Positions 1 through 64,000 of a stretch of DNA of 64,000 nt are shown in pieces. The notes below the pieces were generated by a model. The model ran no database searches. It was not told the origin of the DNA and was given only the letters and a program-made list of their open reading frames with translations. Each line of letters opens with the position of its first letter. The stretch's first letter is position 1. Source of the DNA: Takakia lepidozioides (taxonomy: Eukaryota > Plantae > Bryophyta); contig CM060733.1 in NCBI GenBank assembly GCA_030704615.1, forward strand, positions 124,001-188,000, in the 5' to 3' direction. The translations under genes were made by a program, and so were the position numbers.

Positions 1-250
1 CATTCATTGATCTGTGTAGCTACTCAGACCATCCACCATTTCCTGATAGTGGGGTCTACCCGGCATAGGTGGGAAGTCAGCCCACAATTGCACTTGACTG
101 AAGGGGTGATTTTTGACTGATTCTGGCGACAGTGGATGGAAATCAGAGTGCTGTCCTAATTCTGGGTTTGGGTGGTGGAGCTTCTCCAAAGCTTGAAGAT
201 GGAAGTGAATACGAATTTTAAAGAGCTTGATGAGAGGGGCAACCCTGTGC
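1..250 (-). mobile_element. Decayed LINE ORF1-like fragment
   Basis: Minus-strand translation HSDFHPLSPESVKNHPFSQVQLWADFPPMP loosely resembles the W.P.F.P...VWV.LP.LP region of plant LINE ORF1. The match is weak. Confidence 0.3.
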
Positions 251-782
251 ACAAGTTTGTTCAGCATCTTAAAAATAGACATGTTTGTTTGTTTCTCGTG
301 GTGTGGCTTTGGAGCCATTGACGAACTTGCATGAATATTGTCAAAAGCTAGCCTTAACCCACCAAGATCCAATCCCATGGTGGATGCTTGAAAGTTCATA
401 TAGTGAATGTAAGGGTATTTGGGTATGTTGTTATTGGTTGATGCGGCTTGTGAAAATTGAACATTGAAATGCAGATCCGCCAATTTTCTTCCAGAAAAAA
501 ACAAAACACGGGATCTCTGCATGTAACACCGTGGGGATGACCCACCTTTTTTGTGAAAAATTGAACGTAGTTCTCAGAATTCGTCGCTAGTAGTGCGGAG
601 CAACGCGAAGCCCTAGTATAAATAAATATATATATTTAGATTGCTTTTGTGATACATAGATGTAGCGTAGGTGTGTTGGTTAGTCTGTAGTGTCTTAGAA
701 ATGTTATAACGTGGAGGTCTTAGGTTCAAGTATGCATTGCATGATATATGTAGAACAATGAACATATCGCCATTAGATAGAA

Positions 783-1068
783 CCAGAGTCAATGGTCAAC
801 GCCGGAGTCAATGGTCAACAAGTTTTTGAAATTCAATTTTTCCCGCCTAAATTCAAATGTACCCCCTTAAATTGCGACGTCCGGGCGTCGCACTTTGCGA
901 CCCCCGGACGGTGCTAATTCTGCATTGCAGGGTAAGTGTTTTTTTTGTTTTTGTTTTTGCGACGTCCGGGCGTCGCAAATTTGGTTCTTCCCCCCTGCCC
1001 GAAAAGGGCTATTTTACGACGCCGCGGCGTGGCTGCAGCGTCGAAAACACCCCTTTTTTCCTGTAGTG
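783..1068. mobile_element. Right end of a CACTA (En/Spm-like) DNA transposon with subterminal repeats
   Basis: Ends in TTTTTTCCTGTAGTG (reverse complement CACTACAGGAAAAAA) at 1068. It is preceded by imperfect palindromic GCGACGTCCGGGCGTCGCA copies (~873, ~959) and tandem GAGTCAATGGTCAAC (~786, ~805). No matching left TIR was found in the window. Confidence 0.6.
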
Positions 1069-1450
1069 ATGAGGATGATAGGAGGGGTAAATGGTCCCTT
1101 CATCTCAGCCCAGACGAGGACAAAGTCTGGATTGAAGGAAAGGCCTTGTCTGCTACCTCTTTAGTCTCAAGGAGTATGGAGAAAAATCCTCTCCCCTGGC
1201 GTGACATAAATGTTGTTTTAGATCACCCGAGCCTCCAAGGTGACTTATTGCCCAATCCCTCATATGTGCCCTGTCCACCTTTTTGCCAGGGAAATGTAAT
1301 AGAACCCTTCTGTCTTCAATGTCCGAGACTCTGTTGTTGAGTCTAACAAAGTCTACCTTGATGGTGGGGTGTTCTTTGCTCATTACCAGTTGAATTGCCG
1401 AGACTTCCTCCAAGCGTTCTGGGTTATTTCCCACCATTTCTTCCATTGGC
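1069..1450 (-). mobile_element. Decayed LINE ORF1-like fragment
   Basis: Frame-shifted minus-strand translation RRVLLHFPGKKVDRAHMRDWAISHLG ... GRGFFSILLETKEVADKA resembles the N-terminal domain of plant LINE ORF1 (GRGFF motif). Confidence 0.4.
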
Positions 1451-2099
1451 AGGTTGCCTTGAGCGTTGTCTTGCAGGCTTTGAAAAGCTTTTGTTGGTGG
1501 AGGGACAGCGCATGCACGTGAGCTGAGGACTGGCGAGATGGAATGGTGCTATCTAGGAGCCTGCATGCTTCTTTGCCCTTGATACCTGGATTGAGCCAAT
1601 TGATCCTTCGTGATGACTATTTTGCAGGCATGCGACGAGGAAGTAGGATTTGCGTGCAAGTAGGAGACAAGCGCGGGAACGGAGACAATGGGGGATTAGA
1701 AATGAACGAAGCGAGGCGAGGTTGGAACGAGCTGCTAGGGGTGACGGCTGCTTAAGGACTGCAGGGGCATGATCGTAGGCTTGGGGTGTGGCTTCCAAGG
1801 GAGGAAATCATAGGGAAGTTAGTTGCATGATGGTTGAGCTTAATTGACTGTGCAACCTTCAATATTGAAGTAAAGGCTGTAGAGCCTGTCGGGGAAGGAT
1901 GTAGGATGAATTAAAAACAAGGAAGGAACATTTTCCATAGAGGAAGAAGACTCAGCTGAGTTTGGAGGACATGCAAATCGATCAAGTTTACCTTTTTCCA
2001 TTCGTTTCTTGCATTTAATGAATTATTATCAGGACCGCCAGCACTACCATTTCAGTTTTGTGATTAGGATGGAGCCATTACGCGAGTAGCCGCTTGTTG

Positions 2100-3950
2100 T
2101 TTAAATGACAATGCCAGAGGCTTTGTTACGGTTGGAGACCACGCATTGATGCATTTATCCTCATGTACCTCCACCAGTTTATACCCCAAAATATATATGT
2201 ACTGTACAACCCGTTCAAAGTTTTTAAATCTGAAGAATGTGTCCGTGTGCTAGAATTAAACGGGCATATGTTTTGCATTTGAAGAGTAGCTAGGGCTTGT
2301 TGTGGGTATTTGTCATGACAATAGACAAATTCAATAAGGTGAATGGTGACGTCATGATGGGTGTTGTAGGGAACGAGTAATCGAATGTATAGGAGTAATA
2401 GAATGTATGGGCATAATCGTGACGGGTAGTGGCATGGGCAGTGTTGACAAATGCAGAGTAACATCAACCATTGCAGGGTGGTGTGTAATATAGGTCGGGG
2501 CGTCCCTGAGGCGTTTATAAGAGGAAACCATCTAGTCATGGTTTGGCCAAAAGATGTGTTTGCATTGATTGTACATGTATTGTTGTACTTGCGCGCTGTG
2601 ATGTGAGATTGATTGAGTGATGACTCTGAAGTAAAGCCATGGTTTCCCAACACTTCTGTGTAGAGCGAATATGAGGGAGAGCTTTTATGTCATTCTTTTA
2701 CACAGCCAGGACTTAGTCGCAGCTATAAGCAGATAGTTTTGCCTTAGCCCCGGCCACTACTATATGAGTCAGGAATGCAGATGACGATGAAGCTATCTAA
2801 TTTTGGGAGTTGTTAGATTTGGGGATCATTATTGGCAACTTTGGTGGTCCAGACGTGGTTAGAGAGCTTATGGGCAAAGACATTTGATTTCCATCTCTTT
2901 ATGTGTATCTTAGGGTGTGCAATTGAGGTTGTTACTTGTTGGTTGAGGACTTTGTGGGGATATATTTTGAGATTGCGGATATGGAGCTGTGGGGTCTTAG
3001 GCAAGTCTCTACAAATTATAAGCCAAAATGGGCAGGTGTAGACAACATGGACAGGGGAGTCAGGAGGGTCGATTGGGGGTTGGATGATGCTTCTTGAGCA
3101 AGAATATCCGCTCCTTCGCTCTCCATGATACCTATGTGTGAATATACTTTGAGAAAGTGTGTTTGGCCGAGGATTGAGGCCGTTTTTTCAATGGCTTGAA
3201 ATATAAGGAATATGTTGGGGTGGTTGTTGCGTGTGGAAGGATGGGCGATGTGGTTTCATCGAAGGAAGATGGAGGTGAAGTATGTGGGTTGAAATTTGCT
3301 AAGTTGGCATACACCTTCACATATAGCCATGAGTTTGGTATGAAGGAGTATAATGGGTGGTTTTGGTAGTATGTGGGTTGAAGTGAGGTCAGTAACTCAT
3401 GTCATATACAACATATGCTCCTCTTAGATAGCCATTTTGTGAAGAGGTATTTGAGTGGGACGATCTCCGTGTAGTTGGAAAAGAGTGGTCGGGCGAGCGG
3501 GAGCTAACGACGTGTTGTGCATGGGGAAGCTTGATGTCAAGTTTTATCAACGTTGAGGTGTAGGAGGGGATTGGGTATTGGGTGTGTGTGGGTGTGGCGA
3601 GTGACCATTCTATACCCACATTCATGGATGAATATCTTTTGAAATTATGTTTGGAAGATATGGAGAATGTTCAGGTTACTTGTGCAATGTAGTACATATG
3701 CATGATATAGTGGTAAGAGATTGTTCTTCTTGGGTCATATAGGCACGGTAGGGCGTTTCGGAGGGTAGGTGTGTTGATTGGGGTTCTATTTGTAGCCAAT
3801 AAGTACTGCACGAAAAAAATAACCATGGTACACATGCCATGAGGCTAACATCAAGAGTTGATTGGATAACACCCTCCAAAGAACAAACTTTTCTATAGAA
3901 ACAACGATTGTTGCATTAGCATACCAGCAATGTATGGAACAATGTACAGT
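2100..3950 (-). mobile_element. Possible highly degenerate non-LTR retrotransposon remnant
   Basis: Strongly strand-skewed composition, short broken ORFs and faint RT-like words (TRWFPL). No intact motif. Confidence 0.25.
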
Positions 3951-5936
3951 GGAATAAGTGGAAAAAAAAAAAGGTAGCTTCCCAGCTTCGACTAAGAGAT
4001 CAATGTAGATGTTAAACAAATAGAGTGAAGAAGAGGTGGCTTACCATCAAAGACCATGGATCATTTGATTTTTCAAATTATATGCAAAAGTGTCATAGCC
4101 TAGATGAAGCTAGGAGCGGGTAAGTGCAGACTACACTAGCTCAAAAGCGGCAGATGTGCCCTCCACTGAAAGTCCATGAGAAAAAATTAATTAAATTTTT
4201 ATTTAAGGATATTTGTTCAAATATATTTTTATCTTCATAGGTAATGGTATACTAATCATATTTAGTAAATGGTCTCATCCCAAATATTTGTTTTTTTTTA
4301 TAATTGTTTTTTAACATTTTTTTCTTCTTATTTATAAATAATAGCTATTTATTATTATCTTGTAGTTTATGAAATTTGTCCATATAAAAATAAGCTCCTA
4401 GAGACAATAACAATATATATATTCTTAGCAAAGATCTCCATCCAAATATGAGTTTTTCAAAATGCTATGGACAAATCGTCATTTTGGGGGTTTTTTGGGT
4501 ACAAAAAAGTCCATAGTGTCTCGATGGATGGATGGAATTGTTCACAAATTTATATATGTGTCTATTCAAACATTGTGTATCTAGTTGTAAAGTCCATATA
4601 TGAATTGGTTTTGCACAAATAGGTTATTCAAATGGCATTTGGGACATTAGATGGACTGTGACAGTCCATTGGAATTCCCTACAAAAGTCCATAGCTTCAT
4701 GAGATTTCATCCAAATTCCAAAATAATTGTACCCACATGTACATATGGTAAGTGGCTAACCCATTCTAAGTCCATTTGCTATGAATGTATACTTATGTGT
4801 ATAGGGTGAAGAATAATATGACAAGCAGTCAGTCGAAAACTGCAAATTGCAGTCCAAACTGAGCCAGTGTAGTTTGCATCTACCCGAACACCAAAGTTGG
4901 CAAGGATGCCATCAGCTTGATCAGCCAAAATCAAAATTGAGAAGCAGAAGAGTAGGATTAGAAACATTAATGGCCTTCCTTGAAGAATGGAAGGATTTGA
5001 ATTTTGTACCACACCGCAGAGACAAAAAAGAGGAGACCAAACAATGCTCAGGAGACTTCATCAAATGGGCATTGCACGAAATACAAGAGTTATTAGGAGG
5101 GTCTTGAAACTTAACAGTAGACAAGATACAATTGCAAATTACTCACCAAAAGAAAGCACAATGATTAGAGGCTCGGTGAGACAGCCATATGTCTCACCAG
5201 ATATCTAGCCAAGCATGAGGAGAGATGCCACCATTTGGAATTCATCTTGTGGACATAGCCCCCTTGGCAGAACTTAGCCAACATCTTATAACCCAATTTT
5301 GAAAATTAATAAAAAATAAAATGACGTCTTCCAAAGGAAGAGTAAATTATGGCGTCTCTACATCCCAAGACTAACATCCCGAGGACTATTGCCTTCTGTT
5401 CGAAAGTGGACACTTTGAACCCTAATTAGAAAATCCAAAAAATGATTAGAGAGAGAGAAAGAGAAATAGAAGAGAGCAATGCACAATGGGGTTGTTGGAG
5501 GGTACGGCGGGGTCGCGCATGAAGAAAAAGGTGGAAGAATCTTCCCAGGGCTTCTCAGCGGTGTTGGAGACAACTTTGCAAGGACTTGACATTTCGTGGG
5601 GCAAGGGCGGCATCCTCGGCTCCCGCTCTTCTGACACACACTTTCGTTGGAAAGACAGCCTTCCCACGCAATGGGAAGTCCCCACATGAGGGTGAGAAAA
5701 GAGAACACAATTGGAGGCACACCAAAGAGCCAGAGACCCTAAACTCAAGGCGCAACTTAGATTTTAGCTTTGTCATCTACCCTCTTTCATTAGACATTAA
5801 TGATAGCATCACTAATTCCTGATCGGTTCCCCTCGCCTGCATCTTGTATTTCACGACCTCTTACCTTGTGCTCATCTCTCGTACTTATATTTTCAGCTCT
5901 CGGGCTCCTGTTCCCTATGTCTTCTGGCGTAGGCTC

Positions 5937-5964
5937 GCACCTAGCACCTAGCACCTAGCACCTG
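5937..5964. repeat. 7-bp tandem repeat (GCACCTA) x4
   Basis: gcaccta gcaccta gcaccta gcacctg, read directly. Confidence 0.85.
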
Positions 5965-6156
5965 TTTCTCAGTTTTCCTTGACTCTTGATTATTGGGGCA
6001 GTCTCCCCACTGAAAGCCTTCACGAATCACGGCCTTCATGGTGGTTGTTTTTTTCCACCTTTTAACCTTTTGGGCTTCGTCTTGTTCTAAAAATAAAAAT
6101 AAAAATAAAAACCCTAAATCACGTAGGTTATGTATAGAGGAAGGCCCCTAGTGGAG

Positions 6157-6233
6157 GGCGCCCCTTGAATTTTATGCCCTAGGGCCTCGGGCGGGCGGCC
6201 CGAGGCCCTAGGGCATAAAATTCAAGGAGCGCC
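6157..6233. repeat. Perfect 30-bp inverted repeat (hairpin); member of a dispersed repeat family
   Basis: Arm 6163-6192 CCTTGAATTTTATGCCCTAGGGCCTCGGGC and its exact reverse complement at 6198-6227, with a 5-nt loop. A related copy lies at ~45787-45865. Confidence 0.9.
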
Positions 6234-6558
6234 TGATACGAGGGTCTAGGTAAAAGATAAGGAAATGTCAGAGGTGCGCATACATAGAGTGTAATCGGCA
6301 CTGTGCATTATATACTCTTTTGTATTGCCCTCGTACTCATGGCTGGCTATTACACTGTATAACTAAACGATATTAACGAAGAGAAATCAGCCCCAATTGT
6401 TTACTTATAGGGGAAGGCCTGGAGGGGAGGGGGTTCCTGGACTTAAGGGCACTAGGCCGAGGGCGGTAGGCCGAGGCTGTGAACGGAAATCCAGGACCCC
6501 CGACCCGAGAGGCCTTCCCCTGCATAAAGCACGTGAAGATTGCACGGTGCATTCCACG

Positions 6559-6762
6559 CTCCCGCGTTTCAGGGGGCGTTCCACCGGTGTGCATTGCCCT
6601 CCCGCGTTTCAGGGGGCGTTCCACCGGTGTGCATTGCCCTCCCGCGTTTCAGGGGGCGTTCCACCGGTGTGCATTGCCCTCCCGCGTTTCAGGGGGCGTT
6701 CCACCGGTGTGCATTGCCCTCCCGCGTTTCAGGGGGCGTTCCACCGATGCGTATGCCCCTCC
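6559..6762. repeat. GC-rich minisatellite, 40-bp unit x ~5
   Basis: Unit CCCGCGTTTCAGGGGGCGTTCCACCGGTGTGCATTGCCCT starts at 6561, 6601, 6641, 6681 and 6721 (last copy degenerate). No spacers. Confidence 0.95.
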
Positions 6763-7742
6763 ATAGTCAGTCAATCAGGCTATTCTGCTCTGGGAGGAGC
6801 AGATATTAACAAAGAGAAAAATCTGAGAGTGCTTTATGGAGAGGCAAGGTACAAACTCCCAATCACAGGGCTACTGCTCTAGTGCCCAGTTTTGCAAACA
6901 AAGAGAATAACAAAAATGGTGACAACGAGGTGATAGAGCAGACTCGTGTTCCTTGTGAGATATGAAACGAAACGTACAGCTTCCGATGAAACGTGGTGGA
7001 TGGATGAAAAATGCTGAAATGGTGGTCGTATATTGATGTGGGAGGCCGTATGCCCGGCAACTGTCTTCGGTTACATACAGGCCAGGCATCGCTGCTACGC
7101 TCTTGGATCGCATTCGCTCTGAAGTGCTTGTATATCTTGGTGGAATATATCGGCTATTTTGTATTTGCATTTACTGTCGCTGATCGTGATCTTCTGTTTC
7201 ATCGGATATTATTCTTTCTGGAAGTTTTTCCTTTTCAGAGATTAGATCGTGTTCCTAAATTTTGTCTTTGCTTTGGAGCTTCCGCTTTCTTGTACGGAAT
7301 TAATTCAGTGTAGGTAGCTGAGGGAGATTCGAAAGACTCCATGTGTGAGTGTTTACATCGACAGAGGAGGAGGGGATTGGACAGGCAAGGTTCTGTAGGT
7401 GCTGGCGTATCTCTCTTTCAATGCAACGAAGCCTAAAAAAGATCACGTTTCATTTTTTCCGCTGCATGCTGTTGCGTATTCTCTGTCCATTTGCTCAAGT
7501 TGTTTCGGAAGGCATATGGATTGAGAAGGGACAATGCTGTTGGAGTATTTAGCTGCATTTCACGGGCCCGTGAAATTCACTTTTTTGTACTTGAGAAAAC
7601 ATTCTTCCATACTCCCCACAGGGACACAGGGACACAGCAGGTATGCTGTTTAGAATCAGCTAAGAGCACATGTTTGAGCTTTGTGCAATCTTCCTTTCTC
7701 TTAAGTACCAGAAAGGGCGATACAGTTCAAGGAGCTGCTGCG

Positions 7743-8735
7743 ATGGCAGACCGCTTTTTCCCCAACAATATGAATGACTACAAGGTCTCCTCCAGAGGAA
7801 CAGACGAGGAGATTGAAGAGTCCCAAATGGTTGAACTGACTGAGGAAACGGTTCCGCATGTCGCCTTGAAATATCCACCCGAATTTGGGGAGCATTCATT
7901 CCCAACGTCATACCAATTCTTGAAGGCTGCGCTTGCCTTGAAAGACGAGGTCAACATCTCTTGACTCTGATCCATTGATTGTTTGCGTGTAGTGGAATGG
8001 CTTAGTGAGTAGTAGCGATGACAATCTAGGAGCAAATGAAGACATCTAGAAAGTAGACACGACAGATGATTCTATCCATTTGATGTCAGCAGAAGTCACA
8101 CATGCAGAGGTTGGAATTTGTCTTGATCTACATGGACAGCCAAGGTTGAAAAGGTCTTAGACCTTTTAGCTGCAAACAATGGAAAGTGGAGAAAATGCTT
8201 GATTGTCATGTCTAGTTCATTTGAGATTGTGCCGTTGGCTGTTGTTCTGAGCCTGAAAGCCATCCGACAAAGGCGTACTGAGTCCTGCAGTAAATTGCTC
8301 TGTATCTGTCCCAAGCAGGTCTCCAAACTTCACGGAATTACACATCCATCTGAGAACCTTTGTCCTGTTATTGGCTCTATCTCGTCTGTCATACCGCCCT
8401 TTTCTAGACACAGTCCATGTGGCTTTGTTCACATCTGTGGCCAAATGGGAGGCTAGAGCAGCAGTGCTGGAATCAACATTGTGTTCTTAAGCATAATGTC
8501 TACCCCAGCCACACAGGACAACTCAATTTCCTGTGACCAGATTGTCGTTGGCTTGCGGCCGTGCACGAGGGCAATGGCGATTTCGGGTTGAGTTTCCATA
8601 CTCTTGTGGGTGCAAACTCCACAACCAACTCCGGGAGGGCTGATATGCTGCAGGGACCCTTAAGGGTACGTCATAGCCCAGGTTCGCAGGGAACAGTTAA
8701 TCAGTAGTTTCTCTCTCTTCTTAAAATTGTTTGTC

Positions 8736-8769
<34 letters not shown>

Positions 8770-11426
8770 CTATACAAACAGAGAAGGCTACCCCAAGCTA
8801 GAGTATTTCTACCCTTCTGTTCCCTTCCATTTTCAATGTAAAGGTAATTGGAAAATTCTTGACCCGGTACTTCCGCACTTTTGTAAACTGCAAGTCATAC
8901 AAACACCAAAATGAAATGAAAAGATCCTTAGAAAATTAAACCTCGGTAAACTTGTCACAAGAGAAATCTCAGGGAATGGAATCTGTCACATAATGATGTG
9001 TTATTGACTGCAGGTGGTACAAGCTACGTGGGTTCGGAATGGACCACGAGTGTCCGACCCCTGTATGTACGTGGGAGTCCTAGGGACTGCATTCTTGTGT
9101 TTCAAAGTCTACCTAACAACTGGGAGCAATGAAGACTTGATACTAGCCTCTGACATTGTTGAGAGCTGCTGTGCTGCTGCAGAGCCCATGAAACAGTTAA
9201 TACTCTCCCTATGGCCTTCTGTTTTTCCAAAATCCCCCAACAGCAAGTGTTGGTCCTGTGGAGTTGCATTTGTGCTAGGTTCGATACAACAAGTCACACT
9301 TTCTGTAGAGGACAGTCTTCTGCCCAAGAGGTATAGATGGTGATGTTTTGTGCAAGCTATCAAGAATAGCACTATTGACTAGTCTCTGGAATTAGCAAAC
9401 AGAGCATACATTCTAATCTGCCATGAAGGTGAAAACAACATCTAGCACAGGATGTCTCAAGCTCTTGTAGTTGAGAGGTCCTTCTGGCCCTGACTATGTC
9501 CACTGCTATGTATGAGTGAGATAGGGTTTGGAGTGGAATAGAAACCTGCAGATGATGAAGTTTCAAAATCGACAAGCTATACCTCACTGGAATTGAAAGA
9601 GGATGGGTCTTCAAGTAGTGTGTGACAGTAAGCCACTTGTTTGAGAGGGAGTGTCATCTGAAGACAGATTGACTCAGTTCAGGTTTTGTTGTTCACCTGG
9701 GGCTTTACTACGTTCTGGAGTTGTAGACACACTTCAAGAGACGGGTTTCTCTGAATCTATTCTGTGACTGTTGGCATGGAAAGGTTCTCCTTTTGCACAC
9801 TGTTTAAGTGAAAATTGTGGAGTGGGGCAGGTATGTAACGTTTCTCCGTGGGCAGCCTGGCATCTACGCGTTAGGAGCAGCAGTTGCCAAGTGCAGAGGG
9901 GACCAAAAGCGTCTTGACTATTATCTTGGACTTTTCAACGAGGTCACTCTCTTCTTTCCCAGCCATGTAATTACTCATGCCATGTTAAGAGGATTTTGTG
10001 TATACTGAAGCTCTGTGTATAAATGGCTGAGGTCATACAAGATGTTGGAAAGCAAATGGGATTTGTAGGCTTCAGTGCAAGATTCTGAAGTATACGTACC
10101 TCATACTGGTTGTGCAGCATAGTGGCATGTCATTCTTACAGACAAATGAGTCGTTATTGTTTGGGTCGAAAGATGACCCATATGTACTTTCTTTGTTGAG
10201 TCAGGTTGCCAAACAGAGGGCTCTTGCGGTGGGCCCTGCTGAGGGTGGGCTTGGCATGCCATATGAGCTTTTGTATGGACGTGCTGGATTTCTCTGGGCT
10301 GCGCTTTTTGTCAACAAATATGTTGGTGAGGAGACTGTTCCCTTCAGTCTTACGGTGAGTGGTCTTGATGTTGAAGTTTTGTCCTGTCCTCTCTTTTCCC
10401 CCCTCCCATGTAATTTTATCTTGCTTAAGTGAAATCCCTGGTGTGAAAGTCCTAGACTGGCTTTGTGGCAGTCAGTCAGTACTTTGACATCTTACTCATC
10501 AGAGGCAGAGGAATTGGGACATTCTGCTAGCATTATCATTCGAAATGAATGCGAAGGTACTTAAAGACGCGTCAGGTCCCTGGTGCTGGGGGCCTTGGAA
10601 GGATGGAATAGAGTTGAGGCTATTGTCTTCTCTTGTTGAAGCTGAAAGAGAAAATGGTTGGGGCTGTCAATTTGATGTCTGCTTCCCAACACTTTAACCT
10701 TTAAAAGCCTGGCTGTTCCTGGATGCAGTTTAGGACTTGCTCTCTCGCTTTACATGCACCTTGGGGACAGAAAGGATTGTGCCTTATGTAGTCCCTAATG
10801 ACTGGCTGCGAGGTCCTGTATATTGGCTCTGGGGGGTAGGGGAGTTTTTATTGACCAACCTCAAACGGTGGAATTGGTTCAACTGGATCGACTGCAGGGA
10901 CCAGTGGTTGATGCAGTGTTAGCAGCTGGACGAACAGGATCCTCACATACACGGTGCCCACTAATGTACCAATGGCACGGAACTCGTTATTGGGGAGCAG
11001 CCCATGGTCTGGCGGGTATCATGCACGTCCTTATGCATTTCCCACTCAATAAAGTGGATGCTGATGATGTTAAGGGTACTTTGCAATACATGATGAAGAA
11101 TCGGTTCTTAAGGGGCAACTACCCTTCGAGTGAAGGCAATACAAGGGGAGATTGGCTAGTGCACTGGTGTCATGGGGCGCCAGGTGTTGCAATGACACTC
11201 TGTAAAGCTACTCACGTGAGTGTTTGTCTTCCATGTTTGCCACGTAGGGAAGGTATGAATTCATGTGTACCCTAGTTGCATATCAAAATATTAGTATCGC
11301 AACGACCAAAGTTGGTGGTGAGACCAAGACCAATTCCAAGAAAAATTAAAATGAGGTGTATCACTTTTCACCACTTCATCTTTCCCACTCAGCCTTTGAG
11401 ATGGATTCTAACTAATGGTGGCAATC

Positions 11427-11464
<38 letters not shown>

Positions 11465-12442
11465 TCCATACTTGGTGCAGGGTCCAACATTTGGTCCTCC
11501 ATACCACATGGGTTCCTTTCTTGGTCCCTAGACCAACACTCTCCCACCATAATCAATTTCACCTATTGGTCTTGGTCCATAGTCTAAAGTGGCCCTATAA
11601 GAAACCATGTGGTGAGAAAAAGTAGAGCGAGCTACTGCCTTCAGCTTGAAGGCTGACACCTTCAATGGTCATAAGTCATAGCTGGGACAAGGTGATTGTC
11701 CACTCCTTCCCCAAGGACTCAAAAGCCCCAAGGTACTTACAGCCTTAGTCTGCTTGTTGGCCTAGTCCCCTTTATACTTGGGTTGGCTATAATGGGCGAC
11801 GTCCAACATACATGGATGTGGCTGTGAACACTTGATGACACCACGTGGTGAGCTACACTCATAAGGGTTGCAAACTATCAATCACTGTGGATGAGTTTAT
11901 GTGCAAGACAATGTCATCGGAGATTGCAGTGTTGAAATTGCTACTTTGCCATACCCCTGTGATGATCCATTTTGTTGGAAATTGGTTTGGCATAGTTTTG
12001 TAGCAACAGAAGAAGGGTATATTGGTGTTCACTAGGTCCAGGGAACGAGCGAGACAGACAGAGACTAACATCGACTGCCAACTGGTGACTGTTTTTACAG
12101 GTGTTTTCTGAGGATGAAGACTTCTGGAAAGCAGCAATAGATGCAGGCGAGGTGGTGTGGACCCGTGGATTGTTGCGGCGGTTAGGACTTTGCCATGGCA
12201 TCAGTGGAAATGCCTATGTCTTCTTAACTTTGTTTCGAACAACAGGAGCCAAACAACATCTGTTTCGGGCACGACAGTTTGCTGGTTTTCTTCACAAACA
12301 TGCAAAGCACTTGATCTCTACAGGGGAAATGCATGGTGGTGACCATCCTCACTCTTTGTTTGAGGGCTTGGCAGGGACAGCCTGTCTGTGGTTGGATGTC
12401 GCACGTCCGGAGAACTCAAGATTCCCTGGTTACGAAATCTGA
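7743..12442 (+). CDS. LanC-like protein (LANCL; GCR2/GCL family, GCL1-like), 6 exons
   Basis: Exons ~7743-7949, 9014-9195, 9831-9942, ~10205-10354, ~10899-11216 and 12101-12442 with GT-AG sites. Motifs: MADRFFPN, YELLYGRAGFLWA, YWGAAHGLAGI, the Zn-binding HWCHGAPG and LCHGISGN, SLFEG, and a C-terminal RFPGYEI. Confidence 0.92.
8739..8766. repeat. (CT)n microsatellite
   Basis: Run of ct dinucleotides in LANCL intron 1. Confidence 0.9.
11320..11597. mobile_element. Possible MITE in LANCL intron 5 containing a (TA)n tract
   Basis: GACCAAGACCAAT near 11322 is inverted relative to ATTGGTCTTGGTC near 11565. (TA)n at ~11431-11460. Confidence 0.35.
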
Positions 12443-13476
12443 TCAGCTGTAAATCATGAAGGATATCAGGATATTGTCATTGCAAATTGGGAGAAATCCT
12501 CTAGAAACCCTCATGAGAATCAGTATTAATAGGAGCTTGCTTTTGTGGAAACTTGGGATTTTAAAGTTGAAGTCTACTGATTACTACTTAACTGCCAGAT
12601 TTACAAGAGCAAGGTACAAGGCTTTATATGGCAGTTATCTTCTCCATCTGAGGACTAGGGATTTTAATCTTTGCAGTTTACAATGCGGGATAGGAGAAAG
12701 CAGCCAATTGAGAAGGCTATTGTAACGAGGAAATGAGAGAGTATAGCTGGCACTATAGCTAACCATCTTGGTAAGAAGACTACAACTGACAGAAGGAAAT
12801 ACCGAACTTAAACAGCAGGTCTCAAGTGGGGTGAAGGAGGGACACTGTTCATGATAGTCACGGTGTCAACTTTTACAGGAGTCTCATGGGGCCAATCTGT
12901 GGCTTGTGGTCGTTCTTCTCTGATAGTTGGTTGTGTACATGTCTTACATGTTACACAAAATTGTTGATGGACCGCAAGGGGTCAAGAGTCAAGAGTCGGT
13001 ATGTATCTGCCAATATTTCTTTTACTTGAAGCCTTTCTTGATCCTGACGAACCACACACAATCCAACTCATACCCCAACACCAAACATCCTCCACTGAAG
13101 GCTTGGGTAGAAACGAGATTCAGTGGCATGAAGACGTTTACTTTGATATTCATACACCCACACGGGTGGTTATACGGTGCTGTAGATGGCCCAGACATGC
13201 TTTCAATGGGAAGTATTCCACTATCAGAGTCCTCTGGCTCTCTTAGATGTTGCAATTTACAATAAAATTGGGAGACGGATGCTTTGAATGGCTGCATCTG
13301 CAGCTACCTCTTTTCAAGTCAAGGCTGGAGCTGGAGAGCATACAGTGTTCCCAAAGAACAGAGAAATGACGAAGCGCTTCTTGCTCATATATTGTAGGGG
13401 CTCAGCTGAACACCTGTTCATCTGCTAATCCCATTGCTTGTGCCTGTAAAGGGAAAGGGTAATCACTATGTTGTCT

Positions 13477-16400
13477 TCAGTTGTAGGTTATAGTGGTTGT
13501 GCTGCTGGCTCGGCTAGATGATATAGATGTTCCACCTGCAATGCCCATTGCCAAAAATGCTGGTCTGATTGGCACTTCAGGGAGTTCAGTTTCCTCCGAA
13601 AGCATAGCAACCACACGTATCATGTTGGGCCGTGATGCTGGTGCTTCTTCAGAACAGAGGAGGCCCACGTGGATGAGTATCAAAGCTTGGCGCTCGTCAC
13701 AAGTGTCCTTCAAGTTGGGGTCAATAAGCTCCAAAATTCGTTCATCTTCATATAGTTCCCATGCCTACATCGTACCATAAGCCCAAGCTTGAGAGGATTC
13801 ACTTGCTGCAGAGAAGAAGACCTAGGCCCCTCACAAAGATAGCACAGGACCCATCTCCAATAGATTAATGGAAAGTGACACACATTCAACACTTGGCTAA
13901 TCTGCAAAATCAACCAGAGGAAGGTCATAGAGATGTACCCAGGAGAGAAGATATTGCTGTTCTTTGGGAAGCTTGGGGTTCATGTTTGTTCTGCCACTCA
14001 CAATCTCCAAAGCAAGAATGCCAAAGCTGAAGACATCTGCTTTTGATGTGAGCTGGCCATGTAGTGCATACTCTGGAGCAATATAGCCCCTAGACAGGCA
14101 GGGAAAGGCCAAACATGAACAAATGAGTGACAGCAGCTTCATATAGTGGGTAAGGATACGAACTCACTAACCTACTCTTAGATCATAGCAAGATGAGGGT
14201 AGTTCATAAGATGGAAATGAGCTAAAAGCCTGTAATCAAACAACTGATACTGATGATTAAAAACACTCGAGTGTTTTTTTTAAAGCCTCCAGAGTAGCAC
14301 CCCCAAGAAGCCTGGTCTGGTCAATCAAGTTGGTAAAATTCTCACTTAGATTTTCTAACTGTATGTGTGCAAAGTATTCACAGACATGCTTTGATATCCT
14401 GCACAGGCATCTTACCTCTTTCCAGAAATACGGGTATGCACTTTAATCATATCAGTTTGGAAGAGCTTTGCCAGACCAAAATCAGCAATCTTGGGCTCAA
14501 GATTTTTGTCGAGTAGAATATTTGTTGCTTTAATGTCACGATGCACAAGGCGTGTCTGCGACTTAGCATGAAGATAGGCAAGACCCCGAGCAGTTCCAAG
14601 CACAATGTTGAACCGAGTTGGCCAATCCAACTTAATTCTCCTGAAAGGATCTGAGAGACCGGTGCCAGAAGTGTCATTAGCCCACAACAATTCAACCCTA
14701 TCACCTCAGGATTAGACTCTTTCCTCATGCAATTATGTTCCTTCCTGCTGCAGGTGTACTCCACGAAGCCTTGTGGACATTGCATAAGCAAAGATTGTCA
14801 ACAAAGTGTGACATACCCATCCTCAAATTGCCATCCATAGCCATTGTTGGTAACTGCAAGATACCATGAAATAGTAGTTGCTAGTGGGGGGGTATTGTTA
14901 CCAAATAAGGCTTGTGCAAGACTCTTGTTCTCCAGATATTCATACACGAGGAGACGATTGTTGCCGCTCAAAGAGCAGCCACGTAGTTTTACGAGGTTGC
15001 GATGCTGCACACTTGAGATTAGCTGAACCTCATTCAGAAATTCTTGAGCTCCATGCCGAGACTTTGAAGATAGTTGCTTTATTGCTACCTCACACCCATC
15101 TCGGAGGGTTCCCTAGATAAAAGTCCAGAATTTGAGAAGAACGTCAACACCACAATCTTTCTGTTGATAGAAGAGAACTAACAAAAAGAAGTTTGTGCTT
15201 TTACGACAAACCATATTCATTTCAGAAGGGCACTCATATCATGGGGTGCCAAGTGCACTGTAGGTGTGGGGCTTCTTCATGTGAGGGGGTTTTGAGAGAC
15301 AACTTGAGCCACTGAGGTCATTGGAGTGCACCTAAACGATGAGATAGTATGCAACACCTCGTATTAAAACCCGTGCACAGCCTGATGGAAACCTTAGTAA
15401 AAGGATCAACAATGCTTGGGCTTGTATGTCGAATTCTCCAAAATTGGACACATGTTGACATCAAGGGGTGCAGAAAATGAATGAAATGAACAAACCAAAT
15501 TGGGATGGATGTGCATGCCCTTGAATCCATGTACCTTATCAGAAGAGGCTCACATTAATCCCTTAACGACTAGCAACCTAACAAATCATACTTCCACACA
15601 TACTACCTGGTAGTCATACCTTGTACACTGCACCAAATGCACCTTCTCCAACTTTGTTATTCCGATGGAAATTTCTTGTTGCAGCCTTCAGATCATCGTA
15701 GGCTATGAGAATGCTTGGTTGTTGCTGGTGCAAGCCGAATAACTCTGACAAGCCATATAAACAAAATAAAATAATCAGGTAGACGTAAGAGCAGCTTCCA
15801 ATCCGGGGATCCTGAAGGAGGATAAGGGCAGATGCCGTGTGGATCAAATGAGTCCTGGCATGCACAAAATATCCCATAATACAAATCCCAGTTGAGGCCT
15901 GGCTTCAAACTTCACCTTGCATACAGGCGAGTAGCAGTTTTTCTGACTTGTTAAGTATGGTCTCTGGCTCAGAAGAATAGCCGATATACTGAACCCCCAT
16001 ACATTCACTGGCCGAACATTGTCAGCTTTCCGTGAACTGGGTAGATTCATAGAACAGAAATGAGAGTGTGTAAGCTTTAGGATAACAGATAGTCTGAGCT
16101 CTGTATTTAAGGTTATCCAGGTTTTTACGCCTGCAGGTAGGTGCCCAGTGACTATGCGATGCTAATCAAGTGTGCCATCCCATGGACACATTGTCACAGG
16201 GTTTGCTGCATGGTGCTTAGTGACAGTCAGTCAGGCTTAGGGCTACTTCATTGTCAGGCTAGAATTATCAGCAGGTTGGAATCCAAATATCATTTCAGAA
16301 AAGGAAGTAAGGAAGATTCACAGCCTGAAGGGCTATAAGCCCCACCTGCCCTTTGCACAATAAGTGATCAATACGATCAGCCCATAGCAATATGCATAGT

Positions 16401-19400
16401 GGTGCCTGATCATACTCAAGTCTAGGTGTGATAACTGATTGCAGAAATACAAGAGGAGCTATTTATTCAATTCATCGGACCTCATGATAGCCACATTTAT
16501 CAGCCGTTGTTGTCTGCTGTCTACTCTCTTGGGCGGCCACTTTGTCTCATCAAGTTCAGGTCTAGGTGTGATAATTCAAGCACTATTCATTCATTTGATC
16601 ACACCTGATGACAACCACGATTATCGGTTGCCCTTGTTGTCTTATTATATGTTGACCCAAGGGTGCTACGGTGGTATCGTAGTTAACCTTAATATGTACA
16701 AGGCATGTTTTCTGGGTTAACCTTATTTATGCAAGACAGTTTTTTCCAGATCCTTCAGTGTGAAGGGGGCCCAACATTTCATTTTGCAGGGCACTTTTGA
16801 CAATTGTCCTTATTTGAAGGGCATCAAAACTCACCATGGATTCTTGGGTTCTGGATTTGTTCCTCTCTCATGTTTTTTTCCATTTTGTCCCAGAAGCTCT
16901 ATGAGCTTTCTGCGGACGTTATAAAGCACCATTTCATTTCATTTCATTTCATGGATGCAAACTACACCTGAACTAAATCTATGACTGAGAAAGTGTAGTA
17001 CCTGATGCATGATCGTGAGAGGGAGGCTTCGGAGTCCTCTTCCGCTTCCAACAAGCCAGCAAGCATAGGATGCCAATAATTGCAACCACAGCTGCAACAA
17101 CAGCCGCAACAGCACCCAAAATCTTCGCAAGGGAACTATGATGATGGGAATCTTTCCTTCTTGCCACTGTCACATACACTCACCCCTCTCTAACATCAGT
17201 GGTATCATGATTCAGTTCATTCGCATCTACAAAGCAAAGCCAAGGCAACGATTCATACAGAGACACCCTTAGCATGCCTCCTCCCATACTGGAACACCAG
17301 AAAGAAGCCCACAACCAAACTATCCGTAAGCCAGCACAAGCCCCATTGCTTCCCAGGTTACCACAATACACCTATACACAGCAATTAATATGCAGAGCTA
17401 ATCCTACCATGAAATGATGATGGCGACCGTACTGTAGCAGACAAGAGCCCAAAAGGCTCAAACCCAGGCAGAGTGATGTTCTTGTTCTGTAATTGAGTTT
17501 GAATTGATGAAATCTGTGCAGTTTCCCAAAATTCTGATGATGGAGGTGGGAACAACAGGAGCTCAACCAGTATAAGAGTTTCACTCGAGTCTTTGAAAGT
17601 CGCCGTCTCAATCCATACTTGATCGGACTTCAATCTGAGTTGCAAAGCAAGTTGCCTTTGTAGGTGGCCGAATCCAGAGGCACTCAAACTGGAAGCTGGA
17701 GTCCATCCCATATACATATTGCAGATCATAGGATAGGAACAAATACAAGTTGCAGGATTAGCTGTCTGGTTCTGTTGACAGACGCCCTGGCACACCACTG
17801 GCTGTATCCAAGTAGATGGTCCAGCTATACCCATTGAGAAGCCACAGAGCTCGGGTACTGGGAACAGTTCATTGTCACACACCGGATTCCCTCCAAGACT
17901 GCATACATGACATCAATTACAACATGAGATTTGGGAACATCCTGCTCAGGTCTCTGATGTACAATATCCAGCCCTATGCTTGCAGCATCAACCCTCCTAG
18001 CACAGTATTTTCGGATGCTGTGTAAGGCAGGACGACTGAAAAGGGCTTTGCACTTCTAAGGCATTCATGCAAATTCCAACACTTATGTATCCTGTAAACA
18101 AGCATAAAAAACTGTGAAGGTTTTGCCAGTTTCAAGGTTCCAATTTTCCAAGTGCTGTTTCAAAACAGGTCTTCACCATCAGTATTTATACTGGACCCAC
18201 CAAGTAAAACCTAGTTGGGAAATTCAAATAATAAGGTCACCAGCAACCCATGAAAGTCAGCCCCTACACCACCTCATACCTGACATGGACCGATTTCAGA
18301 TAGCTAATCAGTGTGTTGAATATGGCTTCCGAGCCCTGGGCAATTTAGGCCCGAGTAAAGCGTAGGAAAGGAATCAAAGGTTCCATTTCGTTTTCTCTTA
18401 GGGAGGAATAACTGGGAACCCTTTGAAGATGTAGTAGTAGACAACCACAGCACACTAAAAGCACGCGCAAAGAAGATGGAACAGGAACTCACGTAGCATT
18501 GAGAACAGCACTGGGAAAATTGGTCGCCCCTGAGATGTTATTGTAATCCAGAGAAACTCGCACCTTTACAGATCGAGTGACATTGCCATACAGGGTTCCA
18601 TTGAAGTGGTTGAAGCTCAAATTTCTGCACATCCAAAGCAACTTTACCATCTCTGTCTGTAGTAAAATCATGAAAAACCTTGGATCAGAAAAAATGGGTT
18701 GGGAGGAGTAATACCAACACCGCACGACTATCAGCTGATCTAAAGAAATTCTACAACTTTCAACTACAAAGTGACATTACCAAAACTCCTGACAACTGTC
18801 TGAAGTATGCAACATGCAAAAAACTATATCAAGAGACAAATGGAGCCTCAAAAGAGCTAGTGTTCATTTCCCCTTCAACATCCGTACTGTAGGAAACTCC
18901 TTACAATTTGACAAGCCCTGGAAGATTGAGTAGAGAGACTGGAGGAGGTCCACTTAGAGAATTGTTACTGAGGTCCCTGCAGGCAAAATAGAAAAGAGCC
19001 GTGAGGGTTTCTCCAACCTGAGTCCACTATCCCTGCCATGCCTGCATGGGTTTCATGACAATTAAGCTGTAATGTTTCTCCACTCCCTGCTTTCGTGTCT
19101 TGCCATGTATCAATCTGGGTGAATCATAACATCCACCCATCTACAACAGGAGGTTCCTCCCGCAGCTGATAATAACTGTAAAGATAAGGTTTGGGGAGCT
19201 CTTATTGGAAGATCTAGGAAATGCTTAAGTGTGCCAGCCAATTTTATAGGTGGTGCACATGTCCATATTATTTACTGCTTCTGGCTCCTTACCGAGACTT
19301 GCAATCTAAACTTACACACAATGTGTCCCTAACTGATTTGAAGAAATCTGCGAAGCTGTTGTCTGCAAGAGATACCTTGGGCAAGTAAAGCTCTCATGAA

Positions 19401-21831
19401 TTAAGGAATCAAAATGTGTACTTGATAATTGTCAAGTCAAGGTTTTCACACAGCCTACTCAATGAGATATCTCGGGAGGTGAGTGCAGATAATGACATAC
19501 ATGAGTTTCACATTGGCTAGATTACTCATGTGTGCAGGGATCCCTCCAGAGAAGTTACAGTTCGACAGATCCCTGTAGAAACACGTAAACCCATGTCAAA
19601 GGCAACTCCAAAATTCCTTTTGTTGCTGTCTAAAAAAATTTAAATAGATTTTCTGCCATCCCAAGGTCACAATTACAAGGAAGAGTAGCATTACAGTGTT
19701 ACTGTTGGTATTATATCCTGTGCAAGAACTGTGTCCCCTCAGAGGTACTTACAATTCAACCAGACTGGCAAGGTTACCAATCTCCTCTGGTATCGGTCCT
19801 CCTAGATGTGGATTTCCTGATAAATCCCTGCAAAACGTCCACAAGACGGACACAACTCAACAGAGACAGGCATGCAGGCAACCAGCACAACTATGTGAAA
19901 GCCTGCCTACTCAAGCAGCAACACTGCCGAAATACTCTTTCCAGATTCCAGGATTGCCTATGTACAACATATCAGCATTCGAATGAAATTTAATGCGGAA
20001 GATCTTATTAAATGGATTACCCTTATCCCTCCAGGCACCCCATAGGAGCTCTGCATTGGTGCAGCACCAGCATCTCCACCTGTTGGCTCATCAGACTCTA
20101 AAACTACAAAGTGGACCTGAGATACTTTGCCCACCAGGTGAATAGTTCTCTCAATGCTTACTCTCAAAGGCGCTGCCTTGTACTGCTGAGGGTTCCAAAA
20201 ATTTATGCTACATGTTCATATTGCATGCAGAACTTGCACGAACACTAATTCCTCACCAGCCTAACATTCTGCAAACTCTCTACTCCAATGATCAATACCA
20301 TGTTTTATAAGTCCCAGGAGGCTTACAGAAATTGTAGGTTGACAAAGTTTCGAATTGCTGACGGCAGAGTTCCAACAATCCCAAAGTTGTTCAACCGCCT
20401 GCCATCAAGTTAAACACCAGGAGTAAATAATGACAGTGCTGAGGGTATCTTAATTCCTTTGAAATACATGCATTCTATTCACCTGTCCATCCCTATCTGA
20501 ACTTCAACGAATGAACCTACACATAAGATATTTTGGACTTGCAGTGAAGGGCACATCAGCTCTCACAGACCATCTTGCAAGGTGTACAAACATACATGTC
20601 TATACCAGAGCACCCACAGGGAGGAGAAATACGGCTGCTTTCTCAACTCGTAGTGGGAGTGTGAGAAAGTGTGCTTGTCTTCACCAGGTAGGCTCAACCC
20701 CCAACTGAGCAATCAATCAATGCCTTAACATCTACAAAGTAGTCAAAACCTCTGCAAACTGGAGTCCCAAAAACTTATCCGATATTGCAAGAAATTTCGC
20801 CTGTTCGTGCAATGTATTCAGGTATGACGAGCATACAAGGAGATAACAGAATCTCTGAAGCAAGAAACGCCATCCCAGTGTGAATCACATGGGTCTGTTG
20901 CGCTTGTCAATGACCAATTTCCTGCCAGCCCCTGTGGTGGTTTCCATGCTTGCATAAGCCCTTGCAAGCCAGCCACTGCAATCACCATGTGCCCTCATCA
21001 GCTGCCTTGAGTCTCAAACGCAAGTGATGGCCATGGTCACTCTCACCCTGCATCTTACAGTCGTCCACTTTACCATTGGCTTCACTACAAAGATACTGGA
21101 TACACCAAACCCCTCCTACAGCTTTCATGAACGTATTATTGGTGGATCAACCACAGGCTTCAGTGGAAATGTTTGTCCAACAGGTTACACCTCTTCTCTA
21201 GCTTCCTCCTCACTCCCTATGAATGTGCGTCAGCAGGTGCGTTACAGAAATATGATGTCTGGGGAAAGACAGCGGCAGCCTACGGTATAATTGGAGGTAA
21301 TATTACCAGCAAACTTCCACATTACACCTAGTAGGCTGTGATTTTACTTCAGCGTCAAGACTATTTTCAAAAGTCTACTTGAGTCAGACTGGCAGTGGTA
21401 CGCTCCTCTCAGTCATTGTGCAGGTCATGCAAAGGACGCCTCACTAGGCGGACACAAACCAGTTCAGTGACGTCGGAGAACTTTTCTATGATGGCCTAAC
21501 CACTCAGGGAATTCCATCCCATCAGCTACGAAGCAACCTCTCCCCTCAGCAGTGTCAAATAATCAATCCCTGGCAGTCGTATCAAGCTGCTCTCACTCCA
21601 CCCGCTCAGCTACAGATACAAAATGTAACAAACATGAGTAGACCATGGGAGACTACTACATGTCTCAGACATAGTGATGCACCATCCGGGTTTCTCAAGC
21701 CGTCTAGAGACAAAAGGGACTAGACCAATACCGTCCGATTGGAGCGTCCCCGCTGCAGCAGTTGGAAGTCGATGGAACAGGAAGAGAAGAGCAAGCCACC
21801 ACATCTGTACAAGCCTGGACTGCCAGGCCAT
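13477..21831 (-). CDS. LRR receptor-like Ser/Thr kinase (LRR-VIII-like ectodomain, RD kinase)
   Basis: Signal-peptide exon [19 protein letters not shown] (21831), then an LRRNT exon ([12 protein letters not shown], ~20870). LRR exons of 72-78 nt at ~20360, 19790, 19540 and 18940, plus a longer one at ~18560. Cys-rich exon LGGNPVC...CICSYP (~17900-17407) and TM exon (~17165-17001). Kinase exons carry [38 protein letters not shown] and KADVFSFG; stop at 13477. Confidence 0.9.
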
Positions 21832-22430
21832 GGCCTCGCAGCTAAGCGTGCAGCTTCACAACACGAGTCCACCGCTCCACAACCCCCGCCTCCCCCGCTC
21901 CTCGCAGGAGCCCTTCCCCCTCCAGCTGCATAGCAGCAGCACACAGTATAGCAGCCCCCATCAATGCCGTCAAGCAGCCAGAATACGAAGGTGGCAGCAG
22001 CAGCAGCAGCAGCTGCTTGCGGTGCAGAGTTCGAGGGAGCGCAGCAGATCGGCGCAGGCAGGCCGGTGACGGCGCACCATGGAGGGCCCCCTCCTTGCGG
22101 CCCCACCACCCTCGGCCCCCTCTCTCCCACACTCCCTCCCTCCCTCCCTCCCTCAGATGGCCTCCTCTCTTCTTCACGCTCGTGTGGCACCATCGCGCTC
22201 TGCCGTAGGTTTGAATTATGCACTGCCTTTGCTCGTTGACCATCAACTTTTAGTCTCCACTAGTTACGTACCAAAACTGAGGCATTGCCAAAACAAAACA
22301 ATTTCAGTTTCTGAATTTTCTAACTTGGCTTTGTTTTTCTCCGGGCTGCCCCACTGAGAGTGACATGAAATTTTGCGCACCCTGCAATTTGTTTAGGTGG
22401 CCCGTCAACAAGATGCAAAAGAAAAATAAA

Positions 22431-22962
22431 GATGCTCATGTGGCCAGACAAATCATATGGTTGTGGAATTGACTCGCTCTAACGCCTTTGACAAAATTGA
22501 AATCTGGCAACAGGGGAAAGTGTGGAGCTAAGGTCTTGTTGGCTCTCTTATACTCAGAGACTACTTACGCAACATGTTCAAGTCAAGGGAGAAAATGTGG
22601 TCTAAGAGCCTTACACCGTGTCAAGGCTCCGATTGGTGTGTTGTGCTGAGTCATGCCCCTTACTCTCACCTTCCTCTTATGTTTTTGCCAAAGCCAGAGC
22701 CCATCGCCGTCTTAGGCTTGTTTACAATGCAAAGGATGATGACAATGCCTTTGTAACAGGATCCAGGCTCCACATTGTCACGATTAAAGTGAAGGTTTTT
22801 ATTTTCAAATTGGGTAGGTAGTTCACGTGTTGACTTCAATTTGCAATAGGATGCTCTTATGGTGAGACAAATCATATGGTTGTAGAGTTGACTGGCTGCA
22901 TCACCTTTGAAAGAATTGATATTTGACAAGATGTGAAATCAGTGTTGTGCTAAGGTCTTGTT
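22431..22962. repeat. Diverged ~110-bp direct duplication upstream of the LRR-RLK
   Basis: 22431-22540 and 22850-22962 share GATGCTC...AGACAAATCATATGGTTGT...TTGACT...CCTTTGA...GCTAAGGTCTTGTT. Confidence 0.8.
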
Positions 22963-25359
22963 TTGTTTTTATTTTATTTTATAATTAAAGAACGGGAAAC
23001 ACCTAGGAGCGACAGCTCCTTGGATCTTGTCGTCATTTTTTTTGAGACCTAACACATATAAAAAGTAAATTGTAGTATTCTTGAGTTTTCAGGTAGATCT
23101 ATATTTATAAGGTTCTTCAATTCCTTTGATTACTAGGCATGTAAGCCACAAAAGGAACCAACAACCAACAAAGGAGACTACTAAACAATATGGGAAGTAA
23201 GATTTTTGCTATTAATGAATTGAATGAAGAGTTGATGTGGCTATCTCCTCCATTTCTAGCTCTAACAAGGTGACTACCAAGTTATGCCGGGAAAAAATCA
23301 AAAGTAATCACACTATATTTTTTCAAGTCAAAATTTGACGGTTTTTCATCGAAAAATTACTAGCTCTTTGATTTTTTTTTTTTTTTTATAAGCAAATTCT
23401 GTTGTAATGCCTTCTGGGGACTGAGTGCTGCTATGTCTATCAACCACTCCCTGTAGGGTCTCTTAGCAAACTTCAATCCAAGACCACCTAAGTGTGCCCC
23501 CAGTTCCCTAACCATGTTGGAAGCTTGCTGGAAAGGTAAATTACATAACAGGATCTTGAATATCCCTAGGGTAACAAGTCAAATGGGGATATATGCTTAT
23601 CCTATGCTTACAAAAAGGTAGCCAAAAAAGAGCTGAGAAGATCTGCGCTACAATTAGAGGGATTTTTGAGAAACCAACAAACATAAAAAAAAAGAAAAAA
23701 GAAAAAAGAAAAAAATAATGGGAAGAATGACCTTTCACACAACCATATTCATCTATATTCCTGCCCCTGAAAAGTATACACATAACTGGGCTTTGTGTAG
23801 AGCCTAAAAAGTGCACCTAGGATTCATCATGTCAATTCCACTTGTACACAATGATCTCAGTTTTCAGAAGAACAAAGCCACCACCCCTCAAGTCACGGGG
23901 TTGTAGTTCACAATGCAACCCTTTCTCTTGTTCTCAGCTGTCAGTCTAGTATGAATCTTGTCATGTCCTCAACAGTCACTAATAGTCGCAGTACTCTGGA
24001 CTGATATATATCTTCCATAATCAACTCTCATCCTAACTGTTCGCAATACTCACTCTCATTCTTTGATAATCAGAAAACTCCCCAATAAGGTAGTCGACTG
24101 TGTGACAAAAAAATTCCAACAGCTTAACGGATAATTACGTGGTCCAGGCACATACTACACAGAAGCCTCATGGAGAAAATCTCCCTAGTCCACCAGCTGC
24201 AGTGGTCACTCTCTCACTCATTTGGATACCTCGGGCTTTTGAGTCTAATATATGATTTAGTACATGAATATGCTGATCCAATCCACATGTTTTGTCTCAA
24301 CAACTTCAAGAGTATATTTATGCAATCCCTGGCATAAGTACCTCTCACTTATAACAACTCTACGAGGTTACACCATTAGGTGCATTATCAAGTGTATTAT
24401 CTCGCATTACACCATTACTATTAGCACACCATCTCATAGAAATACATTTACTCAATGCGAAGGTAAAGACGTGTCTTTTCTTTAATGTCATGTTGCAAAG
24501 CAAGATGCATATGTATTGGTTGTTGTTAGTTGTAACTAGTAGTACAACGAATGTGGGATATTTATTTTCTGATCAACTCATTAGACGTCAACAAACGGAT
24601 GTATCACATCCATCCATATCTGTTTCACTTTTATCCCAATTTGCAAACCAAGAAAATTATATTAAGTTTGGGAGTAGCTAGAAGAACACTGAAAATGTTG
24701 TTCTGCACCAAACCAAATCACCATTGCAGATGATGAGGGTTAGGTGACACACTCACCCCACTAGTTCTATCCGAGCACATAGAAAATAACTATCAATTTT
24801 GGACATTATCGGATCCGACCTAATCAACTAGTTTGTCGTATAGAAAACCAATCGTGGATCTAAAGAATATTGAGAGGTGGACTCCAACATTATCTACCAC
24901 ATACATCTAAAGTTTACGAATGTGCGCAGACCCATTGATCTCCTGCAAGACAATGACTAACACATGGACATTTAACCAATGAGATGGTATACAATGAAGT
25001 AACCTCCATTTTGGCTGCTTGTTCCAAATGTGGGGACGAGATGTCCCATGCTGCCAAGATGTTTATGCTTTAAATTATTCTCCTTAGCTTGTTGGTCATG
25101 CAATTTACCCAGCTACAAATGATAAGTTCTCCGCCTACAAATTTGTGAATCAGGTTGGCCTAAAAACTGGCCATTTTCCTAGCCCTTATGGGTTTTGGGT
25201 GTCTATATATTATCATTGCATGGTGCAAAGCCCTCAGTCACTCATCTTCCATTGTCCCAAAAATCATGCCCAGGTGGCTTTGTCTAAGGACCCAAGTGCA
25301 TTTTTTTTTAACTCAACAATTCATAAAGATGAGTGGGACTGTGACACCTTGGTGGCGTT

Positions 25360-25600
25360 GCCATGATCTGTGAACAAGATGTAGTGTCATGAAATGTGAT
25401 GATCACAGGATATGCCCAACATGGAATGGAAGGCTTTCGAGACCATGAGCAAATGATGAGAAGATTGGTGAAGCCCAACTGCACCACATTCATTTGAGTT
25501 TGCACTAAGTTGTGTGCAAGTTTGGCAGCCCTAAGAAAGGTCAAACAAGTCCATGGTGAAATTGTGCCACCAAATCTACTCATATTTCTGAACATTGTCT
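25360..25600 (+). pseudogene. PLS-class PPR pseudogene fragment
   Basis: Translation EQDVVS*NVMITGYAQHGMEGFRDHEQMMRRLVKPNCTTFI*VCTKLCASLAALRKVKQVHGEI has P/L PPR motifs like those of the intact genes, but with in-frame stops. Confidence 0.8.
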
Positions 25601-28600
25601 TTTTTGAATATTGCCTTTGTGAACATATTATATGTTGAATGCGATAGGATTAATGAAGATGATAATTGACAAAAATCTTGACGACTCTCTTTGAAAAGAA
25701 AAGAGAAAACATGAGTGCAAGGTGCTAGCATAGTTTAACACTTGTGTTGAAAAGAGCTTGGTAGATAGCTCTTGTGGGACAAGGTGTTGCAGGGTTACAA
25801 AGAAAGTCCTTTGCCCAACCCGGATCTCTTAGAAAAAAAGTATCCTCCCCTTGAGCTTGTGCTGCGAGGTTACTATGAAAGAGGTTATTTTCTCCTCTCA
25901 CTATTAATTGAAGCGGTCGCTCCTGGCAGATATTTATAAAAGAAAAGAGAAAAGAATAGCATACGCAATTCATCTTGGATCAAATCTTTCTCACAAGCTA
26001 TTCGCAACTTGAAAAAAGAAAAAAGAAAAAAAACTTGAAATGCATTCTTAATGTTCAATGCAATCTGAGTCCTAAAGTTCACCAAGAATGTGGATGCTTT
26101 CAATTTTGGACTGTTTGGCTCCATCACTAGTCCATTTTGTGTCCATTGGTCATTGTGGGTCTTTTTGGTCTCATCAGACTGGGGAGTGAAGCTGCGCCTA
26201 GAAATAGTGGCCTCTCATTCCGAGAACCGAGGTTCGGTAGTGTGTGAGTAGGCTCTCGCGAGCACAGAGGCATAGTTTGCATTGGAGACTATGCGAGAGC
26301 GAAACCAAAATGTGCTCTTGCAAAAAGAAATACGAAACTATCTGAAAACCGTGCTCATGCGACAAAACTTATGAAATTAATTGTCCAAAGCTTAGAGCAC
26401 AAAGACCCACAAATATTTTGTCAGAACTCAAAAGTCAACGAACGTAAACAATGTGGCATTTTGTAAAACATTGTGTGTAGAACATCCCCAAGAACCACCC
26501 AAAAAATGGATTTCGCCATCGAAACGTGAACGCATCTTGAATTTTTGCTAGCGAAACTTGGATTTCGTCGGCGAAATTGGGGGTTTGGTTGGGGTTTGGT
26601 TGTTTCTATTTTCTTTTTTGTAACGCAGAAAGACCCTATGTCCGTCTGTTATATGTATTTCCGCTGGCATACATATCACCCCCATAATTGTGGATCCTGC
26701 TCACACGCGGTGTTTTTTTGGTGCTCGCGCTGTGCTCACACCATGCCAATCCCCCGAGAACCAACCGGCTAAGTGGGTTGGGAGTCAGTTGCTTCCCATT
26801 AGTGGTAACTACAATTGGTCAATTTCCTCGGTATATTTCCTAATGTTTCAATTATCACTCGGAAATTCCTCGAAACCACTCGGCTAGCATATAACTGGCC
26901 GGTTCTCCCAGTTCATTTGGTCTGCCCAGTATCAAATCAATCCACTGCGGACACCATCATGTAAGTATACTATAAGTTTATTTGTTTGTTTGTTTTTTTT
27001 CCCCAAACGTCTGTGTTTTATCACTGAGTTACTGTAAGGCTCTGCCCTACAACTTTCAAACTCCAACACAATCAATTTTCACACAAGGCAATCGGTGATT
27101 CCACTGAATGTGTCAGACCTAGATACTCTTGTACCTCTGCAGCATGCAGGGAAACCTCCCCACCCCGGAAACTTACTCTCATCTCTCTCCGGGACCCAGA
27201 TCTGCTTCCAGACAATGCAAATTATAAGCATCATCATGATAGTCTATCTTGGGACATAGAAGCAGTGCCCAGGCCTGCCCCTCCCCCCTCTCTGCCAAAT
27301 TCTGTCTGCCTACTTGCTACCCACTCCAAGTCTGCAACACTGCAGCCTGCCACACTCCCATGTACATGCCTTGAACGGCAACACAGTGGGTACTGTTCCT
27401 CTCATCATCGACAAAAAATTTAGTTTGTGGACGGCTCATTCTCACCTAAAAATATAGAATTAGGGTTAGAGACACATGGCAGAGGTGGTAGAGCGGAATA
27501 GGTGGCCGCCGCGTGTAGTCCAACCCCGGCCCGTACCAGTCGCCGGGAACCCACGCCGACCATCCTGCCAGGCCTGACAACGAATGAACAACTCTCATTT
27601 TATCATTCATCCGCGGCATCTTTCGTCTATTGATGCGGAGACCGAACAACACTGCCGTGGATGAACTGCAGGTTCATGGATGAGAGCGTGTTCTGTGCAT
27701 GAGCTGGACTGCGGAGAAAGATAGGGCGCCTTCCCACCCTTGTTCTAAATATATATGGACGGGCGAGATCGAACAACTATCCCACGTGCTCTGTGACAAC
27801 CGCATCATCTCGCCATTCAAATGGGACACATGAACGGACGGATGTCGTCAACATCTATTCAAACACGGATGACCGCTGACATGGCATAGCATTTTCGGGC
27901 GCCGATGTCTCAACATCTACGGCTATCAGAGAAGCACGTGCAAGAGATTCGATATTGAAGGCCTCTTGGATGAATGCTGAGAACGGATAATAGCTTCCAT
28001 CTATGCCGTCTCCGCCCCAGACATTCATCTCTGCAAACGTTATTCATCTAGAAACTTCGTCCATATATCTGTCGATATCGTTTCCATCCATGTTTCACGT
28101 ATGAGGGCCGTCGTAGGGATGAACAGAGGCCGTAATGGATGGATGCGGTTCTTTAACCTTCCATAAACGCCACCGCCGCTTGGTGGTTAGAAGAGGGTGG
28201 TCTGCGCCACAAAGTCAATGGAGGTTGAATCCGAGGGAGGTTGAATCTTAAATCTTTGAGGGAGAGAGAGGGAGGGAGATCCTGTCTGCCGTTTTCTGAG
28301 CTGGGCAATGAGACTCGAGATGGCTCAAAATGTCTGAGAATTAAGCACCGTGCAGGCAGCAGATCGTTCACAGGGCGCTCTAAATGAGTCCTGGGTGAGC
28401 AGACATTGCTGTTTAATCTTAGATCCATGGGGGTTGTGTATATTTAATTACAGCCTGCTGCACAACACTGGCTTGTCTTTTGGGTGTGGAGTTGGAGCTG
28501 AAAATTGTGTAGGTACGCAGGCTGTATTCGGGGAAGATCTGACGAACCATGACTTGGTTGAGATTCCTTGACGTGGTTGCAATACTGCTCGCGCTGCTTC

Positions 28601-30153
28601 CCTGTTTGGTGTCGCAAGCTGTTCATGCAAGCACCATCTACTCTGACGGTCTGTTCTCAACTCCAATATAGGTCGTGAAGCTTGTCTCAACGATTTCGTA
28701 TGGACTTGTTGAACTATCGTAGGTGTCACCACATCAAGTTTGTGGTTGCCATTAAAGGTGCAATTATGTACATCTGAATATTTCTCGCTAAACTGGACAC
28801 TGCTCCTGAACGGGCCAAGTACTTAGGTACAGTGCCAAGTATTCAAGAGAATCTGTGATGCACAAAAACTTCCACACCATTTTAAACCGCTGCCCAGTTG
28901 CAGTGTCATACAGTACGTGTGTTTCAACCGCTTTAACTCTCACCATGATGTGCTGAGTACTAATGAGGAGGCTAGAAGGACGGGAAAGCGTCCAAATGAA
29001 CTTGCTAGTATCTTTTAGTACACATCGTGAGGCAATCTTGAGCTCTGGTAGCAGATGTCCCCGGCCCGGACAAGAGTTCAGCTGACCTCGATAAGCAGAT
29101 CACCTCCTGCGCTAGCTCCTAATAGTAAGACGCGTGTATCAGAGCCGGGAACTTTGAAAGGCCCAATAGGACTCCTCCTGTAGCCGAAGAAATGATCATA
29201 TTCCTTCAAGGTCCTACTTGTGTGTCAACTGGTTAATAGACAAAGGTCAAGCTCTCCTGGCGCAATATATTACATTTGTGATCAGGCATGGATATAGACT
29301 TGGTTACTTGCCGAAACTGATTATGACATGCTTACTCAATTGTTCTGCATGGTCTCCTTGATCATCTTGATTTGTTTGGAGTCCAACACTGAATGAAAGC
29401 ATTCATTTGACGATCGCAGTATGAGGTGGTTGGGCGCAGTTGTTGCTTTGCAAGAGCTGAATCTGCGACGATGGCACGCAACTGCAGAACTGGCGCGGGC
29501 TTGGTCTCTCCATTTCGGCTCTCATCGGAAAGGCGATTCCTGCAATCATCACACAGTTGCAGGCTTGTATGCACCATTGTCGCAGTCCTGAGTGCCCTCA
29601 AGCAGTTGATAACCCACATTGCATCAGCTACTAATCAATGTTCAACTTTTCAGAATGATGAAGCTCATACTTAGTGCTTCATCTACTTGCACGACTACAG
29701 CTACCACCGGGTGTCCGTATTCCAGTGCAAGGCCTATCAAGCAGAACATGGTCCAAACACGTAATAATATCTAGTTCTCTAGAAAACTCGTGAGGGCCGG
29801 GGGATGAGTTGAACCATGGTCGGCTGTAGGTCACTTTATGACCTGGTCCATCACATGATACAACGTCTCCTGCCTTTGGAACTTACAAGTTCATGAGCCA
29901 GCGGAAGAGGCTTATAATTTAACTTCTACAACTAGGTGCTTCTAAAGATTGCTTGCCGCCAGATTTGAGATGCGCCATATACTTGAAGCATAATTCCAGG
30001 ACTCGATCTAGCTAGCCAGCAGCATTAGAATTTGTATCTTTTCACCTTCACCCAATGAAAATTCCACCTGGGAACACTGCTAGTTAGTTGTCTTATTGCC
30101 AAAATTGTTTCAATACACACCTGCGATTTCTCACATGAGTGTTTTGTTGGCAG

Positions 30154-33100
30154 GGACTCGAACAATGCAGGGATTATTGGAAGCCTTCAGACCATTGAAG
30201 GCCTTGTCAACCTAAAATTCCCAGTGTAAGCGCAGTACTCAATCACGCATTGACGCAGGTTCAGATTAGATATGTCACGAACATTTGTTTGGATCTTGGG
30301 GACCCTTACAAGAAATTCGTGTTGGATCGGATCTACCTGGAGAATCTAATTTATCTAGAAATAACTGCACTGTATTTTGTCAACAGAAATATCGCTGACA
30401 AGCAATTCTACAGGCAGATTCCCAGACGCCTGCTGCAAGAATCCCTGATTACTGGTACAAAAGCACCCGCTGCTCCATAAATTTCCCTTCAAGGAGATCT
30501 TTGGTTTGCTTGTTTGAGTTTAGGCCTGTCTGAGACACATATATTCAAGGTTTTTAATCTGCGTTAACTTCAAGTTTACTCGTCCTTTTCATTTGCAATT
30601 GCATATTCAGACTCTAGATCCTCATTGACAATCGCCTGTATACTATATTGAACTTGTGGTGATGTGAAAAGTCAGACATAGCATCATCCACCAATCGTTC
30701 TTCTGAATGACTAGATTGACTTTTTGATTTTGAGGATCCTTACAAAGCTCTTGACTGGCACCAGCTCCACTATCAAAAGCTCCTGTTTCACCAGGCAATG
30801 CAACCTCTACACAAGGTTTGTACCCACCAGCATCACCTACTTGAATTGTTCCCCAATGCCAAAGAGAAAGTTCTGTTCTGGTAAGAAACATCAGTTGACA
30901 TTGGGTCCTCATTTTGGACCTACAGAAAGCAATGATGGTAGATGTACATTGTACTGGTATACATATGAATAATGTATGTGTATGAATTGTTTCTCTCTTG
31001 GTTTCTTTCTTTGTTTTTTTCCCTTGGACTCCTTGGGATGATACAGAAATTCATTACAGTGCTTTCATGGCTTTTTTGGCTCTGTTTTTGTTTCCTCTCT
31101 CTTGTTCTTTCCCATTTTGTCCCATAAGCTCTTTGAGCTTTCCGCGGACGTTATAAAGTACCATTTCATTTCATGGTTCACATGTGCAGGTCCCTCATCG
31201 TCTACAAGAGGCCAACTGGTACATGATTTGGTCGGTGCGGGAGCTGTTGCTCTTGTAGTGCTTTTTCTGATAATAATGTGCTGTGGATATTACTATACAA
31301 AGAGGAAGGCTAATGCAAAGAGGATGTTGCCAATTGCTGAAGAAACTCCATCAGGTTATGTTCTGTATGGTGCCAGATGATCATAGACTACTTCATATTC
31401 TACATGAAGAATCCGTATCTTGCCCACCCACCATTGTGAAGCATCTTGATATTGGAAAGGTCTCATTGGGCCGTGACATAATGGTTTTTCTTCCCTCTCC
31501 TCCTTCAGTCACTCCTGAGAAGTTTTCTGCACCTCAGGGTCAGTTTTCCGGGTGGAATGCTTTTAACACTAAATGCCTTTTGTTTGCACTGATGTGTTAC
31601 TATTTCGGGTATTTGAGCAACTTGGCCTTGATGTACTTCCCACTCTGTGCCATGTGGGATCTTCAACAGATGTGCTGGGTGGGAAATCATCATCAGCTAT
31701 CATCCCCTATGCGGTCCTCGCAGATGCAACAAATCACTTCGACCCTGCCAATAGGATTGGTCGAGAAGGTCGATATGGTCCTGTCTTCGTGGTATAAAAC
31801 CTGTTCCTCACAACTGCTCAATGTTTACTTTTGTAATGTAATTTGCTGATTCAAAGTGCACTCCTTGATGGCAGTGCCTGTGGTGGGTCTCTGGTTGTTC
31901 CAGGGGAGCATGTATACTTCCTGCTTTTTCTGCACAGTTGTGAAAATTGATGTGACAACTTGTAGATCATTTCCTCATGTGAGGATACTTTCTAGAAAGA
32001 GAATGCACTAGCTAAAACTGCAGCTGACTGTATCCCATAAAACAGATACTCGTTGAGGGTGTAGATCATGCCGTTAGCACCCCTGTTGGTCCCATCTTCC
32101 CCATCTTGACTCAAATGTTCTCCGTTTGGCCTTTCCAAGGGAGAATTGTTGGATGGTACTGAAGTGGCAATAAGGCGACTGTCTATGAATTCAAGGCAAT
32201 CCAAGCGAGAGTTTGTGATAGGGGTCAGGCTAATCATGGATTTGCAACACAGAAACGTTGTGAGGGTTATAGGATGCTGTTATGGGGGAGCTCGGCTCTT
32301 GGTTTATGAGTGTGTGAAGAATGGAAGCCTTGCCAACCTCCTTTGGGGTAACACCACTCTTCTGTTGGTCTTACACCTTGCCGGTCATCTATATATATGT
32401 ATATATATATATGTGTGTGTGTGTGTGTATAGAACTGGACTGCTGACGTCAGAATCTTAGATCAGTTTGTGGATCAAAGAAGTCCTTACAAGTATGGTTG
32501 TACTGGATGTGTTATTGTAAACATTGCTGGAATATCTGTCGGTCTTCCTTGCCTTGTGATTTCTATTTTGACTCGCTTCTATTTTTGAGGTCCAAAGCTT
32601 TTCAGCTTCAGGGTTGAAAGACATCGAACGTACAATGCAATTCTGAGACTAATCCTTGCTCCATTTACTTCTACGATTGTCAGGAAAGAGGAAGTCTCTG
32701 GTTTGGTCAGAAAGATATGATATTGTGCTGGGTACTGCCCAAGGGCTTGCATATTTGCATGAAAAAGGAGGGGCACACTGTGACATCAAGGCTGGCAACA
32801 TTCTGTTGGACACAAACCTGAAACCCAAGATTGCAGACTGTGGTTTGGCAAGGCTCTTGCATGACTATAAGAGCAATGTCAAACCTCATGAGCCAAGTTC
32901 TATGTAAGTGCTCAAATCCCTCAATCCGTCAAGTTGTGTGTATAGTGAGCTGCCAGGATTTCATGAGAACCTTCAGTAGTTCTTAGACACATCTGCATGG
33001 TTGGGGAGTTTGGGTTTGTCTACTAGCTCGCAATCTGAGTGAGCAAAATGTTGGTCAATTAGAAAAATACAAAGCCAAAGTGTTGAGGCCATCATTCATG

Positions 33101-33949
33101 CTGGCTTTGGCTGGACCTCATTCTCTCCTTTTCTTGACGTGGACAGTAAGAGACTTTCCTCACCCACTAACGAAGCTTAAAACCTGTTCAGGGCATACGT
33201 GGCACCTGAGTTTGATGTGCACACTCAACCCACAGCAAAAGCAGATGTGTTCAGCTTCGGCATTCTTGCTCTGGAAATTGTTAGTGGCAGACCCAGCTTC
33301 AACATCAACTTGCTCGGAACAGACGAGGAAAACCTTCCAGTCTTGGTACACTACTTCACCTCATGCCTTGAGACACATGAACTTTGCTCTGTTCTCCCTA
33401 CCTCTCTCATTATTTTTCCAGTCTTCCCTACTTCTGCCCCGGTATCAAAAATGGGTGTAGGGTTTGTGACCACAAGGCTACAGCAAGCCAGGCCAATTGC
33501 AGAGGGTGGTGGTACTTCATCTCCAAGTGTAATACATGTAGACAGGTAGGAGGGTGCTGGCTGAATATCTGCGGGTAACTAAGCTCTACTTGTGCCTGAT
33601 ATAGGCCTGGAAGCTGCACCAGAAGAGGCAAGTGATGGATCTGGTTGATTGCCGGATAAAGGATGATTACAGGCAGGAACAACTACGGAGAATTGTGGAA
33701 ATTGCCCTGTTATGCACACAAGATGCACCAGCTGCTCGTCCCTCCATGGCCCATGTCATAAGTATGATGACAAGAGAAGAGCCTCTCCCCCAGGTTCCAT
33801 CACAACCAAGTTCGATCTCATTTCAAAACATGTCAGGCACTTTCACCACTGGGAAGAGATCTCGTAGATGGCCATTTTCTGCTAGTGGAAGTTCCAAAGG
33901 AAAGTTCAGTAGTGGCATATTCACATACTCGACTGTTATTCCAAGATAA
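30154..33949 (+). CDS. Receptor-like kinase with reduced LRR ectodomain and predicted pseudokinase domain (5' end unresolved)
   Basis: Exons: 30154-30225 (72-nt LRR), ~30387-30454, a possible Pro-rich exon at ~30765-30815, 31190-31354 (TM), 31670-31791, 32140-32347, 32684-32903, 33192-33345 and 33605-33949. All splice in phase. Kinase motifs read VAIR, EFVIGV, HCDIKAGN, DCG, MAYVAPEF and KADVFSFG. Confidence 0.8.
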
Positions 33950-34592
33950 CAAGATAACAAGAGAATTGACCAGTTTCTTGTCATGTGTTGTTCATTACAT
34001 CTTCAACCGAAAAGAAGACGTATCAGTAGAATTTATCAAATGTGGCTGCTCCTAACATAAAACAAGTGGTTCCTGCCTTGGTTCTTGGTCCTCTCTTCAG
34101 ACAAACAGTCTCTACCCATGGACTTCTTGTCTGTTGCAGACTGTTGTCTTTGGCCATGGTCCTGATGTTTCTCAATCTGTGATAGCACCCATCCACAATG
34201 ACACTAAGAACTTGATCAATGTCATGGGGGAAATTAACCAGTCGTGTCACCACTGGATCTCTGTTGAGTACCAGCAAGTTGAAGAGTTTCAATTTGAGGA
34301 CAACAAGGGTTTCAACAGGGGTTGTCTCATGTGAGAACCCACTTTCTGCTGGCTCATAGCTCCAGTAGTACGCCATTTGCATTTAATCAGTTGCGCAAGA
34401 AGATTTTGCTACTGCACTGCTGCTATTTAATGGTCATACTTCAACTGTGATCATCCCCATGGGCAGCTTATAGCAAGTGGAGTGCTGACTTTTGGATTCC
34501 ATGAGAAAACTCATTTCTTTACCCTTTGCTTGTGAGACATTTCCATCCCCTTGGTTTAGGCAGGGCACGGTCGTTCATGCACTTAGCTTGCT

Positions 34593-37500
34593 TCACCAGT
34601 AATCCCCACAAGAACAAAACCCATCTTGGAAGTGGTGGAAGCGGTTGGTATCCCGCACAACAACTGCTCGACCAACAACCTTTGAGACGAACTTGATGGC
34701 AGTGTGGCAGTCTCCACACACACGAAGGTTCTTAATGACACGGATGGGCCTTCCAGGTGATATGCTTATCAGCCCAAATGCAATAGCCAGCCTCTCACTG
34801 TGGTAGCAAAGAGAAAACTGCTTTTGCTCCTCCTCCACATCATGCAATACAAACCGTGTATCAGGCACATATCCAGCCTCCTTAATCCGCCCAGACAATC
34901 TCTTCAGCTCAGCGTGGATTTCATCAATTTGTGGATGCAAATTGTCTTCTGCAACAAATTTATGAACCCGGTTGTCCACCTCAATGTAGCTAAGCCCTGC
35001 CTCCTTTCTGAAACCTCTGTCCTCCATCATTTTTCTTACTCTTGCTGTATCTTCCCACCTGCCAGCGGCAGCATAGATGTTCGCTAGCAGCACATAAGTT
35101 GCACCATCCTGCGGATCCAACTCAACAAGGCATTTCGCCGCATATTCTGCTAGCTCCACACAGCCATGAATCCTGCAGGCACTAAGCAAGGCCCCCCACA
35201 CCCCACCATCTGGCTCTATTGGCATTTTGTTGATAAAGCCCTGTGCCTCCTTTAACTGCCCTGCACGCCCAAGAAGGTCCACCATGCAGCCAAAATGCTC
35301 CACTGTAGGAGTGATGCTATGATCTCTTTTCATGGAATCAAAATAGTGACGCCCTTCATCTACTAGGCCCACATGACTACATGCAGAGAGAAGAGATATA
35401 TAGGTGCTACCATTTGGTTTGGAGCCTTCACATTGCATTTCTTGAAATAGTTGGACAGCTTCCCTACCACACCCATGCTGTGCGTATCCTGCCATCATTG
35501 CATTCCACGAGACCACATCTCGTTGAGGCATATTCTCAAACACGTGACACGCATCCTGGACGCTTCCACATTTGGCATACATGTCAACAAGGGCAGTTCC
35601 CAGAATTATATCTGGTGCAATTTCAGCTTTCAGGATGTCAGCATGGACCTCTTTGCCCTTTTCCAGGGCTGCCAAGGCAGCACACGCAATGAGAACAGCA
35701 ATGAACGTAACCTTGTTCGGTTTCAACCCTTCCTGTGTCATCTTCCCATACAGCTCGAAAGCCTCCTTACCACAACCATGCTGGGCATATCCTGTAATCA
35801 TTGCATTCCATGAGACCACATCTCGTTGAGCCATTTTGTCAAACACTTGTCGTGCATCGTTGATGCTCCCGCATTTAGCATACATATCAGTAAGGGCAGT
35901 CTCCAGAATGATATCTGGAGGAAGTCCAGCTTTCATGATGTCAGAATAAACCTCTTTGCCCTTTTCAAGAGCTGCCAGGCTGCCACATGCATTTAGAATG
36001 CCAATGAATGTGATCTTGTTGGGTGTCACCCCTTCCCTTTTCATTTGCTCATAAACCTCGAAAGCTTCCCTACCACACCCATGCTCAGCGTATCCTGCAA
36101 TTATCACGCTCCAAGAGACCACATTTCGTTCAGCCATATTGTCTAGTACTTGGCGTGCATCATTAAGACTCCCAGATTTGGCATACATGTCCACAAGCGC
36201 AGTCTCCAGGATGGTATCTGGTGGAATTCCAGCTTTGACAATGTCAGCATGGACCTCTTTGCCTTTTTCCAGGGCTCCTAGGCTTGCACACGCCTTGACA
36301 ATACAGATGAATGTGATCTTGTTGGGCATCAATGCTTCCCGTTTCATTTGCTCATACATTTCCAAAGCCTCCCGACCACAACCATGCTGAGCGTACCCAC
36401 CCATCATAATAGTCCAGGAAAACAAATTTCGTTCTGGCATTCTCTCAAACACTTCGCGTGCATCCACCACGCTCCCACACTTGGCATACATGTTGACAAG
36501 GGTGTTGAGAAGAAAAATGTTTGGCTTGAATCTACTGTGGATAATGTGGGCATGCACCTGCTTCCCCACTGCTAGGTCTTTCATTTTGATGCACTGCTGC
36601 AAAAGACAGACGTAAGTGTCGGAATCTGTTGAAATGCCTCTTTGGTTCATATTGTGCCATGCCTCTTTTACTCGTCCTGCCTTACATAGTGTCCTCACAT
36701 CCCCACCAATGCCAGAACAGTTCTTGTCTACTCCATCTCTAGTTCCTCTTTCAAAAGCAGTGGTGAGGGTGGAGCCTGAATAAAATAACTTTGCCTGGTT
36801 CAACCCTGCCATCCTGCATAACTGATAACAGTTAGATCCAAACCTTTAAAAATTCAAAACACATTCTTAGCTCCTTGACACTTCTCTTGATGTGGCAGGC
36901 TCCATATTAACAGGATTACTAAAAGGCTTCAGTCTTTAGTCATGCCCAGTTTGGACCTCTAACTCGTGTTTCATCCCCAGTTTGAGTGCAAACGTCAAGT
37001 CAGCAAAATTGGGTGCGAGTTTGCCAAACTGGGCATGCGTTTGTCAAATTGGGCATGAGTCCTACTCCTTGACATGATCTCGCAGCTTCCTGCTCGCAGG
37101 TCGCTCGGCGTCACGGGCGTGCAGCTCGGCAAAACCCAAACTGGTTTGACCCCCAAGTTTTGGTGAGAAAACTAGTTTCATCTCGTGTTTTTTCCTTCGT
37201 ATGAGTTTGGTCCCCAGTTTGTTAACTCGTCCCCACTTTTGGCCAAACTCGGGGTACTCGTCCCCAGTTTTTGGCACTTAACGGATAACTTTACTACTTC
37301 CAGAATAAACCGAACCAATTCTTTCTGTTTGAGTTGGAACTTCAAAATCATCACAGAAAGATTACCTGCTGTCTTCCCATTCTAGAGTTCCATGGTGTAG
37401 TTCAACATTACAACCACCACCAGATAATGCTTCACCATGCATCATGACGGATAGTTCTGCCTTTACCCAAGGAGGGTTCAACCAACCCTCAATCCAAAGG

Positions 37501-38147
37501 GCGTCGTTTGTGCGCTTACTTCTGAAATCAGGCGAGCTTGGACTTCTCTGTAAAAACCAACAGTGCGCAGTTGCAGTCCACAGCGTTGCACAGACCATGC
37601 TACAACCTCAAGCTACGAACATTCACAAATTCAAGCAAGTTACAATCCAGTCCACTAAAAGGCATCCAGTTTCAGACACGAGCTGTCCTTCAGACTCTTT
37701 TTTTGGCGTCATGAAGTAAAATCTAACCTTATCAATCCTGTTGTCCCACCACTGTGAAGGATCTGAGAAGAAATCCTGCCAGAGTCGTCTTTGTTCATGG
37801 CTTGACCTGCTAGCGAAATCTACAAGTAAGATTTTTTCACCACACTGTTGCAATGACATAGACGTCTTCGAACAACGATTGGTACTGGGATGGGCAGAAT
37901 ATGGAGTCCGAGGCACACAGATTAGAGACCCAAACAGGTTAGACCCGATTATACCTTTCATCTGCTCCCCTGCTTGCTGGAGAGGCGTCATAGCCATGAC
38001 TCCCACGGGTCTGGGCCCCGGCATTGCCAAGTCGGATGCCCGTTCCAGCTCCAGCGAATTGCAAGTTAACCTGCTGCATGATGTGAGGCATCCCGCCCGC
38101 TGTATGGCCTCTCCTTGAATGCTTATAAGAGCGGCCAACGAGGCCAT
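34593..38147 (-). CDS. PDF-motif/PLS-PPR/E/DYW protein (organellar editing-type deaminase fused to an OSB-type PDF motif), 3 exons, ~940 aa
   Basis: Exons 38147-37728, 37547-37366 and 36813-34593 joined by GT-AG introns in matching phases (0 and 2). Contains P-L-S repeats, E/E+, HSERLA, CGDCH and a C-terminal DYW. Confidence 0.9.
36930..37285. mobile_element. Probable MITE-like insertion in intron 2 of the first PPR gene
   Basis: Dense direct and inverted copies of CCCAGTTTG/CAAACTGGG-like motifs. Termini and TSD were not resolved. Confidence 0.4.
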
Positions 38148-39306
38148 CCTCCTACTTGTTCTAGAGCGGAGACGAGGCGGGACTAAGCTGACAAGGGCAA
38201 AAGGCAGAACTTGGGAAGGGCCATGCTAAAGAGCGACAGAGACCGAGAACAGCACAAAACCGAAGAGCCAGCAATCACGAGAGACCTCAGCATAGCTTTC
38301 GGTGTGAAGGTCTAGGGTGAAGGATTGAGAATTGAGAATTCCGGAGAGGGTTTGCAGTTTGCAGTGAGGGCTGGGGAGTTCCCCATGCACATTTGAAGGG
38401 GCCTCCGGCCTAGAGAGAGGCACCCAGCTGCCCAAGTGCGCCCGATTCTGGGCATTCTTAGCCGGGATGCAGAACCTCCATTTCTCAAACCGCCTAATCC
38501 AACACCCACTGGTTACAGTGGATGCTAGGCTTGGGATCTTCGCAGAGTTTCTTATTATCTTATTATGTAACCATGGCTTCATTATTACCTTCACAATTGC
38601 CTTCTCACTTTTGTTCCTCTCTACTCTTCGCTTGCTCTTCGTCTGCTTGCTCCTGCATCTTCAGTGTGACGATCAGTTTGCAAATAGGATCTCACCAGTA
38701 GGTGACTGTTGCAGGGAATTAGGAGACACGCTCATTTAGACCCGTGCAATGGAATGTAAGTTATGTAGGACATGGGAACAACAAGTGCTATTGAGTGTCA
38801 CGTGAAGTGAGAAAGACCTTCTATGGACTAGTCCCCTGTTAGGCTTCGGCTTATGACTGAAGGGGTTGTTTTCACTCCTCCCAGATTTCCTTTGGGAAAG
38901 TTGAAAACAAACTCTCTCGCAGGTTGGAACTTTCCTGGGATTAAATGGGAGTAATCAATATGAACCTCGAACTCCCACACAGAAAGCCTGAGTCAACATG
39001 AATGGGAGCCTGTATATTACCATCTCACACCAAAGGTCTTTTATCACTTTGAAGCTCTGTAGGTCAATGATATCTTCATGCCTGCTGTTCAAAATCTGTC
39101 CATAACAGGTGTCCATGACTTCACTGCTGCAACTTCAATTGTTATCCTCACCTTGGGCAGGTCACAGCAAGGTACAGTAATGACTGTTGCATCAATGGCC
39201 CAATTTTGTTTCTTACAACTTCAACTCTTTGCTTGCAAAATTAGGAGAGAATGAGCTTTGTACATTTGAAGAGAAAGCGAGACTTCCTTTCATGCCTGTT
39301 GCTTGT

Positions 39307-42300
39307 TCACCAGTAATCCCCACAAGAACACACCCCATCTTGGAAGTGGTGAAAGCGATTGGCATCCCGCACAACAATTGTTCGCTCAACAATCTTTGAG
39401 ATGAACTTGGTAGCTGTGTGGCAGTCACCACATACCCCAAGGTTTTTTATCACACAGAGAGGTGTCCCAGGGAGGGTGCTGATCAGCCCAAACGCAATGG
39501 CAAGCTTCTCACTGTGGTGGCAAAGAGAAGATTCCTTTTGCTCCTCTTCCACGTCATGCAATACGAATCGCGTGTCAGGCACATAACCAGCATCCTTCAT
39601 CCACTCGGACAATCTCGTCAGCTCAGCATGGATTTCCTCAATTTGTGGATGCAAGTCATCTTCTACAACAAATGTATGCACCTGGTTGTCCACCTCGATG
39701 CAGCTATGCCCTGGCTCCTTCCTTACACCTCTTCCCTGCATCAGTTTTCTGACCTTTGCTTGATCGTTCCACCTGCCAGCTGCAGCATATATGTTTGATA
39801 GCAGCACATAAGTTCCCTCCTCCTGTGGATCCAACTCGAGGAGGCAATTCATCACTCGTTCTGCTAACTCAATGTCACCATGAATTCTACAGGCACCAAG
39901 CAAGGCCCCCAAGACAGAAGCACCTGGTTCAATTGGCATTTTGTTAATGAAATCCTCTGCATCATTCAATCGTCCTGCACGGCCAAGAAGGTCAACCATG
40001 CACCCAAAATGCTCCACTGTGGGAGTGATGATATGATCTTGACTCATGGAATGAAAGTAGTGATGACCTTCATCCTCTAGGCCTGCATGGCTACATGCAG
40101 AGAGAAGTGATATGAAGGTGCTGCCATTTGGCTTGGAGCCTTCCTGTTGCATTTGTTCAAATAGTTGCACGGCATCCCTACCACACCCATGCTGACCATA
40201 CCCTGCGATCATTACATTCCATGAGACCACACTTCGGTGAACCATATTGTCGAATACTTGACGCGCATCCTTAACACTACCACATTTGGCATACATGTCA
40301 ACAAGGGTATTCCCCAAGTTGACATCTGGCATGATTCCAGCCTCAATGATGAGAACATGTAGCTCTTTGCCCTTTTCCATGGCAGCCAGGTTAGCACATG
40401 CATTGAGAACACCAAGGTAGGTGACCTTGTCTGGTGTCAACCCTTCCTGTGTCATTTGTGCATACATCTCAAGAGCCTCCTTACCACACCCACACTGAGC
40501 ATAACATGTAATCATTGCGTTCCATGAGACCACATCTCGTTTAGCCATATTGTTGAATACATGGCGTGCATCCTTTATGCTCCCGGACTTGCCATACATG
40601 TCAACAAGGGTATTCTCCAGAGTGATATCCGGTGGAATTCTAGCTTCGAGGATGTCAGCATGGACCTCTTTGCCCTTTTTGAGGGTTGCCACACTGCCAC
40701 ACACACTTAGAACACAAATGTATGTGACATTGTCCCGCGTGACCCCTTCTCGTACCATTTGCTCATACACCTCAAGGGCCTCCCGACTGTAACCATGGCC
40801 AGCGTATCCTGCAAGCATTGCATTCCATGTGACAGTATTTCTTTGAGTCATATTGTCAAATACTCGGCGTGCAACCCCCAAACTACCACATTTGGCATAC
40901 ATGGCAACAAGAGCAGTCTCCAGAATAACATCGGGGGCAATTCCAGATTTGATTATGTCAGCATGGAGCTCTTTGCCCTCTTCCAGGGCTCCAAGGCTAG
41001 CACAGGCTTTGAGAATGCAAATGAATGTGACATTGTTGGGCATCACCCCTTCCTGTATCATGTGCTTGTACATCTGAACGGTCTCCCTAGCACACCCGTG
41101 CTTCACATATCCTGCCATCATTATAGTCCATGTATACACACTTCGTTCCGGCATTTTGTCAAACACATGACGTGCATCCATCACACTCCCGCATTTTACG
41201 TACATGTTGACAAGGGTGTTAAGTAGAAAGATGTTTAACTTCAATCCACTTTGGATAATGTGGGCGTGTACTTGCTTTCCCTCCGCTAGGCCTTGCATGT
41301 TGATGCACTCCCGCAAGAGACACGCGTATGTGTCAGAGTCTGCCGACGTGCCACGGTCCTTCAAAATGAGCAGGGCCTCTTTCAGTTGTCCTGCCTCACA
41401 TAGTGTCCTCACCTGACCACATTCTGCTTGACTTTGAGCCATTGCAGCTAGCTCTGCTTTCACCCAATAAGGGTTCAAACATCGCTCAATCCAAAGGGCC
41501 TCCTTTGAGCGCTTATGTCTGAAGTCTGCCGACTTTGGACTTTTCTGTGAAAACCACCAGTGGGCAGCTGACCACCCATAGTTTCAATAACCTTCTAGCA
41601 GACCAGACTTACAACCACCAGGAACTTACCTTCAGGAACTTACTCTCATCCTCTGATAACAAGGAAGAACAACCTCAGACAATGATCCCAATAGTCACTC
41701 ATCTAAACCCTTGCAGATACAATCCAGTTCCAAGATATCGTCCTTCCAGCTTGAGTCAGAGGCTGCCCATGAAAAACGCTTTTCCGTCCTTAACGATCTT
41801 AGCCTCACCTTATCAAACCTGTTGTCCCACCACTGTGAAGGATCTGAGAATAACTCCCGCCAGAGCTGATCTCCACTCATTGTTTGGCCTGCATGCAAAC
41901 ACCATTCAAACATAGATCGTTGAAAATATCCTAATTCTTCAAGTCATATTGCTTCTAAGCTTTCCACAATATTTCTCTTTGTGTCCTGTTGTTCTGCTGC
42001 AGACCAAATAATTTCTTTCTTCTTCCTGTCAATCGGTCTTCCTCAGTCAAGCGCATTGTGACTGCAAGTGCAATCACGTTGGCTAGAGTCGACTCTGTAT
42101 CGGAGAGTGACAGTAGCAGATGTTTATGGTCGGCACCGTCGCATAATTCCTTGTCGTCAAGTGTGCGTGGGCCGAATTTCCATACTCGGGTGGTTAGAAA
42201 CCCTAGAACTGGCTCGCTAGACTAAACACTAAACCCCAGGGGGTACATCATAGCCAACATTCGCACGATGAGTCTCTCTCTGCCCTTACCCATCTCTCAG

Positions 42301-42700
42301 TGTGGGTAGAAATCACTCAGCCCCACAGGCACGACGCAATGTGCGCCTCACCTGTGGTAACCCCTCCACATTGAGTTCTCGACTCAAAATGCTTGCACCT
42401 CTTGGACAATGCCCAATACCATCTCTCTCTCCCTTCTCCAATTCTTTGTACAACGAATAGAAACAAGTATCCTGTATAACCATGAAGTGAACTTCTTCAA
42501 AAAAAGGACACAGCTTTCATACCTTTCTCCGGTATCCCTGCAACCTGGGCCGACATCAGTCCGAGGGCCGACTTCCCCAAGCTGTGCACCCCCTCTACCT
42601 CCACAGCCCGACCCATTACTCTGCTGCGTGATATGACCCCTCCCGCACCACACACACCAGAGGAAGCCTCTCCCTGCACGCTCACGAGAGCTGCAGCCAT
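39307..42700 (-). CDS. PDF-motif/PLS-PPR/E/DYW protein, tandem paralog, 3 exons, ~831 aa
   Basis: Exons 42700-42523 (MAAALVSVQGEA, homologous to MASLAALISIQGEA of the paralog), 41888-41809 and 41544-39307; phases 1 and 0 match. Contains the PG box, HSEKLA, CGDCH and DYW. An additional exon between 42523 and 41888 cannot be excluded. Confidence 0.87.
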
Positions 42701-43107
42701 CGCTCTCCCTCTCTGCAACAGCAACCCACCTACGGACTTGAGTACGAAGATTCGAACTTGCAGCGTCCACCCTCGGACCGAGTCGGAAGGCCTATATGTT
42801 GCTTGGATTATGTCAAGTCAAGTCAAAGGGAACGCGCGGGAACGTTTGAAAGGGACGAGAGACGCAAGAGAGTGAGGATGGGCAGCAGGCAGAGCAGGCC
42901 GGCAGGCATGGACTTTGTGCGCTGCTCTCGCTGACCATCCCTCCCCGCTGCTGCGGTGCGCGTGGAGGGATTCATGACTGACGAGCAGGGCAGGGATGGC
43001 GGGCAGGGGTATGTTAGGTAGAGGGTAGCTGCAAGGAGAGCAAGTGATCGAGTACAGAAGGAGAAAGAGGGGGGAGCAAGGAGGAATTGGTGAGTTGGGG
43101 GATTGCT

Positions 43108-44301
43108 ATGGCTGTGTCTCCGGGGGATTTTCGATGCCCCATATCGCTGGAGCTGATGAGTGATCCGGTGATTCTGGCAACAGGGCAGACGTATGATCGG
43201 GCGTCGATCCAGAGATGGCTGGAGAGTGGACAGGTGCGGTGCCCCATGACGAAGCAGGTGTTGTATGACACCAAGCTCATCCCTAATTATGCTTTGCGGA
43301 GTCTCATCTATCAATGGGCTCAGGCAAATGGGGTGGATCTCAAGAAGCCGGCGGAGGTGAGGCCTGCGGCCACTCATAAGGGGGGGCCGCAGAGGGAGCT
43401 GCATACGAGAGTAGTGGAAGGGTTGGTGAAGAAGGTGGCGAGTGGAGGAGTGGATGAGAGAAGGGACGCAGTGAGGGAGATTCGTGGGCTTGCCAAGGAG
43501 GGGCGTGAGACCCGTGTGGCCATTTCCGAAGCTGGGGCTATCCCGTTAGTGGTGAGCTGTCTGTCGTGTGGAGACGCTCAGACTGAGGAGAATGCGGTGG
43601 TTGCCTTGCTGAACTTGAGTGTGGATGACGACTGGAAAGTGGGGCTTATTGCTGAGGGTGCGTTGGAGAAGATTGTGCTAGCCTTGGAACAGGGGTCTAT
43701 GGAAACTCGGGCCAGCGCGGCAGTGTTGCTGACCTCCCTGGCCATGGTGGATGTCAACAAAGCCACCATCGGGAGCCGCTCGGACGCCATCCCCGCACTC
43801 GTCAAGCTTCTGCTGCAAGGGAACTTGCGTGGTAAGAAAGACGCAACCACTGCCCTATTCAGTCTCTCCATGTACCATGCAAACAAGGCCAGGGCAGCGG
43901 TGGCAGGCATTGTTCCCGCGCTCCTTTCTCTCCTCAAAGACGGAAGCAGCGACACAGCGGAGCGTGCCCTGGTGGTGTTGGATCTCTTGTCCACCTGTGT
44001 GGAAGGGAGGGCAGCCATAGGTCAAGAGTGTGCCATGCCCACGCTGGTGGAGCAGTTGAAGACTGGCACAGCTCGGAGCAAAGAGAATGCAGCCGCAGTC
44101 CTGGCCATTCTATGCCAGAATTCTCCCAACGCGACGCGCCTAGCGTATCGTGCAGGGGCCCTCGAGCATGCTCGTCCCCTTCTCCTCTCAGGCACACTGC
44201 GGGCAAAGCGCAAAGCCTCCACGCTTGTCAAGTTGTTGAAGGAATGGGCCACTTACAGTGGTTACCAGCTCAAGGCAGCGAGGCCAGCAGCTCACACTTG
44301 A
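43108..44301 (+). CDS. Plant U-box/ARM-repeat E3 ubiquitin ligase (PUB, no UND domain), intronless
   Basis: U-box DFRCPISLELMSDPVILATGQTYDRASIQRWLESG..RCP..LIPNYALRSLI, followed by ARM repeats (EENAVVALLNLS, GKKDATTALFSL, SKENAAAVL). First ATG at 43108. Confidence 0.93.
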   Translation: MAVSPGDFRCPISLELMSDPVILATGQTYDRASIQRWLESGQVRCPMTKQVLYDTKLIPNYALRSLIYQWAQANGVDLKKPAEVRPAATHKGGPQRELHTRVVEGLVKKVASGGVDERRDAVREIRGLAKEGRETRVAISEAGAIPLVVSCLSCGDAQTEENAVVALLNLSVDDDWKVGLIAEGALEKIVLALEQGSMETRASAAVLLTSLAMVDVNKATIGSRSDAIPALVKLLLQGNLRGKKDATTALFSLSMYHANKARAAVAGIVPALLSLLKDGSSDTAERALVVLDLLSTCVEGRAAIGQECAMPTLVEQLKTGTARSKENAAAVLAILCQNSPNATRLAYRAGALEHARPLLLSGTLRAKRKASTLVKLLKEWATYSGYQLKAARPAAHT

Positions 44302-45304
44302 CACTACACACCAGTTGTGCCATGGCTAACCCATTGTTTCAAGGAGCATCTCTTCCTTTGCTATAAAGTTATGGTGTTGTAGAGTTTTTCAAGCATAATT
44401 CTCACAAAGCTTCAATTGGTGAAGAATGGAGGCCCATTGATGGAAGCTGTCTCCATTGCTACAGGTGTAGATGATTGGGTACATAGCCTGGGGGGTCTTT
44501 CTTGGAGAACCCTAGCGAAGACATCTGTAAGAGATGAGTTTGGAAAGAAAGGTTTCATACAGTGAAGGATTGGTCGGAGGTAGCATAGTTGTACCATAGT
44601 TGTGCCAGGTCTGATGGCGGGTAAGTGGTAGGCAACAGAGATGGTCACCACTTGGGGGAAGTGGTTGACCCTTATTTTACAGCTAAAATATACACCCTAC
44701 AGCCCCCATAGATGTTGGTAGTTCTCTTGGATATATCAAGGCAGCAGCAATACTCGGACTGACAAATGCTTACTGGAATTGCTATGTGCAGTACAACATA
44801 TTACTACTTACACAATTGATGACCTTGTTGATATACTTGTTTCCAGTTCACCCAAAGTTTGCAGTTTTGATAGTGACGAATGGTGCGGTACTCTATCTTG
44901 GTGCGCATTAAGGTATTGCCCATCTTAAGTAACAGTTGTTCTCACCTGTGCTGGGTGCTTGTGGATTTGCCGCTGCTAAACTTGTAGGATAGGGTGTGAC
45001 CCTTATGATCCTGCTGATTTTTGCACAGGTTTTCTGCATTTGTTGTGGCTAACTAGGCTCCTGGTGTCTGGGTTGGAGAGGGAGGAGGGGGAAATGTAGA
45101 GTGGGTGTTTGAAAGACACAGACTGTACTAAGTAGACCCTGCTTATCAAAGCCATGTGACCTGCATTGGTTCTTGCTGGCAAATGTAGTGCTCACTCAAA
45201 CCGACCGAGGACATTGATAAATTTTATTATAGATCTTGTGAGAGAATGTACTCCACTCACAAGTCCTTGCGGCCATAGACACACCCAGTTTGGACGGATT
45301 GTGT

Positions 45305-45307
<3 letters not shown>

Positions 45308-45351
<44 letters not shown>
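45308..45351. repeat. (GA)n microsatellite
   Basis: About 21 GA units. Confidence 0.95.
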
Positions 45352-45356
<5 letters not shown>

Positions 45357-45786
45357 TCAGTTTTGAACTGGACTGTCATTTCTACTTGAAGATGTAGTGG
45401 GAGGACTCATTTTGTCAATCCCTGCCCAGATCCACACTTGTCAACAGAAGGGACACTTTCCCATGCAACTTGCTCAGGCGTCTGAAGAAGTTGCCTCAAC
45501 AAATCATTCTCACAGCTTCCCTGCCTTGACCGGTGAGCCTAGCCTCCAACCAGAGCACTCGTCGCAAAGAACTGGGGCTGATTTCTCTTCGTTCATAGCC
45601 TCTCCTTATACAGCGTAACAGCCAGCCACGAGTTACGAGGGCAGTATAAATTACAGTATGTAATGCTCACCTCCGACATTTCCTTATCTTTTACCTCCAA
45701 GATATTTTCCTTTATTAATCCTATTTCTTCTTATCGTCAAAAGAAATGATGAAAGGGAAAAAGAAGTCATCCCATTTCTTTACGCA

Positions 45787-46014
45787 GAGGAAGACCCTCG
45801 TGTGGGGTGCTCCTTGAATTTTATGCCCTAGGGCCTCGGGTTGGCATGAAATTCAGGGAGCACCCTTCCTCTAGAAGTAAGGATTTTACAGCTTTTTTCC
45901 TTTGTATTTTTAGGGATCGTCTGGAACAGAATTTCCCAATGCGGGGTCTTACAGGGAAATTCCCTGTAAGACATATCTTACCCGGATATGTCTTACGGCG
46001 AATTTCCCTGTAAG
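45787..46014. mobile_element. Hairpin-rich dispersed repeat (second copy of the 6.2-kb element plus a nested palindrome)
   Basis: CCTTGAATTTTATGCCCTAGGGCCTCGGG at 45812-45840 is identical to 6163-6191, with an internally deleted right arm. A second inverted repeat lies at 45948-46014. Confidence 0.7.
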
Positions 46015-46752
46015 GCTGGGCCCTTTCTTTTCTTTATCTTTCTATTTCCTTACCTTTCCATTTCTTCTTTTTCCTCTTACGATTGAGTCTTTCTCTAAAA
46101 GAAACAAGCTGAAAAAGAAAAAGGCTGGGAAATCTTTACGGCGAGGAAGTCACCCGAGGCTTACTTCCGGCTTTTGAGGTTTAGGCAGACCCGGGAAAGG
46201 CGGAAGGACCGCGGGACAGTGACTTCCCTTAATATACCAAAAGGTCCTGCGAAAGTACTTTTCACATGGACGGGCGGGGCCGACTGTGGAGACGACGAGA
46301 AAAGACAGTCTCCGTCGACAGAAATGCCCTACGCCAAAGTTCAAACGGATATTTCGACGTTTGAATGCTTGCCACCCTGGTGTGGGAGAGAAACATAAGA
46401 GAGAGGCTGCAGTGCAGAGAGCGGATTGCGACGCTTTGCATGTGAGATCTGCGAGACAGTAGTGCGTGTGCGTGAGAGGCAGAAACAGCTGCAAGGTAGC
46501 ATTTGTGTCCCGCGCCCGGCCCTCCGGAGGTTTCCCTCAGGAGGAGCCCAGGCAAGTTGTGTTGCAAGCATGTCTTTAATATTCTAGCTGTGCCCGATCG
46601 ATTGACGAAGAGGCAGGGAAGCCCTGCTCCTCCGGGTGTGCTTGCATGTCAATGTAATGCTGTCTCGGCGTGTGCGATCTGGTGTTGTATCTCAGTTTGT
46701 GGTACGCAAACTGCTGGAGTAATTGTTGTACGTGCAAGATCAAACCGACTGA

Positions 46753-46776
<24 letters not shown>
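46753..46776. repeat. (GT)n microsatellite
   Basis: Run of gt units upstream of the LBD gene. Confidence 0.9.
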
Positions 46777-46786
<10 letters not shown>

Positions 46787-47189
46787 GAGCGAGAGGAACA
46801 TTTTTGCAACGTGCATTAGAAGCTTCAACAGCTGCTTTATGATGTGCCGACGAGAAATTGTGATTCCAAAAAAGAGCACTAGACGACTGGGCCTAAATCT
46901 TGACGCCAAGAGAAAGAAGGAGAGAAATGAAGAAACGGATAGACAGAGAGATAAAGAGACAGAGTTTGTGAAAGATTTTCACTGTTGATCACGAACATTT
47001 CATAAGGTAAATACCTAGAGATGTAATATATACATAAACAGTCCAGAATCCCCACATCTGACGCGGGCTATGCTGTCTCCATATGCTGAGTAGCAAAGTA
47101 GCATAGAGGATTCAAGTCTTTTTATCATGCTTTTGTGACTAACGATTCGTCCTGTGGATGCATGTTGTCTATTGTAGCGAGTCGGGGCC

Positions 47190-47924
47190 ATGGCATCAGA
47201 TGCGGACGGCGAACGGAACTCAAATACGAGTTCAGGCTCAAGCAGTACAGATTCGGTAGCAAGTACATTGAGATCGGTTTTGGACTGTACTACGTTTCAT
47301 ACTGGAAGGTCTAGGAGGAATCAGTGTGAGGCCTGTCGGATGAGCGGCAGTGTCTGCACAGATAAGTGCTTGATGAAAATCTACTTCCCCCGCGACGAAC
47401 CCAATATCCGAGACACGTTGAAACACATATGGGACACGTTTGGCTTCGTGAGAGTAAACAAAATGTTGTCACAACTCCACCGCCATGACCAGCGAGAGCT
47501 CAATGCAGCGAGCATAGCCTTTGAGGCAAGAGTCCGTGCCCAACACCCCATTGACGGTTGCTCCGGCCTGGTGAAAGCGCTACAACTCGAGAATGATTCT
47601 CTCAAGAAGGCCATTACACACTTGGAGCAACAAATTTCCAAGCTTCATATCAACAACATGGAAGTTAGTGGAACCGAGGTGGAGGGGTCAGGTGGGAGGG
47701 AAACTGTTACAGAGGCATTGTCTACTTCGATATGCGCAATAAATGTGTGTGCTCAACCGTCAAGGATATCATCTCTTCCTTATTGCGCAGTGCATGGAAG
47801 ACAGCCGATAGGGGTTGCGGGAAGGAGGTCACAACCGACGAGGGCCATAGATATTGCAGGGAGGAGGTCGGAGCGGCAGCCTGTGGGTGTGTCTGACAGC
47901 ATGGGACACTTGATGTTTCGATGA
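47190..47924 (+). CDS. LOB-domain (LBD/ASL) transcription factor, divergent
   Basis: CX2CX6CX3C (CEACRMSGSVCTDKC) followed by YFP, a GAS-block-like FGFVRVNKML...FEARVRAQHPIDGC and a leucine-zipper-like LQLENDSLKKAITHL. Possible 5'UTR intron at ~47007-47177. Confidence 0.85.
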   Translation: MASDADGERNSNTSSGSSSTDSVASTLRSVLDCTTFHTGRSRRNQCEACRMSGSVCTDKCLMKIYFPRDEPNIRDTLKHIWDTFGFVRVNKMLSQLHRHDQRELNAASIAFEARVRAQHPIDGCSGLVKALQLENDSLKKAITHLEQQISKLHINNMEVSGTEVEGSGGRETVTEALSTSICAINVCAQPSRISSLPYCAVHGRQPIGVAGRRSQPTRAIDIAGRRSERQPVGVSDSMGHLMFR

Positions 47925-50542
47925 AGTATGAGGGAAGCGGACAAAGATCACCTCAATGCTCAAGAAATCTAGGGCTTCTTTTGCACCAGAATTTGCCAGG
48001 TAACTTCTGAGTAGCTTCTTGACCTTCCCCTCCCAGGCTGATCCCAGGACGGATGAGTGTCATAAGCTCCCTTCTGAGTGTGGCACTGATCAGATTGTAA
48101 CACTTCAGGTAGCGTTAGTGCAGCAATGAAGCAACACTTGAGAGACTCATGTTCAGTGATCTCTCTCATCCGGAAGTCTCTCTCTATTTATTATGTCATA
48201 TGGGCCATAAAGTAGATTATAAGTTCGTGTAGCAAGTGCTGAATAGCATCAAAATATATAAGTTCTACTAAAAGCCCACATTAACGTTGAGCAGAGATCA
48301 GCGCAGTAACATTTCAACAAACCCACTCTAGCTTTGCTCCAAGCATGCAACTCAACCAATTAATTAGCTCTTTGAGGATGATTGTACCTAGCACAACTTG
48401 TCTGAGCCATCTCAACATGCGCTCTGGATGAGGTAATTCGTGAATCGGGAGCATCCAATTTGTGACATGGGCTCTGAAATTGTTACTGACCAGTATCCGT
48501 TAAATGGTTTGTCCTTGTTTATATGGCAGGTTTCTTTTCAAGATTATATACTTCAAATGAAGGCTTCCTTTTCACCTGGTGTCACCTCCCCACTGTCTTC
48601 CTCCCTCAGAATATCCATAGATCCTCCTTTCTGTCCAGTTGATCATCTCTTTTTCCTCATTATACTGGGTGACATAATGCCACCACAGCAAGCATGGTTT
48701 GTATCCATCGACCAACATCTCTCTGGGAGAGACCTGTGTGGAACATTACTTCTGTGCTGAGAACAATTCATGCAGTAGCCAACACAAAGAGTTATTGGAC
48801 CAGCTGGAAGGTTTTTATCACTGGTAGCGTATGTATTTTGCAGATCAAGGTCACTTATTTCCTAGAAGAGAGAAACCCTGGCTACTTTGACAGCATGCAA
48901 CGGAGAAGTGGGGGAAATGTACTGCTTTCATCAGTATGCATCTCTCTCACACAAACTCCTGGTGAAGAGCTATAGTACGAGCAAAACCTATTCATGAGGA
49001 CTCCTGTTTGTCAAATCTCTCTGCACCCTGGGCTTGTATGTATTGGTTGAATAACAAAAAAAATTCATAAGAGATTCAAAGCCAGAGATTGGTGCTTGTA
49101 TCCAGATGCTTCTTCACTTCCATGAGTTTATCTTAGACTGCAGAGCAACATCGGAACCTCTGGCATGAAAATCTGACCCTCTAGTTGTTCTTATATGAAT
49201 GGTGATTGCATACACATATTTTACTGTGGGTTTTGACTCAAGGACTACTTTTGCGTTCATAATAGCCAGCAATATCATCAATGATCTTCCTCAGATGTCT
49301 CACTTCTGTGGAGCTCTCTTTATAGTCCGGGCTCTGTGCACTGGGCAGTTTGATGGTGGTGCCCGTCCAGGGTCACACACTGATGTCATCAACCTAATAA
49401 TCAGACTGCGAAGAACACACACACCAGCATTTGCCAGTTACTTTGTTGTGGTACCTACTTGAGTCCCATCTGCGACGATCCCTTCATGCCAGCACCAAAC
49501 TATCACATGGCAGATCTCATGGTATTCTGTGTTTGATTAGTCAGTATTGGTTTTACGCCTGGCAGCATGGGCAAGATCAGTTTTTCTTGTAAACTCAATG
49601 ATGGCTTCTGCACTCCAGCCTAACTTCGTGATATGCTACTCTTTTTATTCTTTGACCAGAAAGATTCAAATTTACCTTCAGGACTCTCAGGAGGGAGGTG
49701 AATCTCTAGATGTTATAAATTACTTTCAGCACAGGGCAAGTGCATTTAGTAAGTGATGAATATTGAAATGACCTGGTGCTAGAAAGAAATGTCCATCTGC
49801 AGAAGAGACTTTTGGAGCAGGACTTCTGAACTCTTCACTTCATTGGCAGCTCTTTAAGCTCGTTTTTGCAGGCGAGTTCTTGAGACACATCTAATGCTGT
49901 GTATAACTAAGAGAGGTCCCCCATTCCTTCGCAAATGCGATGCCTAACCCATCCACCACCACATAGAGCTAGCCCTCTGTCATTTAGCACAATCATAGAG
50001 ATGCTTCCTCATTGTTTATCAACAACAAAAAGTCAAATCTGCTCTGTTCTCAGCTTAAAGCTCTTGGCCTCAAAAGCCCATCCAATGGGTGTACACATGT
50101 TTCTTCGAGTACAAGTCTACTATTTAATTGTTAGGATTCAGTGCCTTGCCTAGTCACTCGGCCTCAGAAGGCTCTTTACTATAGCTGATTGCTCATTCAG
50201 GCCACATGTTATACGATTTTAAGTGAGAGCAAAAGAGCCTAAATTTGAATGCATTCGCATTTATACAAGCTGTAGAGCAAGTCAGCTTCCTAAACCAAAC
50301 CAATTCGAGAAGAAAATAACAATAAAATTTTAATGAAACTTAGGGATAAAAACATCTCAGAAAGCTAATGTGTCTAATGTATCTAATGTATCTGGAATCT
50401 CCCACTAGAAAACGATCTAGGACCAAACCCATCATTGATACAATCAGAGGATTCTTTGTCACTCAACATACTAAATGACTAAAGACAGAGGTGGGGGAGC
50501 ATAAAGACCAGGGAATAACCAATGCAGGAGGGGCAGATGAGG

Positions 50543-53500
50543 CTATGATTCTTCATGAATGTTGAACATAGAGAGGTCTTCTATTTCTTTTTGAGGGAGT
50601 GTCAATGGTTGAGAACTGCTGAGGTGATGGTGAATACTAGCAAACTTGTCCTGAAGCCTTTCTACCTGTTCACATTCAACAATAAGACGAGATCAGCATA
50701 ATCTCCATGTCCTTGCAACCCACAGCGGATTGAGATGCTATCATCTGAGAAGAAAATGCACCTACATAGAATCAGATAAGATGTGCTCTCTTCACACAAC
50801 GTGGGAATCCAAAGGAAGTATTTCTCTTCAATTACTAAAGGTGGTGTATGCTTCAAAGAGAACATACCTCCACAACTTAGATTTTCTCTTGAACGTTTCT
50901 ATTTCATGAACAACTTTTTATGGTGAAAAGCGCTGGAGTTGGGCAGACCATTGAAGGAATCAACAGCAAAGACCAGTGGTACATACCCGCCGCAGTTCAA
51001 GCTCAAGGTCAACTTTCTGTTGCTCCAAGGCACGACGGGCCTGGGCTACGTCGAACACATGATCAATATCTTCCTGAAAGGCTGCCTCCAGATTTTCACG
51101 TAGCATTGCAGGAAATGTATCCACCACTGGCATCAAAAAGAAGCAGTTGAACTGCACACCTCAAATCCACCATGTGTGCTTGATCAGCTTCAAATGCAAT
51201 ATTTCTGCTAGACATAGTGGTATGTAGAGCTTTATCTCTAAATACAAGCAGTTCATAAGTTCACCCTTTTATCAGCTAACAATAAGAGTGAAATATTGAT
51301 AAGTGGGGGCTAGGAAGTACTTTCATTTCCGCAGAAGCTACACAGTGATCACGAATGCCTTCAAAGATCTGAGCAACCAGGGCATGTACGATCTCCTCCG
51401 AAGTCCGGGCCAGCTTCCGGTTCCAGAGAGTGCTTTCTAGGAGGTCCACCAGTCTTGCATGTGCTGTCTGGCTGCCTTCTTGGTTTGTGCCAGCACTCTT
51501 GGCTTCAGGGCGGGGCTTGTTGTCTTGCTTATTACTGTTTCCAACCACTGTCGGCACTGTCCCATCTGCAACCATGCTTGCTGCTGTCGTTGGCTGCTCA
51601 CTGGTTCCCAATGTGTCCAGATACTGCTTTAAGCCAGATCGACTCTGCAACAAATGTGGAAACAGGAATAAAGACCTAGGACAGTGAGAATGATTAAATA
51701 CGGAAGTAAAAAGGGAGGGAGAACTACGACAAACTAAAGAAGGATACAAGAATCAACAAGAGATGAAATGAAGGAAAGGAAAAGGAATTTCTTCCAGCCT
51801 CCATGGAAAGCTGGACAAGCGCATGGGGCAAGAACACAAGAAAGCACCAGAAAACCAGGCCAAAATCACTGAAGGAAGACGTCATGAAGGCAGACTGCAA
51901 ACCATTTCTGGCCTTAACAATAGAGATGATACCCATTGTGGCTTTCCACTCCCATGTGGCTTGGACAGAGCAGGTAGGGGGAAGAAAGAAACTTTACAAC
52001 GCCCACAGAGAGCCCCAAGGGCCCAGTGGAAAAAGTAGAACAACAAGAAACCACGTCATAAAAAATCAACCGACACCCAATGAGGACTCATGCAGGTAAG
52101 CTACCAGAGGGTCATTTACTGTTTAGTGGATGCCTTCCCAGCAGTTGTCCTTGCAGTCTAATAACCTTGAGAGTCCGGACCAGGTACAGATAGAAAAGCA
52201 AATTAGATTGTCCAAGAAGCATGTCCTGCGTATATCAAAACGATCACACAATCTGTCTGCAAAACAAGTACAAGTTAGCAAACAGAGCTGGTCAAATGGA
52301 TGAACACCATAATGTAACTAGTGGTGCTCATGATCACCTTGTTATGCAGCGACCAGGAGACATAGCGCGTCGTGCTTAAAAGATCCTCCATACACCTGTT
52401 CCAGTCCAAGAAGTCACTACAAATCAGCAGATAGGATGGGGCACTTCAGTCTGTCACAAGATGATGTATTCTTAGATAGGGAATAAAAGGTCAACACTAC
52501 TGTAGGTTGTTATGGCAAGCAGTACATATGGTGAAGCATACTTTTCCCGGCAGCCTCGCTCCGTGGACTCCACAAATATGTGAAAAGCAGTGGCCACACG
52601 CTTCATGAACATATCATGCCCACTTAGATACTCGCCATCCTTCTGCAAGTCGGGGAGACATGGAAAAATAAGCTAAATTCATTGCATAATGGCTAAGTTG
52701 ACATAGATATGGCTCTGACAACCCTCTCCCCTTGTCCCGAAATCACACCCTCTCCTCCCAGTCAGTGGAGTAATGAGATCCTTCTATAGGCAACAGTTGG
52801 ATTCTCACCTGCAGAAGATAGAGTGCAATAGGAAGTAGCCTGCGGAGAATGTGTGACAACCTGAACCCTAACTGCACCCACCAACAATGCAGCTAACATC
52901 ACTACAGAAGGGCACAAATAGATAGGACAGCTATAAATCGCCACAACGGTTTGGCAAGCCAGGCCTTAACCAACCACAAATTTGTCAAACAAGTGATGAA
53001 TGCAACCTTTCCTGATTTCCTATCAATGGAGAGCATCCATCACACAGCTGGAAGCAAAATTGGCTATTCTGAGGAGGGATCTACACTGTACTGAAGATTA
53101 ACATCCAGAATCATCGATCCAATGTGAACAGCAGTTCAAGGCTTTTGAATTTGAGACATTACTTGATGCAAAAATGGCTCAAAGACATCTCGTGCTTTGG
53201 CAACTGCTATCACACACGCCGTCCTGCATCAGAGATCCTCCGCTTCTTCAGAGCAGGAAGAAATCACAGCATTGAAGTTCCATGACAATATCTCCATCAA
53301 ATTGATGTAGAGGTAAGAGCTTTCTGGGGCTTTCATAGTTCTGGAATCCACGAGAACTCAATACATTCAGGCAAATCCCACTATAGGGTTGAGCCTTTTC
53401 ATTCCTCCCATCCCTGCTGCTCCCTTGTTCTGCTCAAAAATATCTGAGCACGGGTAGATGGGCCACACGGCTGTGGCAAGCACATTTCACCTCCTTTCAA

Positions 53501-56500
53501 GAGTGTTTGGGCTTTTCTTTCAAAATTCTTTCATTACCTGTGTGTTTCGTTCTTTCCACAGACATGTGTGCTCTTTTGACACAATCAACCAATGTCTAGC
53601 ATAGAACATCTTTCTGTCGAAGGAATGACAAATGTACCTGAAGTAGTTAGTACCATCATGGATGTCTTCAACACCACATGCATTCACAATTTCTTCACGG
53701 CTTATGGATGGGCACTTGACCCCTCCCACCACAAATCGAAACTCGGCCATGGCTCTATGATATTGTGCCCCCCCATACAAACGCATCCCTGCATTCTGTC
53801 AGCACACTGTCATGAGTTTTTGAGTTTACATTTCTCTCATCCACTTCAAATAGACCACTCCCCTTCCTAAGAAAACTAATTATTTTGATTAAGGACACCA
53901 GGGATGGAGCTGATCATCTATCTTTGCTACCCATCAAGGAAATTGATCTAACCCACATCCTAAGAAACTTGGGAAAAAATCAGCTTGCAAATTTATCCCC
54001 ATCACCATTCCACTTTGGTACGAGACAAGATAACAGTCAGTTGAGCGGATTACTGGCATATGCTTGTATGGCATTTGCAAGCCATCCGTGCTCACAAAAG
54101 CTCCCCCACGAACACGCTCATCTTGTAGTGTTTCTCCTGCACGGATGTACATGTAAGTTTGTAATGCCCATAGAAGAGACCTATGTCTTCAAACTAGTGC
54201 AAGCAGAACTACAAATTATATGCCAAACTACAAGCCCAAGTCGTAAACTGAAACATCTCTGCAGAATCATAGTCAGAGCTTATCAACCTCTTCGCAATAT
54301 AGAGTACAAAAGTCTCAGAAGATAACTGCTCGCCCAGGAGACTCCTCCGAGCACTGGAACAACTAAGTATTAGCAAGCCCTGCAGCCTGTGTATCCAAAC
54401 TGATACTAGAGATGAGAAAACACTCACCAAATTTGTCAGGTGGGGCTACGACTGTTCCCCTGAGCAACAGCGACAGCTGCCAAAGCCATTGAACCACATT
54501 TATACACAAGGAATCCACACATATAACCAATTGTCCTCACTTCAACAAGTTGATAACAACCTTTTGAGACAATGACAGCTGACATCTTTCATGAAAAGCA
54601 CTTGGTAGTCAATAACAATGCTATATGAGGTGTTGTCCTTAACATCAGTGACAACCTTGGCTAGAAATGAATCTCGAAAAATTCGCCCTCTCTCTTTCAG
54701 TTTCGTGCCATCCAAATTGCTGCAATCCACCCCAAATGCAGTAGTCAGGTAGGTTAAGCTTGATCCTTCAGCTGAACTTTGTGAAGCTAACTGCCTCTGT
54801 AGCCATCAGAAAGACTCCTCCCTCCCTCCTGTGCTTGTGAAGAAACACAAAAATAACAGAAGCTCAGAAAGTTCTTATTGTTCGAGCAATGGCGAACTTG
54901 ACTCTTAGAATGTAAAAGTCGTTTTCATGCTTTCCAGAGGGATGAGAGCAAAATGGCTCAATCTCCAGGTGTTCTTCAAAATACCTGACAAAGGTACGTT
55001 GTCATATATTTTGACAGAAGGTGGAAAGATGGGACAAGGGGGAAGAAACTTTACAACATTCACAAGAAGCTCAAACATTTTATGGGACAATAATGCATGA
55101 CAAACAAAGCACTATAAACCCCAGCCTAAATCCCTGCATAGAAGACAGCCTCTAATGCAGTTCTGGCGGGAGAGAGAAAGAGGGCGGGAGCCGAACCCAA
55201 GCTCTTGAATGGTCTGGTGCAGCTTGATGGTGGCATTGCGATACTCCTTGTCCAACAGTGGAACAATGGCTGGCACGCTGTCCATGTACCTTCATACACC
55301 ACATTCACTGAGTTGCTTTAGCATCTACTAGCAGCAGACTGTTATATCAGGTTCCCAGGTAAACAGATGAAGGTTTGGAAAAAATATATATGCCACCAGT
55401 AGACCTGTCACAAGGGCACTTTTGCGCAATGGGCTAGTCTTGAGTGAGGGTCACTGAGCACAGACTGACTAGCCTGCAAGACCCCCTAATGCCTGCACAC
55501 CAGTTTTAATTGCCAAACACTACGAAGATGCCTGATGTTTTAAGTGGGACCTAAACACCTTCAGTACAGCTCAGACCTGTACACTAATGGTGGACCACCA
55601 CAAGGCCCACTAAAGAGATTCTGCTTGACAGTTAGAAATGAAAAACATAGCAGCTACCGGTGCTGCAGCAGCTGTTCAAGGAACCACCGCAACCGACTGA
55701 CCCCCACTCGAGCACGCTCGTCCTTTAACAATGCACGGTCCATTTTCTCCTCCAAGGATGCCACATCCTGTGCCTCTCTCATTGCCACCGCCTAACCATG
55801 CGAGGGGTACCAGATTTAGAGATCCATTTTAGAAGATGCCGAAGATGCAGCACAAGAAGACAGCACAGTACATGGACATCCATGAGAGGAAAGAGACCAT
55901 ACACTGCACAAAAATTCCAATCCCTACAGTTAGCCACAACCTCGCGGAAGTGATCATTTGATCGATAAACGGAATCTCGGCCAGCGCCCACTCGTCCTGA
56001 TGGCACAGAGGTGAAAAAGGGAGTGTCCCCCAGAATTTTGCAATCCAGCAGACGGGAAGGAGGCCGTAAAAATAGTTCAACATCGGCAGAGCGTGCAAAT
56101 TGAGGAATGCGAGTGTCCATTTTTGTTGACACAATTACTGTCCGTGACAATTCTGGGTCCATCTACCACCAAGAACACGGTCAGAAAGTTCTGAGATTAT
56201 CAATGCACAAGCCCAAATCCTTTAGGCGTCATGAGACATGGTGAAGATTTGAATCCTCTACCAAGAGCCTGTCATTAAAAACCCTTTCTTAGTGCCATCT
56301 GGGCCTTATCACTAGGAGACAGGCAACAGCGCAACATTCATGGACAAGTAGGAATGGAGACACCAAGAATTGACAAACAAAATTTCCACTCATCCATCGA
56401 CGCAGACATGTCCAACTCCCAGAGAAGGTAGACAAGGTAAAATATTCAAAGGATGCCAAAGAATCAAGCTTAACATGGCTGAATCTCATTAGTTAATCTG

Positions 56501-59337
56501 CTGCAGGAGAGAGAGAGAGAGAGAGAACGAAGTCCCCTGACCCTCAATTGATCTAGCTATGGCCCATTTACCCAGACATGGACCCTCTCGTCCCCTATGG
56601 AATAGCAAAAAGACCATGATTGTAGGCTATGGACTTCAGTACAGGAGTGAGGTAAAAATGGTTTTGGCCTGGCCCTGTCCCAAGACTGGGGTGGGTGCCT
56701 GGGGTCATAGGGCGCCTGGCCTAGGACCCGGGCTACCTGGGCTTCATGTTCTATACCACAGGGTAGCTATGGGAGCTTTTGGGGTTTCTCAAGTGGGCAC
56801 GATTTCGACTCTCTCGTCCCGGTCTCTTGCCCAAGCTGTGCTGACCATATTTCGTCTGATTTAAAACAACCCAAATTGCTCAAATGGCGGCATGAGCTGA
56901 ATAAGAACGGAAACCTGTAGAAACCAATTTGAAACCAGATGAAAATATCGTTGTCTAATTTTCATCTGCCTCTGTTACAGAGTCCTGGATCTCGGGCAAC
57001 CAATTAAAATTAAGGAGATGAGGAGATGGACTTCTTCAGCACCACAGCTTGTGCAAGAGACAGGGAGGAGAGAGACGAAACCGTGGCCACTCCAGAAACC
57101 CTCCAGAAAATCTTGAGTCCATTTCCGGACAGCTACCCACAAAATCTCTCAAAAATTCCCCAGAGTTCCCACAGCAATCCTGCGGTATAGGATATGAAAC
57201 CCGGGTAGGCTGGGCTCCAGGCTAGGCGCCCTACAACCCAATTACCCCAATCAATTTGCATTTAGTCAACAGAAGGCCCAAGGAGAACAAAAGGAGGGAC
57301 AGACCTGCATGACAATGCGGCGGGTGGTAGCATTGCTCCAATCACTGCAGTCTTCAAGGCACAGGATTATGAACTCTTTGTGCTGCATCTTGGACTGCAC
57401 CAGTGCCTCCACTGCTTGCCCTTGTGCCTGCCACAAGGAAACAAGAATTGGAGAGTACGGACAACTAACATTACACATAGCCAATTCTGACTACTCCACA
57501 CAAATACCAGCAGAAATCCACAATGCAAGTTATTGTTGGCACAGAACCTACAAGAATACTACGGATAGTCTAAGCCAAGAGATTTAGTGACCCACTCTTG
57601 CAAGCAGAGCAGAATTCAAACCCATGTGCTTGGCCTTTTTCACAAATGAAGGTTGAAAGATACCTGGAGGGAGTGGTTTTTGCGACCAGGAGCTGCAGCA
57701 ATGAGACCTGGGGTGTCGATGATGGTTAGATTGGGGCAAAACTTGTACTCTATCTTCACTACTATCTCCTTGGCCCAAAATTGACATGCCTCTCGCTCCA
57801 GTCGCATATTCTCTGCCTCAATATACGCCTGGATTGAGACATAGCACAGCAACTGTGAGACCAAAATGGCGGAGGTAAACTCCCCCAACCTAAGCACCTA
57901 TTGCAGCTCAAGAGCGGCTTGGTGACAGCATTGTTTGTCAACTTTTCTAGAAACTATTCATCAAACATTGCTGCAAAGGAGGAAGCTCCCTTGCAGATAC
58001 ATATGTAAGAGCAACGTCAGTCTTTTTTTGTTGACCTGACTGATTATTCACATAGGGAAACATCACACAACGATAACAGGGAGTTGGTGAGATTGTCACG
58101 ACAAACACGCTTGGAGAAGAAGTGAATGTAGTATGCATGACAGTAGGCCGGGCGCAAGAAATATGTTAGGTTGCCCTCAACAAGGAGGGACACTGTACAC
58201 CATCCTGGGCAAGTCAGGTCTTCATGAGATGTCCAGGTTCCAGAATCTAAAGAAGTCTGAGTCTTCCGTGAAAAGTTGATTGTGGCAACAGACAATCCAA
58301 GAGGCTTACCTGCATTACTATCCCTCGTAGTCTCCTTCCATCCTTAAATGAGTCACTGGAAGTAAGAGATTCACCTGGAGTTCTTCAAGGCTTTTCTCCT
58401 CATCCCGTGGCGGTCTGTCCTCAGAGAGCAGGAAGCAGCGGGGTTCGGTGCAGGAAGCATTATACTTCATGTGTAGCGTGATGGGCCGGCGAGTCTTGGT
58501 TCCCCCACCCACATGGTTAAACTGAAAGCCCATTAGAGCTTCAATCAGAGCACTCTTCCCATCAGTCTGATGGCCAACAACCAGAATCGCAGGCGCATCG
58601 AAGGGTTTATGAAAATCCTGTGCTAGGCTATGAAGGTCGTTGTATGCCTCGTATAGCTTCTCGTTTCCAGAAGAACGATAGAAGTTTTCAGGTGCTTCAA
58701 CAAAGTTTCGGGATGAATCCTTTGGGCTGTCTTTGGTGTCGCGCTGGAACATGTGGAGCCTGCCGAAACCATTAAGAGCGGAAGCAGGGGCTACTGAAGG
58801 GTTAGAAGGGTATTGGGTTAAGGGATTCATTGCTGGACTCTGTTGCGAGATGAGAGGTGAAATCTGAGAGGAGTCATTAATATGCGATGCCGACCCATGA
58901 CCATGGGAACTGAATTGCAATGGCATGATGTTCTTTGAGGGGAATGCAGTAGAGGAATGGGGAACGCCACAGCCTGAGCCAACACCTGAAGAAGCCGGGG
59001 CCGAAAAGGCACTAGGGAGAGCTCCGGCATGCGAGTAAGGGCTGGTGTACCCTGACAAAGATCCCAACGATGGACCCCCATGAGAGTTCTCCCCGACGGC
59101 AGGCCCAAAGTTATAAGAGGACAAAGGTGCTGAGACAGGAATGGTAGATTGAGAGGGACCAAGGGAGGCGGGAGGGGGTGACTTGCTCCTCCACGGCCCA
59201 GCTATCGGTGACGAACAATTCGATGCTCTCGGAGAGTTTCCCTGTGACAGACTGCCGTTGGTGCATGCCTGTGACGAAATCCATCTTTCTGCCACTCCAG
59301 CCCTCGCTTCTTGTGAAGGACCCCCACCGCCACTCAT
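50543..59337 (-). CDS. ARC5: Dynamin-related plastid division protein ARC5/DRP5B, ~17 exons
   Basis: Motifs LYEAYNDLH..APAILVVGHQTDGKSALIEALMGFQFNHVGGGTKTRRPITLHMKY, IIDTPGL, TKMD, AGMRLYGGAQYHRAMAEF and FNCFFLMPVVD. Exon 1 is 59337-58375, then 57828-57664, 57427-57305 and 56162-55941; the last exon is 50665-50543. The ARC5-type sequence differs from DRP5A. Confidence 0.93.
56700..57240. mobile_element. Foldback/MITE element with long imperfect terminal inverted repeats in an ARC5 intron
   Basis: TAGGGCGCCTGGCCTAGGACCCGGGCTACCTGGGCTTCATGTTCTATACCACAGG (from ~56708) is the near reverse complement of 57179-57234. Complementarity continues inward (56800-56845 vs 57038-57082). Confidence 0.8.
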
Positions 59338-61353
59338 AATTCCTATGCCGTCCCTCTCTTGCCCTATTCAAAGCGGCTCTGCACGTCAAAACAGATGCCT
59401 AAGACAAAGGACTTTCGATGTCAAGAAACTTGGGCAGGCTTACTGTCAGTGCTCGACCTGAAACATCATTCCAAAATGCAGACTAAACAACTCTGAGAGG
59501 CTGCACCCACCCTGCTCAATATCGTTTCGAGGCCTTCCGCAAGAACAGAGGTCCTGACCTATCCTGTACCGGAGGACAACACAATGCAGATATGGAAGCG
59601 AGACACACCTCAACACCATAGGTCCTGGCACAATGCCAGTACAAATCTATACTTCTGGGATTTTTAATTCAGTGCCAGGGGTTGTCAGATGACAGACATC
59701 ACCGTCAAAATCAAACATGCCACAACAGGTGAACAAAAAGAAGCAGACACAGCGAGAGAGAGTCAGATTCAAATACCGATGCAATACCTTCAACTGCAGG
59801 GGTGGAAAAAGAATTACAAGACGCACAATACCTACCTCCTCTCAACAACATTGCGGCCATCGAACAGCAGCTGCCATCTCCGAGGCAAAGCAGAGATGAA
59901 ATCAGAAACGTGTGGAAGCAAATTAAAGCAGATAACTTAGAGCGAGCAAGCAAGCAAGCGGGAAAGATTGAACGCTGCGCTACAAACACGGCACAGCCAA
60001 TGCGCACTGGACCCAGTGCGAGCGAGAGAGAGACTGAGCTCTCTGCCACGTGGCTACATGCTAGCTGTTGGACCCATGCACTCTCGGGGTCCCAGCAGAC
60101 AAGGTGCCATCTCAGCAAGACATATCTCTGTTAACTACCGACGTCAAGACATGTTAGTAAACGGGAGAAAGGATATCTAGATTCTGCAGTACCTACTATC
60201 TACGTACCTAGTACCTACTGTAGAATATTTAGCACAGAACCATATGCGCCGTCGGGCGGATGGGACCCATGTGACATATGTCATGTGTATGGCCATGATG
60301 GGTGGAATGTGAGCCACATTCAAGGCACCTGCAAACGCAAAGATGAGCACCAGCTTTGTTCTTCATCTCTCAAGCATCGTCTTGCACAATCTGTCTTTAA
60401 TTCAGAGATTACGCTGTGGCTCTCTGAGCTCATCTAGATGCAAGACAACTCATCGTGCTTCAAAACTCAGACTCTACATATCGCTCCGGGGAGGTACTTC
60501 TTTTTTGAGCTTTAGTTACTCGTGCTTTTGGTTGCAAAGAGGTCACAGATTCATCCCCTGTTATGAGGTTCTGTGTGTTGTATTAAATCATTGCATTTGC
60601 ACAAGATTGTTTTCTCTATCCAAGTACAAGGGGCAAGGTCTCTCCGGATTGTGTGCCGTGTGGCTGTAAGAAGGGTACAAGAAGATTTAACATTCGTATG
60701 GGAAATTCCCTTCCTCTTTCTGGGTTAATTCTTCTCGGTTGGTCTGAATTCATCTAGATTATGTAGCTAGCACAGAAGCGAATAGTCTCAGTCGATGGTC
60801 GTGGGACTGCCAGCGTCTAATTGCATGTTTGATATTCAGCTATACGAGAATGATGTTCGAGTGGTACCAAGAGAGCAAGTTTTGATTTCCGCTATGGAAA
60901 GTGCTGATGATGGCGCTGCAATTGAGGTAGAAGTATGGTGTACGCGTTGACCTTCCCTTGGAGAGATTTTAGCCCCACAATTTTCAAAGTGGCAAATTTG
61001 TTGACCAACTACAGCGCGAGGTGCAAACCTGCAGAATCTATCTCACTGTACAACCGATTTGATCTTTGGGGAGCAGCAGCAGTTGTTGGTCTATTTCTTC
61101 GCTGCTCCAATATATTGTCCAGGTGACTCGATGTGGGCCATTCTGCACTTGCGCTGTCTGAGTCAATACACTTGTCTTGCTGCTCGCTCTAGATAAGCAA
61201 ATTACTCCTAGGGCCCTCGTTCTGAACAGCACATGGGTACGCGCATTGATCTTTCGTGTTATGATGCAGGTGCCCAAGAGCAATTGGACACTACAGCCTT
61301 GAAGGCTTACACCTTACTGTCAGAGCTTCAGTAACAACAAGTTTACTGGATCC

Positions 61354-62199
61354 ATGAGTACTCTGCAAATCACTCCACTCACGAGGGCCATCGGCGCCGT
61401 GGTCGAAGGCATTTCTCTGGCGGAACCGTTGCAAGATGCAGAGCAGGCAGCCATCAACGACGCCTTACTTCAGTATCAGGTGCTCTTCTTCCGCAACCAG
61501 CCGATCACTCCACACCAACAGCACGCCTTCGCCAAGCGTTTCGGTGATTTGCACATACATCCAATCTACCCAAACTTAGGCCCCGAGTTAGAGGAAATCA
61601 TGGTACTGGATTCTGACGGTGATCACCCCCCAGACAATGATAAGTGGCACACCGACGTCACTTTCATTGAGACACCGCCCTTGGGCACAATCCTGAGCGG
61701 CAAGCTCATACCTCCCGTGGGTGGTGATACCCTATTTGCAAGCGGCATTGCAGCCTTCGAGGCGCTCTCAAAGCCATTGCAACAATTTCTTCTTGGGCTA
61801 AAAGCAGAGCATAGCTTCGTCAAGTCATTCTCGCAGCCCCGGTACCACTACGAAGGTCGAGGGGACCCCAAGGCGCTGTGGGAGGAAGCTGTGAAAGAGC
61901 ACCCGCCAGTGGTGCACCCTCTCATCCGCACTCATCCTGACAGTGGGCGCAAGGCTCTCTTCCTGAGCCAAGGATTCCTGACCCGCATTGTGGATCTGCA
62001 AAAGGACGAGAGCGATGCATTGCTGGGATTTCTGTTTGCGCATGCTACAAAGCCCGAATTCACAGTGAGATGGAGATGGCAAGCCAATGATGTGGCCTTC
62101 TGGGACAACTGCATATTGCAGCACTACGGCGTGGCCGATTACCTTCCGCATCGCCGCATCATGAACCGCGCCACCATCCTGGGAGACAAGCCCTTCTGA
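61354..62199 (+). CDS. tauD: Fe(II)/2-oxoglutarate-dependent taurine dioxygenase (TauD family), bacterial-type, intronless CDS
   Basis: 281 aa with FGDLHIHPIYP, PPDNDKWHTDVTFIETPP (H99-x-D101), GGDT, HPLIRTHP.SGRKALF, KPEFTVRWRW, WDN..QHY (H257) and RRIMNRATILGDKPF. Colinear with the E. coli TauD sequence as remembered. Confidence 0.93.
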   Translation: MSTLQITPLTRAIGAVVEGISLAEPLQDAEQAAINDALLQYQVLFFRNQPITPHQQHAFAKRFGDLHIHPIYPNLGPELEEIMVLDSDGDHPPDNDKWHTDVTFIETPPLGTILSGKLIPPVGGDTLFASGIAAFEALSKPLQQFLLGLKAEHSFVKSFSQPRYHYEGRGDPKALWEEAVKEHPPVVHPLIRTHPDSGRKALFLSQGFLTRIVDLQKDESDALLGFLFAHATKPEFTVRWRWQANDVAFWDNCILQHYGVADYLPHRRIMNRATILGDKPF

Positions 62200-62387
62200 T
62201 CATCAACGCCTTCCACACCACCCCTCCCATACACCATCTGCACTGCACTGACATACACAGAAATGTATGCAACTACTTAGAAAAAGATGGATGGATGGAT
62301 GCCAGACCACTTCTAAACCACTTCTAAACTTAGCTGGAATAAGGAGCCAGGCATATAGCAATAAAGTAAGAAGCAAATGTAGATCAA

Positions 62388-62525
62388 TTACACTCCCTTC
62401 CATGTACCATAGTGTAACCCCCAGTGAAGTTACACTCCCCGCCGTATATCCTGGTGTAACCCCGAGTGGGTTTATGGTCTCCGCCGTGAAACCTGATGTA
62501 GCCCTTAGTGGAGTTACACTCCTTT
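62388..62525. repeat. Degenerate ~42-bp tandem repeat x3 with internal GTGTAAC/GTTACAC palindromes
   Basis: Units begin TTACACTCCC (~62388, ~62430), TTATGGTCTCC (~62472) and TTACACTCC (~62514). Confidence 0.7.
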
Positions 62526-64000
62526 CGGTTCCATGTCACTCAGAGAGAGGGTGGGGAAGATTTGACATGCCAAAAGGCAGCGTATGTCCTGTGCATTAAG
62601 TTCTTACATTAATCCTAGTGTTCTCCCTTATATAATTGTCTAAGTTTTGGGTTATGGTGGTGTGGTGCTATGATAGCTGTTGGAGCCAAGGGTCGGGATC
62701 AATATCACATGAGCAGAGCATGAGCATGCTCATGTGAGCACAACCCACATTCATGGGGGTTTTATGTTTTTAAACTGCGGTCACATGAGCTATATGTTTT
62801 CAAAACGGAATAAAACCATTGGCGGATACTTCATAAACTTCATATACTTTGTGGTTCATAGTTGAGAATTGTTCTCTTCTCCTGTACAGAATACATATGT
62901 ACTGCCCTATTGCGAGAGATGCTTGGGCCAAAGTTCTAAGTTTCTATGCTGCTTGTTTCCATGCAGCTTCAGTGCCTTATGGATTGTTCTTGTGAAGGCT
63001 ACTTGGTTCCTTGCCTAGTAGTTCATGTTCTTTCCTCATAGTTGGCATTCCTTGCCTCTCCTGCCTCAAACGTTTGGCATCTGCAAGAGAGTAAATGAAA
63101 ATCATGTTGTCTTCCTATCATGCTTCCTCCAGCACCCCCTTTTCAGCTGTATGAGCTATATTCTTTTATTATATGCTTTTAGTGAGTTGAATAGTTGTTG
63201 TAGTCCTTGTGCTGAGGCTGGTTTGCATTAGTCAGCCAAAAGAACTTCAATTGTGAACGTGTAACATCAAAAATGCTTGTAACAAGTAGTGAAAAGTAGC
63301 TGGTACAGCTTGAAAGTTACATGCAGGCCCTATCAACAAACGTCGCTAGGATGTGAGCACCATCCAACTATATTATACTCGTCTTCTAAAGTGGCGTTGC
63401 CCTTTAACAGCAGTGCCTGATCTGCGGCCAAATTGTGGGATTAGCAGCAGAAAATCAACCTTTGGAATGATTTCAATACCATCAACCAATAACATCCCCA
63501 CTGCCGAAAGGGTGCAAGCACTGTTACAGTTCCAATGTGGGTTGCAAAGTGCCTGGTGGAAGCATCTCCCCTTCGAATCCTCTTACAGGATCAAGTACGT
63601 AACATCAACTCTCCTCGACATTATTGCAGACCAGCAGAGTTATACAATTTCTGATACAATTTTATTTGCATCAGAGGCGACCCAGATCATATAGTCCCTG
63701 CACCTTTGTTCACCAACTTTCAAAATCTTGAGGTCTTAGTCTTGGCCCTGGTCATCAAGCCTTGGTCCTGTTGGGAACTGAACAATCCTAGTTGTGAACT
63801 GAAACTGGCACTCATGAGTTCAATCACTTTATCTGAGTTCGTACACACACTTCACAGCACAATGCCTTCATGAGATGCGGTATGACTGATGAATTTGGTG
63901 TGCCTACGGGGCCCTTACAAAGTTCAGTATTTATTTGAGAAGTGAGCCAATGGACTGGGCAAGCATCAACTTGTGTAGAAAGCTTAATAAGCATGAAGTG

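Follow-up and report, generated by a model that had tools for sequence, protein, structure and literature searches.

A predicted taurine dioxygenase gene of probable old proteobacterial origin in the moss Takakia lepidozioides and other seed-free land plants

Background

Taurine dioxygenase (TauD) is known from the bacterial tauABCD system, an operon in which the gene for the enzyme is accompanied by ABC transporter genes. Bacterium-to-plant transfer of metabolic genes is a well-known kind of event, with bryophytes being rich in such genes, and a catalogue of bacterium-to-plant gene transfers has reportedly been compiled by Ma et al. (in Mol Plant, in 2022). A bryophyte super-pangenome study gives 1,809 families of bacterium-to-plant transfer (PMC12513842). 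About 95% of soil sulfur is organic, and sulfonates are described as 'not directly available to plants' (PMC4267179).

We analyzed a gene in a stretch of 64,000 nucleotides of Takakia lepidozioides DNA (hereafter the window; GenBank assembly GCA_030704615.1, contig CM060733.1, positions 124,001 to 188,000 of the forward strand; coordinates below are positions in the window). An earlier reading of this stretch, made without database searches (the sequence-only reading), had proposed the gene as a bacterial-type tauD acquired by horizontal gene transfer (HGT). Its product has the same length as TauD of Escherichia coli (EC 1.14.11.17; PDB 1gqw and 1os7), is colinear with it and about 63% identical, and shares with it the 2-His-1-carboxylate triad and the 2-oxoglutarate and taurine contacts; the gene is a member of this enzyme family, and the locus is not the tauABCD system. 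We consider it very probable that the locus is a genuine gene of the plant nucleus encoding a taurine (alkanesulfonate) dioxygenase dependent on Fe(II) and 2-oxoglutarate, and that the gene came from one old proteobacterial transfer and has descended vertically since.

Results

Coding sequence and predicted enzyme

The coding sequence (CDS) occupies 61354..62199 on the plus strand and consists of 281 codons plus a stop, with an ATG start and no internal intron, confirming the intact, intronless 281-residue open reading frame (ORF) first described. The ORF matches the Pfam TauD/TfdA profile PF02668 over its whole length (profile positions 1-267 of 267; E 1.3e-69; 235.5 bits, against a cut-off of 27), and the protein scores 426.9 bits against the NCBIfam taurine dioxygenase equivalog NF007104 (cut-off 313). 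The top match among solved structures is E. coli TauD 1gqw (E 4.5e-112), colinear across residues 3-281, and each of the TauD blocks listed in the sequence-only reading is found in that alignment. Judged by sequence comparison, the window protein is a true TauD. An in-frame stop at 61300-61302, 51 nucleotides 5' of the ATG and inside the last exon, bears out the claimed absence of a targeting extension. No tauABC neighbours are present, as had been stated, the flanks being a dynamin-family gene and unannotated sequence, and a search for a second tauD copy inside the window found none.

Conservation of individual residues was scored in an alignment with 151 TauD homologues, and the retention of the active site that the sequence-only reading had described is upheld throughout. 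The iron triad H99, D101 and H257 aligns with H99, D101 and H255 of the E. coli enzyme and is invariant in the 151 homologues. T126 and R268, equivalent to the 2-oxoglutarate contacts Thr126 and Arg266 of E. coli, are likewise retained without variation among the homologues. The taurine-site equivalents H69, Y72 and R272 are retained, as are N95, V102, S158 and F159 (the E. coli taurine contacts being His70, Tyr73, Asn95, Val102, Ser158, Phe159 and Arg270). At every one of these positions the window protein carries the residue that is conserved in 145-151 of the 151 homologues.

Plant locus and spliced transcripts

The host-type genes in the same window are two DYW-PPR genes, one U-box/ARM gene, one LOB-domain gene and one split, intron-bearing dynamin gene, in agreement with the plant-like flanks reported earlier around tauD. 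Two adjacent intronless DYW-type PPR genes (739 and 723 residues) lie on the minus strand at 34593-36812 and 39307-41478. The 5' part of the dynamin-family gene lies at 55782..60014 on the minus strand, with coding exons at 58321-59367, 57643-57897 and 55782-56162, and positions 1-69 and 66-120 of the Dynamin_N profile sit on two separate exons. What stands of the neighbour previously named ARC5 is a real intron-bearing dynamin-family gene with a Dynamin_N domain; it runs on the minus strand, divergently from tauD.

Transcript structure was taken from sequencing runs read as contigs, in which rare variants are dropped and depth is not a measure of expression level. The run X5, whose sample and study are not those of the best holder of the DNA, was taken as RNA on the strength of its spliced joints, and its contigs are spliced for both tauD and the dynamin gene. 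In the latter, an intron of 457 nucleotides at 59379-59835 is removed (a CT..AC joint in contig 9, equivalent to GT..AG on the minus strand). The first tauD exon, which lies in the 5' untranslated region (5'UTR), extends at minimum over 60286..60493 on the plus strand (contig 10; donor GT at 60494-60495). An alternative second 5'UTR exon of 283 nucleotides occupies 60840..61122 on the same strand (contig 11; AG at 60838-60839, GT at 61123-61124); contig 11, with 341 nucleotides, consists of 28 nucleotides of exon 1, exon 2 and 31 nucleotides of exon 3. The last exon occupies 61270..62665, also on the plus strand (contig 12; acceptor AG at 61268-61269), and contains 84 nucleotides of 5'UTR, the entire CDS and at least 466 nucleotides of 3'UTR; contig 12, with 1413 nucleotides, covers 61268-62665 and runs through the CDS into the unique 3' flank. 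The GT..AG joints of tauD in X5 are 60493 to 60840, 61122 to 61270 and 60493 to 61270, exon 2 being retained in one form of the mRNA and left out of the second.

The tauD gene of this species is thus transcribed and spliced. The proposal of an acquired 5'UTR intron holds, with two GT..AG introns present in the spliced contigs; the splice acceptor that had been placed at 61323 is used in no contig, and the true acceptor ends at 61269. The divergent transcripts are separated by a gap of no more than about 270 bp at 60015..60285 (the dynamin transcript reaches 60014 and that of tauD begins at 60286 or before it), and X5 has zero depth in the bin 60083-60269. This gap would act as a shared bidirectional promoter. 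Three degenerate 42-nucleotide tandem repeats are found in the 3'UTR (62388..62513, plus strand), and X5 has an insertion of 15 nucleotides at 62516, just past these repeats.

Extra copies and continuity of the locus

Part of the locus is multi-copy in the DNA run X1. The segment 60753..62171, which runs from within intron 1 through exon 2 and intron 2 and takes in all but the last 28 nucleotides of the CDS, is represented there by contigs at 293-738x, against 53x in the upstream and 67x in the downstream flank; the contigs at this depth lie over 60753-62068, at about 6-14 times flank depth. Contigs of a further run, X6, part from the window sequence at 60733 and again at 62171. Because the depth in X1 is raised and the contigs of X6 depart at both ends, we conclude that 60753-62171 is present as several extra copies with other flanks. 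The window locus would be the parent of these copies, since the repeated segment includes its introns and the unique exon 1 and 3'UTR of the RNA occur only here. A version of tauD with a 7-nucleotide deletion at 62107, found in the run X7, is probably a broken extra copy.

We considered a transposon around the window copy and rejected it: no terminal inverted repeats bracket the copy, only short pairs at chance level are present, and the flanks are single-copy in X1. Farther downstream, 62514-62887 and 63636-63822 are very high-copy repeats (summed X1 contig depth in the thousands, with many loose ends at 63691 and 63733); these are probably small transposon fragments 3' of the tauD 3'UTR.

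One X1 DNA contig spans 58400-60742 and holds both dynamin exon 1 and tauD exon 1. Because this contig joins the two first exons, and splicing links tauD exon 1 to the CDS exon, the adjacency of the two genes is supported without the assembly. Continuity of the interval between the ARC5-like gene and tauD, the point at which an assembly error had been thought detectable, stands in part: the X1 contig carries it to 60742 and spliced RNA carries it beyond, but no single DNA contig bridges 60742 to 60753. The X6 contigs were rejected as independent support for this junction, as they leave the window at both ends of the segment and probably derive from another copy.

The unbridged interval, together with a GC content of the ORF (about 0.55) that lies above that of the flanks (0.43-0.49), could be taken to indicate bacterial contamination or a chimeric assembly, an explanation that we regard as extremely unlikely. 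The break between DNA contigs falls at the repeated segment and is not a coverage gap; spliced transcripts link the unique upstream exon, the CDS and the unique 3' flank; and three other plants have orthologues in assemblies at chromosome scale, in one of these plants with an intron in the CDS. The GC content at third codon positions (GC3) of the ORF is 0.64, inside the host range (0.47-0.65 in the measured neighbouring host genes and exon), and the base composition of tauD is now the same as that of its host. The gene is not contamination, and it belongs to the plant chromosome.

Relatives in other plants

Similar genes are found in a second moss, Ceratodon purpureus (two copies, M758_6G134800 and 6G135000, with 85 and 84% identity to the window protein), in the lycophyte Diphasiastrum complanatum (two copies, O6H91_11G000700 and 11G001000, 74 and 73%) and in the liverwort Calypogeia fissa (two copies, 70 and 62%). 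These named copies sit on chromosome-scale records, and the best plant matches are annotated in the databases only as hypothetical or unnamed proteins. Four further plant-type sequences with low-GC flanks come from Logan and JGI contigs, giving a plant-type set of eleven sequences. A profile built from these eleven found no further plant member among its best 120 matches; Physcomitrium, Marchantia and Selaginella, whose proteomes we assume to be in the database, are likewise absent from the best 120 matches. The sequence-only reading had set against HGT a vertically inherited clade of orthologues across green plants and algae. Such a clade exists in part, in Ceratodon, Diphasiastrum, Calypogeia and the four contigs, and no plant-type tauD of an alga or seed plant, nor a close homologue from any other eukaryote, is among the best 120 matches of the protein and profile searches, which cover annotated proteins.

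All plant-type copies with measured flanks (seven loci, representing five different proteins) are islands of high GC content. Their flanks have 34-48% GC and are not densely coding, which fits plant DNA and not bacterial contigs. In two JGI metagenome contigs (L005:794-1639 and L006:487-1332) tauD has a GC content of 0.69 and a GC3 of 0.96, with flanks of 42-48% GC, and so forms an extreme compositional island; this JGI tauD is sister to Ceratodon copy b. The Ceratodon and Diphasiastrum genes have an intronless CDS, like the window gene, whereas the Calypogeia copies have CDS introns: copy a has one GT..AG intron of 1072 nucleotides (L003:10427-11498), the removal of which reproduces the annotated protein exactly, and copy b (L009:6001-8742) has 1758 nucleotides of intron in total and, as annotated, an N-terminal extension of 44 residues. 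When 44001-64000 of the window was compared by tblastx with 10 kb on each side of the Ceratodon, Diphasiastrum and Calypogeia genes, tauD alone matched.

For the window gene compared with Ceratodon copy a, the ratio of nonsynonymous to synonymous divergence (dN/dS) comes to 0.09, with a dS of 0.9, and the other computable plant pairs give values from 0.05 to 0.16. Because these pairwise ratios are low, tauD is under purifying selection within plants.

Bacterial origin and number of transfers

The plant-type sequences were already grouped in a quick tree of 121 rows (SH-aLRT 92). In a more careful tree of 66 rows the plant-type clade has support of 100/99 on a stem branch of 0.2, within which the moss subgroup that includes the window protein (100/98), the lycophyte subgroup (99/87) and mosses plus lycophyte (99/94) are recovered. 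The plant clade adjoins a Chitinimonas clade (87/92); the clades of other betaproteobacteria, Enterobacterales and Aeromonas are further from the plants. The tree is unrooted, and any root placed among the bacteria nests the plant clade within proteobacterial TauD. Chitinimonas is also the first bacterium in the search with the plant profile, reached after the score has fallen from 521 to 489 bits, and gives the best bacterial identity (69-70%). When one genome from each of 185,579 species of bacteria and archaea was scanned, none came closer than Chitinimonas sp., at 69%.

The proposal of HGT into this plant survives in its main part, in that a bacterial-type TauD of proteobacterial descent is present in a real plant chromosome and has eukaryotic features; the gene is not special to this genome, as the clade of plant copies makes clear. 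The sequence comparisons point to an old acquisition common to some seed-free land plants and not to a recent one in this species: given the support for the plant clade and the purifying selection within it, the acquisition reads as old and shared.

Branching among the plant sequences conflicts with accepted plant phylogeny, the Calypogeia copies being basal on the longest branches of the tree (0.39 and 0.53). A constraint that joins mosses with the liverwort lowers the log-likelihood by 16.4 units (p-AU 0.06, borderline and not rejected). This conflict, with mosses and lycophyte joined at high support, and the patchy distribution of the gene would both fit several transfers, whether as separate bacterial gifts to mosses, lycophytes and liverworts or as plant-to-plant passage from one lineage. 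We consider several transfers unlikely, yet a genuine alternative. The basal position of Calypogeia may be an artefact of its long branches; the plant copies form a single, strongly supported clade on its own stem and share, relative to the aligned bacteria, a length difference of one to three residues around residues 164-170; and no bacterium falls inside the clade among the best matches, nor does any of the scanned species genomes exceed 69%. Most likely the gene reached plants in a single old transfer, was then handed down vertically and was lost many times. We infer both the date and the donor of this transfer, the assignment to a Chitinimonas-like donor being moderately supported.

Unusual residues and the assembled allele

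Codons 253-255 (62110..62118, plus strand) read TGC ATA TTG in the assembly and encode Cys-Ile-Leu, where homologues have Arg-Val/Ile-Thr. The motif, which is no formal hallmark of the family, is WDNCILQH in the assembly, as against WDNRVTQH in E. coli and WDNR-(V/I)-TQH in 151/151 homologues, with Cys253 and Leu255 standing four and two residues ahead of the iron ligand His257; the Ceratodon, Diphasiastrum and Calypogeia copies all retain Arg253 and Thr255, unlike the assembly. Base 62110 is T in the assembly and C (CGC, Arg) in all covering contigs of X1, X5 and X6. Because all three runs read C, Cys253 is either an error of the assembly or, at most, a CpG-to-TpG variant private to the assembled individual. 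Leu255 looks common to all runs, since no run is listed as differing from the window at codon 255.

The assembled allele with Cys253 and Leu255 may be weakened or altered. Carried further, this would make it a weakened or decaying allele in the assembled individual, with R253C and T255L beside the distal histidine impairing the enzyme and the open frame being a remnant. Such decay would accord with the invariance of Arg253 and Thr255 in the 151 homologues, with the CpG-to-TpG nature of the change at 62110 and with the upstream ATGs in the 5'UTR (6 in the exon-skipped form, 12 in the exon-included form). We nevertheless judge it distinctly unlikely, given that the reading frame is fully open, that Arg253 appears in three read sets, so that the cysteine would be private or an error, that the terminal branch of the window protein in the careful tree is short (0.051) and that its dN/dS against Ceratodon is low.

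Other changes are common to the mosses, whose copies depart from positions at least 95% conserved elsewhere by W128F (Trp128 in E. coli, Phe in the mosses), A116G, V190L and T209L; T255L is a further change, seen in this species. Taken with the absence of a taurine transporter gene nearby, they raise the question of a new job in plants, in which the enzyme would act on another small molecule or another sulfonate (for example, a sulfolipid breakdown product) and not in taurine scavenging. Every known contact for taurine and for 2-oxoglutarate is retained, and the equivalog score is well over its cut-off, which makes a new job rather improbable in our estimation; TauD activity on taurine-like sulfonates is the most likely function predicted from the sequence.

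Discussion

In the model that we favor, a proteobacterial tauD would have entered an early land plant in a single old transfer, its nearest living bacterial relatives being Chitinimonas-like betaproteobacteria, and would have been inherited vertically since, with survival in certain mosses, lycophytes and liverworts, but with losses elsewhere. In the window, transcription would be directed away from the dynamin-family gene, out of the gap of about 270 bp. We infer the substrate, cellular location and physiological role of the product as follows. The enzyme is probably cytosolic, because it has no targeting sequence. With 2-oxoglutarate and O2, it would hydroxylate taurine, or an aliphatic sulfonate like it, at C1; the hydroxylated product would fall apart into sulfite and an aldehyde, with succinate and CO2 as co-products, and the sulfite would enter the plant's own sulfur assimilation (through sulfite reductase or oxidase).

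Mosses, a lycophyte and a liverwort share a TauD that is conserved and expressed, which suggests that dependence on microbes is bypassed in some plants. We offer tentatively, with the balance somewhat against it, the broader reading that some seed-free land plants free sulfur from taurine-like sulfonates unaided, by means of an enzyme that was acquired a single time from a Chitinimonas-like bacterium, close to the time when land plants arose, and that selection has maintained in some lineages over hundreds of millions of years. If true, this would run contrary to the textbook view that plants rely on microbes for sulfonate sulfur (PMC4267179). The locus also provides a clean case of a transferred gene settling in a eukaryote, in that it stands head-to-head with a host gene across a very short gap; settling-in has further involved intron gain, in the 5'UTR here and in the coding region in the liverwort, and a host-like base composition.

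The transfers catalogued in the bryophyte super-pangenome study are of the same kind, each an intron-poor bacterial metabolic gene in bryophytes, often accessory (PMC12513842). In the open-access main texts searched we found no mention of a plant TauD or of its transfer, and existing plant-transfer catalogues may already list the tauD family. Among bacterial enzymes, Chitinimonas TauD is the neighbour in the tree at 69-70% identity and is without the extra plant residues near positions 164-170. Unlike tauD of E. coli, the window gene is monocistronic, has introns in its 5'UTR and stands without adjoining tauABC or the bacterial sulfate-starvation control.
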